This document shows positions 1 through 64,000 of a stretch of 64,000 bases of DNA, piece after piece. A program made the position numbers and the translations under genes. Numbering within the stretch: the first letter of the stretch is position 1; each line of letters opens with the position of its first letter. The stretch is from NCBI GenBank assembly GCA_973895155.1, contig OZ316891.1, positions 24,489,899-24,553,898 of the forward strand. The letters run 5' to 3'. The notes below the pieces were generated by a model, which saw nothing but the letters and a program-made list of their open reading frames with translations, did not search any database and was not told the DNA's origin. The DNA is from Marsupella aquatica. Lineage: Eukaryota; Plantae; Marchantiophyta.

Positions 1-656
1 ATTTTCATGTATGACAAACCTACAACATGAGTGGAGGTTTCTGTTAGACTCTCCTCCACTGTCCCACCTAGCTCAACAACTATGGACTTGTACAGTTTGC
101 ACTTAGTCTCCCCAATTCCCTCTTCTGCAAATACCACACTGAACCCCTTCATAATGGTATTTCTCTCCTTGCCATGCTCATTCAATATAGCATCTGCACG
201 CATAGGATGGTGTCCTATGTTGACAACAGGTCCATATTGGACAGAAGCAAAGTTGGGTTTCTCTGCCGCTGCTTCATAGGCTTCCTTTTCAGCCAAAGCC
301 TCTACAGTGGCCTCCTCACTCTCCCACAACTCATATTGCTCAGTAATCTGTACACACCTATGTTTAACAGAATCAGTCAGCCAAGAGACTTCAACCACTT
401 TTAGACCTTGGTTGGTAATGGCAGAATCAATGAAGGACCATGACCACTTGTTCATCACATTCAGCCATGTCCCCGCAACAACATGTGTAGTCTGTGGAGT
501 GATGTCCTTGACTTCAGTCCCATTGAACTCTGAGAATCATTTTTGTACAATTGGCCAACTCACTTGGGTGAACCCATAGTGGCTAGGAATCAAAATGGCT
601 TTGATTCCAGCCAACAGATGCGGGTGGTCAACCTTTGTACATTTCCTAGAGGCCAT
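1..656 (-). pseudogene. Tandem BRCT-domain ORF (runs off window start; one in-frame TGA)
   Basis: Manual minus-strand translation from ATG 656: LLAGIKTILIPSHYGFTQVSWPIVQK*FSEFNGTEVKDITPQTTHVVAG...LKVVEVSWLTDSVKHRCVQITEQYEL and IMKGFSVVFAEEGIGETKCKLYKSIVVELGGTVEESLTETSTHVVG. Both show the BRCT G..f / GG / THvv pattern, and the first also has the W..DS..Y tail. Stop at 537-539. Not in the ORF track. Confidence 0.8.
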
Positions 657-1252
657 GTACACACACCCCACCTAATCATTGCAGACCGGAAGATAATGCG
701 TTCACCTGATAATCGAAGGGCCCCTAAAATGCTGCATTTATAACTTGGTCCAGTCCAGTCGTTTGGTGAGTCTCTGCTCCGATTCCAAGCAGGGGAAATA
801 TTGGGACAAACGTACTAGACACCTGCAAGGATGCACCTCATAGTTTGAATATGTGCCTTCACAATATTGAAGGTGACAAGTGCAATTTTTTTGTGATGCC
901 ACATACAGATGTTGTAAATGGGCAGACATTCAATGAGAATACAAAATGTTGGTACACAAACAGAATTCTCGCAATTTAAATAGCCTTGTAACTTATATGC
1001 TCATAATCAGAAGTCCTGATTTAATTTAAGCAGTGTCATGTAAGTCGTGATCAAAATGATTGCAGAGTTAAAAAAGTTCCTACAAGGCTTAAGGAGAGTT
1101 TTTGAAGGCATGTACCCAGGAACAAGTAATGAACTTAGGGTACTTGTTGCCTAAGCATCCTCTCCTACAGAGGTCCTTCTTCTCAAAATTGGAATGTTTG
1201 CAATCTCCAAGGTATCCACATCAAGTGCACTATGCAAGTACATTATTCAGAT

Positions 1253-1933
1253 TCAAAGCCAAGAAATGTGATCTCTCATAGGAGTGTGCAAAGTAGGATC
1301 TATGGCATGGCGATGACAATAGAAGATCCATCGATCAACACCATGTGCAGAGTGATGATAGATGTGTCTGTCACAAGCATAGCCTTCTGCTTGACGATCC
1401 TTCAAACAATGAAAGTGCCACATGGTGGGACACCTAACACAGTGGACTATGTCCACCCAAAAATCTTCATCGTGCTGACCACATGCCTTGCACTTATGAA
1501 GTGGGCAAGCTGTGGCAAGATCGGGCAAACATGAAAAACAAAAGAACCTCACACAATATCTGTCAGGGCATTTCCTAACAAGTGGTGGAGCATCAACAGA
1601 GCCCTCATAAGACCCCAACTTCCCACACTGTGCACACTTAGCCTGCTTCTCCAAACAATCAGTGCACATCCAGCCTCCCTGGTGTGCTGACGGGAGGCCC
1701 ACCCCTGGACAGTTGTTTTCTGCAGCAAGGTCAGACTCGGGGTTGAGGTGGAAATGCCTCATGCAAGGGCCCTCACATATGGCTAAGCCCCCACCATCGT
1801 CACAAATGGCACAACAATGAGCTGCCTTCTGGAAAATCTGACGTGCGGAGAAGTTTCTACCATCAGGCCCAACTACACCTGTGTTGCTCACCTCTGTCCC
1901 CCGCTTCTTGGCTCGGATTTTAGGGCGTGCCAT
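1253..1933 (-). CDS. Stand-alone composite PHD-finger protein, EDM2-like
   Basis: 226-aa intact ORF with CAICDDGG..CEGPCMRHFH, CTDC..KCAQCGKLGS, CPLHKCKAC, CVRCPTMWHFHC and IFYCHRHAIDPTLHTPMRDHI. This is collinear with the PHD region of Arabidopsis EDM2 as recalled (CAICDNGG..CEG.C.RSFH..CPLHKC..CRRCP..YH..IYC..HEID..L.TP.RDH). Basic N-terminus (RPKIRAKKR). Confidence 0.85.
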   Translation of the reverse strand: MARPKIRAKKRGTEVSNTGVVGPDGRNFSARQIFQKAAHCCAICDDGGGLAICEGPCMRHFHLNPESDLAAENNCPGVGLPSAHQGGWMCTDCLEKQAKCAQCGKLGSYEGSVDAPPLVRKCPDRYCVRFFCFSCLPDLATACPLHKCKACGQHDEDFWVDIVHCVRCPTMWHFHCLKDRQAEGYACDRHIYHHSAHGVDRWIFYCHRHAIDPTLHTPMRDHISWL

Positions 1934-2569
1934 GCCTACCCATGAGACAGATAGTACAATTTAGCAGAGTGCACAGACAATACAATTTAGCAGTGTACAA
2001 AAAGTACAATGTAGCATATTACACACAGATGTATACATACTTTTTGGTTTGTTGAGCCCACTCTGAAAACTGATCCCCTAGTACAATAGCTCCACCTACA
2101 CCTCAATTTTGTGGCTATGATTCACCAAAGGAGATCTGCAACAAGATTTAATGCATTTGAATCACATACAATAGTTGTGACATGTAAAACAGGCATTTTT
2201 CGAACAGGATTGGTATCAAGCAGTGTGATCAGGGTTGTAGTTTATACATCCTAAATAGGCTATGATAGTGAATGAGACAAATAAGTTAGGCATAAATCAC
2301 TTTTTCCAGGTTATCACATGGCCCATTAATTCCAGTCTTTGAAAGGAGACTTTTAAGTGAGCTTGCTAGCCTCTTAAATTAGGATATTGTACTTAGTGCA
2401 GCCATAATAGGATAAATTATGTACTGTTGACCCTAAACCCTGGACTGAAAATTGCTCATAATTCAAAATTTTAAGTAAATATCCTCTCTGTTCAAGTCAG
2501 AGTGTTAAGTTATAGGTCAATGGTCTCTGGTCTGTGCATGCGGTGAGACAAGTGGTCCTCTAGAGCGTG

Positions 2570-5500
2570 TGTGGTGCGTCCCATGGCTCCCTAAACCCAA
2601 GAAACCCCCCCAACACAAGCCGATTCCCGCAGGTTTCGCGCTTGGCGGGGCCATTTCCGCGGCTTAGAGGCATGGGACGTTGCTAAACTCCTCTACATCT
2701 ATTAACAATTTACACACATATACTGGACAGATCCTTCATCGGGTCATGAGATATGAAGCCGGCCTACTCTAGGCCTTTCCTTGTCTTCCTCTCCTTCTGG
2801 TTAGGTATGTTTGGATTCCGTCGCCGGAATGATCCCCAATAGGCTTGGTTAAGCCGCTAAGACCTCTCTCAGCTCGACACATTCAACACTCACTCCCTTG
2901 CTTACTTTCCTTCCTTCTGGTTGATGTGGGCACTCTTCACACAAGTTAATGCGACACACAAATAGCAAAATGACTCCTTCTGACTGAATCATACCATACA
3001 CTTGCCATACAAATAGTACATCTCATACACAAGCTCTGCGAACTAAGCCGTGAGGCCAACTCTATTCAGCTCTTAGGCATGAGGAAACATGAATATACAC
3101 AAGGTCACAATATGACTAACCAAGAGCTTCTCTTACTACTTGATCCCAGCCCGGCTGGTGCAAACTAAAAACTTGCTAAAGAAGAGGCCCTGAGCTCCCC
3201 GCAGCCCAGGTACTTATCCTGGTAGCGGATCCGCCTAATTCTTTGCAGCGTAAGCCTAATCTACCTAATAGTAATCTACCTGCCCGAATCTACCTATGTA
3301 CAGCGAGGCAGGAGTACAAGTGCTGCTCTTACAAGTGGAACCGCAATCCCACTAAGCTAAGTGTCAGGGCCGCTTCCTGGTCCTGATCCTAATCCTAACT
3401 TAGAGATCCGAGCCCGCCCTGCCCACTCACGCCTCCTCCCTCCACGTCCGCCCTCCTTGAAAGGAGCGGCCCTCCACCACCGTCATGGCAGCGGTGTCTG
3501 TCCCTCAGTGGACGCCCCCATCGCTTCTTCCTCAGCCACTGCCGTTGGCCCGTCTACTGACAGATTACCTGCCCTTGACTGAGTCAACTCTCCATCGGCC
3601 TGACTGGGTCCACCTTCGGCTTCGGCCCTGACACCGGCCTCGGCATCACCTCCGGCTTCGGCATTCCCTTCCCCTAGGGTAGTTGGATCCTCTGCCTTGA
3701 TCTTGTCTGGAGTCGTTGCCGGGTCTACCTCCTTGGTCACCTCGGCCTTTGGAGTCGTATTACTCCTTGACCCTGAAGGTTTCCGCTTCTTCTTCGTTTC
3801 TGGCTCGGCAGCTGGTCCCTTCCCCTTCCCACTTACTTCCGGCACTGGTGCAGGTGGCGCGGCTTGTCCTTCGGCAATTACCACCCCTGGTAACTGGTTT
3901 GCCCCAACGGGAGATGGACCTGCTGCAGCTAAGCATTTAAATACTGCGGCTTGTTTCTTCAGTCGCTCTGTTTGGTTGTCGGCCCGCCGCTGTAGGTTCT
4001 CCATCTTCCTCGTGATTTCCTCCAACTCCTCTTGGGTCTCATCCAGGTCCTTACGTGCCCCCTCCAGCTTGTTTTTGGCCTCCTCCTGCTCCCTGTGGGC
4101 TTCCTCCAATTCCTTCTTCAAGGTAGCCCTCTCCTCCCGGGTTGCTCTTAGCTCCTTGTCGAGCTCTGCAATGATGACAGACTCCATCTGGTTCATCTTG
4201 GCATAAGTCTGGTCGAGCATCACGTCCTTCTCCCTTAGGTCGGCCTTGAAGCTGGCCGTTAGGGACGCAAGCTCCTGCTGCAGTGCCATAATCTCTTGAT
4301 AGGATTTCCCTAACTCGGCCTCCTTCTGTTCAAGGGCTCCGCGGCTTTTCTCGAGCTCCCCTTTCAACGCCCGTTCCTTTCTTTGGGTCTCTGCCATGGC
4401 CCGGTTGTTAGCTGTTATGTGGGCCTCCTCTGCATTCCTCAGCTCTCGCTTCCACTTCTCCCTCTCTTTGATCGCATCGGCCAACTCTCCTTGGGTCCGC
4501 GTCAGTAGATTCTCGATCATCCTGTTATCAGATTGTGCGGTATCCAACTGGCCCTGCATGATATTTAGCTCATGCCGCTTAATCCGCAGCTCATCTTGGG
4601 CTTTCTTGGCCGCCCTCAGGTCCTTGATTTCGGCTTCCCTTTCCCTAAGCCGACGGATGACCTCATCCTTCTTGCTTCTTTCCAAGGCCACCGCTTCTTC
4701 CAATTGGCGCTTCTCCAACTGCTCCCTATGGAAAAAGGGTCCTACCTCCAATTCCTCCCCAAAGATGCCGAGCGCAAGTTCCCCACACATCTCACCATAC
4801 TCCATGGCTCTATTCTTAGCGTAGGTGGAGTAAGTAGAAGTGATCGGCATCGTCCATCGCGGCCTCTGCTCCCAAGCCGTCTTGCGGGTCTCTTCAATCG
4901 TGGCTAGAGGTTTGCTTCCTTTTTTGGCTAGCCGCCTAATGTTCTCTGGCCATTCCCCTCCTGGAAAATCCTTCTCACTAGCCAGGGCTGCCTCCTCTTC
5001 CTCCCTGATTCGCTCCTGAAATTCTTGCACCGTCTGTTTTATGCCGTCAAAGCTTGGGGGAGCGACATCTGGCGGGGGAGACTCGGGGCTGCTCTGCTGG
5101 CTCGGGTCTCCTCGGACTACTCTTGGGAGCGTGGGGATGAAGCAACCACAGGTCCTTACTCCTGGAACATGATGATCCGACCCATAGCCGGAGTTATCAT
5201 TGCTGTAGTCCTCCATCGCCTCCTCCTCGGCTTGGACTACCAGCTTCTCCCGCTCGTCTCCTGGTTTTGGTGTGAACACGGCTTCACCTCCTGCCGGTCT
5301 TGGTTCCTCCTCCGGTCTCCGTGTTGATCTCCTGCTCTCCTTGCTGTGGTCGGGAGTTACGACCTGCTTCTCCTCCGCTTCGGGACTAGAGGCTCCTACA
5401 TACATCCGGACTCCCGGCTTGTGTTCCGGCCTCCGTCTCTCCTTGACTCCAGTAAAGGGGTTCTCCTTTGTAAGCCGGTTTAGGCCTACCTCTGGAACAA

Positions 5501-7257
5501 TATCGTTCATTGTTGCCGCTGCCGTTGTCGTTGTCGATGCCGATCTCTTTTCTTTCTCCAGCAGCTTCAGCAGACTCTGCATGCCTGGTTGCTGCATCGG
5601 CAAGTCCTCTGTTCTTGGTCTAAACACCTGGTCGATTGTAGGACTGTCGGGCGGTTTGGGTTTCTCCGTTGCCTGTCTCTGTTCCGGAACTGGTGCCCTT
5701 GCCGATAGGGGAAGTACCGGGGCAAAGGTCTGACCTCTGGCATACCGGCACAACAGCGGCATGTGATAGCCAAGCCGCGATACGCTCCCCATGCCGATTA
5801 CTTGCTACTCCTCCTTCAAGATTTTCTTCAATTGGTTGAGGAGGTACCCGTTGTAGTCCCGGCTTGGGTCTGGTCTCTCTGCCAGATAGACCTATGCCTT
5901 GCCGATCTCTGCCCTCGGCAAGTTACAATGCATGGTTACCCGCAAGAAGTCGATCATCTCTCCAATGTGCGGGTTGGTACAGGTGTTCCGGAAGAAGCCA
6001 TTCTTCGTTGATATATGGTCCGGGGAACGACCGGAACTCTTTGTCAGGCAAGGTCTTCCTGGTATCAACCTTGGTCTTATTGCCTATTGGCAAGCCAAAC
6101 ACTTCGGCAATCACCTTGGGAGTAAGATAGAAATCCTTCCCATATATCCTCGTGCAATTGGTCTCGGGTTCCCATGACCCCACGAATTCTAATAGGTCTG
6201 AATCCGGCACCTCCGGCTTTAGCCATGGTAATCTTACAAAGGCTTCCAAGCCGGATCCGGCCATGAAGCCTTGGTACTTCTTGGTCTGCATGGCCGTAAA
6301 GCATGCATCCTCCTCCCGTGCAAAATGTAGTTGCACCTCCATTGGTAGAGTTGCCGCCCAGCCCTTCCAGGTGTCATCCCTGGTTGGAATGGCGTTGATG
6401 GGGTCGCTTTCCTCCTCTTCGGCTTCGCTCTTCTTCCTGCTCTGCTGTTTGGCTGGTTTCTTTGGTGCCGCCGACCTTGTTCTTTTTGCCGGGGTGGCTT
6501 CATCGTTGACGGCTCCCTTCCTCTTCATCTCAGCTGCCGTGGAGGTTTCTCCTAGCACTGTTGCCTGGGTCCACCTTTCTGTGCTACCCTTTAATTCCCA
6601 GTGTATGTCGTTGCAGTTCTTGATGGCCTCTCGGATGCCGATGATGCTGTCTTTGCAAAACAGAAGATCGTCAAGCTGATTGGAAGTAGGAGTCCACAAG
6701 AACTCGGCCTTGATGAGTTTGCCTCCTAAGAAAGCCGTTTTCTGCAGCTCCCACAATCTAGCGAGCTCCTATCGTTCTCGAGCTGCTCTTTCTGATTCTT
6801 CGTCCTTGTAAGTCTTGATGTACTCAGTTGCCCGTTCGAACAGGCATCCCCAGAAATGTGCCGCTTGATTGACGTTGCTCATACCCTCCTGAGGTTGATC
6901 GTTGGTATCTACTCCCTCCCCGAGTGCTTGCCTAAGCAGCTGACAGTAGTTGGCCTCCCGTAGTCGTCTGCCTAGTTCTTGCTCGCAAATGAGCCACCGT
7001 CTCCTGCAAGCGCTCCTTACCCCTCTCCTCCTCCGGTCCTTCCTCCCGTTGATCCTTCCTAGCCGCCGACGCTTAGCACGCCCTAACCCTAATCGAGTTT
7101 TCACCCCCAGCGTTCTTACCTCCGGCCTCGGCCCGGGTTCCATAGTCGCCCCTAATTGTTTATATTTTTCTTGTTTGTCCCTATACTAAGGTGTTTCCAG
7201 GGTGCATTCCTGCTTTACCCCCTTAACTGGCCGAGTGATTCCTGGCTAGGCATCACA
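2570..7257 (-). mobile_element. Solo LTR (4,688 bp) of a Gypsy family, containing a long ORF
   Basis: Element strand begins TGTGATGCCTAGCC and ends GGGACGCACCACA. Perfect 5-bp TSD GCGTG at 2565-2569 and 7258-7262. The same start follows integrase+PPT at 61680 and a near-identical end precedes a PBS-like motif at 55932. Confidence 0.92.
3483..7143 (-). pseudogene. LTR-internal ORF (~1,218 aa reconstructed): plant-transposon/PMD-like domain plus long coiled coil
   Basis: ORFs 6769-7143, 5923-6756 and 3483-5792 join into one frame after removing a 4-nt TATA insertion (~6012-6015) and reading through TAG at 6769, 5892 and 5805. The motif GLEAFV..LLEFV..IYGKDFYLTPKVIAEVFGLP resembles Transposase_32/PMD-type domains. 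Heptad-rich E/K/R region in the C-terminal half. Confidence 0.75.
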
Positions 7258-7702
7258 GCGTGTGATCCAAACATGTGTAGACACCAAAGGCACCGGTGTT
7301 GGGGTCTGGGAGGGCAGGACAAGTGACATCGCCAGGCACACTACAGGATGGCGAGTGGTTCCAGATGATACATTGTGCTCTGTGCAAAAACCGACATCCA
7401 ATAGAACGGTCATCCAACTCTGGGCCAGATGCCCTACAGGCACGACAGTCATATTGGCAACTGTGCACACACCCTTGGCACCTAATTTGTGGTGGGTCAT
7501 GTACAAGAGACACAAATACCAAGGATGTCGGGAAGGGTACTGAAGCAGGTAGAGGCCGGCTGTAGTTGTTCCTGGAAAGAACAGGGTACTCAAAGTACCA
7601 TGCAGACTGGGCTGGAAGGATCCCTAGTCTGACATACTCAAGGTGCAACATCTCTGCCTTGCGTGCAAGCCGCACATGTTCAGCGTTGCGGGTCCTCACC
7701 AT
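7258..7702 (-). CDS. Small Cys/His-rich ORF of unknown function, solo LTR inserted at its 3' end
   Basis: ATG-initiated 149-aa ORF with CQGCVHSCQYDCRAC and further C/H residues. The solo LTR sits in its last codons. Confidence 0.35.
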
Positions 7703-10519
7703 AAGTGTTGCTTTTGTTGTGATGTCCTCTGTTCATGTCCTTTGATGAGCAAGGCGAGCAGGAGGTCCACTTGCCTTGCCCACAGCAACCAACCTGCACT
7801 TATCAGTTCCCACTCACTAAATTGGTTCCAACTACAGGTCACAGTATACACATAGCATGAAAAGTGCATAGTACATATTTGATGTTGAGTTCCTAAGACA
7901 AAGAGCATGTATATAAAACCATGTTCTCCATGGACATGTACATAAATCATATTTGGATCCTGTTTTTTCATCCAGAAAGATTGAAAGTCTCACCTTGCAG
8001 GTTGCAGCAAAGAGAAAACTCACTGGTTGTCGTGTTGTGCAAGTGAACCTCCACTGAGGTGGCAGAAAGCAGACAAAGCTTCAGGAAGATGGGAAAGAAA
8101 ACTCAGCGCCTCCTAAGAAGAACATTGATACACAGTGTCCATAACAAACTCATGAAGTGGCAGAAAGGATAGCGTCGCCACAAGCACAAAATCCCGATAG
8201 GTTTAAGCTGCAAAAAACTAACCCCTCCAAATGTTTCCAGCTTGCGACCCTCAGGTGGAATGTGTATGCAGTTACATACACATGAGGATCCCCAACAAAG
8301 CAGACAACAGTGTGATCCGAATTCCCAATTACTATGTTCTATCCATACCTATGTTCATCAAAAAATGTTATGAGTAGACATTGTGAAGCCAGCAAAACCA
8401 AGGAGCCAATTGAAGCCAAATACTAAATTCAAATTCTGAGTTAGTTTGTACCTTACAAAGGTGGACCCCTGCCCTGCCTCAGTGACTGAGCAACAGTGCT
8501 GGTTGAGCAATGGAACCATTCAAAATTGCCATCACCAACCCTGCACTTGACACAGGATTCACACCAGCAGCATTCATGTGGATGCTGCAAAAGGAGCTTC
8601 TCATAATTCTCCTCTAATGTAATGCTCAATATAAACAATTAGAACTCCCACAAGTTGTCAAGACAGATTCCACCGGAGCAAAAAGTCCAAATCAGGTGAA
8701 TGAAAACCTATCGAGAGAAAATAAGAACGTAACTAAGAAGGTAGGCACACGAGCAACCAAGAAAAAAAGCAAGTGGCGCCTCGAGGAGAATCCGGAATGG
8801 TAATGCCCTTGCCCAGAAGCTTGGGAAACAAATCCAAAAAGCGCAAAAATGAGCGGCTGACCACCGTCTTGACCAGGCCCGCCACAAGGTATGGCTAGAG
8901 GCTGTGGTCCCCCCCTCAGTAAAGAAAAGGATGTAGGTTGGAGCACGGGGCACAAGGCATGTTTGGATCCAGGAGGAGCAAAACAGTAATGTCAAGCAAG
9001 AAGTGTGGAGAGACCAATCAGTAAACAAAAATAGGGGAGAACAAACATACATCAGCAGCAGCAGGAAACGAGAAAGTTGATTTAGGAGGGATTGTAGGGA
9101 GAGAGCTTTTGGTGGGCTCGGCTGCGCATGAAATATCGGGAGATAGATGCGCAAGAGAGTGAGGAGGGTGGCAAGCAGAAGACGGGTTGGGACTGGACCC
9201 TTGGTGCCGGTGGGTAATATATGGGGTTTCAGCAGACTTGGGGCCAGTTTGAGGAGAATTAAGAAGCACGCACCCCACGTTCTTGGGTGGTGGTTGGGTG
9301 GGGTTTTGTTTGATTGAAGAAGAAATCACCATTCTCTTCTTGAAGAAAGAAAATCGCAGGAAACAGTGGACGGGAGAACAAGGCATGTAATAGAGAACAA
9401 CAAGGCATGTAATAGAGACAGTGCGCAGCTCAGCTCCGAGGTCCAACGTTACGATGCACAGGGGGTCCTTGGTTGCAAGTAGGAGAAGGACTGAATCACT
9501 GTGGCTGCTCTTCTCTACTATCGAAGCACCCGGCTAGCAGCTCCGCAAACACTGATCATAGCTACAATCTCTACTCCATTGATTGAAGAGTAGCTGCAGC
9601 ACAATAAGGAGCTCCCACAGCCTCCCTCTTCAAAGCTCGGTTGACCTAGCTCTACGATCGACGGAGCATGGGCGCCAGACAAAGCACAAACTATACCATG
9701 GCGCTGGAGAAAAACACAGAATAATTGAAGCCTAACAATACCCTTCTCAGCTCCTGATTGAATGAGGAAAAGCACATTACAAGACACATTGCAGGCAATA
9801 GGATTTTAACAATGAAATCTCGCTTGTGCTGACAGAATACCTGGTTACAGCCACGCGTTGCTCATCCTCCCACAGTTTGGTGGCACACTATCCAGATGGC
9901 ATGACGCATGCCTTAACTTATGACGATTTGCGCAGCTCAAATCAAGTAGGTTGTCCCCACAAAAAGACAGAGGACAACAAAGAAAAGCAATGTAGCCGTG
10001 ATGTCTTACCAGCCCTGACAACGGGAGCTTCAAAGGCGGTGCACTGTGGCTGAAATGGCAGCACGCTGCTCAAACACTAAAGCAACACAAAACTTGGACT
10101 CTCACCTTATGCTATCAAACAACTCCTGGCTTGTATTCAGCTGGCGTTGGCCCACTCTAAGCTCTTGCGCCGCTCCGACTGCCAGTCGTTCTGTAGACGG
10201 TCTGTATCCTCCCTGACCGCAGCTCCTCCCCGCCCCCAGCTCGTCACCCGCGTCTTCTCCCCAATTTGTGGTGAGCTCCTCCTCGACCGCAGCTCTTGCG
10301 ACTGCTTTGCCCAGCCTCTGATGGCCTTCACGTTGTTATCGATTGTCGCTCGCCACAAAGTCCACAATCCATAAACCAGGCAGATAGCGCACCCGTAGAA
10401 CAGATGCAACCCGCATGCAGCTTCACCAACTCAATGGCAGCTCGACAACTTAAGGGTGCAGCAAAAGGGCGTTGAATAGGTTGTCTCACCTCACCCTTCG
10501 AGAGCCGGTCATTGCAGCA

Positions 10520-10765
10520 TCCCTAAACTCCCGATCCCTCTTCTCGGATTCCACAGAGCCGACCACAAGAAAATGGGAACACTAAACCTCACTGTAGAGA
10601 TGTTCCCACCAAGATTACACGGAAAACCTTGCTCCGATCCCTAAGCTCCTGATCCCATCGAGAGAACACGATAAAACCTTGCTCCGATCCCTAAACTCCC
10701 AATCCCACCAAGAGAACACAATAAACCTTGCTCCGCAAGTTGGGAATGTGGCGGGATCCCTAAAC
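10520..10765. repeat. Short degenerate tandem repeat (~50-bp units)
   Basis: Recurrent AAACCTTGCTCCGATCCCTAA / CCCGATCCC..GAGAACAC units. Confidence 0.55.
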
Positions 10766-11629
10766 ACATCAACAACCTGCTAAGTGTATGCAAAGTTGCA
10801 TAACCGGCTTGTTCCCTTCCAACGGTCGCGCGACTCGGGTGTCCAAATGGTACTGCAAGCGGTACAGGCCCCTAGGTTGGGATACCCTTACCAAGGTCAC
10901 TGTTGTTGCCGACATGGTAACGGCAAGAATATCCTGACCCTCCATAAACCCCCTCCATTCACTCAAGTGTTGTGAGTGACAACTTAGTGTAGTGTCGCTA
11001 AACAAATACTTTGGCCTTAGCAAATATTTGTGGTGATCAAACTTCATTAAACCAAACCTCTTTTGGTCACAAATAAGGACATTTAATGAGTGATGCCCCT
11101 TGTCATCACCCTCTTAATTTATGCAATTACCCCTCCTGAACATAAGTGAACATTGTCCAAATTGCCTACCCTCATGAATAATTTGTCAATTATCTTTCCC
11201 GACATATATGATGTCAATGGACATGATGGGGAACATGATGTCAATGGACATGATGCCAACGATCCAATGGTTCCTAAACCCCCATCAGCCAGCACCACCT
11301 CCTGTGCCACGTCCGGATCGTCGCAAGAGGGACAAGGGGAAGAGGCCGGCGACAAGGAGTAGGAGGACCCCATTCTAGAGCTTGGTGGTGTAGTGCCTAT
11401 GGGATGCCCATTTACTTAGTGTAGTATATAGTTTTGATATGGGTAGTCTTATAGGGACCTAGCTTGTCATATGACACCCATCTAGGGTTTAGGGTTTAGG
11501 AAACCCTAATTTTTGTGTACCTATCAATTTTCTATAAAGCAATTTTGATTTAGACCTCATTCTCCGTGTTGGACAACAAGACCCCAACCATAATTCAAAA
11601 CTCTAAATCTAAACCCTAGCCTCAAGACA

Positions 11630-12061
11630 TCTTGCGAAACCTATGCGAACAACCCAATTCGCATATTTACCATATTGAAGGTATCGCAAACATTATGCAA
11701 ACCACATACGTTCACAAAAATGCAAAGCCATGTTCATGGCATAACTACCATTAACTTAATATCGCAAACCGATTACCAAACTTCTGGGATTGCAAATATT
11801 TAACTGCTTGATTATTATCGCAAGCCTCTCGCGACGCCCATGGAGTCGCTTAAATGTGAGTCCTTTGCGATTCTATTAGTGTCGCAAGTTGCGAAGGCGT
11901 TGCGAAGGTCTTGCGAAAGACTGGATGCGAACCTTTGGGCTTCGCAGTTTGCGATTCTATTGCGATGCGCGATACTTCGCAAAGGCGAGTTTTGTTTTTT
12001 GATTTCCTTTGTTGTTTGCGATGCTTTCAAGTTCGCAAAAGGTGTAGGTAGTGTTGTAGTG
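11630..12061. mobile_element. Right terminus and subterminal repeats of a second CACTA element (partner end not in window)
   Basis: Ends ...GTGTTGTAGTG (reverse complement CACTACAACAC) at 12061, preceded by a dense cluster of TCGCAA/TTGCGA motifs in both orientations. Confidence 0.7.
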
Positions 12062-13060
12062 AGGACCTCACTAAGCAGGCTATCGGTTAGGACCTTACAG
12101 ACATAGAGATAGATAGGTCAACGCAACCTTACTTGGGCCGATGCAGCATGTCTCTTGACAATGTGAAGCAGCGCAACATTCCTCCGCCTAGCTCGCAGTG
12201 ATCCTCCGCCTTGCTTGCAATAACCAGCCTCCGCCTAGCTAGTTTGCACTGTCACGGCTGCAACTTTTTGTGCAATGACTTGGCCCTCCTGCCAACTGCG
12301 AGCTGCCAAAGTATGTCGAGCAGATGTACACTCAGGCACCACCTCGTAGAGCTCACCTCCAAGTCGGCAGCTCTCACTTGAAACTCAATAGTAGCTTAGC
12401 TCACCAGCAGGTTGAAAAGCGATAATGGACTCCCCTAAAAACTGATTGGCATACCTCCACATTGACGCTTGTAGCTGGCCCAATCCTAAACACATTTGCA
12501 CCCTAAAGTCCAGTCGCGCTCAAACACTTTCATTGCCCCCTGCAGGAAGTTTGCGAAGAGTGCAGCTGGAATGAAGGTCGTCGACTCCCAATTTCCCTTG
12601 CAAAACCAACCTCCGCGGCACATTGACCCTGAACACTTAGGGCAAGTAGTACCCCCAAAATCTCTCGCAAACCCAACCTCCAAGGTACACTGACCCTGAG
12701 GGAAAGTAATACCCCTCACATGTGGGCAGCCATCGAGTGACTTAGCAAACAGGTTGGTTTGGACATAAAAGAACCAATGCAAATGACTTAGCAAAAAGTT
12801 CAATGTGGGGAGAGTGCACTTTGGTCAAGAACAAGGCAAAATATAGTCAGATATGACCCCACATTATAAGTGAAAGTACCCACCATTCTGATGAAAACCC
12901 CCATATTTATACCCATTATATTTGGACTTATTGAACCATGAGTGTGCAATATGTAGTTGCACCGGGAGTTGCACATTAGGGATTGGCATCCGAAATTGGC
13001 TTATGGGGTATGCATGCTGACGGAATTTTAAAAAATGACGTCCAATTCATATTGCACTAT

Positions 13061-16000
13061 TGTGGAGTAACTAACATAACTTACCTATTTCTTACTTACC
13101 AGTGTTACAATAGTGACATTGGATAAAGTTGTAAGCATGACGTCCCACAACCTCACCAAAACTTAGTTGGTATGATGTAACTAACATGACACCCACAAAC
13201 TTGGAGTCGCATATTTATGAAGGTCTCGCACAAGTCACATAGGGGAGGGTCTCAAAATGGGTGGTTTTCTTCTAGTGACTCTCAATCCTCACTTTTCTCT
13301 CAGAGTTTGGTTTGGCAGTCTCCAATCAAGACAATGCGATCGTATTAGCTTCACAGTATCACTCTATCTGACTCAAATGGATCAAGCAACAAGTATCACA
13401 ACACACAATGCCATGATTGGCAAGAATCTGCGAACTAGGCAACAAGGCCAACTCAATTCAAACAAATTGCACAGTAATCCATGGGAACTTGTGTTTTACA
13501 AATAATCTGCGGTCTAGATTTAGCCGAGAGCTTCATGTGCTAGTAATACAGATTTTACACTAGAGTCTTGACTAAGAAAAAGCCCCTTGAGCCACGCTGC
13601 CCAGGTTTTTATCCTTGCAGCGCATCCACGAGAATCAGCAGGAATCTAAACCACCAATCACGGCCTTCCACCATGATAATCCTACTAATTAACTAAAACA
13701 AAAACAACTTGGCTAAACCGGAACCTTGAGGGATCCAAACACCTAATACTACCTAAGCCGACAAGGCGCTACTTGCCCTGTCCCTATTCTACAACGGCCG
13801 CGCCCTTCTGGCCCAAGCCCTTCTCCTTCCGCCATGTCCTCCCTCTAACCGACAACTGGCCCTCCTTAATTGTTAGATGACCAGGGGTAAACCCGAATCT
13901 TCCGACGCTGCACCTTCTCTTGTAACCGGCTTTGGCTTGCTCCCCTCGGCTTCCTTGACTTTGGGTTCTGGTTTAGCGGCATTGGCATCCGTAGCATCCT
14001 CTTGGGAAACAGCTTGGATAGCATTGCCCTTCACTTCCTCAATCCAAGCTTGCTCTCCAATGGGCTCGGTCTCGATCTTCCAGGGCTTCACATTCCGGTA
14101 GTCCATGGTAGTTGTACCTGTGTCTGAACCTGTTACCGCACCTCCAAGTTGATCGACATTACTTATCTCAACCACGGCTGCCTTTGTAGCAACAGTCCCA
14201 CAAATGTGAGCGGCCATACTTTTGACCTCTTTTGGAGTGGCCTTGAGAGGTACTCCATAAGTACCTGCTGGCCCCATGAATGTTTTGGCCAGATCCACAA
14301 CCAACTGCATTGCCTTACCCCCACTTACCTTTGACAACATCAATGTCGGCTTTGGCATCTCAGTATTCCCGGCTACCATGCCACTAGTGGGAGACCGTCC
14401 AGTCGGTGATCCTCATCCTGCTTTGGCATACTTCCTCAACTTCTCTGTTTGATTATCTGCACGCCTTTGCAACCCAATCATCTTATCTTTGGCCTCCTCC
14501 AATTCCTGGAATAAGTCCTCAACTTCCTTGTTAAACCGTTGTGCCTCATCCTTAGCTGTCTTTAGCTCTTCATTTAAGATTTGCACAATCTCAAACTCCT
14601 TATCCAAAGCGGCTTTCTATGAATTGTTGATGGCTTCCAGCTTTGTGACCTCATCCGCCCATGCTTGCTTTGTCTTGGCTATCTCCTCCTGAAGCTCCTT
14701 GCGTATCTACTGGGCTTGGTTTAGGAGATCATTGGCCGATGTACAAGTGGCCTCCTCATGATGCTTCTCTCGCATGGCCTCTAGCCGATTGAGTAGCTTG
14801 TCGTGCTTCCTCTGGGCTTCTGCCAAGGCCTTCTCGCTCTAAGTGAGCTGCTCCTTAGCCTTTGATCTGAGCCTCTCAACTTGCCAATTTAGACCCTGTA
14901 CCTCCTCCTTTGAATCGGCTAACTCTAGTTGTACCTTCGTCAATTTCTCCTTGATCTGCTGGTTGTCCAATTGGTTGTTTGCCACCTCCAATTCTTGCTG
15001 CTTAGCCAAGAGATCCTGCTGGGCCTGTTGATCAACCTTTGTCTTAGCAACTTTGGCTTCCATGCAGCAAAGCCGAGCAATTACCTCTTCTTTCTTTAAT
15101 CGCTCCAAAGTCATTGCCTCCTCCAGCCATGTTTGGTCAGCCATATCCTTTCTAAGAAATGGTCCGGATTCTAACTTATTGTCAAAGATTTCTAAGGCTA
15201 GCAGTCCACACATGTCTCCATACTCCCTAGCCCAATCCCTCGCATAATTTGACCTGCTAGGTGATACTGGCATCTGCCAACAAGGCCGTTTCTCCTAAGC
15301 TTATGCCCGTAATTGATCAAAGTCAGTGAGAGGCTCGGCCTGCTTCTCACTAAGCCATTTCATTTTCTCCGGCCAATCTCCACCTGGTAGCTGTCGTTCT
15401 CGCATGTAATTCCGGGATTTCCACTTGTTGAGTTTCTCCTTCAGTCTTGCCTTGGCCTCCTTCATTCGGTCAAACTCCAATGGTGTCACATCTGGTGGAG
15501 GAGACTCTGGGGTTTTCTGGTCCTCCGGCCTGCCATAAAAGACTGAGGGAAGTCTTCTACAAAACCTTCCCAATGTTCTAACACCTAGCACCGGCCTCTC
15601 CCCATGATTGACATAATTGTCGTCGTAGTCATCCACATTAACCTGACTATCGAGCATGCTGGCCTCTTCTGCAAAGCCCCCAATCTCCTCCTTTGAGTAT
15701 TGCTAGGCTGCCACTAGTTGATTTACCGCCACGGGTTCCTCCACTTGGGCCCGGCTAGAAACTCTAAGGACTGGCATCTCTTGGCTTCGGCCTTGGCTTC
15801 CTTCTTCAGACTCTGAATCCATCTGCTCATCCCATTTTTTTCTTTCTTTGGTAGTCATCTTCCTCTCTACTAGGTGAATTCCTGCATATGGATATTACGA
15901 GTAGGCCATCGTAACGGATTTCTCACCACATCAAATATTACTACCTCTGGCTCCTTGAGAGGGGTCCAATTCTCCTGTTTTTGTGATGCCGGCCTCTTCT

Positions 16001-17550
16001 CTTGCCGTCGTTTGTTCAGGGGCTCCTTGTCCTCTACTATCGGGGTTGTGATCGGCATCCGCTCCTATAGAGCAACACTGGTGCAAAAGACTGGCTTCTT
16101 GCATATCGGCAAAGTAATTGCAGATGGTACCCTCAGAGTCTGGATACCGCTCCTTCCCCAATGCTCTGCTTCTCTTCATTCAATGCCTTCTTTAACTGCA
16201 TTAAGAGATAGCCATTGTAGTCACGACTTGAATCGATATTCTCCACCAAAAATACCTGGACCTTGCCAATCTCTGCTCTCGGAAATATACAGTGTAGTGT
16301 GACTCTTAAGAAATCAATCAACTGCCCCACATGTGGAATAGTGCATTGATTTCTAAATAACCCGTTCTTAGTGGAGGGCCCTGGAAATGATCAAAATTGG
16401 TTATCCGACAATGTCTTCTGCTGCTCCACCCCAGTCTTATTCCCTTGTGGAAGAGCAAAGATGGCTTTGATCAGTGCTGGTATTAATTCCACCACCCTCC
16501 CATACATCAGCGTCGTGCTAGAAGAAGCCTCCCAGCATCCCACAAAGTCTAATAGATCTTTGTCTGGTATATTGACTAACTGCCATGGCAATCGGATGAA
16601 TCCCTCTAAGCCGGTGTTGTTCATGACATATCCAAAATACTTGTTATCTTGGATGGCACAAAAGACCTCATCTTCTTCTAGTGCAAACTGCAGTTGTAAA
16701 TTGGTAGGTAACCTGTCCGCCCAACCTGCCATAAACTTATCCTCTACTGCCCTATCCCAAATTGGCACGGCTTCCTTGGCCTGCCTTTCAGACTGGTTCT
16801 GCTAGCTGGTGTTGCAGACACCGAACTACCCTTTCACTTCATCTCTTCTATCCCTGAAGACTCTCCAAGAATGGCTTCCTTGGTCCAAGCCAAAGTGTGA
16901 CCCTTCAACTCCCACACTGGTTGCCTAGCGTTCTTGATCGCCTCCCGAATTCCAACGACGCGATTCTCCTGATCAGCAACTCGTCAAGCTCGGTACTAGT
17001 GGGAATCCATAAGAATATTTCTCTAGCACCTCCTCAGTTCCCACAAAAGCCGTCTTATGAATTCCCCATAACCACGCAAGCTCCGCCCATTCCCTTGTTG
17101 CGCGTTCTGGCTTGACGTCTTTGTAAGTTGGTATGAGCTGCCGTGCTTCTTCAAGCAAATAGCCCCAAAACTTGGTTGCTTGATTCAGCATGGTCATTCC
17201 ACCAAACAAATCAGGAGCTCGAGCAATTCCTTACCAACCTCCTTCGATCGACTGGCAGTTGCTTCCTCCTCCCAAGGTCCCGATCGAACAAGAAAATGAG
17301 CGAGTATATGGAGTGTCGGTCCCCTCCCCACAAAGCCACCTCCTAATGGCTTGCATGATCAGGCTTGGATTAGGTCATAACCCTAATCCCACCTGATCTT
17401 GACCGTTGGATCCTTCCCGATCACAATCCTCCCCTTAACATGTTGTAATTGGCTTCGGTCTTTATTTCTACCTTATACTATCTACCTAATCTTTATTTAG
17501 CCATTATTTTAGGCTTAACTAGTACTCTGTGATCCTGGCAAGGCATCACA
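13061..17550 (-). mobile_element. Diverged subfamily copy of the ORF-bearing giant LTR (left boundary approximate)
   Basis: Starts TGTGATGCCTTGCCAGGATCAC at 17550. Fragments 16973-17209, 16391-16768, 16133-16330, 15301-15657, 14839-15273, 14413-14607 and 13873-14379 are collinear homologues of the 7143-3483 ORF (e.g. EYGDMCGLLALEIF, PESPPPDV, LQRRADNQTE). No TSD found. Confidence 0.75.
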
Positions 17551-18172
17551 CCCACTCGGACGGATCTCACAAGCGCAACAAACATTAGGTGGCGCCAATA
17601 GTTTAGAGTAGTGTAGGTTTAGTCGTAGGGGTAGGACACTACCAACGAGCGTTGGAATTAGTTAGAATGGCACCAACCATCTTTTAGCGTAGTCTTTTAG
17701 GATAACAACAAGTCATTTTTGAAAACTGGCATTGAGCTAGGATTAGCATAGGTTACAAGCACGTGACCCCTCCTGGCCATGGCTCTTAGTTAGTATTTAG
17801 TGCACCCCCAGTAGAGGCAGCGGGGGGGATTTTAGGCTCAAATTCGGGTGTCCGCAGGATGTGTGTGGAGTCTCGGCCTTCTTGAATAGAAGTTCCAAGG
17901 ATTGAGGGTAAGACTAAGCTCGTTGGGCAAGTGCGGATCCGGGCTCCGTTGTAGTGTATGCCTCTTTGCCTTTGGCATGAGTATTCAAAAGAAGTCCAGT
18001 AAACCGTGGGTATGTGCATAACGGCTTATGAAGTAAAGTCTTTTCCCCACTATTTCCTTCGTGTAAATCAAGCGTGTATGTTGTGAATGCTGAGACAATT
18101 GTACATCTTGTATGCGGATAGAGAATGTTGGGCCGGGCGTGCTACACGAGCCGTGCACGGGGTGTAGGCTAC

Positions 18173-19500
18173 TGTGATGCCTAGCCAGGAATGACTAGGC
18201 CGTGTAAGAGGTAAAACCGGGGGTATACAATAAAACCACTAGTATAAGGGGGAGAAAAGCAAGAAAACCATAAAAAACTAAGGGTACACATGAAACCCGA
18301 GCCGAGGCTGGGAGTAAGAGGAGTAACAACCACTAAGGGTTGTGATTAGGGTTTGGCATGTTAATGTTGGCGGCTGCCGGTAATCAATAACCAAGACAAG
18401 CAGTGCAGGCCGGAAGGGGGGTAAGATAGGGTCACCCAGGAGTGACGGCTCACATTCTCAATCAAGCAGAGTGCAAGCAGAAGCCAACAACTATCAACTA
18501 CAAAGGAGAACACAGGGGCATAAGCAGCTACCGAGCAATGGCAGAGGAGAGAATGAGCAACATCAATCAAGCGGCACATTTATGGGGATGCCTATTTGAA
18601 CGGGCAAGTAAGTATGTTGGGACCTACAAGGAGGAAGAATAAAAAAGAGTAGCCCGCAAGCAACAAGAGCTTGCTCGGCTACGGGAACTGCAGAAGTTGG
18701 CCTTCTTAGGAGGAGAGTTCATCAAGGTTGAATTCCGGTGGACGCCTACTGCCAATGAATCGACGATCTTCTAATTCAAGACAACAAAATTGTCGGCATC
18801 CAGCAAGCCATCAACAACTACAATGACAAACATTGGGACCTGAAGGGTTGCATGGAGGCGTGGACGATAGAAACAATGTTGGGAGAATCATCAAGAGCGG
18901 CAAAAATGAAGAGGAAGATGGCCAACAATGAAGAAAACACACCAGCCAAGAGGACAAGGTCGGCAACATCAAGAAGGCCGGCCGAACAAGGGAGGCTAAG
19001 AGAGGAGGGAGCCGAGGAACCAGAAGTCGACCCAGTCAATGCCGTCCCTATCCGAGATGACACCTAGAAGGGCTGGGCGACAATAATACCATCGGCAATG
19101 CAGCTACATTTTGCACGAGAGGAGGATGCATGCTTTACAGCCATGCAGACCAAAAAGTACCAGGGCTTCATGGGCGGATTAGGCTTGGAGACCTTTGTTA
19201 TATTGTTGTGGCTAAAGCCGAAGGTGCCGAAGTCAAACTTACTGGAATTCGTGGGATCATGGGACCATGAGTCTAGCTCAACCAAGATCTATGGGAGGGA
19301 TTTCTATCTCACCTCCAACGTGATTGCCAAAGTATTTGGCTTGCCGATGGGCAACAAGGCTAAGGTAGAAACCCGGAAGAACTTGTCGGATAAGGAGTTT
19401 AGTTCATTCTCCTGGCCATCAACAAAGAATGGCTTCCTCCGAAACACCTGCATCAACCCGCATATTGGAGAGATGATCAATTTCCTGCGGGTGACAATGC
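18173..19500 (+). mobile_element. 5' part of the ORF-bearing LTR, truncated
   Basis: Starts TGTGATGCCTAGCCAGGAA. Encodes NQAAHLWGCLFERA and HFAREEDACFTAMQTKKYQGF. Cut at 19500 by a new LTR start. Confidence 0.85.
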
Positions 19501-19634
19501 TGTGATGCCTAGCCAGGAATCACTAGGCCGTGTAAGAGGTAAAACCAGGTGGTATACAATAAACCACTAGTATAAGGGGGAGAAAAACAAGGAAACCGTA
19601 AACAACTAAGAGAAAAACAAGGAAACCCTAAACT
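19501..19634 (+). mobile_element. Short 5' stub of the same LTR
   Basis: TGTGATGCCTAGCCAGGAATCACTAGGCCG..., near-identical to 18173-18280, then abuts the gag fragment. Confidence 0.8.
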
Positions 19635-19775
19635 TTCTCTCTCATCCTCTGTTCTACAATCTGCTTCATTCCTCCTTGGTTCACATTCATTGGTATTGGC
19701 TCTCCAGAATCAACAAATGCAATCTTCCCTTCCACAAACTTGACATGTCGAAGTCGCAATGCTTCTGTCAGTTCT
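19635..19775 (-). pseudogene. gag: Gypsy gag, 3' fragment (downstream of zinc knuckle)
   Basis: Joins in frame to the 40455 fragment across the CACTA: ...HRRDCG|ELTEALRLRHVKFVEGKIAFVDSGEPIPMNVNQGGMKQIVEQR. Confidence 0.75.
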
Positions 19776-20544
19776 CACTAGTACATTATGAGGCCAATTT
19801 CCCATATAAACACCTTCGGATCCCTTTGTAAAATTTTTCCAAGAAAAACATCTCATCCGACTCTAAATGTATCGCAAATTCCGATCCTCAACCCATCGGA
19901 TAACGACAATCGGAAGATAATCGGACTTTGCAATACTAAAATTAACGCACTTTGCATACTCGACAATAATGGAAAAACAGCCATCCGATGTTCATAAAAT
20001 TGGAAATGGAAGAGGGGAGGCGGCCCAAAAGCCGTGTGTTTCCGATACACTTCCGATACGTAGAGAATCGGAATTTGGGTAACTCTGAATATTGCATATT
20101 GCGTAGCAAAAGGTTACGCAAAGACCGTAAATAAGAGGATAAAAAATACCATCGTTAGAAATATCGGAAATACCATTAGTAGAAGTATTGGAAAGACCGT
20201 AACCGAGGGTATCGAAAAGATTGATTCTCTAGGGATGGCAAATTCCGAGTTTTAGAGAATCGGACATTTCGATAGTTTTAAGATCGGAGGAGTATTGGAT
20301 AATTGATGGGGTAAAATTTCTGATTATTAATTTTTGGGGTGTGGGGGTTACAATGTTGAGAGGCATGGAAGTGAGCATGGGTAGCAAGAATGGTAGTGAG
20401 ACTCAAAAGGGGGAAAACCCCTGCCATTATATATACAAAAGAGGATGGCTTCCTCTAGCATGGAAAGTACAACCTTTACATGTACAAGTGTATAATCCAT
20501 CTCAACCTGCATGGCATCGCGGCCTACCTACAAATGGTCCTATG

Positions 20545-23440
20545 CTAAGCTACCTGGCCTATCCATATGTTGGTGCATGTCGTCCCTTCCTCTTCTTGGC
20601 ATGAGGGCGATAACTCTCTGGTTGGGTAGTGGCATCTGGCACTAACCCTATCAATGACAGCATGAGATCCAGTTGCAGCTGTGGTGCTTGGAGCTATCGC
20701 GGTACCAACGTCACCAACATCACCTTCTAAGTCATGAGAAGGCACTGCAACACCCCCAGCATCGGAGCAAGTATGAAATGATGCACTTCCACTACCCCCT
20801 TGGGCTGCAGAGTGGTGAGACCCTGCACCTCCACTAGCCCCTGACTGATGAGATGGAGTCCCATCACCAATGCCACCAACTGCAGTCCCACTCACCCTGT
20901 TGGCCCCTGAATGACCACGAGCAGTGCTCCCACCCCCACTTGCCCCTCCACCACTAGCCCCTCCACCACTAGCCCCTGAACGGCGAGAACCATTCCCGCC
21001 AACAACCCCTGAATGGCGGCGAGAACCACCATGGGGCCCACTACCAACCCCCCCACCAGACCCGGGCCTGTGAGAACCACTATGGGCCCCAGTACTACCC
21101 CGCCCACCAGCACCTGCAGATCGATCAAAACCTCCCCGGCGCCCACTACCACCTGTCCCAACACCACCTCCAGCAGCTGTAGCATCCCCACTACCTCCTG
21201 CTGCTCTACGGCCACCTACATCACCACCAGTCCTCCGTCTGGAATGACTACCTTGAGTCCCTCGGGATGCGCCGCCAATCAAGCAAACAGGGGTGGGTGC
21301 CACACTCCCCTCCTCAACCTCAGCCTCAGACTCTGAATCTGAGGCCCCCGAACCCTCCTCGGCTGAGTCCAAACCCTCCGACTCCTCATTTGACTCCTAC
21401 ATACATGTAAGCAACCATCAACCCAAGTGTTAGTGTTGCAAATGACCTACAAGGGAGTGATTATAACCATGTTGCATTCAAAGGTTAGAAATATGGTTTT
21501 CAATTGTGCATATACTTACCGACCCCAACTCGCCCTGCATGTGAAGCTTCAGAGCCCGCGTTCCAAATTTCTTAGCCAACTCTCTCTCAGGCGGCAAGAT
21601 TGGGCGTCCATGCTCTCGCTCCTGCACCATACTCAACATAATAATTAACCCCCCTCCCCGGCAAATGAGAATAAAATTGAAACCCCCCATTACTTGAAAT
21701 ACATTATTTTAAAAGTTAATCCCTACCAAATCCCCCACATTACTTAATGAATAATAATCCCTACCTAGCCCCACACATTACTTAGAAAAATTCCCTAACA
21801 CCCCCACATCCCTTTCAACTCATGGGTATCACTACCCACTCTACCTATATAAAATACTCCCTTATTATTGTGGCCTAACTATCGCAAAAAGCAACAACAA
21901 CCTAAGCCCGACACTCCTAAAAAACAGCAAACCCCCTCGGCGTGGCCTAAAACAGTCAAATATTCAAAAATTTGAATTTTCCGATGCTTCCCTAATCGGA
22001 CCCCTCCACCCTAAACCCCAAAACCTAAGGTCCAATTCAGAGTCCGATTCTCAGGTAATCGGACCATAATCGGAAGCCTTGCGTCCAAAACCCATAAGAG
22101 AGAGTCCCACTCCATTTCCGACTCTTCAGCAATCGGAATAGAATCGGAAACAGAAAAAAAATAAGGACACATCAAAACTTGCAATACAGACTCGATAACA
22201 AACGCACAGGGATAAGAGGGGAGATCTGGGAGGACTTATGCAGGCATAGCCAAGGTTGTGCCTGAGGTGATCAGGGAGAGGGAGGACCCAATTTTGAGGT
22301 GCAAAGTCAGCAAGGAGGCGAGCAAGGAGGAGGTAAGCAGAGGACTCACAAACTCTGCTTTGAGACGATGCACTCCACCCTGCCCCATTCAGTGAGTAAC
22401 TGCAGGCCTCTTCTCCACCCTCTCAATTGCATTTTGAATGTAAAGTGGAGGGTCTCCAAGCAGTGCTAATTTGGCCTCCCATTCCATTAAGTTTTGCTGC
22501 AGGAGGGGGATGTCAACAGTCTGTCCTGAAAGGACCCTCTTCTCTGCCTCATCGAGCTCAGCCTGCCAGTGACGTCTTGCTTGCCAAGCACAAACCTGTA
22601 GCTCAGCATCAATCCAAGCAGACCAGGCATCAGCTGGTATCTCATCCGGGGGATCTCTCTGCCTGATCACCTCTGCCTCCTCCTTACAATCTGCCAGGTA
22701 CTTCCTCATCTTTTCTCTCACATTATTACGTCTATCTGCAAGTGAACGTGAGATCTTCTTATTCAGCCATCGATCATCCAGGAAGCAGCCATTACAGAAT
22801 CGCTCCTTCACTTGCTCCCTTGCTCGAAATTTCTCCTCTTCTTTTTTCTTCCCCCAGTAGTCTAAGGGGCTGAAATTTTCCCTCAACACCTGCCCTAGCT
22901 GACTTCTGAACAAATTGTAGCTCTTTGTCATCGGAGCTCCTCCCTTATTAATGAACAATTTTGGCCGTTTGGCCCTTTCCTCTGCTCGTAGCCTCTCTTC
23001 CTCAATCCTTGCCCTCTCTGCAGCTCGAGCCTCCTTTCTAAGCCTCTTCTCTCTTTCTTGTGGTGAGAGGGCCTCCACTGGCCTGCCTTTCCTCTCCTCC
23101 TTCCTCTTTCTTTTTTTCTCCTTTCCTTTCTCTAGCCTCTCCATGAAAGCCTTCGCTACTTCACTTATGGTAGATTGCCTGGATTCGTCAATGAGGCCCT
23201 GGGTCAATTGAGCTGCTATGGCTGCAGCTTCAGCAGACAGGCCTGCTTGCCTCTTGAAAATCTCTGCCATAATGTCCGAGATCTGCTGCGACGGTGTTGC
23301 TCCATCTCCACCCACCCTGGCTGCTTTGTCTCCTCCCCCCCCATCCGTGCCATTCCCCTCCATAGCCTCAACCTCCAATGCGTGCTCCTCCGCTTTGTGT
23401 TCACTTGGCAGCTCCTCCCAATTTGCATCCGAAACCAAGC
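20545..23440 (-). pseudogene. TnpA: TnpA-like (Transposase_24/Ptta-type) spliced gene with Gly/Ser-rich tail
   Basis: Phase-0 GT-AG exons ~23440-22350, 21621-21520 and 21396-20545. Motifs PPDEIPADAW..., VTH*MGQGGVHRLKAEF|EREHGRP match the Transposase_24 pattern. TGA at 22389-22391. Confidence 0.65.
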
Positions 23441-24755
23441 CTGATACAAAGACATTCGTACTTTAATCGGGAAAAGTACCAAACCCTATTGTGCCCTCCA
23501 TCCAACTTTTTAAGAATCGGAACATCCGATACTTCAACTATCAAAAACGGGATCAGAAATAGCGATGCTTAAAGTATCGGACCGCTCTTCCAATATGATC
23601 GGACTTAGCTTGTCCATTGTTTTTTATGCCTTTAAGGATGGATTTATAATAAGTTAGTCAATGGGGTAGGGGGGCTGGGGATGTGGTAAGGAAATATAAG
23701 TTTAGTTGATGTGAAAACTTGCATTGTAATTGTAGGCCTGGTTGAGTAGCCGAATTTTGTTTGGGCGGTGGGGTTCTTGAATAAAAGCCGGTTATAGGTG
23801 CGGTAACGTCCCCCTTACGACAACATACTTTTGGGGTTGAATGGTATGATCATTGATCCACTCACATTAAAAGTTTTGACAAATTTGTCCACCTTGTATG
23901 CTCGGGGGGGTCACTATATGGAGGGTCATACATCGCGTGCGACGTTTTAGGGTTTGACCCCCCTAACTTTAAAGTGAAAAATATTTTTTTGCAAAGCCCT
24001 TTCTTTCTTAAAATTTTGTCATTTTTTATTAAAAAACTCCTAAAAACTTTATAGAAAGTATTTTTTGCAATTAAATAGGCCTATGTGTTCTTTAAAGTCG
24101 ACCAATCAATAAAACATGCCCTATGTGTTCTTCCACCAAACTTTGGAAGTCTTCCGCCACACCCATTTAAATGGGCCTATACTTCGTCGCACGTGATGTG
24201 TCACTTCCGTGGAAGTGACCCCCCCGAGCTTGTATGTGGATTTAATTTTGGGGGCCAAACAAAGTTAACCTCATGTGCGTGTATTGTGCAGTATTTTTTT
24301 GCGGAGGGTTGGGTCGTTCTCTTTGTTTGTATTTTTGTAGGTCCATTTTTTCAATGCATTATGCATCGCGATAGGCCGTGCATCCGAAAGGTATGATGTA
24401 CTCCCTTTATCATTTGGAGGTGAGCACTTTAAGTATATATTTGGCTAAAAAAAATTCATTGATGGCCACAATATATAGTGGATATGATTCTATGGGGACA
24501 TATGTATAGATAAATTCTGATGGTATTTCTTTAATTGTGCAGACATTTCGGATTTTGTCTTAGCATATATTCTAAGGCCAAGATCCTAGTAGGCATTGTT
24601 CAGCGCGGATGTAATTTAGGTAAGATGCACAGTCATTATTTTTAATTATTTGCTTAGTGTAAACTAGGTTCCAATCTTGACATATTGTATTTAGGGTACT
24701 TAATATGGGTGGGAAAGATTTTTGACATGTGATTAATTTTCACATTGATGGGCAA

Positions 24756-24995
24756 ATGTCAAATTCTGGGAGTTCCGAGTCAGATTCTGACTCGGACTCA
24801 TCATCTTCTGAGGGGGACATTCCTCCCCCCCCCCCCCCTCCGAGGCCGCATCATCCTCCTCCTCCTCTAGGCCCCATTCCATGTTGGTGTGTGCGATGTA
24901 AGGGAATGGTGGTTCGTCAAGCTTGGGAGTGTATTGAGCATATTGAGAATTATGGGCAACACCAACCTAATTTACCAGGACATTCAGCTCGCCAG
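24756..24995 (+). CDS. Exon 1: transposase-associated Zn-binding domain (CxCxxC...H)
   Basis: ATG 24756; acidic/Pro-rich leader then IPCWCVRCKGMVVRQAWECIEHIENYG; exactly 80 codons to donor CAG|GTATG at 24995/24996. Confidence 0.75.
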
Positions 24996-25111
24996 GTATG
25001 CACCCCATACTCTCACCCCACACATTTTGAAGGAAACATAATTTGCCACTTACAATCATGGCCACTATCATCATATATTTATTAATTTTGGAATTTTTTT
25101 TGAATGAATAG

Positions 25112-26071
25112 GTGCCCCGTAGGCCCCCTCCTCCATTGATCTCTAAAGAGCTATGGCTAGACACATTCTTGGCTAGTGCAAGGCGGATGCTTGCATCAAC
25201 ATCTACACCCCCTTCTCCTGCCCCGCGCCCCAATGGTGAGGGCGGGAGTGTACCTGTAGCAAGGGTGGAGGACATTGAGCAAGGTGACCTGGAGGTACCT
25301 CCATCTAGGGTTTTACGCACCCGCCCACGCTCCCATAGGCATAGGAGACATTACAAACCATTGGGCACTCGTGAGTCTCAAGACCCAAACTTGGTAGGTC
25401 CGCCTATGATGATGCCAGGTGAGGGTTATGTGGTAGTGGAGGGTAGGTTGGGATTGTCATATCTCACTGGAAAGGCGTTGCCTCTTGTGAAGGACTTCTC
25501 GTCTGAGATATTCAAAATCCCTCAAGGCATACCCACTAATGCCCCTATAGAGATATGGGGCCGTCATTGGATAGTGCAGTCATCTTCCCTTGGTGTTGAT
25601 GTAGGATTTGGGTTATTTGCTTTGGAGGACATTGTGGTCCATCCAAAGCCATGGTGAAGAGGTTATGATGGGGAACACTTATTTCCTTACATTGGCCCTA
25701 TATACACTGCCAAGAATTGGAACATTATTTTGCGGCAACAACCATCATGGGGAGTGTATGCATTGCAAATGGATTCCGATCCGAATGAGATCCTCAAGAG
25801 GCCTTGGCATTGTAGGATGATTGATGGTGATCCTGTGCGATGTGATAACATCGTTGGGTATATCAATAGTACCAAAGGGAGAGGACGAGGACTTCAACCA
25901 AATGTAGAGTGGGTTCAGATTTTTGGGGCACCGCCACCACCTTACTATGTCAAGCATATGGATGACCATGTTATGACTATAGCCATTAGGACTATTAGGG
26001 CTGGTGAGGAACTCTTTTGTGACTATGATTGGAACGCGCCTAAGATGGCCATACGGTGTTGTCCTTCATAG
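25112..26071 (+). pseudogene. SET-domain (lysine methyltransferase-like) terminal exon
   Basis: Acceptor TAG|GTG. ORFs 25112-25657 and 25730-26071 are in one frame across a single TGA (25655-25657). Motifs SSLGVDVGFGLFALEDI, FPYIG, IDG..DNIVGYINS..PN and AIRTIRAGEELFCDYDW correspond to SET motifs I-IV. Confidence 0.88.
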
Positions 26072-26258
26072 CACATACAAACATGTGTATATGTTCACTT
26101 TTATAAAAATATTACTTGAGTCATTCTCTAATTGGTTTCAAGAGCTATGGAGTCTTTTGACTCATTCATATATGGATGTCTCAATTGTTGGTTGAGAGAC
26201 CTGGACTTATATCATTCTCATTGTTTTCTTTTGTGTATGATAGAATGCATTTGTTCAG

Positions 26259-29062
26259 CCAGATATTGAGGTATTATCACGAGCTGTGCGACAACATCTC
26301 CTTCAGGCCATGGATGGTAGGCAAGGGGGTCAACCTTTTGAGGATATGGACATTCCACATGAACTACCTAATGCTACCCAAGAAAGAGTGGATGAGGACC
26401 GGGCTATGGATGAGTTGATGCACCAATTCATGGATGCAGATGAGGGTGATCCCCGGGGTGATCATGACCCAGGTGACTAGGAGGACATTGACTTACCTCC
26501 TCCTCATAGGCATACTCCTTCACGGAATCCACACTCGCACCAGTGGGAGGAGGCTCAAGAGCATGCACGAACTCGTCTTTTTGAGGGGTCTAGATTATCT
26601 CGTCTTTCAGCAATCATGTTATTACTGAACTTGCAGCAAAGACATGGAGCAAGCAACTTGCTTCTTGATGATATTTTCAGGACATTGCATGATCGTATGT
26701 TACCAGAGGGGAACAACTTGCCAGCATCATGGAAAGAGGCGAAGAAAGTGTTGAAGTCCATAGGCCTCAAGTATGAGGTCATACATGTTTGTGTGAATGA
26801 TTGTGTTTTGTTTAGGAAGGAGCACTCAAATGCTCTTACATGTCCTGTGTGCAACGCGCCAAGATATCATGAGGATATGTTGACAGGAAGAGTACCTCAA
26901 AAGGTTATGAGGTACTTTCCCCTTATTCCTTGTTTGCGTCACCAGTTTCGATGCGCAGAGTTGGCTAAGTATATGGTATGGCATTCCCAACACAGTTCAG
27001 ACACTACTCAGGATCCAACCATGCGCATGATGGTTGACTCTCCTGCAAACAGATTTGTGGAAGAGTGTTGGGGTGAGTTCAAGACTGACCCTCGTCATGT
27101 TCACCTTGGTTTGGCATCAGACGGCATTAGCCCATTTGCACTGGCCGGCAAGGCCAAACCATACTCTGTATGGCCAGTAGTCCTCACTAACTACAACATC
27201 CCACCATGGATGGCCATGAAGAAGGGTCATTTGCTCCTATCTATGATTATTCTTGGCCCTAAGCAAGTGAAGAAGATTGATGTATACTTGCAACCGTTGA
27301 TTGAGGAGCTACAGAAACTTTGGGGGGGTGGATTGCTATGATGGTTGAGTGCATACAGGGGGCTTACCCCGTGAGTTTCAGCTCAAAGCCATTCTTATAT
27401 GGACCATGCATGATCTTCCAGGTACCCAACTCTTTATAAATTAAGTATGGCTTGTGCAGCTACCCATATATATATATCGTTCTGTTTATTTTGTTCCCTT
27501 TGGTTTGGTTTCAAAACTTAATGGGTTTTAATTTGTGACCATTGTTTGTGAAGGGTTTGGATATATTTCTGGCTTGCAAACTTCTGGATATCGTGCTTGC
27601 CCGACTTGTGGACCAGACTTGGAGGGAGTGGCCCGCCCAAAGTCTACCACCCTGCGGAAGATAGTTTACATTGGTCACACAAAGTATCTTCTTGAGGGGC
27701 ATGACTGGAGGTATGATCCATTTTTGTATGACACGGATGAGGGCCAGCCAGACACAAGACCTCAGCCTTTACCAAAGGACCCAATATATTGGAAGGAGGT
27801 ATGGGAGAGGGTGACTGATCCAAATGACCCGTTTGTCTGCATTGGCACAACTTCCATATTGGGAACACATGCCGATAAATCATCTATTGGACCCTATGCA
27901 TATTGAGGGGAATGTTGGGAGGTCATTGATCCGCCATCTATATGGAGAGAAAAACAACAATTGGAGGGAGAGTTGTGAGGAGATGGGGATGCATGGCCTT
28001 CATGGTTTTTGGCCATCTATGGACCCTGACCCTCCCCTTACTATCCATCCCCCATGGGTTTTCACAAGGAGTGAGCGAATAGAGTTTTGCAAGCGGATAG
28101 GGTCAATGCGGTTTCCTACAGGGTATGGTGCCAATCTTCGCAAGACATTTGGTGGAGATGACTCTCCAAAATGGCCAGCTTTCTTGAAGGCCCACGATTA
28201 TCATCGTCTATTGCAACACGTTATTCCAGTTGCTATTATTGGATTGGGCAGCGAGGATCTTCGGGATGCACTTTGGTCATTGGGTAGATTGTTGAGATGG
28301 GTTTGTCAAAAGGAGGTCAACGAGGGAGAGATTGCTGCCATGGAGGTATTTGGAGTGGAGGTTGTGTGCAAGTTGGAGCGAGCACTCCCTCCTTCCTTCT
28401 TTGATGGTCAAGTTCATTTTCTTGTACATCTAGTGCGTGAAGTAGCCATTGCAGGCCCAGTACATTGTCGTTGGATGTATTGGGTAGAGCGATTCATGGG
28501 AGTCATGAAATCATATGTATCAAACCGTGCTAGGGTGGAAGGTAGCATTGCCGAACGTCACCTTGGAGCAGAGAGTATGTTCTATTGTACAAACATTGTG
28601 GCTACACTTGATCCAAATGCTCCAAGGGGTTGGATAGATGAGTCAGCACGAGAGGCAGATTATGAGGAGGATAGACTCACTGGAGCAAAGGGAGAACGAT
28701 TACTAGGCTCTGCTGAACATCTGCAACTCACCACATTCATGTTGTATAACTCACCAGAGATTGCAGGGGAGTGGACTGCATTTTATGAGGAGGAGAAGAG
28801 TAATAGTCGTCGGCCACGCCTCTTCCCCAAGTTTCTCCCATATATGAAGGAGAAGTTGACAGAGATTGATGCCTTGTTGGGTCAGGGTGAGAGTGTTTTG
28901 CACTTTTCGAAGGTCACCAATGACATGCGCACCCTTGTTCATGGTCCATTACTCACGGTCACGACTCGAACAACCATGTGGTCAAAGGGGAGGCATTTTT
29001 GAATCCAACATCTTGATATGAAGAGAGCAGCAACACAAGATTGTGGGGTGATGGGGTGGTTC
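26259..29062 (+). pseudogene. TnpD: CACTA transposase TnpD (Transposase_21 + DUF4218 region), interrupted
   Basis: LPEGNNLP..IHVCVNDCVLF..CPVC, LGLASDG, YSVWPVVLTNYNIPPW, WTMHDLPG, LDPMHIEGNV, HFLVHL..GPVHCRWMYWVERFM. Intron ~27422-27553, frameshifts near 27325 and 27830, stops at 26478 and 29000. Confidence 0.92.
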
Positions 29063-30327
29063 GAGGTGTTTACAAAAGACAGCAAACAGGAAACAGGATT
29101 TAATAACAGAAACTAGTAACAGGAAAAAAAACTGGTAACAGGAAAATGGGTCCACCGGAAAAAAATTGGTCCACCGGCCCAAAGCTAGCCAAAAATCTTG
29201 CATTGTTAATTTTTTTTGGAAATAACATGTTTTAGGAGACATTTTTAAATTATTATTTTTCCTGGTAACAGTGATTTTTTCCTGGTAATAGGGGCCTGAC
29301 CTCCGTGACAGGAAACAGTAAACAGGAAAAATCATAACAGGAGTTTTTGCGCTCACGTTGTCATAATGGGATAAGTTTACTAGCGTCGGGCGCTAGCCAA
29401 AATACAATGGTACGTTTTCATATTAGTTGCAAGGGTTACAATTAGCAAATTACATCACATGTTAGGCAAACAAAATGTGCATGGTTTATTGGAAAATATG
29501 TAATTTATATTTTTTCAATGGATACTTAACATTTTGGCAAGGGTTATCATTAACACCCCCTCCCGACGCTAGCCAAAATACCATCATAGTTTTTACATAG
29601 TGACAAGATTTACAATTAATATACTGTTGTAATAGACAACTAAAGGAAAACACTCAAAGATACTCCAACAAGATAGATCCATTACTATTGATGAGGGGAT
29701 ATATATATCCCCTTGGTTACATGGTAGGCAAATGCCCTTATACTGGTCCTATGGTTAGGAGTTCTCATACTATGGTTAAGGGTTCTCGCCCTATGGTTAA
29801 GGGGTAAACTAGGGTTTACAACACTCCCCCTTGGTTAGTTTATGGAGGAGCATAAAGTAACCACATCTCTTGAACCTAGGGTATAATCCGGTTTAGGGGT
29901 CCACCTGTGTGATGTAGCCTCATTAAAACCTCGCCGCTTTCTTCTCGAGGAAAGAGTGCTACCATCACTTATATAGGTGGTTTCCCATATCTAATGTCCT
30001 GGTTAAGCCTTTTTGCCATGTCTTAGTTAGTGTTGATCGTATGTGCTAAGTGGGGTTATGTGAATGTTCCTAATGGGTGTCTAGTCTCCCCCTCAGCTCG
30101 TTGCCTGGTGTGCGTCTCGTGTTGTTCTTCATGTCGTTTTGCGTATTGCGCTTCGCTTCGTGTTGTGCTTTGGGTTAGTGAGGCCAAGTCGGGCGTTTTT
30201 GCGTTGGTTTGCGTTGTTTCACGTCGGGGATGTGGTGTGGCGCTCGCCGAGTGTGGTGGTCGGGCATCTGGAGGCGGCTTCATCGGGCGACAGTTTCGTC
30301 GTTGGGTAATCCTTTCGAGCTTCAGTG

Positions 30328-33300
30328 TTATGAGGTGGGCTTGATCGTGGACAATCTGCTCATGCCTATACCTTCGAGGTGCGCTCTGTGCAATCCGGCT
30401 GGTAGTGGTTTCGTAAACATGTCTGCTCGATTGTCCTGAGATTTGATCCATGCAACATTGATACTTTTCCCTTGTTGTTCTTGCGTGAAGAAATACTTGG
30501 GGTCAATATGCTTGGTCCTCTCGGTCTTCAGGATTCCGTTGGTTATCTGGTCGATACACGCCTTATTGTCTTTGTAGATTGTGGTTGGCTCTGTTATCTG
30601 TGGTTTACCGGTGCTGGACCTAATATGATTGATAATGCTTCGTAGCCATACAGCTTCTCTGCACGCCTCGTATAACGCTATGATTTCCGAGTGGTTGGAT
30701 GACGTTGTGGTCATCGTTTGCTTTGAACTTCGCCAAGATATTGCTGTCGTCCCCTGTAAGAACACGTACCCAGTCTGTGATTTGGAGTCCTGGGGGTCCG
30801 ACAGGTAGCCGGCATCAGTGTAACCGGTAAGCGTATCGGGGCTATTCTTAGGAAAGAATAGTCCAAGGTCGATCGTCCCTTGTAGGTATCTCATGATCCT
30901 CTTGATGCCGTTCCAATGCCTGATGGTGGGCTGTGCGCTGTGTCTCGCTAAGAGACTGACGGCGAACGATATGTCAGGTCTCGTCTGGTTCGCTAGATAC
31001 ATAAGGGCGCCCACCGCTGATAGGTACGGTTTTTCTGATCCCAGTATGGGTTCGTCTTCTTGGCGCTTCCGAAACATATCTTTGATCGGGTCTAGAGATC
31101 TGAGTTCCATCGGGGTGGAGACAGGGTAGGATTTCTGCATGTTGAATTGATGAAGTATCTTCTGCGTGTATGTCGATTGGTAAAGGAATATGCCTGTTTC
31201 TAAGTGTTCGATCTGCAGGCCTAGGCAGTGGTTGGGTCTTCCAAGGTCCTTCATCTCGAAGACTCCTTTCAGTGTATGTATTGTGTCTTTCATCATCTGT
31301 TTAGTCCCGAATAAGTTCACATCGTCCACGTACAGTGCTAGTATCAGGACTTCGTCCATATGCTTTTTGATGAAGCTGCAGGGTGCCAGTCCGCTATTTG
31401 TAAATCCGAGGGCGAGCATCTCTGTCTGGAATTTCTGATACCAGATTCTGCCGCTCTGTTTAAGTCCGTTGATGGAACGTAACACTTGGACTGTAAGTTT
31501 TGTTGTTAATTTCTTTCCTCTGGTATGCATTGCCTGTGTATTTCCACTTTGCATCAAGAGGGCCTTTGTATCCCCATCAGGTATTATTTGGCTGATGCCC
31601 TTTTTAATCTCTGTATTCAGGTTCTGGGACGTCTCCCCCTGAATGTGCTGCTTGACCCTCTCTATCAGTTCCGGGGGGGCAGTCATGTATATCTCAGTAT
31701 CGAGTGTGCCGTAAAGGTACGCGGTTACCACGTCCATAAGGTTATTAACCAGTTTATGGTGGACTGAATGTGCTGTGAGATAGCGATATGTAGTAGCGTC
31801 CATTACTGGTGAGTATGTTAAATCGTAGTCCCTGCCCGGGATTTGTGTGTAGCCTTTGGCTACTAGCCGGGCTCGATATCTTACTACTATGCCTTTCTCA
31901 TTTCGTTTTTTCAAGAATGTAAATCGAGAGTCGGTGTAATGTGTACCTGGTAATGCCATTTTAAATGGTCCGAATACTTGTCGCTTGATGAGGGCGTCCA
32001 TCTCGGTATGTATTGCTGCTTGCCACTTTGGCCAATCTGGTTGTTTCTTTGCCTCGTTTATAGTGAGCGGATCAGGAATATCGTTGGTGATTTCCTGTAT
32101 TACGTTATAGGCAAATTGTTCATCAATTTGGGTTGTCGGTCGTTTATATATGTTACCTGTTTGCATGTATGTGATTGACATTTCCTCGTTTTCTTCGCTC
32201 AATGGGTCGTTTTGATTTATCGCTGTCACGTTAAGTGTGATCGCTGGTTCCAGCGCGGGTGTACCCAAGTTTGCTGCTGGAGTTTTACGTTGGCGAGGCT
32301 GGGAGTCCTTGATCCCTGGTGGTCTGCCTCGCTTTGCTCTGGGGGCTGTTACATTGGCCGGTGTCGAGGAGGTTTGTACTCGCGATGGCGCATTAGCTGC
32401 TAAGTTGTGGGATCTTGTGACATTTGCAGCGTCGTTAAATGAGTCTGGAATCTTTTCGAGCATTTCATGTAGGTGGAGAAGTCTTCTGACTTCTTCGTCT
32501 GCCTGCTTGGTTCTGGGGTCATTTCTGTTTTGGTCTGCTTTCCAATTTATGGGCATTTTCGTTGTGTCCTTGGATTGTGTTGATGCTGTATTCGTGAGCT
32601 GTGGGAATTGATCTTCATAAAAATGGCAGTCCTGATGTCTTGCCTTGAACAGGTCTGCCGTAGTCGGTTCAAGGTATCTAATGATCGAAGTAGAGTCAAA
32701 CCCAACATAGATACCTGCATTCCGTTGGGGTCCGAGTTTTGTTCTCTTTGGTCCTAAGATAGGCACCATTACCTGGCATCCGAAAACGCGTAGGTGGGAC
32801 AGGTCCGGTGGTATGCCGAACGCCAGGTGGTATGGTGTCTTAGAGTTATATGCTGACGGTCTATATTGGATTAGTGCAGCTGCGTGAAGGATGGCATGTC
32901 CCCATGCTGATGTGGGTAAGTTTGACTTCATTAACAGTGGTCTTGCCACCATTTGAAGTCTCTTAATAACCGACTCAGCTATACCGTTCTGAAAATGAAC
33001 GTGGGGAACTGGATATTGAGTATCGATGCCCGCTGCCCAGCAAAAGTCGTCGAATGTTCTTGATGTGAACTCGCCAGCTCCATCTACTCTTAATCTTCTT
33101 GTAGGATACTCTGGGAACTGTGCTCTTAATTTAAGAATATGTGCTAAGATCCGCGCAAATGCCAAGTTGCGGGTAGATAGCAATGAAATCTGCAGCCATT
33201 TAGTTGATGAGTCGATGATTACCAGGAAATATTTGAAAGGGCCGCTCGGGGGGTCTATAGGTCCGCAGATATCTGCATTGATCTGCTCTAGGAACTGTGG

Positions 33301-33546
33301 TATTGAAAATATTGTTTTTGGTATTGATGGTCGTATGGTCATTTTTCCTTGTGAGCACGCTATGCAGGCTGTTTTTAACTTTGGCTTGACTGTCTTGGGG
33401 ATTCCTTTGGAGTCCCTTATAATCCTGTTGTACATAGTGGTACCCGGGTGGCCCAGTCGACAGTGCCAGATGTATGTCATATCCTCTGATTCTTGGTGTA
33501 TATGGAATGTTTGGATACTGGTTGCGTATAGGCCTGGGGGGATCAA
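30328..33546 (-). CDS. pol: Copia pol: integrase, reverse transcriptase, RNase H
   Basis: WHCRLGHP..CIAC, ADICGP..LRVDGAGEF..NGIAES, RLVAKGYTQ, YVDD, YTDAGY, RTKHI, ADMFTKPL. Confidence 0.95.
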   Translation of the reverse strand: MIPPGLYATSIQTFHIHQESEDMTYIWHCRLGHPGTTMYNRIIRDSKGIPKTVKPKLKTACIACSQGKMTIRPSIPKTIFSIPQFLEQINADICGPIDPPSGPFKYFLVIIDSSTKWLQISLLSTRNLAFARILAHILKLRAQFPEYPTRRLRVDGAGEFTSRTFDDFCWAAGIDTQYPVPHVHFQNGIAESVIKRLQMVARPLLMKSNLPTSAWGHAILHAAALIQYRPSAYNSKTPYHLAFGIPPDLSHLRVFGCQVMVPILGPKRTKLGPQRNAGIYVGFDSTSIIRYLEPTTADLFKARHQDCHFYEDQFPQLTNTASTQSKDTTKMPINWKADQNRNDPRTKQADEEVRRLLHLHEMLEKIPDSFNDAANVTRSHNLAANAPSRVQTSSTPANVTAPRAKRGRPPGIKDSQPRQRKTPAANLGTPALEPAITLNVTAINQNDPLSEENEEMSITYMQTGNIYKRPTTQIDEQFAYNVIQEITNDIPDPLTINEAKKQPDWPKWQAAIHTEMDALIKRQVFGPFKMALPGTHYTDSRFTFLKKRNEKGIVVRYRARLVAKGYTQIPGRDYDLTYSPVMDATTYRYLTAHSVHHKLVNNLMDVVTAYLYGTLDTEIYMTAPPELIERVKQHIQGETSQNLNTEIKKGISQIIPDGDTKALLMQSGNTQAMHTRGKKLTTKLTVQVLRSINGLKQSGRIWYQKFQTEMLALGFTNSGLAPCSFIKKHMDEVLILALYVDDVNLFGTKQMMKDTIHTLKGVFEMKDLGRPNHCLGLQIEHLETGIFLYQSTYTQKILHQFNMQKSYPVSTPMELRSLDPIKDMFRKRQEDEPILGSEKPYLSAVGALMYLANQTRPDISFAVSLLARHSAQPTIRHWNGIKRIMRYLQGTIDLGLFFPKNSPDTLTGYTDAGYLSDPQDSKSQTGYVFLQGTTAISWRSSKQTMTTTSSNHSEIIALYEACREAVWLRSIINHIRSSTGKPQITEPTTIYKDNKACIDQITNGILKTERTKHIDPKYFFTQEQQGKSINVAWIKSQDNRADMFTKPLPAGLHRAHLEGIGMSRLSTIKPTS

Positions 33547-34940
33547 TGCAAATGTTTCTTTAATGGATGGCTTACCTGTATGTCTTGTATGATCTGTAAT
33601 GTCTCTGTTTTGCCCTGAGTATTCGTGCGCAGTTGGAGGTTATTGGATCTGATATCCTGGAAGCTGATGAGGTTTCGGGTTGCTTTCGGGGCATAAATTG
33701 CTGACTTCACGGTGATTTTAGTTCCTCCTGGTAGTATAAATGTGGCTCGTCCTTTGCCTTCTTCTATATGATTAAGTCCTGCTATGGTGGTGATAGCGCG
33801 GGATGATGGGGTGATGGCCTCGAAATACTTGCTGTGTTTTAAGATAGTATGTGAGGTTCCGCTGTCGATGATGCCCGTATCGGGGTCGTCTAATGTCGGG
33901 TATTTCCAGTCAGTAAGAGAGGTATGTACTTCTATCTGTTCTTGTGTTTCTTCTCTCTGAGAGGCAATCAATTCTTCTTCTATCTCCATATAATGTCCTT
34001 GGGGGTTTTGTCTGGACTTATTTCTGTCGTTTATGTATCTGTGGGCCTCTTGTTCTGTGGCTGCACATGCGTTTCTAATGTGGCCAATTTTGCCACATCG
34101 GTAACACATTTTCTGGGAATTGTTTGCAGTGTCGTATTGGTTGCTTCGTCCTCTTCCTCTATTATTCATGGTGCCTCTGCGCCACGTGTTATTGGATCCG
34201 GAGGGTCGGTTATAAGGTTTGCCTTGTCCTCTGAATTGATTTCTCCCGCCCCTGAATTGGTTTCTTCCGCCTCTGAATTGAGTTCGTCCGCCCCGGTAAT
34301 TTCCTCGTTGTTTGTCTTCATAATTGGTGTAGTGGGTTTCAGGTCGATGTGGTGGGGGGTCTGATCCTGCTGGGCGCTTTCTGGCGTTTTGCAAGGCCAC
34401 GATCTGTTGCTTCTCTTCCACAAGTAAGTGAGCAATCAGATCTGAGTACTTAGTGAAACGCATGTTCCTATATTGTGTACCTAATGTGATATTAGATTCA
34501 GGGAATGTCGATAGTGTCTTATCGATTCTATCTATGTCATTTATTGGATGTCCACACATTTCTAATTGAGATGTAATTCTGCACAGTGCGCTATTGTAAT
34601 TGGCAATTGTGGTGTGGTCCATGACGCGCAGGTTATGCCAATCCCTTCTTGCCTCTGGGAGCCATATCTCCCTCATATGATCAAATCGGGCTTTGAGGAG
34701 ATCCCATAGTTTTCTTGGATTAATTTCGTTCATATACTCATTCTTTAGTTGAGGGGTTAGATGTTGCCTGAGTAGAAACGCTGCCTTAGCCTTTTGTTTG
34801 AGCGTGACATCGATGTCGGTATCTAAGGTGTCTTCAAGGTCTTGTGATGTAAAGTAAGTTTCGACATCTGTGATCCACGTCAAATAGTTGGATCCGTCGA
34901 CTTTAAGTGCTGGCCATAATAATTTTTCGACTGTATTCAT
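33543..34940 (-). CDS. gag: Copia gag-protease (out of frame with INT-RT-RH)
   Basis: LKVDGSNYLTW, CYRCGKIGHIRNAC zinc knuckle, IIDSGTSHTI protease. Likely ATG at 34940. Confidence 0.9.
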   Translation of the reverse strand: MNTVEKLLWPALKVDGSNYLTWITDVETYFTSQDLEDTLDTDIDVTLKQKAKAAFLLRQHLTPQLKNEYMNEINPRKLWDLLKARFDHMREIWLPEARRDWHNLRVMDHTTIANYNSALCRITSQLEMCGHPINDIDRIDKTLSTFPESNITLGTQYRNMRFTKYSDLIAHLLVEEKQQIVALQNARKRPAGSDPPPHRPETHYTNYEDKQRGNYRGGRTQFRGGRNQFRGGRNQFRGQGKPYNRPSGSNNTWRRGTMNNRGRGRSNQYDTANNSQKMCYRCGKIGHIRNACAATEQEAHRYINDRNKSRQNPQGHYMEIEEELIASQREETQEQIEVHTSLTDWKYPTLDDPDTGIIDSGTSHTILKHSKYFEAITPSSRAITTIAGLNHIEEGKGRATFILPGGTKITVKSAIYAPKATRNLISFQDIRSNNLQLRTNTQGKTETLQIIQDIQVSHPLKKHLH

Positions 34941-35286
34941 TATTCGGGATGTCAGTTGATTTAAGAACTTTGGTGAAGATTGAATCGAGTGAAGTATCTC
35001 GATTGTACAATTGACCGGTTGGAAGCTTGTATATGGAGCTGAGGGAGCTTTCAATCATGCCAATAAAGTATTAGTCCTTTGGACTCTCGATATGCTGGTC
35101 CCGAATTGATGCTCTATGTGAAAAATTTCGTGTTTTGTAAAAAAAATTCAACTCTGAGGCAAAAGAATGGAGACCAAGAAAAAAAACGGTTATGGCAGTT
35201 TCTAAAAAAAATGCCACTTTACGAGCATTCTCCTCGTGTAAAACTCGATTGCATCTGCTTGAAAAAAAATGATTTTAGAGACTGGC

Positions 35287-35300
35287 TCGTGCTGATAACG
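35287..35300 (-). promoter_or_regulatory. Primer-binding site complementary to the anticodon arm of tRNA-Ile (half-tRNA priming)
   Basis: Plus strand TCGTGCTGATAACG abuts the 5' LTR. Plant tRNA-Ile(AAU) as recalled has TCGTGCTAATAACG. Confidence 0.7.
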
Positions 35301-36546
35301 TGTTGTAATAGACAACTAAAGGAAACACTCAAAGATACTCCAACAAGATATATCCCCTTGGTTACATGGTAGGCAAATGCCCTTATACTGGTCCTATGGT
35401 TAGGAGTTCTCATACTATGGTTAAGGGTTCTCGCCCTATGGTTAAGGGGTAAACTAGGGTTTACAACATATACAACAAATTCATATGTTTGTTGAACGCT
35501 TACAAAAATGCAATATACTTCTCCTATAATCCAAGTGCGTATTTCTTGCATTTGGCCAAATCTGATCCTCTTTAAATTCTAAGGAGGAGACTTAAAGTGT
35601 ACATCATCATCAAGTTTATTGAAAGAGTGCTTACGTGAGGGGCACAGTCTTGGCCAAAAAAATATTCATTTGGAAGATTTTTTAATCTAATTTCTAATTA
35701 AATCAAACCTTCAATATAGGAAATCTCATGGATGTTTTCGTAATTTCTTGAACATAAATATCAATGTATGGATATAATTTCACATGGGTAATAAAAATTT
35801 ATGAACCCATGTGACGGATATACACACAAATGGGATCAAATTATAAAATCAAGTGTGATTTGAATCTTTATTTCGCAAGAAAATCTGGGACAATATTAAT
35901 TTGACTAGTGTTTAAATTGTCTTTTTCAAACCACAAACATCATTATATTTTTCAAGTTGTTGATTCTATATATGTGGGTTGTTGTTATTTTCATAAAATT
36001 TCTTAGAATTACTTCTAAATTATTTTCATAAGAAGGTGATGTGCTTAAGAAAATGAGAAAAGTTTTGGGCTACAATAGGATTAGAGTTTGACGCTCTCTA
36101 GTGACCCCAAAATATCTAGTATAGAACAAGGAAAATATGATAGTAATGCCATACTCTACTATACAAAATTGGCATAATTTGATGTGTTTAAAGGTCATGA
36201 AGATTAAACTCTTGGATTAAATCTAGGAATAAATCCCATAATAGCTCCAGATGCAAAAGAAATTGAGACAAATTGAATATATTTATATGATATAATCCAT
36301 AATTTAGTACCTAATTGCTATCTCAATAGTCCTAAAATCTTGTGCAGAATGTATAATAGCGCTAGGCGCTATCATAAATCATATTTATTTGACGTATTGA
36401 TTGATAAAAGTAATAGGTGTTGTCATCAAATGACACATTTATGTGTAGAAACATCCATCATTTTTTAAAGAAAATTTGGCAGAAGAGTTAATTACAAGAA
36501 ATAATAAACATAAACCCATACAACAAATTTAATAAAAAAGATACAA

Positions 36547-38195
36547 ATGTTACTAGCGTCGGGCGCTGGTAATATCCTACTTGGCTTGACCCCTCTAAGA
36601 ATGATATTATTTTAAGAATTTTTATACAAAAATTGAGCTAAAATTGGTATAAAACATTTAAAAATGTTACTAGCGCCGAGAGCTAGTAATATTCAACTCA
36701 CCAAGACACTCCAAAATGACACTATTTTGAGTGTCTTTATGAGTAAAAATTAAGCAAAAAAGGATATAAAAATGAATTAACATTACTAGCGCCGGGAGCT
36801 AGTAATGTCACACCCACCTAGACCCTCCAAAATGACACTATTTTGAGTGTCTTTATGAGTAAAAATTAAGCAAAAAAGGATATAAAAATGAATTAACATT
36901 ACTAGCGCCGGGAGCTAGTAATGTCACACCCACCTAGACCCTCCAAAATGAGAGTATTTTGAGCATGTTACATAAAACAACAGGCAAAAAGGTAATAAAA
37001 ATGAAGGAATATTGCTAGCGCCAGGAGCTAGTAATATCACACCAGTTGGATCCTCCAAAATGACATTATTTTTAGTGTCTTTATGAGAAAAAAATAAGCA
37101 AAAAAGGCTATAAAAATGAATTAACATTACTAGCGCCGGGAGCTAGTAATATCACACCAGTTTGGATCCTCCAAAATGACACTATTTTTAGTGTATTTAT
37201 GAGAAAAAATTAAGCAAAAAAGGTTATAAAAATGAATTAACATTACTAGCGCCGGGAGCTAGTAATATCACACCAGTTTGGATCCTCCAAAATGACACTA
37301 TTTTGAGTGTCTTTATGAGAAAAAATTAAGCAACAAAGGCTATAAAAATAAATTAACATTACTAGCGCCGGGAGCTAGTAATGTCACACTCGCTTAGACC
37401 CTTTAAAATAACATCATATTGAGTATATTTATGAGAAAAAATTTAGAAAATTGGGCTATAAAAATGAATTAACATTACTAGCGCCGGGAGCTAGTAATGT
37501 CACACTCGCTTAGACCCTTTAAAATAACATCATATTGAGTATATTTATGAGAAAAAATTTAGAAAATTGGGCTATAAAAATGAATTAACATTACTAGCGC
37601 CGGGAGCTAGTAATGTCACACTCGCTTAGACCCTTTAAAATAACATCATATAATTGAGTATATTTATGACAATTTTTTTAGAAAATTGGGCTATAAAAAT
37701 GAATTAACATTACTAGCGCCGGGAGCTAGTAATGTCACACTCGCTTAGACCCTTTAAAATAACATCATATTGAGTATATTTGTGAGAAAAAATTTAGAAA
37801 ATTGGGCTATAAAAATGAATTAACATTACTAGCGCCGGGAGCTAGTAATGTCACACTCGCTTAGACCCTTTAAAATAACATCATATTGAGTATATTTATG
37901 AGAATTTTTTAAGAAAATTGGGCTATAAAAATGAATTAACATTACTAGCGCCGGGAACTAGTAATGTCACACTCGCTTAGACCCTTTAAAATAACATCAT
38001 ATTGAGTATATTTATGAGAACAAATTTAGAAAATTGGGCTATAAAAATAAATTAACATTACTAGCACCGGGAGCTAGTAATGTCACACTTGCTTGGACCC
38101 TCCATAATAGAACCATTTTGAGAAATTTTCAAGAGAAATTTTCCGCAAAAAATGTAGAAAACAAAGGAACATTACTAGCGCCAAAAGCTAGTAAT
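36547..38195. repeat. Tandem array of ~15 units of ~116 bp, each with a hairpin
   Basis: Core CATTACTAGC-GCCGGGA-GCTAGTAATG (10-bp stem, 7-nt loop) recurs every ~116 bp. The AT-rich intervening parts are homologous to each other. Confidence 0.95.
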
Positions 38196-39343
38196 GTGAC
38201 TTTGGCCCAAACCCTCTAGAAAAACATTTTTTTGAGTCTGTGACCTTTAATTATTTACTGATATACCACTTATTTCACTAGTAGTATTACCGTTTTATCT
38301 CTTGTGTTTGCTATTGTTGTTAAATACACCAAAGGATATTTTAGAAGGTCATGCAATTTTGCAAGTAATAAAGAAATATCTATGTAAATGAGACCTCACC
38401 AAAGAGGACTTTTTGTTGGCATTGAGTGCTACTATGGTAATATGAACAAAAATTACTATAGCCTAAAGGATATATTTTGATAAGCGACAGGCGCTGCTAT
38501 AAATTTTGGTCAAAAGCAATGGCTCTAATTATCAAATTTATTATAGTAGTTTGTGGTGCTACTATATTATATCATCATTTGTAATGTTTTAATGGCTATA
38601 TTATCACTAATATTATCCAATGTCACGGCTGCTGACCTTGTTACTAGCAAAAAAGAACATAGCATCCTCTAATGGTCTAAGGCGGTTCAATCAAAATTTA
38701 CAATATGTCAAACTCTTCATCATTGGTTAGAGCATTCAATGACCAGAGTGTACTGCATTTGATAGCAAGAGTATATCTTTTTGCTCACATCACTCTACGT
38801 GAGGATGTTAACCTTTGATCAATCAACACATTTACAATCTTCTAGGTAGTACTTTGGAAGATGCATGGAACCCTTGATATGATGTGCTCTTTTATCGATA
38901 GTTTGTCACTACTAGACGTCCAAATCAAAGTACGATTCAATATAATTCAAGTTAGTTTGAGCATGATAATTAGGGTGTCTAAAGGGGAATAAACTTTTAT
39001 GTTATAATCTTTATATAGTTTTGACGTCGTGCACGATAGTTTTGAGCCTTCATGTGTAAAAAATCTTTGGCGCTAGTAAAGATTTATGTCTATAATAATT
39101 GTATCTGTTACATATATTACAGCTGCTCAGTTCAAATTGTAGTGTAATTTTGGTCCCTAAAGTGGGAATTTTCTTTCGGCATTGCGCACAAAACTCCTGT
39201 TATCTTTGACCATTTTTACTGTTATGATAATTCCTGTTTACTGTTTCCTGTCACGGGGAAAAACCTCGGTAATAGCATATTAAAAACAGGAAAAAAATTC
39301 CTGTTTACCTGTTTCCTGTCTCCGTCGCTATACCCGGTGGTTC

Positions 39344-39723
39344 ACCCAAGAGTCACAAAGTAGCACTTCTGACCGGAATCCAATACGTTCAACTGTGGCC
39401 CACTATGGGAAGATAGAGGAGATTCTTATCGTAAATTATCATGCCATACAACCTTGGAAGAGGTGGTGTTCAAGTGCAAATGGTTTCGGATGAATCTTGT
39501 TGGTCATAATCGGACCTGTGAGGAAGATGCATGTGGGTTCACACGATTGAAGACCAGTGCAACTAGTGTCATTAGTTCCAATTGGAGAACCTCAGATCCA
39601 TTTGCATTTCCCCATCATTTGGAGCAATCTTTCTATCTTCCTTATCCGAATGACCCAGAGTGGTCCATTGTTATGCCTTACATCCCTCGCTCACGATCCA
39701 TTATTCAAGACAAGCCAATGTAG
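39344..39723 (+). pseudogene. TnpD: TnpD C-terminal part (DUF4216-like)
   Basis: HYGKIEEILIVNY..VFKCKWF..DACGFT..DPFAFP..QSFY..WSIV; continues the frame broken at 29062. Confidence 0.85.
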
Positions 39724-40454
39724 TTGTAGTAGAGGATTTGGACCCCTCATTACAATAGATGTGACCTAGGTAAAACCCCTATATGTTTTATCTTCATGGA
39801 TAGTATATACATTTTGTCATGTCATTTCACACGTGCCCAAAGATTCATTGGTTGGATATAATTTTGGATACAACTATATATAGTCCCTTGACACAATCCA
39901 AATTGCAATCCCTAAGTAATATATGCATTTGAGTCACGTCCATTTATTCTCGATACCATTTCCCATGCTTAAAACAACGGAAGTCCATCGGAAGACCTCC
40001 TTGTTCAAATCTTGACCTCGAACCACATATATCCGATTTAAACCCTTTTGGATTCCATTTCCGATACTTGTAGCATCAAAATTATTTGTGATAAACACTA
40101 CTTTGGAAAACATTTCCGATACCCAACCTATCGGAAGCACTAAGCAATACATTTTTCATCGCAATATTTCTGTTCTTTACTAAATCGTACATTGAATGCG
40201 ATACTTCAGGGATCGGAAACTTAGTAACAATTTTTAGAAGAGGGGTCCGATAGTCAAGACATCGGATATGTTCCTATATTAGGAGTATCGCAAATGATGT
40301 CCAATGTTTTGGGAATCGGACAAAGGGTTTCCGAAGCTGTGGGGATCGCAAGTTCCGATAGTTTTGTAAACGAAAGTTTGCGTAACTCCGGCCATCGGAC
40401 GCCTGTTTCATGTTTTAGCGGGAGCATCGGAAAATGAGCAAAAATGTACTAGTG

Positions 40455-41179
40455 TCTCCACAATCCCTTCTGTGATGCTCCTTGCTATCACACCACAAAC
40501 AATTCCAGTTTTTATTCAAGGTTGCTAGTGATGTTCCACCAGGGTTTTTGTTCTCCAAGGCTTGAATGGAAAGAGCAAGCTTTGCTATCATGTCTGTCAA
40601 TGATGCTATGTCACCCCCTTCTGTGATGTTGCCCTTGACTTCTTTTTCTCCTCCATCAGTAGTACTTTCTTCTTTGACTTTTCTCAAGTCTAGAATGGGA
40701 GCTTCCGCCTCTTGATCGACCTCCCTTCTCCTCCTTTGCTTCGTCACCTTGTGGATTGCAGCTTCTGCTTGTTCCCAAGTGACTTCATCTGCATCTGGAG
40801 CAATAACATCTAGAGCATTGTCCAACTCTACCCTCAAAGGTATGTCAGCTGCACGGATCAAAAGACTCCGGCCCTCTTCTGAGACTGATTATTGTTAGAT
40901 CCTTTGAAGATAGCTGATGGTAGCGCCTATTGAATTCCCTCAATAATTCTTGAGGTCCCAACTTCTTGTTTTTCTCTTGTACCCAACCAAGGAACGTGGC
41001 TGCAATAACTTGATCTGGATCTTCAAATTGAAACTCCTCTTTCACCCTCATTTCAAATGTTTTCCAATGCTCTTTGGCTCCTTCAGCAATCTTGGTGATG
41101 ATGTCTTTCAATTCTGATTCCACCAATGATGCAAATTCATGAATGACAACCTTCTCACTGATCTTGTGGATGGCTACCT
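40455..41179 (-). pseudogene. gag: Gypsy gag, middle fragment with CCHC knuckle
   Basis: VAIHKISEKVVIHEFASLV..WKTFEMRVKEEF..LLREF.. CLWCDSKEHHRRDC; frameshift near 40870. Confidence 0.8.
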
Positions 41180-42141
41180 GGCCAAAAGCAAGCTAGAGGG
41201 GGTATTATTTGATGTCACAAATGTCACATTTCAAATACCATAGAGGATGGTACTTGAAATGCACAAGGACCAAAAGGGACCATGGAAGGGCTCAAATGTA
41301 TTTGAATGGGTGGCCAAGATTGACAAGCATTACAGTGTAGCCCAAGAAGTAAAGGTGATGATTTCCTTGGTGTTGCCCTTCACTACCCATAGCCGACATT
41401 GTCACTTAAGGTACTAAGCTTAGTACTTTCTTGGAATTCAAATACCTCGTAACTCGTGTTGACCCTATGGTTTGAACTCTATGCAAGTTCCCAAGTCCAT
41501 TGTACATGGCGCGTTAGGTCGTGAGTCCTTCTACAAACATTGTTACGTGTCATATACTCGTGGACGCACTACACCTGTAAGTTTTTCTTAATCTTGAGTA
41601 AGTTTTCCTCAAGGGAAACAAGCTGCCCCGACATTGCGATGCAGAAATTTGGTGGTACTCACGGATGCACTATACTTGTAAGTTTTTCTTGCGATAAACA
41701 AGCCCAGACATTGCGTATGTTGCAGAAATTTAGTGGTACTCACAGACGCACAATTTTTCTTGCAAGAAACAAGCCCAGACATTGAGAGAAACAAGCGTGG
41801 ACATTGCATTGCAGAACTTTTGTGTTACCTCTCCTTTTTGTGTTCAACATTCACCTTCTTTTGCTCCTGTTTGGAGCTTCAATGTTGCGTTTTGCGTCAC
41901 ATTGCCATGCATTGTGGTCTAAGGGATATTAAGGACTGTAAACATCTGACCTCGTAGCGAATGTTCCTTACTCTGCGACAGGAAGCTGCGGCATTACTCT
42001 GCGGCATTACTCTGCGTTTAGACCTTCATTACTCTGTGGCATTACTTTGCGTTTAGGAGAACAAACATTGCAACTCAAGGGCGGTTGAAGTAGGGTGAAT
42101 CTCTACCCTCACACATGATCTCATGGTGTTAACCCAACATC

Positions 42142-45100
42142 ATGAGTAGTGTTTGGGATGAAGCAACAAAAGCCAAAAGAGACCGACAAAATTTTAAGAG
42201 AAGAGAGTGTAGGGCAGGGCAAGCAGTGAATGCAGTAAGAACACATGCCAAAGAAACTTTACAAGATGCTCAGGGGCAGGTAGAGAAGATGGTGATTCAG
42301 GAGGCTGCCATAGAGGCCGAGAAGTTGCTTGCTGAGGCTAGGCACAAGGCTGCAATAGAGGTAGAGCAGTTGATTGCTCAAGCTAGACACAAGGCTACCA
42401 TAGAGGCGGAGAAGCTGCTTGTTCAGGCTGGACGAGAGGCTGCAATAGAGGCAGAGAAGCTGCTTGCTAATGCAAGAGAGCAGGCTGACAACTTCAAGGA
42501 TGAAATTTGGCTACAATTGGCTGGGGAGTTTGCAACTTTGGAATACCAAATTCATGACTTGCAGAATCAAACTATTGATTTGGAGTCCAGGTTGAGATCA
42601 GCGGAGGAGTGCAGTGCAAATGATCAGTCTTTTGGATATGCAACAGGGGTGGCAACTCAAGAGGCTATGCGTGCATCAGCTAGAAGGAGACAACAGAAGT
42701 CTCGTTTGAGGAAGCGGTGTCTACTTGGTGAGGTAATCGAGAATTATGATGCCTCTGATATCCCAAACAGAAGTGTCCGTAGCCAGACCCAAGTTGTCAC
42801 TGGGATGGTAAAGCACTTTTCCGAATTAACGAGACGACATAATTTTGCTGCTAAGAAGATCATCATGGAGCGTTTCTGGACTCATAAGGGAATGGTTCAA
42901 TTGCACCCCACTTCACTAGGCTGCCCTAAAGCGGATCTGTCATGGAGTACAACTATCGATGATATAAAGAACACTTTGAAAACAGTCAAGTATGCAAGGC
43001 GTAAAGATCATAAAGCAGCCAAAGATATTCTACTATCTTCTTTTATAGGTCCCAAGATTGTGGATGCAAGATACCAATCTTCTCTTGCTCGAGCATTGTG
43101 TATCAAAAGAGCATCTGTGTATGCTGCTAGTAAGAAAATAATTCTGCTAGATGGTGATGCAACACTGCGTTTTCCAATGGGTCAGCGAAAGGAAAGGAGT
43201 GATCGCCTTTCTCTGGAGATTCAAGGTGATGTTGCGCGGTTCTGGGAGGCGCTTACCAGGCCTGATCCAAGCAAGAAGGATTTTGTACAAAAAAGGATTG
43301 CAAAGAATGAATATGTGGAGCACAGGACTCACCGCCTTGAGGATACTAAGGTAATTGCTAATTATGTAGTAGTGCATCTCATTTCTAATCGTGTAGTAAG
43401 TCTGCAAGTGTAGTAGTGCAAGTATGTAATCAATATTGGTTTATTTTGTGCACTACTCATTTTGTTCACTTATGTTGCACATGGTGACAGGCAGAGTACT
43501 TTTTCAAGTTCCAGGAATGGCTGAAGAAAGAACATAAAGCTTACACTATCGGTTTGCGATCTTTTCAAGCCCTCAAACCTTACTTCATACGTACAATGAA
43601 AGATAGGGATGTCTGCTGTTGTAAGCAACATGTTGAGATGCACCTACTTAGCAAAGCCTTTGCCAAGCAACAACAAGCTCAACATCCTGTGGGTTGCACA
43701 TGTCAATGTGTAGTTTGTTCCCCTATAATTGTTGCTGGAGTGAGTCATAGTATTGATGGTAGTGTTGTCGACGGTACTTGCAGTACCACTACTCATGTGA
43801 GTCTGAATAGTTATGATGAACCCTGCAAAGCTCACAAGTATACACAATGCTCTGTGAGAGAGTGGTGCGCACAGACTTTATGTAAGAAAGGAGAGGATGA
43901 TCTTTGGCACAAGAGGGACTGTTTACTAGGTAGTTGTGAGATCTGTGGGCCAGGGTTGTTAGAGTTGTGTCCGTGGGAGGAAAGAGTGGATGAAGAGGAT
44001 GAGTTTGTGGTGTGGCAAACATATGAGTATGTTAACCTGGATGATTTACCAAAGCCAAAGAGTGCCAAAAAGAAGAAAGTCCAGAATCGTGATGATGCAA
44101 AGATTTCCAAGGTTAGAAAGAGGCTTAGATTAGTAACTAAAGTCACCTCAATGGTGGTGTTTATGGAAAGTAACAGCTACTATAGAAACGTTTATAAAAC
44201 ATGACTTCTATGCTAGATGGCAAGCTAAGCAGTACCAGAATTGTCTCAAGTCCTTTCCTAAAGGCACCATAGTGAGTTCGATTGACTTTGCAGAGAACTA
44301 CACGTTTGCAACACAAGATGAGGTACAATCCCTTCACTGGGATAATAGACAGGTCACTATTCTTGTTCTGATCACCTACCGGCACCAGTATGACAAGGAG
44401 GAGGAGGATCCTGTGGTGTACAACAAAATGGGCCAGAGGATCACCAGATTTATTGAGGCTGATTACCACTTCTTTATTTCAGATGACAATAGCCATGATA
44501 CCTTCTTTGTGCAGCACAACTTGGATTTCCATTGGAAGTGGATGAAAGAGAAAGAGATTTTTGTAGACAATCACATTATGTGGTCAGACGGGTGTGCAGC
44601 ACAGTTTAAAGCTTGCCGCCCTTTTTCCTATGTGGCAAAATACAATCATGACTACGGGGTCCCACTAATGTGGTGTTTCCATGCCTCGGGGCATGGGAAA
44701 GGTGTACAGGTAATTACTTGCCAGGCCCTTTTTTTCTTCATTGTCTATAGTATGTAATAGTGTTACATTTTTATGTGCTGATTTATGCGATAGGTTTGAA
44801 GTTTTTAGCGTGCAGGGTTTGATGCATTTTTGTTGTATGCTTGCTTCCACAGGATGGACTAGGAGGTGGGGTGAAGCAAGCTCTTCGAAAGGAGCAGTTG
44901 CGGAAAGAAGGAGGGCATCCAATGGAGGGTGCCAAGGATGTGGTCTTAGGGTTTAGGGTTTTAGGGTTTAGGGTTTAGGGTTTAAGGAACGGTTTTGCCT
45001 AGGAAAGCAAATGGAGTATGACAAGAAGCAGGGTGTGAGGTGTTTTTTCTGGGAGGTCAGTGTGCAAGAGGTGGAGCGGAGTTCAGGCCTAGAATGTTTG

Positions 45101-45729
45101 CCTATCAAAGGTGTGAGACAAAAGCATTGCTTTCTGGGATATAGCCCTGACAATCCCAGATGCTGAAATGTAGAGAATTGGCTTGCTTCTGCATCAACTG
45201 TGCACTTCATCCAGAAAGTCAAGAACTCTGTGAAAATCAGGCTCATGTTCTACCGTGGGAGGTAGATTATGTGTACCCCAAAAATGCTGGAGAGATTGCA
45301 TCCATTATTGAAGACATGGGTGGCGGGTTGGATAGTGAGACCTGTGATTACGAGGGCTACATTGGTGATCTAGTTGAAGTGGGTGACTATTTTGCTGTGA
45401 AGGCTGAAGAAGACAACATTTGGAAAGCATAATTTTACGTTCTTTTGTGTACAAAAAAGGCTCATGTTGTTGCAAATGATTTCATAGATGACTATTCTAC
45501 TGAATTTTATAAGGGGGATCGAGTTTTGGCGGGCACTTGGTTTCAGCAATATGGCAGGCATCCGACTTGCTTTGTTCGTAACGACAAATCTAGCATTAGC
45601 TATGCCGATGTGGCATCCGTGATTCACATAAAATTTGGACTTGTGCCAACAAAAATACTGAGGGGATCACCAGGGTTCAAGCTTGCCCCTAACACTTATC
45701 AAGCAATTTTGGATTCAGCCGACAGGTAA
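42142..45729 (+). pseudogene. Sola2-type DDD transposase, spliced, frameshifted
   Basis: Phase-0 exons 42142-43350, 43491-44709 and 44853-~45725. Motifs RSFQALKPYF..VCCCKQH, IDFAENY..QSLHW..QVT, ISDD..HD, WSDGCAAQFK, GHGKGVQ|DGLGGGVK, IKGVRQKH, RELACFCINC. Frameshifts ~44170 and ~45160, stop 45430. The superfamily call is from recalled motifs. Confidence 0.8.
44946..44987 (+). repeat. Interstitial plant telomere tract (TTTAGGG)n
   Basis: TTAGGGTTTAGGGTTTTAGGGTTTAGGGTTTAGGGTTTAAGG inside the transposase exon. Confidence 0.9.
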
Positions 45730-46199
45730 TTTTCTTTCACTGCCAATATTTATCTGTTTATTGAAGACACTAAAGACACTCATTGGAAGAGAATAGTTAC
45801 ATTGGGTAGATTGTTGGTTTTGCTGGTTTAATTCTAATTGCAACTTTATTGACTGCAGAGGAAATCCGAGTGTGGTTGAATTGAACCTGTACTCCTAAAG
45901 TTCTAGGTAAGCAAATTAAAAGCGCAAATGCTAATGTTTTATGAGGTGGTCGTCCTCACTTGATGTTGGTCCCTCAATCTCAAAACTCTGTGAAAAGGCA
46001 CTTTGTGACATTCTTGTACACTGATTCATGTCTTTGACCAATCTAGTTTATTGTGTGCAGGTGTTCAATTTGATGACTGCGCAATGCACATGGCCCATGA
46101 TTCTCAGTGGCAAGTAAACTTGCAACTCCTCCTTACCGAATACTAGTTCTTCTTTGTAATACCTATTGCTAATACTTGTAATATTTATTTGCTAATACT

Positions 46200-46625
46200 T
46201 AATGCCTTTTCTAGTACCTACTTGATAATAAATACTCATAGTACCTAGTACATAATACTTAGTCAAGTATTAAATACCTTAAGTACCAGTACTGGTTACG
46301 TATGTACCAAGTACTCAGTACCATAAGTATGCAGTACCAACTTAAGTACCTTAAGTACCAAATTATACTCAGTACTTTGAGTACATAGTACTCAATACAT
46401 AATACCAAGTACCTTAAGTACCTAGTACTCAGTACCTTAAGTACATAGTACCTTGAGTACATAGTACCAAGTACCTTAAGTACCCAGTACTCAGTACCCT
46501 GAGTATCAAGTACTTAGTACCTTGAGTACCTAGTACTTAATACCGAGCTCAATACGTTGCGTACCTGGTACTCAAGACCTGGCTTTAGTACTCAGTACTT
46601 GCAGTCTGACCCAATACTCAATACT
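46200..46625. repeat. Low-complexity AGTAC/GTACC/TACTC array
   Basis: Dense irregular repeats such as AAGTACCTTAAGTACC and AGTACTCAGTACC. Confidence 0.8.
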
Positions 46626-48096
46626 ATAGCCTAGGCTAATAGTTTTATACTGAGTGTTTGATGTAGTGGGTGTTGTGAGACTAGTAGCTATATTGCAAAA
46701 GCAAGCCACTGATACATTTTAACTGCTGGACCTGTCTCTTTTTTCATGCAGGTGATATAATGAGTCTCTCTTTGTTGCCTAGAGGCACGACAACCACTAC
46801 CCTTGTTTGGCTAGATATAGATATAACTTATCATAAATTTTAGTCATGTGAGTTATGGCTAGCGAATTAGCTAGTTGAGTAGTGGCCACAGGACCATTGT
46901 GTCTTCGTTCAGCAGCATTTTGTGATCATGCTTCCGTTTCAGAATTAGCTTGAAACGCAAATTGAACCTTGTTTATCAAATGTATAAAAGTTCTCATCAA
47001 ATGCCAATGGATGTCCATATTCTTCTCTGTTGCCTTCCTGGACCTCTGGTGCAACTTTAATTATCTCAATTCGGTGATCACCTTAGTCTGTTCCTCCTGT
47101 TCGGTGTAGTGCCTTAGTTCCCAGAACTTTGCAAAGGGAAGCAAATTTTAGCTCTCAACCTCCATCCAGATCTTATTTTACCCCCATGCATGTTATAGCA
47201 TACTGTTACTTTTCCTAAATTAAGCATTCGTCCATTCATGGACCCAGGTTATTCACAGTTCATGTTGTCTTTTGAGATCTGCCTTAGTTTGATTTCTTTA
47301 TTTCAATCATCAAAGGAGGAGCATGATTGTTTCACAGTACCAATATGTACACTCATTCAGTTTTTTCCTGAGTGTACATATTGAGATCACTATGAGCATC
47401 AATGGCATTTTCTATTCCAAGGCAAATGATTGCTATGAAGGGTTCACTTTCTAAGGTTTCTCACAATAACTAATTGCGCTAACATCTACATTATGATCCA
47501 AACAACAACCTGGATATAGGTCAAAAGCTTGGCATTGTTGAAGGCCAACATTTTGGACTATAAACAAAAATTAAACTCATTCATTGTTTCTTCATAAACA
47601 CGAGTCACAAACACTCGCTCAGTTTATTTACAATGCAAGTCCTGTTGCTTTCAATAGTAAATTATCCAATACCATGCGGATTACAAAATTGACTGTAACA
47701 AATCCATGTAATCCATTGAACTGTTTGGCCTGTAGAATTCAGTTCACTTTTCCGCGATTAAAAAAACTACTCTAGAAATTGTCAAGTAGGCAACTCTATT
47801 TCTCTATAGTTTCCAATACATCAAGATTTGTACAAAATGAGACATCTTGTAGTCACTCAATTTATTTATGCAAGCTAGACTTTAGCTTTGTACAGTAAAT
47901 CAAGTACTCACAGGACCGATACAAAATTGATTGATTGTAACTAATCCAAGCAGAGATAGAAAGAACCACACTAAACTGTTGGGGCCTGTAGAAAAATCTG
48001 GCCACAAAATCCGTATGCAAAAACACTACTGCAAAAATTGCAGCTCTATATATGTCTCTACAATTCCCAAAACATTCTCCTCAGATCACCTCATTC

Positions 48097-48720
48097 CTAA
48101 TCTAAACCTTGATGGTGAAGTGCGACTAAAATACCCTCCAATTGGTCCAAAAGGACAGATCCTCTTGGTACGAGGGATCGTTCCACATTGGTGGACCTTG
48201 GGTGGGATCTAGAAACTGTCACAGTGAGAGGCCGGGGGACCCAACTATGGGTAGGAACCCCAAGGAGAGACAAAATTTCCACTGATAGTACCCCATCTTT
48301 TGCAGCCAAGGCCACTGAGCACCTTCGACACTGCAAGGCAACAGCCCGGATGTAGTCCATCTGCTCCTGTTCGGTGCAAGCTCGTAGGTCTGAAGCTCCT
48401 AGCCCCAACCAGACTGAAGCGCTATCCCGAATCTCAGCACGAATGGGGGTTGCCTGCTTAAACACCGCATCAACAATCACAACTTCAAAACCATATGTAT
48501 CAACACCCTCCCCTGCATGGCCACACACCTGCCGGCCGAGCTCCTTTGATGTGCCACAAATGCCTCCATGTCCTAGCCGATGTGAGCATGCTTTATAAAT
48601 AAAGCGCCAAGGATGGGGGAAGGTTGAATGAAAGTTCACAATATGAACCACGACATCTCAAAATGAAGCAGACTGCCCTGCTTCCAGAACCTGCTCAACT
48701 TCTGTTACAGGAGTCCCCAT
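48097..48720 (-). pseudogene. RPA1 C-terminal (DBD-C)-like OB-fold with Zn ribbon
   Basis: ATG 48720 after a TTTTGCAG acceptor, one TGA (48658-48660). FIYKACS..ICG..VCGH..YGFEVVIVD..IRDSASVWLGLGASDL matches the Rep_fac-A_C pattern Y.AC..C..C..Y..i.D..A..lG..A..L. Confidence 0.65.
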
Positions 48721-48859
48721 TTTTCTGCGTCAACAAGATCCTGCAAAACTACAAGTCCAATACTCAAATCAATACTCGAGGATTCCCGATGGATATTCAA
48801 TGACAAAACCTTGCTTGCACTACCACAACATGACACACAATCCTCAAGGGATTACACTA

Positions 48860-49330
48860 CTACTCAAAGGTATTGAACTAATACTCGCAGGAATTTGAAG
48901 CAATACTCAAACGCGTTTACATAATACTCAAAGGTATTTACATAATACTCAAAGGTATTTACTTAATACTCAAAGGTATTTACATAATACTACAAGGTAT
49001 TTTCATAATACTACAGGGTATTTACACAATACTACACGGTATTGTGACAATACTACAAGGTATTATGATAACAATACACGGTATTGTGATAATACTCAAT
49101 GGTATTATGATAATACTCAATGGTATTATGATAATACTCAACGGTATTGAGATAAAACTCAACGATATTGAGATAATAGTACTTGAGGTATTATGAAAAT
49201 ACCAGGGGAAATTGACTAACACCTGAAACTCTTACAGTAATACCTTATTGTATTAGACTAATACCCGGAGGTACTAAACTAATACTTGGTATTAGAGTAA
49301 CAGTCACAGGTACCATGTAAATACTCTGTG
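48860..49330. repeat. Degenerate ~21-bp tandem repeat
   Basis: ATAATACTCAAAGGTATTTAC-type units. Confidence 0.85.
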
Positions 49331-49618
49331 ACATGAAAGCATAGCCAGAGAAATTACCTGAGTCTGGTAGTGCATGTAAAGTGAGTATTCAAATCTACAT
49401 AATATGCATGTATGAAGTGAGTGAACCCTAAACCAAATAAACCTGTGACAATACATAGAAATTGACTGGTACAAAGGATGAGCAATAGGAGAGTAAGAAA
49501 ATTTACCATCGATGCATTCACATTGGGTATCTAGACAGACATCTAGGGTTCATGAATGCTCATAGGCAAACGACAATGTCAACATAGTAGTCCTATTTAA
49601 ATTACCCAGCCTCACCTA

Positions 49619-52472
49619 TTACAATTTCCTAGCTGATCCACGACCTCTTCCTCGTCCTTTGACAGGTGGTTTAACCTTTTCAACTGACTTTAAGGCAACA
49701 TTACCACCCTTGTCATGAGCAGGATCCAATCCTAGACTGATAGCAGCACCCCTTAACTTCCCCTTAGCTTGAGAGGAGCTTGTGCCATTCTTCTCCTTGG
49801 CCTTTCGCTTTTTGCTACTCCCCTTACAAGACTCAGAGCCAGGCTCAGAGTCATTAGAGACATTCTCCACCTGAGTGACCAAACCAGGTTCTGGAGCAGC
49901 ACCCTTTTCGACCTTCACAATTGAGAGATTCACCTCGCCCTTGGACTCCGGGGCTGAAGTCTGCGTTTGAACTAGAGTAGGAACTGACTTGATGTCAACT
50001 TTTGAGACCCTCAACAACTCATGGTGTACATGTGCAGCTTTACCAATAGCCTCATGATATTCGATAGACTTCTTCACACTTTCCTGCAGCGCAAAACAAT
50101 ATCCCACATTTAGCAATTGACCAATATCCCCGCTAATACCAATGTACGACAAAGCCAGATCATACTATGCCAACAACTCGAGTGACCAGGTTTAGTGATA
50201 TACCTTTGAATATAACTTGGTCACTTTCTTGTGCTTCAAGGCTTGATTCTCCCTCCTTCCTTTAAATTCAAGGCATTCTTGCAATACAGATCACTAAGGC
50301 TCTTTTGAAAAGAGATAGATTGTTCTTCCAAACCCCAATCATCTGCTAGCTTCACTACATCTGGATGGTCCACTCGGGATGAGCCCCAGCACTTCAGCCA
50401 GGCTGGATGAAACACTTCAGCACAGGCTAAACACTTAGGAGGTTTACTGTCACCGTTTCGAAGCAACGGGAACAAACAACTTGGATGATAGCAATGTCCC
50501 CACGATGTGGGAATCCAATTGTTACAAAAGAAGCCAAGAGAGCAAACAGGGCATTTGCTTATGGGAAAATAAGCCTCCTCTGTCTGCGCAGGACAAATGA
50601 TACTAATAGGGCATACATAAATTGCATGAGAGGTATTCAAGTGCTCCTTTAGTCTTGCGCACTCTAGATTGAGAGCATCATAGGACTTTGTCAATTTGTA
50701 TGTTGTATGATCTAGCTTGTGCAAGATCTGTTTCCCATACTCCTGTTCCTCATCCAACTTATTCCACTCTTTCATAAGAACTTGAGCATCTGCAACTACA
50801 TCAATGCGCTTCTACTTTGAAGCAGCCAAGTTTGCTTGCAGTATATTTGTTTCATTGCAACACGAGACATATTTTTCTTGCAACCCTTTGCAAAGTGCCT
50901 GCACAAGTCCCAGCCAACACGACAGGATTGTTATAAGCAACTGAAAATCACATTCAACAAAGATAATATGAAAACAAATGTAGCTTTAAACAAAATGAGA
51001 TCATTTACCTCGTCTTCAGAATGCTCTTCGTCAGGATCTTGCAGCAGTTCAAGATCCTCAGATACTTGAGCTTGCTCTTTGACCTGAGCATGGATGCGGC
51101 GCTGTACGTCGTGGATGATATCAGTGAGTTCATTCTTTTGCACTTTCAACCTTGACAATGTCGTTTGAATTGAGTTGATTCGATCAGTAGCCTCATTCTG
51201 AGCTGCTGTGAATTGAATGGCATCTTGTGTAGACTTCTGCATTTCAGGGCCAAGCTCTGCAAGACTAGCCTCCACTACCTCCAACATTGTTTCAAGAAGT
51301 GTATTCTTCTGGTGTGGGACTGGCGTGCCAGTAGTGACTCCAGTGCAAAGTTTTTTGGTTTGAGCTTCTGGAAAACCTATGAAACTATTTTCTGGTGACA
51401 TTTCATTATTCAGACCACCTACCTGAGAAAGGGACTCACCTTGCTCTTGCTCATTTGCCTCTAGTCCTAACACCGTACCTGGAGATATTGTATCTTGCTG
51501 CAATTGGTTCATGTTTTGCGGGAAGTTTTGACTACTCGAATGAGGACCCGAGGCTTCGGGTGACTTGAGCTCTAGGTTTGCCGGTTTCTCCTCCCCAGGT
51601 GATTGACAATGTGCTCCACTCACAACGGACTGTATTCTATTGAAGAGGTCTAGAGGAGGGATATACTTTGTCTCAATCCTCTTCCACGGTGGTGAGTTTC
51701 TATCGATTGGAGACTTCCTTACAAACCTCAACCGAAGCTGCCCTCTATGCTTGTCTACACCACAAGCTGCCCAATTCACAGGTCTTTTTAAGATCCGCTC
51801 ATAGTACAAACCTTTGGCAACCTCCATAGTGTATGGTTGAAACTTTCTGATTCCGTCTAGCGCACAGGTAAGCATGGCGATGTCGTCCGCAGGAATCCCT
51901 TTAACGCCATCCTTCTTGTAGCCGTTCTTCCCAGACTTGCTCCCAAAATACTCCTCCAACACCTCAGCGGACACGTCTTCACTTGTGAGCTCCTTCGAAA
52001 TGCTTCCCACATTGGGCAAGCCAAGGACATTGTGGAAATGATCGATGTCCTTCACAAACTCATCAACTGTCCACTCTTCTGATGAGGGGACCTTTACAAG
52101 ACTCTCACCGTGTGATTTCGGTGGTAGCTTGTGACTCGTGGACTTTCCAGGCATTTCAGAAGACATACCTGCTGTGTAGCTTGAGTTCTCCCAGCTGCTC
52201 GCTCCAAGCGTTGGCAACAAACTATTTGGGCGCAAACCTACGCTATGCGACTCCGCCCGAGTCCCTTGAAAGCACGTTACTCCAGAGTCTGACTTGTCCC
52301 TTCCAGTGCCTTGCGCCTGAATTACAACACAAGAATGTGAGTTCAATGTCGTCTCATTTGAAAAGATTGAATGTGTGCCTAATGCGTGGCCTAGATCATA
52401 GAAGACATTCAATATTAAACAAGTGGGGAAGAAAACAATCAGAGCAACTTTCTGAGTGTCCTCAACTTTCAA
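49619..52472 (-). pseudogene. Three-exon cargo gene: PMD-like domain, coiled coil, RING finger, basic tail
   Basis: Exon to 51009 (GAG|GTAAAT), exon from 50898 (CAG|GCA), last exon from ~50084 (CAG|GAA). Motifs VLGLP..YFG..KNGY..VNWA and CPVC..GHCYHPSC..CLAC. One TAG and one frameshift. Confidence 0.65.
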
Positions 52473-53083
52473 AATTGTAGCTCAGGTCCTGTAACTCTTC
52501 AATCTCCACAACGCAAACAAGAATGCAAAAAGTTCCAGAGATTCAAATGCTTGCAGCCCTCGACCAAAAGCAACTTCCTGCACCAAAATGCAATGTCATT
52601 CCCTCCCGCGTTCCCTCCCCTGCTACCTAATCAAGGATCACAATGTTGTGGTCTTCTCCAACTGGCACATTGCGCAACATTCAAACTGGAGTACGCATTG
52701 TGAAAGTTGATTCAACGCGACAAAAAGGAAATAGAAAGGAAGTGCGCACTTTGCGCCCAGGTCTCCCTTGATTGCAGGCAATGCTACGGTTTGGATCATC
52801 CTTCTAGCAGGAAGGGTCAAGATTTAACAATGCTACTCCCTCAACCACCACCACTGATCTTCATTGCCACCACGGCACGGTCCGGATTTGCTGACCTTTC
52901 TAATTTTGAAATGATAGGAGGTTACGGTAGTAATGTCTTTTTGGCCCTTCCTCCCTCCAACGTGATTGTACTTGCAACAACCTCCTCCCTCATCATTACA
53001 TGACTTGTAGTACTAACTGTACTATGAGCTTTGTGGTAGGGGTGGTATTAGGAGGGGTATTATTTTGCTCAAATTAGACCCCC

Positions 53084-53366
53084 ACCTCTGTCCAATACTC
53101 TTTCAAGTACCGGGTTGCTCTTCTCCCGTCGAACTGCCCAAACTTTGCTAACAAGGCTTGTAAGCACTTGGTCATACGACTTGCTTCCTCCTTCTGGTTC
53201 TCAGGTGCCTCTCTTCGTGCTTTGGCCTCCATCAAACTCATAAACATCTCAGTCATCTCTTCCATAGTTCCTCCTACCATTGTGAACAACTTCTCCTTTG
53301 CTTCTATTTTCTATCAAGCTTCTTCTCTCATCAATATCCTTTTATCTTTGACACTAGCCTCAAGTT
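53084..53366 (-). pseudogene. gag: Gypsy gag, 5' fragment
   Basis: LQALLAKFGQFDGRRATRYLKEYWTE, continuous with the 41179 fragment. Confidence 0.75.
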
Positions 53367-53384
53367 TCCCGAGTATGGTCGCCA
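53367..53384 (-). promoter_or_regulatory. Putative PBS of the minus-strand Gypsy element
   Basis: TGGCGACCATACTCGGGA follows ...CCCAGACA (putative LTR end at 53388) and precedes gag. Confidence 0.5.
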
Positions 53385-54522
53385 ACATGTCTGGGGGGAA
53401 AATGTGGTTCTTGAGGAAGCACCGGGCCTATGACTGCTAGTGTTAAGAGAGAACTTAAATTAAGATCATGATTACTATTCTAGACTGGGTAGCAGACACC
53501 ACAATGAATGGTTCTGTGGATGAAAGCACAACATCATAATCCTTTTCTCCATACTTACGGACTATTGCCTCCTTGGCAACTACCTTGGGTCGAGTTACAA
53601 AACAAATATCTCCCAACGAGAAAGAAACGGGAGGTTCATCGGAGGGAGGTTTATTGAGATCCATCTCAATACAAGATAAAAATTGTGCAAGCCCAATCTT
53701 GCCCATAAACTACATAAAGGTATACAATCGGCTCTATTGAATTTAATATCGCAGTTGCAAATGCTTCTCCAAAGTGAAAAGTCATATGCTAACGCATGAT
53801 TCTTTTTGGAGTACATGAATTCTAATAAAGAAAGGATTAGGGAGAGGAAGAACAGGTACTGGTCTGGGCATTATCGTACTATCAAATATTCCATCCAACT
53901 AATATTCATTCTAATGATAAGATATAGAATCATTCAACAAAAAGATCATTCATTTCAAACAAATACTATGCATTGAGTTAACTCTAAGTATATACATGCA
54001 GATATTCATCTTAATAAGTTTATCTTCTTTTGAATGAAAACACTATTTGAAAGTCCAACGCGTATAAATTACCATTGACTGAGCTAAGCTCCAAGCCAGC
54101 GTGCATGCGTAGGTCTACTTCATAAGGGTTTCACCCAAAGGGAGCATATGATGTTAAGGTATTGTTGAGCACTTTGCATCTCTTTAGGATTTAATAACCA
54201 TTTCCTATCAAATGATAACACTTGAAGGTCCAACTCATACAAAATATCTCTGGCCGAGCCGAAGCTCTAAGCAAGCGTGTATGAATGGGTCTACTTCATA
54301 AAGGTTATATTCATAGAGGAGATCATCAAGTCCAATGGATTGTTAAGGCTTCACAACTCAGTTGATGAAAAATGGGGAGTGAGGGGAGAGAGCCCCTCTC
54401 CTCTTTATTTATAGTGCTCACACCTCAAGCACACGGATCAAGCATAGCACACGGATGGAAGCCATGTGTCACACATCCAAGGCAAGTAAGTATGCTAGTA
54501 CTGTAGTTACATGAGTGGAACA

Positions 54523-54830
54523 ACTGTAGATTGTACACTGTAGCATGCACACTGTAGATCGTACACTGTAGCATGCATACTGTAGATCGTAGACTGTAGC
54601 ATGCATACTGTAGACCATGTACTGTAGCATGCACACTATACATTGTACACTGTAGCATGCATACTGTAGACCATGTACTGTAGCATGCACTCTGTAGATC
54701 GTACACTGTAGCATGCACACTGTAGATTGTACACTATAGATTGTACACTGTAGCATGCACATTATAGATTGTACACTGTAGCATGCACACTGTAGGTCGT
54801 GCACTATAGCATGCACACTATAGACTGCAT
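54523..54830. repeat. ~28-bp tandem repeat
   Basis: TACACTGTAGCATGCACACTGTAGATCG-type units, ~11 copies. Confidence 0.9.
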
Positions 54831-54874
54831 ATAATGCAAGAATTCAAACTACTATCCTATACTACTAAGCTATA

Positions 54875-55932
54875 CTTAGGAGGAACTTACTAAAGAAAGA
54901 ATCCCCACGACACCGGTGATACCAAGGACGGGTTGACCCAATCAGGAGTGGGTAACCTGTCAGAGGACGGGACGCCCAAGAAGTATTGGGGGCGTCCATT
55001 GAGGGTCAGCCACCAGCATCATGACGGTGGAAGGGCGCCGTCCCTTTTAGGGAGGGTAGACGTGGAGGTAGGAGGCGTGAGTGGGCAGAGCGGGCGCAGA
55101 CCTCCAGATTTAGGATTAGGATCAGGACCAAGAAGTGGCCCTAACACTTAGTTTAGTGGGATTGCGGATCCATTGGTAAGAGCAACACTTGTGCTCTTGC
55201 CCCATTGTACATAGGTAGATTCCACTTTGAGGTAGATTTGGCTTACGCTGCAAGGAAGTAGGTAGGCACACTGCCGGGATAAATACCTGGGTAGCGGGGA
55301 ACCCATGGCCTTCTTCTTAAACAAGTTTTTAGTGCACCAAGAAGGCTGGGATCAATTAATAAAGAGAAGCTCTTGGTTAGTTATGCTATGACCCTTGTGT
55401 ACATTCATGTTTCCTTGTGCCTAAGAGCTGATTGAATAGAGTTGGCCTTCTGGCTTAGTTCGCAGACCTTGTGCATGAGAAGTACTCCTTGTATGGCAAT
55501 GGCATGGTATACCTTAGTCAGTAGGAGTCATCTTCCTAATTGTGTGTCGCATCAACTTGTGTGAAGATTGCCCACATCAACTATAGGATAGAAAGTAAGT
55601 TTAGAAGCAGGGAGAGTTGGATGTGGTGAGCTGAGAGAGATCTTAGCGGCTACCCAAGCCGATTGGGCATCATTCCGGGGGCGGAATCCAAACATACCTG
55701 AAGGAAGACTGATAGAAGAGACGGAGGTGAGGCCTAGAGTAGGTCGAGTACATATCTCATGACCCGATGAAGGATCTGTCCAGTATATGTGGTTAAAAAG
55801 TTAGTACAGTAGTGAGAGGAAAGTAGTGTCCCATGCCAATAAGCCGCAGAACCGGCCTTGGCAAGAGCAAAACCAATGGGAATTGGCTTGTTCAGGGAGG
55901 GTTCCTGGGTTTAGGGAGCCTGGGACGCAACA
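54875..55932 (+). mobile_element. 3' portion of the giant LTR, in 5'-LTR position
   Basis: Homologous to the reverse complement of 2570-~3750 (ORF end LTQSGVGNLSEDG). Ends GGGACGCAACA, followed by PBS-like TGGCGCTAGATGGAGGGGG at 55939. Confidence 0.85.
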
Positions 55933-56163
55933 TATTTTTGGCGCTAGATGGAGGGGGCATTTCTTAAGCCGTGAGATCTGGAGTTAGGAAAGAAGCATAG
56001 GTAATGACTGAACCTACACCAAGGGAGGACAGGGCAATTCAATGGGAGAGAGCTTTTTTGCCGCAGATCGTTGGGTGGCAGGAAACACAGCAACTGAGAG
56101 GGGCAGATCAAGCTAGTAGCTCCGTAATAGAGAGAGTTTGTTGAGGAGGAGGAATTAGACGAA

Positions 56164-56383
56164 CAGCTTTTGATTACTTTGCCGCTAAAGATGTTGTAAT
56201 TTACAATAATACCACTATTTTCTCTGTATTTTAAAAAATGCCACTCTTTCGTATATGGAGAACAAGTTTACCAAGGTAACTAGGGAAACTATATACAAAA
56301 ACTGTGGCATTTTTGTAAATACGATAAAAATAGTGGAAGTATTATAAACTCAAACATCTTTAGTGGCAATGTACTTAAAAGTT
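56164..56383. mobile_element. MITE-like fold-back (~220 bp)
   Basis: CTTTGCCGCTAAAGATGTT...CCACTATTTTT is inverted with AAAAATAGTGG...AACATCTTTAGTGGCAATG, with inner arms AAAAATGCCAC / GTGGCATTTTT. Confidence 0.55.
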
Positions 56384-57767
56384 GATTAGACAAAGGGTCG
56401 GTTACCTGGAATCCGCTCAATTCAAGCTCTAGCTCAATTCCTGGGTTCCTGGGTTTAGGGAGCCATGGGACGCACCACAACTACGAATAGCGGTTTCGGG
56501 CCCAGGTTAGTTGCTCGCATTATTGGATCCGGATCGGAGGTGGATAGTATGAAGGCTTAGAAGTCCTTAAGCCGGGGTCGATCCAGCTATTGACTTGAGG
56601 TACATTCCGGCGATGGAACACAAACAATACCTATGATACGGGTAACAATAGAATTTGGCACATTTAGTGTCAAGTTAGTGGAATGCGGTACCGTACGCAC
56701 GTCCCTCCTTGCCAGAACCTAAGTACTAACAGAGTTTATGGCCGCCTAAGCCAAAATCCGATTAAGGATGAAGCTTTTGGCATGACATATGTTGTAGTTT
56801 TCTCCCAAATTTGTTCCCCTGATACGTACTTAAGCCCTTACGCTTCAATTTACGCTCAATATATCATCGGGGTGTGAACATCTACTTGGACAGTTGCTGC
56901 TATGCCAGGATTCTGTTCATTCGATTCTTCTCACTAATTCTTGTTCCATTTTGCTCTTGTTTGTCAATAATTCTTGGGCTCTCTTATGGGCGATTCCTCT
57001 CTTGCATTTTATGGGCCATCCGGGGATTTACACTTCCTGCCTTCATCTCTGGACTGTGCTGCTCGGTTTGCAAAATTGTATTAAGGCCCGGTTTTGAGGT
57101 CCTTAATCCTTCTTTCCGTAGGCATCTATAATCATTGGCTTTATTCCAGTATTTGGATCCATCTTTAATTGCGTTCTTTAGACCGTCTTTCCCACAATCG
57201 TCGACCAAATTCCATTCATCTGCAAGGAGTGGTGATTCTTCTAGTTGATAAGGAAATCTTCCTATCCCACAATTTTGCTTCTCTTGCTTATTTGGATCTG
57301 GTCTTGGGCAAGGTTGTGGTTATCGGCTTCTTCAATGGCATACAATTACTTTGACATCCTGCTGTCTTTTGCTATGTACTTCCTGGTGGTTTTAATCCAT
57401 CCTCTTTTCCTTTCTGCTTCCATTCTTGATTCCTACCTTCTCTCTTGTTTAGCTCTTATTTTGGCTGTGAGGGGTCGATGCAACCTATCGATTGCAAATT
57501 GCAAATTGCTCTTTCAAGGTGGTCTTTCAAATCTTGGTAATCTTTCAAATGCCCTGAAAGCTTCATTGCCCAAAGCCAAGAGACTCCATTGCATGTCCTT
57601 CTCTATTGGCTTACAATAAAATCTCTCCTTCCATCTCTTCTACTCTAGATTATGCTGCATAGTATTCAAATTCCTCTATGCTGTTGCATTTCTTCATAGG
57701 GCAATTGATTTTGTTTCAATGCTTTTAATTAATTTGCTATAGCATGCTCAATCTTGGAGAGTCTGTA

Positions 57768-57942
57768 CGTGATGATAACATGTTACAAGGTAGGTAACCT
57801 TGTGATGGAATGACACACCAATACACAAGCAAGAATGATCATGTCCATTAGAGGTCCAAAAGGTATATACATATGGTGGGTAGTTATAGTAACTACCTCT
57901 TCCCTAAAGTTTAGATGTTAACCTAAACTATTGGTTATAACA
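57768..57942 (-). mobile_element. Possible degenerate Bianca-like LTR (57781-57942) with PBS remnant
   Basis: CGTGATGATAACA|TGTTAC...TTATAACA mirrors the PBS/LTR junction at 35287-35301, and the length is similar (162 bp). Confidence 0.4.
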
Positions 57943-58939
57943 CTTGAAAGATTTGCCTTTGGGTTGCTGGCTATGGATACAAAGACAAATAATCATAAAC
58001 AGATTTGCAAGCATGTTGAGTAGAACTATTATTTGTACCTTAAAAATTCAAAATTGAATCCTGAATTGTACCCGGATGGAGCTCCATGTTTGCCAAAAAA
58101 AACTTGGATAGATTTTTGCATCCTGGATGGGCTGCAGCGGAAGCCTCTCTTTGCTTGTATAGTGTAGATTACGGAGATAAGTGAAATGTGGCAAGAAAAT
58201 GAGAGTCCATCTCCACCCTTAATTTACCAGAAAGCTTTATTGTAATGGGTCTTAGGGGTTAGGACACTATTGAGGCTTATGTGTTGTGAAATGGAGTTTC
58301 TCATGGCAACCATGATGGGGATGAAACTTCCTGGTGGGGTGAAGATTTTGCACATAATTTACTTGGTGGGTCCCCACATGACTGGACCAATAGCTCTATC
58401 TTTGTCTTGTTTGAGTTATAAATTGTATGTTTCGGACAATTTTAGGATAATTGACAATTTGGTGAGTAGAAGAACTCAACCTCAGCCAACCACTCACCCC
58501 ACCCTCACTAGAGTTTGAAGCCTATGCTATTGCTAATCAATTGCTATGCAAAGAGAGCATGCACATGTGCAGTATCCAACAAGCACAAGAGATTTGGTTC
58601 ACCTCACCTTGCGCATCACCAAAGGTAATCTCGACAGAAACACACAAGTGACCTAAACTGAACTCTAGGCCATTTGCATGTCGAGCCTCTATAGACTAGG
58701 CTCTCTATACCTCTTTAGCTAGCTCTGTAACAATTAGCCTAGGTTCCACTCACAAGCTAAGTCCAGTTAGTGAATAATCATACCCCAAAATATACTAGTG
58801 GCACGTCTAACCTTAATCAAGTAGCTGACAATGGTTGGACAAACTACCATTGTATAGTAATTCTAGACCCACGATTAAATGTCTAATTCAACTCCTTCTT
58901 AGCAGCCCATACAAAAATAGAGTTCATCTCACTCTAGTC

Positions 58940-60005
58940 AGGCCCGGGGTACTCACTTCTTTTCTTTTGACCCATCGCGCGCAAAGAAGTTAGGGTTTTT
59001 TAATTCAATTGCACGAAAGACTTAAAAAAAATTGTGGAAGAAATATAAGGGTGTTTTAATCCAATTTTGAGAGTTATAATAATTTTTAATAACAAATATG
59101 AGAATATTTCTACAATATTCCAAAAAGTTAGGGGTCAAATAATACTAAAAATCTACTTTATTTTCTTAAGTTTTATGGTGTTAATTACTTGAAAACTTTG
59201 CGAGTGATATAGGACCTCCCTTGGAGTGAGGCCCCCAATAGTCAAGCAGGACCTATCAAGTAGATCTACAAAAACATTACCTTAATTTCCAGAGAATTTT
59301 TTTCCATTTTGGGACCCACCAATTAAATTTATTAATTACATTTTACAAAGCCTCTTCCCAATAGGTTGAAACTGAAGCCAAGATGGACCACCATGTTGGA
59401 CACAATGCTCCAGTGTACCACATTTTGGTGGTCCATGGGAGTTTGGGGCCCACAACTTGATGATTATGAGTTGTGAATTAACTTCTAGTTTTGCACCTGC
59501 AAGGCAACTAGAGAAGGAGGGGACATGAAAAAACAGCAGCCCAACATAGTACATATTGACTCAATGAAAATTAATCTAGTGAAATGTCTCCATCTGGGTT
59601 TTATAATGAAAAATAGAATCAAATTGGCCAAAAATTCACTATCACTTTGATGGAAGCTTAAGTTACCTACTCCTCTAGTATATTTCCAAAATTTTAAAAA
59701 TATTCAAATTTATGCTCGGGTCCCCACTTCTTTTCTCTCGACCCCTCGGGCGCGAAGAAGTTAAGGGTTTTTTAATTCAATTTGGTGGAAGACATTAAAA
59801 CTCTTGTTGAAGAAAAATAGACATGTTTTATTTCAATTTTGAGAATTATAAGAAATATAGGGGTTTTTTTCAAATTGGGAATATTCTAAGAATATTCTTT
59901 AAAATTAGGGGTTACAAAATAGTTTTAAAAAAATCTTAAATTTTACTGTGTTTATTACTTTGTGCATGATATCATGATATGGGACCTCCCTTGGAATGAG
60001 GCCCC
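58940..60005. repeat. Diverged direct duplication (~290 bp; ~58940-59235 and ~59715-60005)
   Basis: Both copies run from CACTTCTTTTCT..GACCC..GAAGTTA.GG to GGACCTCCCTTGGA.TGAGGCCCC. Confidence 0.75.
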
Positions 60006-60729
60006 CGAGAATTTATGATCATGAAGTCATTACAATTAAACTCAAGTTTGAGTAGATGTGATACATGGGGATTTCAAAGACCAACCTTGTGGTCCACGTG
60101 AGCTGCAACTTCCATTCCATCCGGTCATTTTTTAATGGAATTCACACCAGAATCTTACCTTGTAACTGCTCAAGCAAAAAGTACAATGGAGAATTTTGAG
60201 TCTTGTCAAATTCTAATTGAAATTCATAATTGCAACAGGATCATCTAACAGTTCTTCTTAGAGATATATGCTTGATGGGTCCCCTGGTGAAACTTGTTTA
60301 CTTGATGGGCCCCCATGAAACGTTTTTTTACCAAGTGGGACCCCTCTTAATGACCCGTACACCTGTTCTTGTGTGGTGCCTACTATATACAGTTAACCAC
60401 ACCCATTGCCTTGTAGTGCACTATGCTCCCAAGCCCAGTCCACCACGCTTGTCGTCGCAATCTATAGCGCCTAATCCACCACGTGGGTTGTCATAGTCTA
60501 TCGCTGTCCATCAAAATGGCCAACAATGCCATTACCACAGGATTCAACAGGTTAATGCCTGAAGACACAATGGATTAGTCTTCCCATGTTTCAAGGTTTA
60601 GGGTTTAAAGTGTACCCCGACACCTTCGGGTCTGTCTTCTTTTGGAATTGTTGGTATGCATTGCGCAGGGGAGTATTGCCATTTTTTGAGCGCATTTGTC
60701 AATCATTTGTTGATTTTAGGCCTCCACAA

Positions 60730-61691
60730 GACATCCGCTGCACCCTATTCTACCTCTGGCACCATTTGAGAAGTGGGGTATTGATTACATTGGACCCCTG
60801 AAACCATTGACCCATCCTTGAAGGAACAAGTACATAATCCTGGCCACGGATTATGCAACTAAGTGGGTGGAGGCCAGGCCGACAACAAAGGATGATGCAA
60901 TTACTACGGCTTGATTCATGTATGAGCAGATCTTCACCAGGCATGGCACACCCCTAGAATTAGTTAGCGATAGAGGAACCCATTTTCTGAATGATATAAT
61001 CAGTCGTTTAAATGAGCAGTATTTAGTTAGATATACGCCTACTACTCCTTACCACCCAAAGGCAAATGGGTTGAGAGAACGTGCCAATGGAATTATAGGA
61101 AAAATATTAAACAAGACTGTAGCCCAAAACAAACTCGATTGGGATGATAAATTGTTTGCTGCTGTTTTTGCTTACAATTTAGCCTATAAATCCACTATCG
61201 GTCATACACCTTTTTTCTTAACCTTTGGACAGGAATCTCTGGTACCTATGCAACTTGAGATTCCTACATTTCAAGTTACAATTGAGGAGAGAGCCTTAGA
61301 GGAGGGACGCCTAAAGGAGCAAGAATATAGATTAGTGGCCTTAGAAGAGGCAAGGATGATTTCAGCCGAGAGAGTAGAATATAGACAGAATACCATGAAG
61401 CAACAGTATGATAAAAAGTTGAAACCAGTTAGTATTCACATAGGAGATCTTGTATTACTTTATGACAGTAGGTATAGTAGGTTTCCAAGTAAACTTTACA
61501 CTCGCTGGTTAGGACCCTTCAGGGTAACCATGAAGTTCCCCAATGGCTCCGTACAATTGGCCAACATTACTGGAGAGGTGTACTACCCAGTTTGCATTCA
61601 CTACGACCGTCTTAAGAAATACTATATGGACGAAGATGAAGTTGTTCGCGAGGACGCTTCACAATTAAGTGGGGAGCTATGTGATGCCTAG
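60730..61691 (+). pseudogene. pol: Gypsy (non-chromovirus, Athila/Tat-like) integrase
   Basis: PFEKWGIDYIGP, TDYATKWVEA, VSDRGTHF, TPYHPKANG.RERAN, WLGPFRV..RLKKY. Two upstream stops, no chromodomain, followed by PPT AAGTGGGGAG. Confidence 0.92.
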
Positions 61692-62796
61692 CCAGGAATC
61701 ACTAGGCCAGTTTAAATGGTAAAAATCAAGAGTGTACCCTAGAAACACATTAGTATAGTAACGAAAACAAGGAAAATATAAACAAGTAAGGGTAACTATG
61801 GAACCCAAGCCGAGGCCGAAAGTAAGGACATCGGGGGAGGGAACATGATTAGGGTTAGGGCACGCTAAGTACCGACAGCTATGGGTAACTAACGGGAAGG
61901 AAGACCAGACAAGAGGGGGGTAAGGACCAATTGCAAGGAATGGTGGCTCATTTGCAAGCACGAACTAAGCAGATGACTACGTGAAGCCAACTACTGTCAG
62001 CTGCTTAGGCAAGCACTCGGGGTGGGAGCAGATACCGACTATCAACTCAAGAAGGGTATGAGCAATGTCAATCAAGCTGCTCATTTTTGGGGATGCCTAT
62101 TTGAACGGGCAACTGAGTACATTGGGACCTACAAAGACGAAGAATCGGAGAGAGCAGCTCGAGAATAGCAGGAGCTCGCTCAATTGTGAGAGCTGCAGAA
62201 GTCTACCTTCTTAGGAGGAGAACTCATCAAGGTTGAATTCCTGTGGACACCTACTGGCAACGAGCTAGACCACCTTCTATTTTACAAGAACAGAATTGTT
62301 GGCATCCGGGAAGCCATCAACCACTGCAACAACATACACTGGGAGTTGAAGGGTCGCACAGAGGGGTGGACGAAGGCAACCATGCTGGGAGAAACATCCA
62401 CGACAGCCGCTATGAAGAGGAAAGGAGCCAACAACGAAGAGGCCACCCCTACAAAGAGAATGAGGTTGGCGGCACCAAGGAAGCCAACCGAGCAAGGAAG
62501 CAGGAGGCAGGCAGAAGCCAAAGAGGAGGAGGTCGATCCCATCAATGCCGTTCCAACAAGAGATGACACGTGGAAAGGTTGGGCGACGACCCTTCTTGAG
62601 GAAGTGCAACTACACTTTGCATGTGAAGAGGATGCATGCTTTACGGCTATGCAGACTCGAAAGTACCAGGGCTTCATGGCCGGATCCCGCTTGGAAGCCT
62701 TCATGAAATTAACATGGCTGAAGCCGAAGGTGCCGGATTCAGACTTACTAGAATTTGTGGGATCATGGGAGCCCGAGAGCAATTCCACAAGGGTGT
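61680..62796 (+). mobile_element. 3' LTR (giant ORF-bearing type), interrupted
   Basis: TGTGATGCCTAGCCAGGAATCAC immediately after the PPT. ATG 61798 and peptide blocks match the 7143 ORF. Confidence 0.92.
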
Positions 62797-64000
62797 TGTG
62801 ACACCGCCGGTACAGCGGGTAATGAGTGATTTGGTCTAACCGTGCTTAGCACACGCGTTAGGGGTATCTTAGGCCGTTATTATTAGCATAATGATAGTAT
62901 TTAGGTAGCCATTATGAGTAAGAAATCATTAGTCAATAAGGGAAATTCATGTTCGGGCTGGCGGCAGGTCGCCATTCACACGCCCGGGTTGCGAGCGTGT
63001 ACTGGGCCCCTTTTCCCCCTCCCTCGGGTCCGTATAACAAACTCCGGGAGGCGGCCACTGACACGAGCTGATCCGGACTGGCAAAGTGACCGGTACACTG
63101 CGAGCGTGAAAGGCTCGGCCTATAAGCTATGAGGAGGTGTCGGGCGATCGACGAGCTCTCAGGGTATAAAAGGGGGCCAATCCTTTGCAGTGCACCAGTT
63201 CTTCAGTCCACGCGCCAGCTTCGACCCTAGCTCTCTCGCTTATCCTTAGTCACCTGCTATCTCCTCTGAATGTCGCACACGATCCTTTCCAGTTTGGCCA
63301 TATGATTCTAGACACAGTTCCTGTCTATCGGAGGGCACTTGGCCGACTCATTGAAACACGCCAACCCGCGCCGGTACAAGATGGAACGCGAATACAAAAG
63401 AGCCATCCGCCTAGCAGGTTGCCACCACTATCTCCTTAACTTTGAGTACCCGTCCCAGAGCGGCCCGAAGAGGTATCAGGGTAGTTCTTTGACGGAGGCA
63501 AATATATCAATTTCTAGGAAGCATTGCTTTGGCTCTCGAACGCGGTCTTCACTCTCCGGGCATGATCAACTTGCAGCAACACCACTTCGACCACATCCCT
63601 GCTCGGGTCCAGGCTATCATCAACAACGAGTTCAACACTACCCGGTCGACAGGGCCGTCTGCACTTGCTTTGGAAAACCTCCACCGGCACCTGCAGAACT
63701 TCTTGGCAACTCTACCATCAATGACTAGTGCCAGCCAACCCGTGCCCGTACACGCTCCTACACCTCCTCGGCCTCAGCCGAGCCGGTCCTTGCCACCGGT
63801 TCCACCACCTCTCCGAGTACGATCCGTGGTGAATGCGGTAAATATTAGCTTTGAAGACAAGGAGGCTCACCCTCCTCTGAATAGACGGCCGCAGGGTACG
63901 ACTCAACAAGTGCCGAACAACCCAACACCACTCCAGCAAGCCTGAGGGGATAACACGGTAACTCTAGCGGCCCGCCACCAATACTCACGGCAGTCGCGCT
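62797..64000 (+). mobile_element. Different LTR-like insertion running off the window
   Basis: Abrupt switch mid-ORF to TGTGACACCGCC; TATA-like GGGTATAAAAGGGGG ~63162; candidate TSD GGTGT (62792-62796). Confidence 0.6.

Follow-up and report, generated by a model that had tools for sequence, protein, structure and literature searches.

Positions 2570-7257 of the 64-kb window, which is the whole stretch of DNA analysed here, hold a 4,688-bp unit with TG..CA ends whose sense strand is the minus strand. The unit starts with TGTGGTGC at 2570, ends with GCATCACA at 7257, and has seven of its eight terminal bases inverted. An exact 5-bp target-site duplication (TSD), for which the odds of a chance match are about 1 in 1,000, flanks it on both sides. 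Most of the unit (3,661 of 4,688 bases, 78.1%) is taken up by one decayed open reading frame (ORF), with a short leader before it and a non-coding part behind it. A comparison of the unit with itself revealed no direct repeat, and gag-pol sequence was not found inside it either. The coordinates of these features and of related copies elsewhere in the window are collected in Table 1.

Table 1. Features of the 2570-7257 unit and of related sequences in the window.
Feature	Position	Strand	Remarks
Solo LTR, 4,688 bp	2570..7257	-	ends, TSD, junctions, read coverage
TSD GCGTG, left copy	2565..2569	.	exact 5-bp match
TSD GCGTG, right copy	7258..7262	.	exact 5-bp match
Leader, 114 bases; candidate promoter of the ORF	7144..7257	-	TATA-like word about 7188-7180
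Decayed sense ORF, ~1,218 codons	3483..7143	-	TAGs at 6771, 5894 and 5807; frameshift near 6011-6019
Conserved N-terminal region, then basic K/R-rich linker (putatively nuclear-signal-like)	6390..7047	-	N-terminal model pLDDT 44
Predicted VANC21-like domain, here interrupted by the frameshift	5711..6390	-	identity of its halves with the paralogue used for modelling: 50% and 73%
~265 charged residues, putative long coiled coil	3930..4724	-	sequence reading; heptad signal modest
Non-coding 3' part of the LTR, 913 bases; likely end of U3 plus R-U5	2570..3482	-	70-90% identity per 50-base stretch with the PBS-side copy
Diverged paralogous LTR: like start, whole ORF (to about 13873), weak 3' non-coding similarity	13427..17550	-	sequence comparison
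Another copy, 5' 1.3 kb, single frame across the unit's frameshift site	18173..19500	+	ends at 19501, where another LTR start of this family interrupts it
Related LTR, 3' kilobase, with the last ~35 codons of the ORF	54932..55932	+	PBS-like motif at 55939; upstream side cut by another element
Ty3/gypsy-type integrase C-terminal part and purine run before 61680	60915..61691	+	best match Ty3 Gag-Pol; frame ends 12 bases into the LTR
Related 3' LTR, 5' 1.1 kb, ORF start at 61798	61680..62792	+	cut at 62793 by another element

Junctions and assignment of the unit

On the minus strand, the opening 23 bases of the unit have exact counterparts at 61680 and 19501; the counterpart at 18173 differs by one mismatch, and that at 17550 by six. 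The LTR start at 61680 comes after an integrase frame, for which Ty3 Gag-Pol is the best match in the PDB (E 3.6e-13), and a short run of purines. The integrase is the last coding part and adjoins the polypurine tract (PPT), as in Ty3/gypsy elements, and its stop lies 12 bases inside the LTR. On the other side, the last 1,017 bases of the unit resemble 54932-55932 with 78.5% identity, and the LTR end at 55932 is separated by a six-base spacer from a motif like a primer binding site (PBS), TGGCGCTAGA, at 55939. This motif looks like a tRNA-Asn PBS. Such sites are reported for 12% of Athila, 15% of TatII and 4% of Retand elements (PMC6317226); a text search of the literature for the motif itself returned no relevant paper. 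There is no overlap between the copy on the PPT side and the one on the PBS side, which may be separate insertions.

A preliminary description of this DNA had claimed a solo unit bounded by TG..CA termini and a perfect GCGTG duplication, whose start recurs right after integrase and PPT and whose end recurs, near-identically, before a PBS-like motif. The termini, the duplication on both sides and the recurring start (23 of 23 bases) are all as described. The end and the motif are present at 55932 as well, but at 78.5% identity "near-identical" was an overstatement. Its reading of the unit as an LTR is supported by both types of junction, by the lack of an inner repeat and by the layout of the paralogue at 17550-13427, which is far diverged and repeats that of the unit. 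A far end and a TSD of this paralogous LTR were looked for in the window and not found.

We consider it very probable that the 2570-7257 unit is an LTR. Since its start follows a PPT, its end precedes a PBS-like motif, a TSD encloses it and no inner repeat is present, we read it as the solo LTR of a Ty3/gypsy retrotransposon. This element is probably Athila/Tat-like: two characters of that group, a 5-bp TSD and an integrase not followed by a chromodomain, were both observed, the latter in a profile search. Reverse transcriptase or RNase H sequence of this family was not found in the window. An element with two complete LTRs does not occur in the 64-kb window, where every other copy is cut by nested insertions. 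A short-LTR element with an internal ORF was rejected, as the unit has no internal repeat.

The reading frame and its decay

The ORF starts with an ATG at 7143 and reaches its final stop at 3485. Beyond the frameshift, 773 open codons lead to 3483. The single frame of about 1,218 amino acids between 7143 and 3483, proposed before to fill some 78% of the LTR, thus holds with three TAGs and one frame change, and the arithmetic agrees. The sequence context of its ATG, previously noted at about 18289 and at 61798, is found again at 18290 and 61798.

Other copies lack these breaks where they can be compared. Those at 16070-17200 and 18759-19500 continue in one frame across the frameshift site of the unit, the paralogue is open at the positions of the 5894 and 5807 stops, and the copy at 18173 is open at that of the 6771 stop. 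The breaks therefore look private to the 2570-7257 copy. Reads of four of the eight listed runs were inspected. At the 5894 stop, 96-100% of the read depth shows another letter in all four, a value taken from the 40 of 829 substitutions listed, among which 6771 and 5807 do not appear. A gap at 6011 accounts for 8% and 17% of the depth in the two deepest runs and for 30% and 100% in the other two, and loose read ends nearby suggest unaligned gaps there; this is weaker evidence than that at the 5894 stop.

The reads cover the unit in 30 of 30 bins in each of the four runs, which stem from four organisms. In the two deepest runs, 13,420 and 24,858 contigs match it, and in two runs the flanks at 2570 differ among contigs; read depth is not to be equated with copy number. 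No drop in depth marks the right end of the unit because the flank itself is a high-copy repeat. As for the gene, the copy at 2570-7257 is dead.

Selection on the ORF

Pairwise dN/dS values (Nei-Gojobori) are 0.208 over 294 codons, 0.201 over 216 and 0.196 over 172; the codon pairs were taken from protein alignments, which gives a slight lean to identity. Against the paralogue dS is saturated, and pN/pS falls into the intervals 0.32-0.53, 0.11-0.25 and 0.48-0.63, the last of which belongs to the pre-coil and coiled region. Mismatches by codon position within the ORF amount to 48/29/84, a plain excess at third positions, while the non-coding control is flat (49/46/50 over 888 bases).

A dN/dS below 1, named in the preliminary description as a check on the ORF, is thus found at about 0.2 in three comparisons. 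Together with the in-frame continuity in two other copies, this supports the earlier view of a single, formerly functional frame, and we are almost certain that the ORF was once a single functional gene. A chance frame was rejected in view of 773 stop-free codons and a dN/dS of 0.2, and so was a one-off gene insertion, as the layout is common to four other copies and the paralogue.

Protein regions and homologues

Pfam yields nothing informative for any piece of the ORF or for its homologues, and the profiles DUF1985, DUF287, PMD, ATHILA and Transposase_32 have zero matches among them. PDB searches by sequence gave no match, word-index protein searches in two length ranges found nothing, and metagenome scans returned zero loci. 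Relatives are detected by a profile built from five pieces of the window: out of 1.84 billion proteins, 28 match it with an E of 0.001 or better. Ten of these 28 were looked up: four are named Calypogeia fissa proteins, one is called 'hypothetical' and five are nameless. In a further protein search, all four matches are from Calypogeia fissa (23-24% identity), one of them being already among the profile matches. Going by these relatives, the host is probably a liverwort or some other non-seed plant. The Atlas gives a weak lead to a cluster in which 14% of the members carry PF03078 (ATHILA), at a score of 0.87, under 0.9; an Atlas search with the pre-coil region produced chance-level rows only.

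Predicted fold

The N-terminal region yields a predicted model without a usable fold. The conserved domain that follows comprises 227 residues and was modelled with AlphaFold2 from 33 rows (pLDDT 84, pTM 0.82), in the version of the paralogue rather than in the unit's own, split one. With Foldseek, the top match of this model is VANC21 bound to its target DNA, with TM 0.50 and a non-significant E of 0.51, and the next match has TM 0.15. VIA-align likewise placed VANC21 on top in a first comparison (Z 9.0). Against 48,161 chains, it scored VANC21 with Z 9.1 (rmsd 4.1, 211 aligned residues, 8% identity) and the next chain with 2.2. The tool itself cautions that with helical proteins a Z below about 13 may be generic, and that a common fold does not mean a common function. 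The alignment lays 211 of the 227 domain residues onto chain residues 288-543, with 8-11% identity across tools. Judged from the model, the match extends over nearly the whole domain and stands far above all other chains, is moderate in absolute terms, and speaks for fold, not for function. A search of viral folds found none at E 0.001 or better.

On the strength of the model, we consider a DNA-binding fold probable for this domain. VANC binds to short motifs and brings about demethylation within its own family (PMC5735166), is described as structurally like MAIN/PMD, and is proposed to have arisen by capture of MAIN-like host genes (PMC13547354). Coiled-coil oligomerisation is predicted for VANC and for the Athila domain (PMC13547354; bioRxiv 2024.09.27.615353). 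The link to PMD and Transposase_32 suggested earlier receives no support from Pfam, but the VANC21 fold match indicates the same structural family, because these papers tie VANC to PMD. Unlike VANC targets, the unit itself carries no tandem motif array. One 9-mer occurs in it three times, which is reached in 2.2% of 500 shuffles. The resemblance of a TATA-like word in the leader to the VANC21 target motif (PMC5735166) was treated as chance.

Proposed mechanism and alternatives

As the best explanation, and with somewhat better than even confidence, we propose a solo LTR with a formerly selected U3 gene, whose predicted VANC21-like DNA-binding domain would keep the family active against silencing. 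The accessory gene may have been drawn into U3 because the plus strand is primed from a purine tract located immediately at the integrase end, since everything downstream of such a tract becomes part of U3. What relatives keep between pol and the 3' LTR would here come to lie in both LTRs, because a gene in U3 is copied into both and stays after LTR-LTR recombination. Hence, each element likely carried the gene twice and left it behind when the host deleted the rest.

A solo LTR retains the gene as DNA, and its expressibility would hinge on a putative promoter in the first 114 bases. There, a TATA-like word lies 66-75 bases from the LTR start in five of five starts, the far paralogue included, and about 42 bases before the ATG. 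The conservation of this word suggests, at the level of sequence, a gene with its own promoter. From such a promoter, an mRNA could be produced that is ended by the LTR's own 3' signals, so that a solo LTR could be a self-contained cassette. The protein would then oligomerise via its coiled coil, enter the nucleus, bind short motifs in family members, and counter DNA methylation or Polycomb marks in trans. By analogy with VANC, it likely protects its own family in trans, against which speaks the lack of a tandem array in the unit; whether its role would be anti-silencing or transactivating at all, we judge to be evenly balanced.

Other readings of the same features deserve attention. A rather unlikely alternative, in our view, is that the gene resides in U3 but is active in the 3' LTR of full-length elements alone, where either a spliced RNA or a promoter preceding the purine tract would serve its expression; 5' and solo copies would then be silent by-products, and solo formation would remove the function. 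Most retroviral U3 genes are expressed in this manner, the leader measures just 114 bases, and this solo copy has decayed. On the other hand, the constant position of the TATA-like word, far paralogue included, speaks against silent copies, and integrase coding reaches the LTR, leaving no non-coding room upstream. Very improbable is a non-autonomous derivative or recombinant with LTR-type ends that was moved by the family's integrase, the true LTRs being shorter. The unit holds no internal repeat able to serve as a short LTR pair, the ORF starts 115 bases past the PPT junction and its end is found in the copy before the PBS, and the paralogue shows the same layout. What speaks for such a derivative is that the window copies include no complete element, and that a 37-base terminal match at 56443-56479 sits on a body whose sequence upstream of the match is unrelated to the unit, so the end can occur elsewhere.

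With LTR and fold unchanged, the protein might also serve in integration targeting or chromatin tethering; it would then direct new copies to repeat-rich DNA, its own family included, without lifting silencing. This would suit an integrase without chromodomain match and the SMC- or ASY2-like coiled coils described for the extra ORFs of Retand and ATLANTYS (PMC11963269; PMC13547354). It would also suit the nesting of family copies in repeats, one of them directly inside another copy at 19501, and the contigs in which the LTR end is joined to sequence from the interior of the unit. Yet nesting is expected in any repeat-dense region, the contig joints rest on 20-40 bases, and the sole solved relative is an anti-silencing factor; we hold this explanation to be unlikely.

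The preferred explanation of an anti-silencing U3 gene can be taken one step further, to a possible but tentative scenario. In a lineage of LTR retrotransposons outside the seed plants, a VANC-like anti-silencing gene with its own promoter would have moved into the LTR, solo LTRs would act as trans-acting counter-defence genes, and the VANC/PMD fold would have been present in retrotransposons long before flowering plants.

Significance

Solo-LTR formation is one of the main ways in which plants rid themselves of retrotransposons, and the solo LTRs left behind are regarded as non-coding. If the LTR is indeed a gene cassette, deletion would spread the accessory gene and not remove it, and the family would be misread by gene annotators as well as by LTR finders whose length limits are short. 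None of the titles and abstract openings found, mostly from non-subscription literature, describes a protein gene inside a plant LTR. What is new here is the predicted structural link between an LTR-borne ORF and transposon anti-silencing proteins. The function of extra ORFs is called unknown in a review (PMC7264820), and the fold match offers a testable role for ORFs of that class. The match likewise brings the VANC/PMD fold into a family of which all named relatives come from a liverwort, and this bears on the proposed capture of MAIN-like genes (PMC13547354).

Comparison with known systems

The closest structural counterpart is VANC21 of Arabidopsis VANDAL21 (PDB 9LNJ/9LNK; DUF1985/PMD-like fold), likewise a transposon accessory protein and alike in its predicted fold. 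Both have variable regions and a coiled coil, which in the present ORF is a putative one (PMC13547354; PMC5735166). Unlike the present ORF, which lies in an LTR, VANC21 is encoded by a Mutator-like DNA transposon (VANDAL), and VANC is described as dicot-specific (PMC13547354). Further differences are the low identity of 8-11%, the zero Pfam matches and the lack of tandem motif arrays in the unit. With no profile match and the wrong host element, the ORF protein is not a VANC member.

The extra ORFs of Athila, Ogre and Retand (ATHILA PF03078, PMD PF10536, Transposase_28 PF04195) belong to elements that share with ours the integrase in last position, a 5-bp TSD, LTRs of up to about 5 kb, and an accessory ORF with a coiled coil (PMC6317226). 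They are described as internal, lying either ahead of gag or in the stretch from pol to the 3' LTR (PMC7264820; PMC11963269; PMC6317226), whereas the ORF described here starts 115 bases inside the LTR, has about 1,200 codons and matches none of their profiles. Rice Retrosat2/RIRE3 also has LTRs longer than 3 kb, many solo LTRs and an extra ORF (ORF0) on which purifying selection acts, but ORF0 is described as lying upstream of gag-pol, not within the LTR, and the lineage is a different one (PMC3485330). From this position, ORF0 would be lost in solo LTRs.

For the placement of the gene, the sag gene of MMTV offers the parallel, although its frame is much shorter and its product is an immune-modulating membrane protein. 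This superantigen ORF is a whole protein-coding frame within the 3' LTR (PMC2118998), in a vertebrate retrovirus and unrelated to ours in sequence and role. By analogy, the system described here would resemble an Athila/Ogre accessory gene in its workings, a VANC/PMD protein in its domain and MMTV sag in its placement.

Insertion context of the solo LTR and its relatives

Both flanks of the 4,688-bp solo LTR (2000-2569 and 7258-7900) are high-copy in the sequencing runs examined, and the solo LTR thus likely sits within another repeat. Judged from the reading frames that adjoin the insertion site, this host repeat may carry chromatin-reader genes.

Within another copy of the same LTR family, an LTR start is inserted at 19501-19610. 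A second LTR end was found at 56443-56479, of which only the last 37 bases are common with the solo LTR. No PBS follows this end, and the sequence downstream of it is weakly similar to the LTR's own 3' part. Taken together, the sequences at these two sites point to possible self-targeting by the LTR family. The word AGGTAGA(TT), which recurs in solo LTR, related LTR copy and diverged paralogue (see Table), is regarded as a candidate binding motif only.

Other mobile elements and repeats

In the Copia element, gag and pol overlap and lie in different frames. The TG-initiated element at the end of the window has a TATA box near 63166 as well as a gag-like frame.

Table. Further features of the window.
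Feature	Position	Strand	Remarks
BRCT and NSD-like PHD-finger frames	3-1960	-	adjoin solo LTR insertion site
AGGTAGA(TT), three times	3258-3295	-	3' non-coding part of solo LTR
AGGTAGA(TT), twice	17466-17487		around TATA-like word of diverged paralogue
SET-domain and CACTA transposase frames	25658-29002	+	SET-domain frame (E 3.7e-07) immediately 5' of CACTA frames (Transposase_21, DUF4218)
Copia element, near-intact	29625-35468	-	LTRs of ~200 bases
Tandem array	36508-38237		116-base period; at least 12 copies, ~90% alike
Three long frames	42133-44757	+	
AGGTAGA(TT), twice	55213-55238		related LTR copy ending at 55932
Imperfect palindrome, MITE-like	56164-56384		220 bases; breaks up region 3' of PBS
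Start of different TG-initiated element	62793-64000	+	interrupts 3' LTR of solo LTR's family

The location of the SET-domain frame directly upstream of the CACTA transposase frames suggests a histone-methyltransferase-like cargo of a DNA transposon. The three long frames gave no match in Pfam; we take motifs in the last two of them to resemble a DDE-type DNA transposase.

Follow-up and report, generated by a model that had tools for sequence, protein, structure and literature searches.

The window analysed here, a 64,000-nucleotide stretch of the Marsupella aquatica genome, contains a CACTA element (positions 19776–40454) with 12-bp terminal inverted repeats (TIRs) and the target-site duplication (TSD) TCT on both sides (Table 1). 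The TIRs match at 12 of 12 bases (19776 vs 40454), this pair being the longest perfect inverted match among the CACT[AG]..[TC]AGTG window pairs listed. Features that define CACTA transposons are present, namely CACTA..TAGTG TIRs, a 3-bp TSD, three tnpD domains and subterminal repeats in both orientations; ATCGGA/TCCGAT hexamer clusters lie at both ends of the element, and more are found at ~21980–22150 and 23516–23600. On the plus strand, a Cys/His exon 1 is followed by a phase-0 SET exon and a phase-0 tnpD body, the last of which is split by a nested insertion of 10 kb harboring a 116-bp tandem array and a Copia element. The SET exon is located inside the TIR- and TSD-bounded element and has no termini of its own, as the initial annotation had stated. 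The minus-strand ORF, TnpA-like by position alone, yielded no Pfam match and no usable ESM Atlas match; its C-terminal half is ~30% identical in 6 related loci, where it occupies the same location.

Table 1. Coordinates of the CACTA element and its parts in the window.
Feature	Positions	Strand	Details
Left TSD (TCT) and left TIR (CACTAGTACATT)	19773-19775 and 19776-19787	+	TIRs identical at 12 of 12 bases
Left subterminal ATCGGA/TCCGAT hexamer cluster	19880..20288	.	Both orientations
ORF, divergent second gene of the element	22389..23462	-	356 codons
Exon 1	24756..24995	+	ATG start, 80 codons, phase 0; GT donor at 24996 (CAG|GTATGC)
Predicted intron 1, to SET acceptor TAG|GTG	24996..25111	+	116 nt
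SET exon	25112..26071	+	319 codons plus stop (26069-26071); acceptor TAG|GTG at 25111|25112
SET domain (PF00856) within SET exon	about 25604-26026	+	
Premature TGA in window copy	25655..25657	+	Arg in other subfamilies and homologs
U-rich tract and two open phase-0 tnpD acceptors	26222..26258	+	TAG|AAT 26243|26244; CAG|CCA 26258|26259
tnpD body	26244..29062	+	Acidic linker, Transposase_21 (PF02992), DUF4218 (PF13960)
Nested insertion splitting tnpD	29063..39335	.	GGTGGTTC on each side, an 8-bp duplication read by eye
tnpD 3' end	39341..39723	+	DUF4216 (PF13952, E 3.9e-7)
Right subterminal hexamer cluster, right TIR and TSD (TCT)	39987..40457; TIR 40443-40454; TSD 40455-40457	.	

Exon 1 starts with Ser/Asp-rich and Pro-rich sequence and continues into a putative Zn finger, C-x-C-x2-C-x13-H-x4-G. 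The initial annotation identified it as a Zn-binding transposase-associated domain, and its motif spacing and N-terminal position make it likely that exon 1 is a diverged relative of this domain. However, the PF13963 profile did not match the window exon 1 even at E 10, so that the label rests on motif and position; weak matches, below the cut-off of 27.7 bits, were obtained for 2 of 14 finger-bearing or exon-1-like sequences (L003, E 0.011; P0078, E 0.031). Other elements of the proposed gene structure were confirmed: exon 1 indeed ends in phase 0 at 24995, and its joining to TAG|GTG produces a finger+SET protein of 80 + 319 = 399 aa when the TGA at 25655 is read through, in agreement with the ~400 aa ending at 26071 that had been suggested. 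Two proposals stood in part. The transposase acceptor TTCAG|CCA at 26259 is in the tnpD frame, but TAG|AAT at 26244, which directly follows the U-rich tract and equals the TAG|AAT acceptor of related loci, appears at least as likely. Similarly, the one TGA noted for this copy is present in the SET exon (among the 40 of 109 subfamily differences listed, the change shown at 25655 is the T>A of other subfamilies), but tnpD contains further lesions: stop codons at 26478 (TAG) and 29000 (TGA), shifts of the reading frame near 27320 and 27820, and the 10-kb insertion. The window copy of the element is dead; PF02992, PF13960 and PF13952 all exceed their cut-offs in the disrupted tnpD.

Within the SET exon, a conserved N-terminal helix is followed by an Arg-rich stretch (~25307–25351), a family-specific beta region and the SET domain. 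The PF00856 search that had been recommended as a check gave 31.4 bits (E 2.7e-7; cut-off 22.4 bits) for the exon read through, and the piece after the TGA alone still matches (E 3.7e-7). The Calypogeia fissa protein CAM6082608.1 (P0001), which is 59% identical and has an intact SET, scores 34.1 bits. At least 6 Arg or Lys residues within 15 are present in the Arg-rich stretch of 33 of the 56 proteins, and the PF01555 methylase is absent from the SET exon and the 99 relatives scanned. SET enzymes are characterized by the motifs GxG, YxG, NH and ELxxxY and a final Tyr. In 52 aligned rows, the corresponding residues are kept at G195 (48/48), Y226 (47/47), N280 (45/49), E328 (47/47) and the final Y333 (46/47), whereas the His of the NH motif is replaced by Ser in 48 of 49 rows; the SET proteins of the family have no post-SET region. 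Among solved structures, the bacterial SET protein LegAS4, determined with an H3 peptide, matches best by sequence (E 2e-4); in the alignment, it likewise lacks the NH-motif His. LegAS4 is active despite this absence.

The predicted structure of P0001, with pLDDT mostly >90 across about 130–335, has a SET fold (Foldseek E 1.4e-7 to SET8) and Z scores of 10–11 to Set1, EZH2, SET8, SET7/9 and MLL1, the best row having Z 11.1, rmsd 2.8 and 126 aligned residues. Matches to activating and to repressive enzymes lie within 1 Z of each other, so a substrate cannot be read from the fold. In the ESM Atlas, the SET core falls into SET clusters, the two closest of which by structure are from Streptophyta. 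SET8, SET7/9 and Legionella LegAS4/RomA share the fold and core motifs at only 19–28% identity, and, unlike in minimal SET enzymes, a family-specific extension and insertions are present here; neither orthology nor substrate can be assigned. We consider it fairly likely that the isoform with SET is an active, SAM-dependent enzyme that methylates lysine and can accommodate more than one methyl group.

Searches for relatives retrieved 91 representatives matching the SET exon (50% clustering, E ≤ 1e-3), and no canonical multi-domain plant SET protein was found among these 91 and a further set of 37 matches. P0001 passes from an exon-1 homolog directly into a SET-exon homolog at Q|V, the same position as the window's junction, which is shared by P0071; the finger and SET are also joined in one protein in the Riccia sorocarpa models P0029 and P0041 and the Logan ORF P0027. 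Intact natural versions of SET are encoded in liverwort genomes (CAM6082608.1, KAL3682317.1). Among 23 metagenome family loci, tnpD is located downstream on the same strand in 11, the finger exon upstream in 10 and the divergent ORF in 6; one locus, L016, extends 10 kb past a cut SET exon without tnpD. Overall, the SET exon is found at the same position and in the same phase in elements 30–60% alike in protein, from two liverwort classes and the metagenome loci. A bacterial origin of the SET domain, considered because of the LegAS4 match and of two loci with chlamydial-type SET domains among 25 (L024 and L025), is unsupported; these two loci sit on a branch of 3.5 changes per column in a 50-row tree from which host SETs were left out.

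Comparison of the SET exon between lineages yielded dN/dS of ~0.3 (0.26–0.32 for L001 vs 11 family copies), and 20 of the 40 listed subfamily differences (out of 109) are synonymous vs a site share of 0.22, which shows that the exon is under purifying selection between lineages. Two of the three outcomes that the initial annotation had named as speaking against it were absence of SET from other family members and neutral evolution of the exon; instead, SET is present and intact in relatives, and the exon does not evolve neutrally between lineages. Comparisons within the family gave dN/dS values of 0.69 (SET) and 0.59 (tnpD), as in decaying copies. For the window itself no dN/dS ratio is claimed, because dS is 2.3 against L001 and comparisons with tnpD of six loci are saturated. 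Intron 1 is 73% alike (L001 vs L003, lenient alignment) vs 81% for the SET core and is thus no clean neutral control. Judged from sequence conservation, the SET exon is conserved cargo of a CACTA transposon, placed between the Cys/His exon 1 and the tnpD body.

The reading phases at these junctions are shared among loci. The donor is in phase 0 in 10 of 10 family loci, the SET frame opens right after TAATAG in 11 of 18 and the tnpD acceptor site is in phase 0 in 9 of 11, although the loci comprise one close family plus L001 and L021, and the counts hence represent few independent lineages. The first Met is codon 26 of the SET exon and codon 18 of the tnpD exon, in both cases behind conserved coding sequence (the conservation score was reached by 0 of 200 shuffles in 5/15 SET-exon and 4/9 tnpD-exon comparisons), so that both exons need an upstream start. 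A shared 5' exon with a conserved in-phase donor and two acceptors is thus present, and the P0001 and P0071 models show the near junction. No gene model fusing exon 1 directly with tnpD emerged from a weak search with 42 residues, which yielded 2 candidates; the only longer proteins retrieved with exon 1 were two intron-blind gene calls, P0108 and P0109, in which the match ends at the same Q|V. Contigs from six sequencing runs (X1–X5 and X10) span the introns with no joint at 24995, but are DNA-like and cannot show splicing; no RNA run was among those listed as carrying the sequence. From these patterns, the junction between exon 1 and SET is very probably used, and that between exon 1 and tnpD probably so.

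We therefore favor, with a probability of roughly 60%, the explanation that one CACTA transcription unit yields both finger+SET and finger+TnpD proteins, with SET acting for the element. Splicing to the near acceptor would produce finger+SET, and splicing to the far acceptor, skipping the SET exon, would produce finger+TnpD. The SET isoform could be recruited, through the Arg-rich stretch and the shared finger, either to chromatin or to the complex of the transposase. It would methylate a lysine of the histones covering the element itself, and the mark might help the element to remain transcribed or accessible despite host silencing. Taken alone, this last part, methylation of histone lysines on its own chromatin to counter silencing, is proposed tentatively. 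The full scenario is doubtful: an ancient bryophyte CACTA lineage would express a finger-targeted, anti-silencing histone methyltransferase as a splice isoform of its transposase, with the splice choice toggling between writing chromatin and jumping. The shared exon would couple the writer and the transposase to one promoter and allow the function of the N-terminal finger of CACTA transposases, which is poorly understood, to be tested.

An active enzyme could also have a non-histone target, such as TnpD, the product of the divergent gene or a host silencing protein, and thereby tune transposition. The domain is a minimal SET devoid of pre- and post-SET regions, with the family-specific extension and insertions described above, SET7/9 is among the tied fold matches, and the common finger might dock SET on the transposase complex. 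We nevertheless regard such a target as unlikely, given that the Arg-rich stretch precedes SET in a position comparable to that of the arginine anchor by which SET8 binds nucleosomes (PMC7893823), although it may alternatively be a nuclear signal, and that the closest sequence among solved structures is the bacterial SET with its H3 peptide. It is quite unlikely that the enzyme lays a repressive mark or steers insertion, with self-damping or target-site marking sparing the haploid-dominant host. H3K27me3 and H3K9 methylation occur on Marchantia TEs (PMC8616336), but the TE-encoded chromatin factors described in the sources cited benefit the element, as in the case of VANC21 (PMC8616336, PMC12730594). 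The fold matches include EZH2, G9a, SUVH6 and SET8, although the fold cannot tell activating from repressive enzymes.

The Ser in place of the NH-motif His and the absent post-SET region would be consistent with a catalytically dead SET serving as a histone-tail reader or decoy. With the Gly motif, both Asn, Glu and the final Tyr almost invariant, and with the same His missing from the active LegAS4, this appears distinctly improbable. Very unlikely is a single fused chain of finger, SET (whole or cut) and TnpD, with the short form as a by-product, resembling SETMAR/Metnase, a domesticated host fusion that combines a SET domain and a transposase in one gene and whose SET structure is among the fold matches to the P0001 model (row 33). 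In nine models, the SET exon, whole or in part, continues into tnpD sequence (P0045, P0059, P0064, P0071, P0088, P0090, P0094, P0097 and P0102), and P0059, from Riccia, retains the entire SET together with Transposase_21. However, these models exit the SET exon at varying points, mostly ahead of the final Tyr, resembling the behavior of gene predictors on decayed copies, and no phase-0 GT was seen downstream of the final Tyr in any of 5 sequences (the window, L001, L003, L004 and L007), in each of which the SET frame stops a few codons later. In contrast to SETMAR, the SET here travels with a mobile element, and a fusion is not backed by any in-frame donor. Finally, functionless passive cargo, i.e., a captured host gene piece or a nested insertion, is hardly tenable, since, despite stops in the window copy and many related copies and the commonness of Pack-CACTA capture (PMC8616336), it is largely refuted by the locus layout (constant position and phase in divergent elements, no own termini), the between-lineage dN/dS, the conserved splice phases and the lack of canonical plant SET proteins among the matches.

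Alternative splicing as the source of both TnpA and TnpD is described for maize En/Spm and Arabidopsis EN/SPM3 and EN/SPM7 (PMC13547354). As far as that description goes, the Marsupella element resembles En/Spm in its CACTA ends, 3-bp TSD, subterminal repeats, TnpD domains and putative single transcription unit for the transposase and an accessory protein, but differs in that TnpD would be spliced alternatively with a SET domain, which is nested between exon 1 and the body of the transposase, and that the other accessory gene is head-to-head on the opposite strand. Long-term carriage of a SET domain, with a proposed chromatin role, is reported for PAG2 of red-algal Plavaka elements, which also belong to the EnSpm superfamily (10.1101/2025.02.11.637652). 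By its description, PAG2 is a separate gene of a three-gene cassette, with an N6-adenine methylase fused to SET, whereas here SET shares exon 1 of the transposase, has no DNA methylase and resides in a classical land-plant CACTA element. SET genes encoding putative histone lysine methyltransferases are also borne by other DNA transposons, namely the HarbingerS and MuDR families of Phytophthora, and Helitrons (PMC12730594, 10.1101/2025.02.11.637652), in other superfamilies and hosts; these accounts present them as accessory genes and mention no shared exon. VANC21 of VANDAL21, a sequence-specific anti-silencing factor causing DNA hypomethylation (PMC8616336, PMC12730594), provides a working analogy for an element-encoded protein altering the chromatin of its own family, although VANC is no SET enzyme; VANDAL has been singled out as the one transposon for which binding to, and modification of, its own sequence is known (10.1101/2025.02.11.637652).

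The suggestion that this arrangement is undescribed thus holds for the CACTA exon arrangement, but not for SET genes in transposons, which have been published, including in one EnSpm lineage. No description of a bryophyte or CACTA SET element was found in the literature covered, which excluded Repbase Reports, subscription journals and preprint supplements. Transposon SET genes and En/Spm alternative splicing are known, and SET as a putative splice partner of a CACTA transposase in bryophytes appears to be new. Marchantia is a genetic model, and a SET gene with intact natural versions in liverworts near Marchantia makes a self-written transposon histone mark directly testable; the available accounts report tests of none of the oomycete and red-algal transposon SET genes (PMC12730594, 10.1101/2025.02.11.637652). 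If the proposed activity is real, the element would be the first known example among land plants of a transposon placing histone marks on itself, and would do so through a SET subfamily that resembles no host SET. A further implication concerns annotation, since numerous bryophyte entries named 'SET domain-containing protein' are cargo of transposons.

A conserved SET-domain exon under selection lies within the transposase gene of a bryophyte lineage of CACTA (En/Spm-type) transposons. In the copy studied here, an exon encoding a Cys/His finger (exon 1), the SET exon and the tnpD body follow one another, and re-reading of the DNA confirmed the coordinates that the initial annotation had given for exon 1, the SET exon and the acceptors; clusters of the hexamer ATCGGA/TCCGAT lie internal to both element ends. 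In a profile search, the SET exon scored 31.4 bits against PF00856 (cut-off 22.4), and the portion beyond its in-frame TGA reached 31 bits when scored alone. That TGA, the one defect noted initially, is present, but tnpD carries further lesions beyond it (stop codons TAG 26478 and TGA 29000, frame changes around 27320 and 27820, and the insertion at 29063), and the copy is dead for both SET and TnpD products. CACTA TnpD proteins usually carry an N-terminal Cys/His finger. The earlier assignment of exon 1 to the transposase-associated domain agrees with its spacing (C-x-C-x2-C-x13-H-x4-G) but not with the PF13963 profile search, in which the window exon had no match and 2 of 14 related sequences matched weakly.

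Features of the CACTA element and of other repeats in the window
Feature	Coordinates	Strand	Details
CACTA element	19776-40454		both ends CACTAGTACATT, TCT duplication
Second gene	22389-23462, possibly with 20545-21396	-	head-to-head with tnpD
Exon 1	ATG 24756, 80 codons	+	ends in phase 0, donor CAG/GTATGC
SET exon	acceptor TAG/GTG 116 nt past exon 1 donor; 319 codons, stop 26071	+	one TGA at 25655
tnpD body	3' of SET exon	+	PF02992, PF13960; PF13952 past 10-kb nested insertion
Insertion in tnpD	29063-39335		GGTGGTTC on each side
Copia retrotransposon inside tnpD insertion	~29626-35468	-	gag (503 aa) and pol (1103 aa) frames open
Frames outside the CACTA element	42133-44757	+	three long frames (426, 238, 206 aa)
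Further repeat families	5930-7259, 18172-19610, 61679-62792; 2570-3529 / 54978-56479	both	70-90% identity
Tandem arrays	46196-46559, 48838-49224, 54467-54881		periods ~23, 21, 14 bases

The SET exon belongs to the element family. Protein searches recovered 9 close proteins and 91 representatives at 50% clustering; the sources named, among 29 proteins looked up and the names shown in the match list, are Calypogeia fissa and Riccia sorocarpa, with a distant subfamily in the fern Adiantum nelumboides. In the tree, the window SET groups with the C. fissa protein CAM6082608.1 (P0001) and with P0002 (support 100/100), which makes a liverwort the likely host. No canonical multi-domain plant SET protein was found among the SET-exon matches, evidence against a host gene having been captured recently. 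A metagenome scan yielded 25 loci, 23 of them from the family. These are not 23 independent cases, since all but L001 and L021 belong to a single close family; the remaining two of the 25 loci (L024 and L025) were rejected as bacterial chlamydial-type SET genes, caught via the pattern GYGLFALEDI and placed far from family members in the tree. Of the 23 family loci, 11 have tnpD downstream on the SET strand, 10 have the finger exon upstream and 6 have a second-gene homologue farther upstream. Eleven of the 12 loci without a tnpD match end inside SET or within ~460 nt of it (in three of the eleven, L006-L008, the first part of the tnpD exon is visible); in L016, tnpD was not found in the 10 kb downstream of a cut SET. 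Family loci share ~35-49% identity with the window in SET and ~50% in TnpD, so the arrangement of three parts is old. In contigs of six public runs (three organism labels), the SET core is represented by additional diverged subfamilies; the position of the window TGA is Arg in several of these and in P0001, P0006 and P0007.

Distant members of this SET group occur in other settings. Five A. nelumboides proteins (P0124-P0126, P0128 and P0130) are multicopy, have at their C-terminus a distant member of the SET subfamily without the finger and may represent another mobile element carrying this SET; some contain an IISGQH motif reminiscent of ParB-like domains. Four divergent C. fissa members (P0073, P0106, P0092 and P0145), in two copies each, have other N-termini (Cys/His repeats, weak DUF5763) and are possibly other elements or domesticated genes.

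Comparison of locus L001 with 11 in-frame family copies gave dN of 0.13-0.16 and dS of 0.41-0.57 for SET (ratio 0.26-0.32, ~195 codons) and dN/dS of 0.27-0.32 for the finger exon (39 codons). Inside the close family, SET and tnpD had ratios of 0.69 and 0.59, values to be expected of copies that decay once inserted. Of the subfamily differences on the window SET core, 20/40 were synonymous and 21/40 fell on third positions, compared with a 0.22 share of synonymous sites, the 40 being the best supported of 109 and transition bias lifting the synonymous expectation somewhat.

The initial proposal that the SET protein is an alternative splice product sharing exon 1 with the transposase is, as a prediction from DNA and gene models, well supported. 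CAM6082608.1, whose SET is intact, starts in an exon-1 homologue and enters the SET-exon homologue at Q/V, the junction predicted in the window; P0071 has the same join, and the similarity of two intron-blind exon-1 gene calls stops precisely there. Finger and SET also share a single chain in two Riccia models (P0029 and P0041) and a Logan ORF (P0027). Across metagenome loci, the exon 1 donor is in phase 0 in 10/10, and the SET frame is open directly after TAATAG in 11/18, the remaining seven having a nearer premature stop (4), a start at the contig edge (2) or other upstream sequence (1). Nine of 11 loci keep phase 0 at the tnpD acceptor site, one of the nine with its AG mutated, and two are frameshifted farther on. 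In the window, the tnpD acceptor first placed at 26259 is open, but so is a second phase-0 acceptor, TAG/AAT (26243/26244), which lies immediately 3' of a U-rich tract and is of the type found in related loci. The first Met is codon 26 of the window SET exon and codon 18 of the tnpD exon; sequence ahead of it beat all 200 shuffles in 5/15 SET-exon and 4/9 tnpD-exon protein comparisons, those of metagenome loci being weak. Since conserved sequence precedes the first Met, both exons seem to need an upstream start, for which exon 1 is the sole candidate seen. A weak search found no gene model joining exon 1 directly to tnpD.

The finger+SET protein is likely a lysine methyltransferase. The AlphaFold2 model of P0001 (52 alignment rows) has a confident core at ~130-335, whereas its N-terminus, which includes one helix, is of low confidence. 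SET8 is a match to the model (Foldseek E 1.4e-7), and its Z-scores against Set1, EZH2, SET8, SET7/9 and MLL1 (11.1-10.2) are tied within 1 Z; the best solved structure by sequence, Legionella LegAS4, reaches only E 2e-4. With fold matches tied and the sequence match weak, no subfamily or substrate is assignable. In a motif alignment of rows picked for likeness to the query, G195 (48/48), Y226 (47/47), Y244 (47/49), N274 (45/49), N280 (45/49), N292 (49/49), E328 (47/47) and Y333 (46/47) are near-invariant, the NH-motif His is replaced by Ser in 48/49 (LegAS4 also lacks the His), and 41/47 have a small residue (C, A, V or I) two positions before the last Tyr. This small residue, which we take to be the equivalent of the Phe/Tyr switch (SET8 Y334), would thus provide space for di- or trimethylation. 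In 33 of 56 proteins of testable length, the SET domain is preceded by an Arg-rich stretch that resembles the arginine anchor of SET8, although in the element SET it may merely be a nuclear signal. SET8 uses its anchor to contact the nucleosome acidic patch (PMC7893823).

We propose that both products would come from one pre-mRNA, driven by a single promoter that lies head-to-head with the second gene. Use of the near acceptor, with the transcript ending after SET, would yield a finger+SET protein of ~400 aa; use of the far one would skip SET and yield finger+TnpD. The favoured target would be a histone in the chromatin of the element itself, which would gain from the modification; a non-histone target ranks second, a repressive or targeting mark third and a dead SET acting as a reader fourth. 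A SET-TnpD fusion ranks last: nine gene models chain SET sequence into tnpD, at differing points, but the phase-0 donor past the final Tyr that a whole-SET fusion would need is absent in 5/5 sequences checked.

For such shared-exon splicing, PMC13547354 describes TnpA and TnpD of En/Spm as products of alternative splicing and Arabidopsis families as alternating between splicing and split genes; other sources treat CACTA anatomy (PMC4158355) and transposases as regulators (10.64898/2026.08.24.746577). SET genes are reported from Phytophthora HarbingerS and MuDR (PMC12730594), from Helitrons and, within the EnSpm superfamily, from red-algal Plavaka elements as PAG2 (10.1101/2025.02.11.637652). 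Searches of openly accessible papers and main texts of preprints listed no bryophyte CACTA with SET and no SET exon sharing a transposase exon.

The second-gene ORF is ~30% conserved in six family loci (L003, L006, L007, L008, L022 and L023) and had no match in Pfam and Atlas searches, so it is possibly a new kind of CACTA accessory protein. The insertion in tnpD, hAT- or Mutator-like judging by its duplication length, carries inverted arms in subterminal position (29303-29340 / 39219-39256) and a tandem array (36532-38244) of ~15 units of 116 bp with a palindrome in every unit; no coding capacity of its own was seen in it. The Copia element that it contains looks recent, given its open gag and pol frames and LTRs identical over 121 nt. 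The three frames outside the CACTA element have Cys-rich and DDE-like motifs, lack a Pfam match at E 0.1 and are probably another, separate DNA transposase. The further repeat families are probably old retroelement copies.
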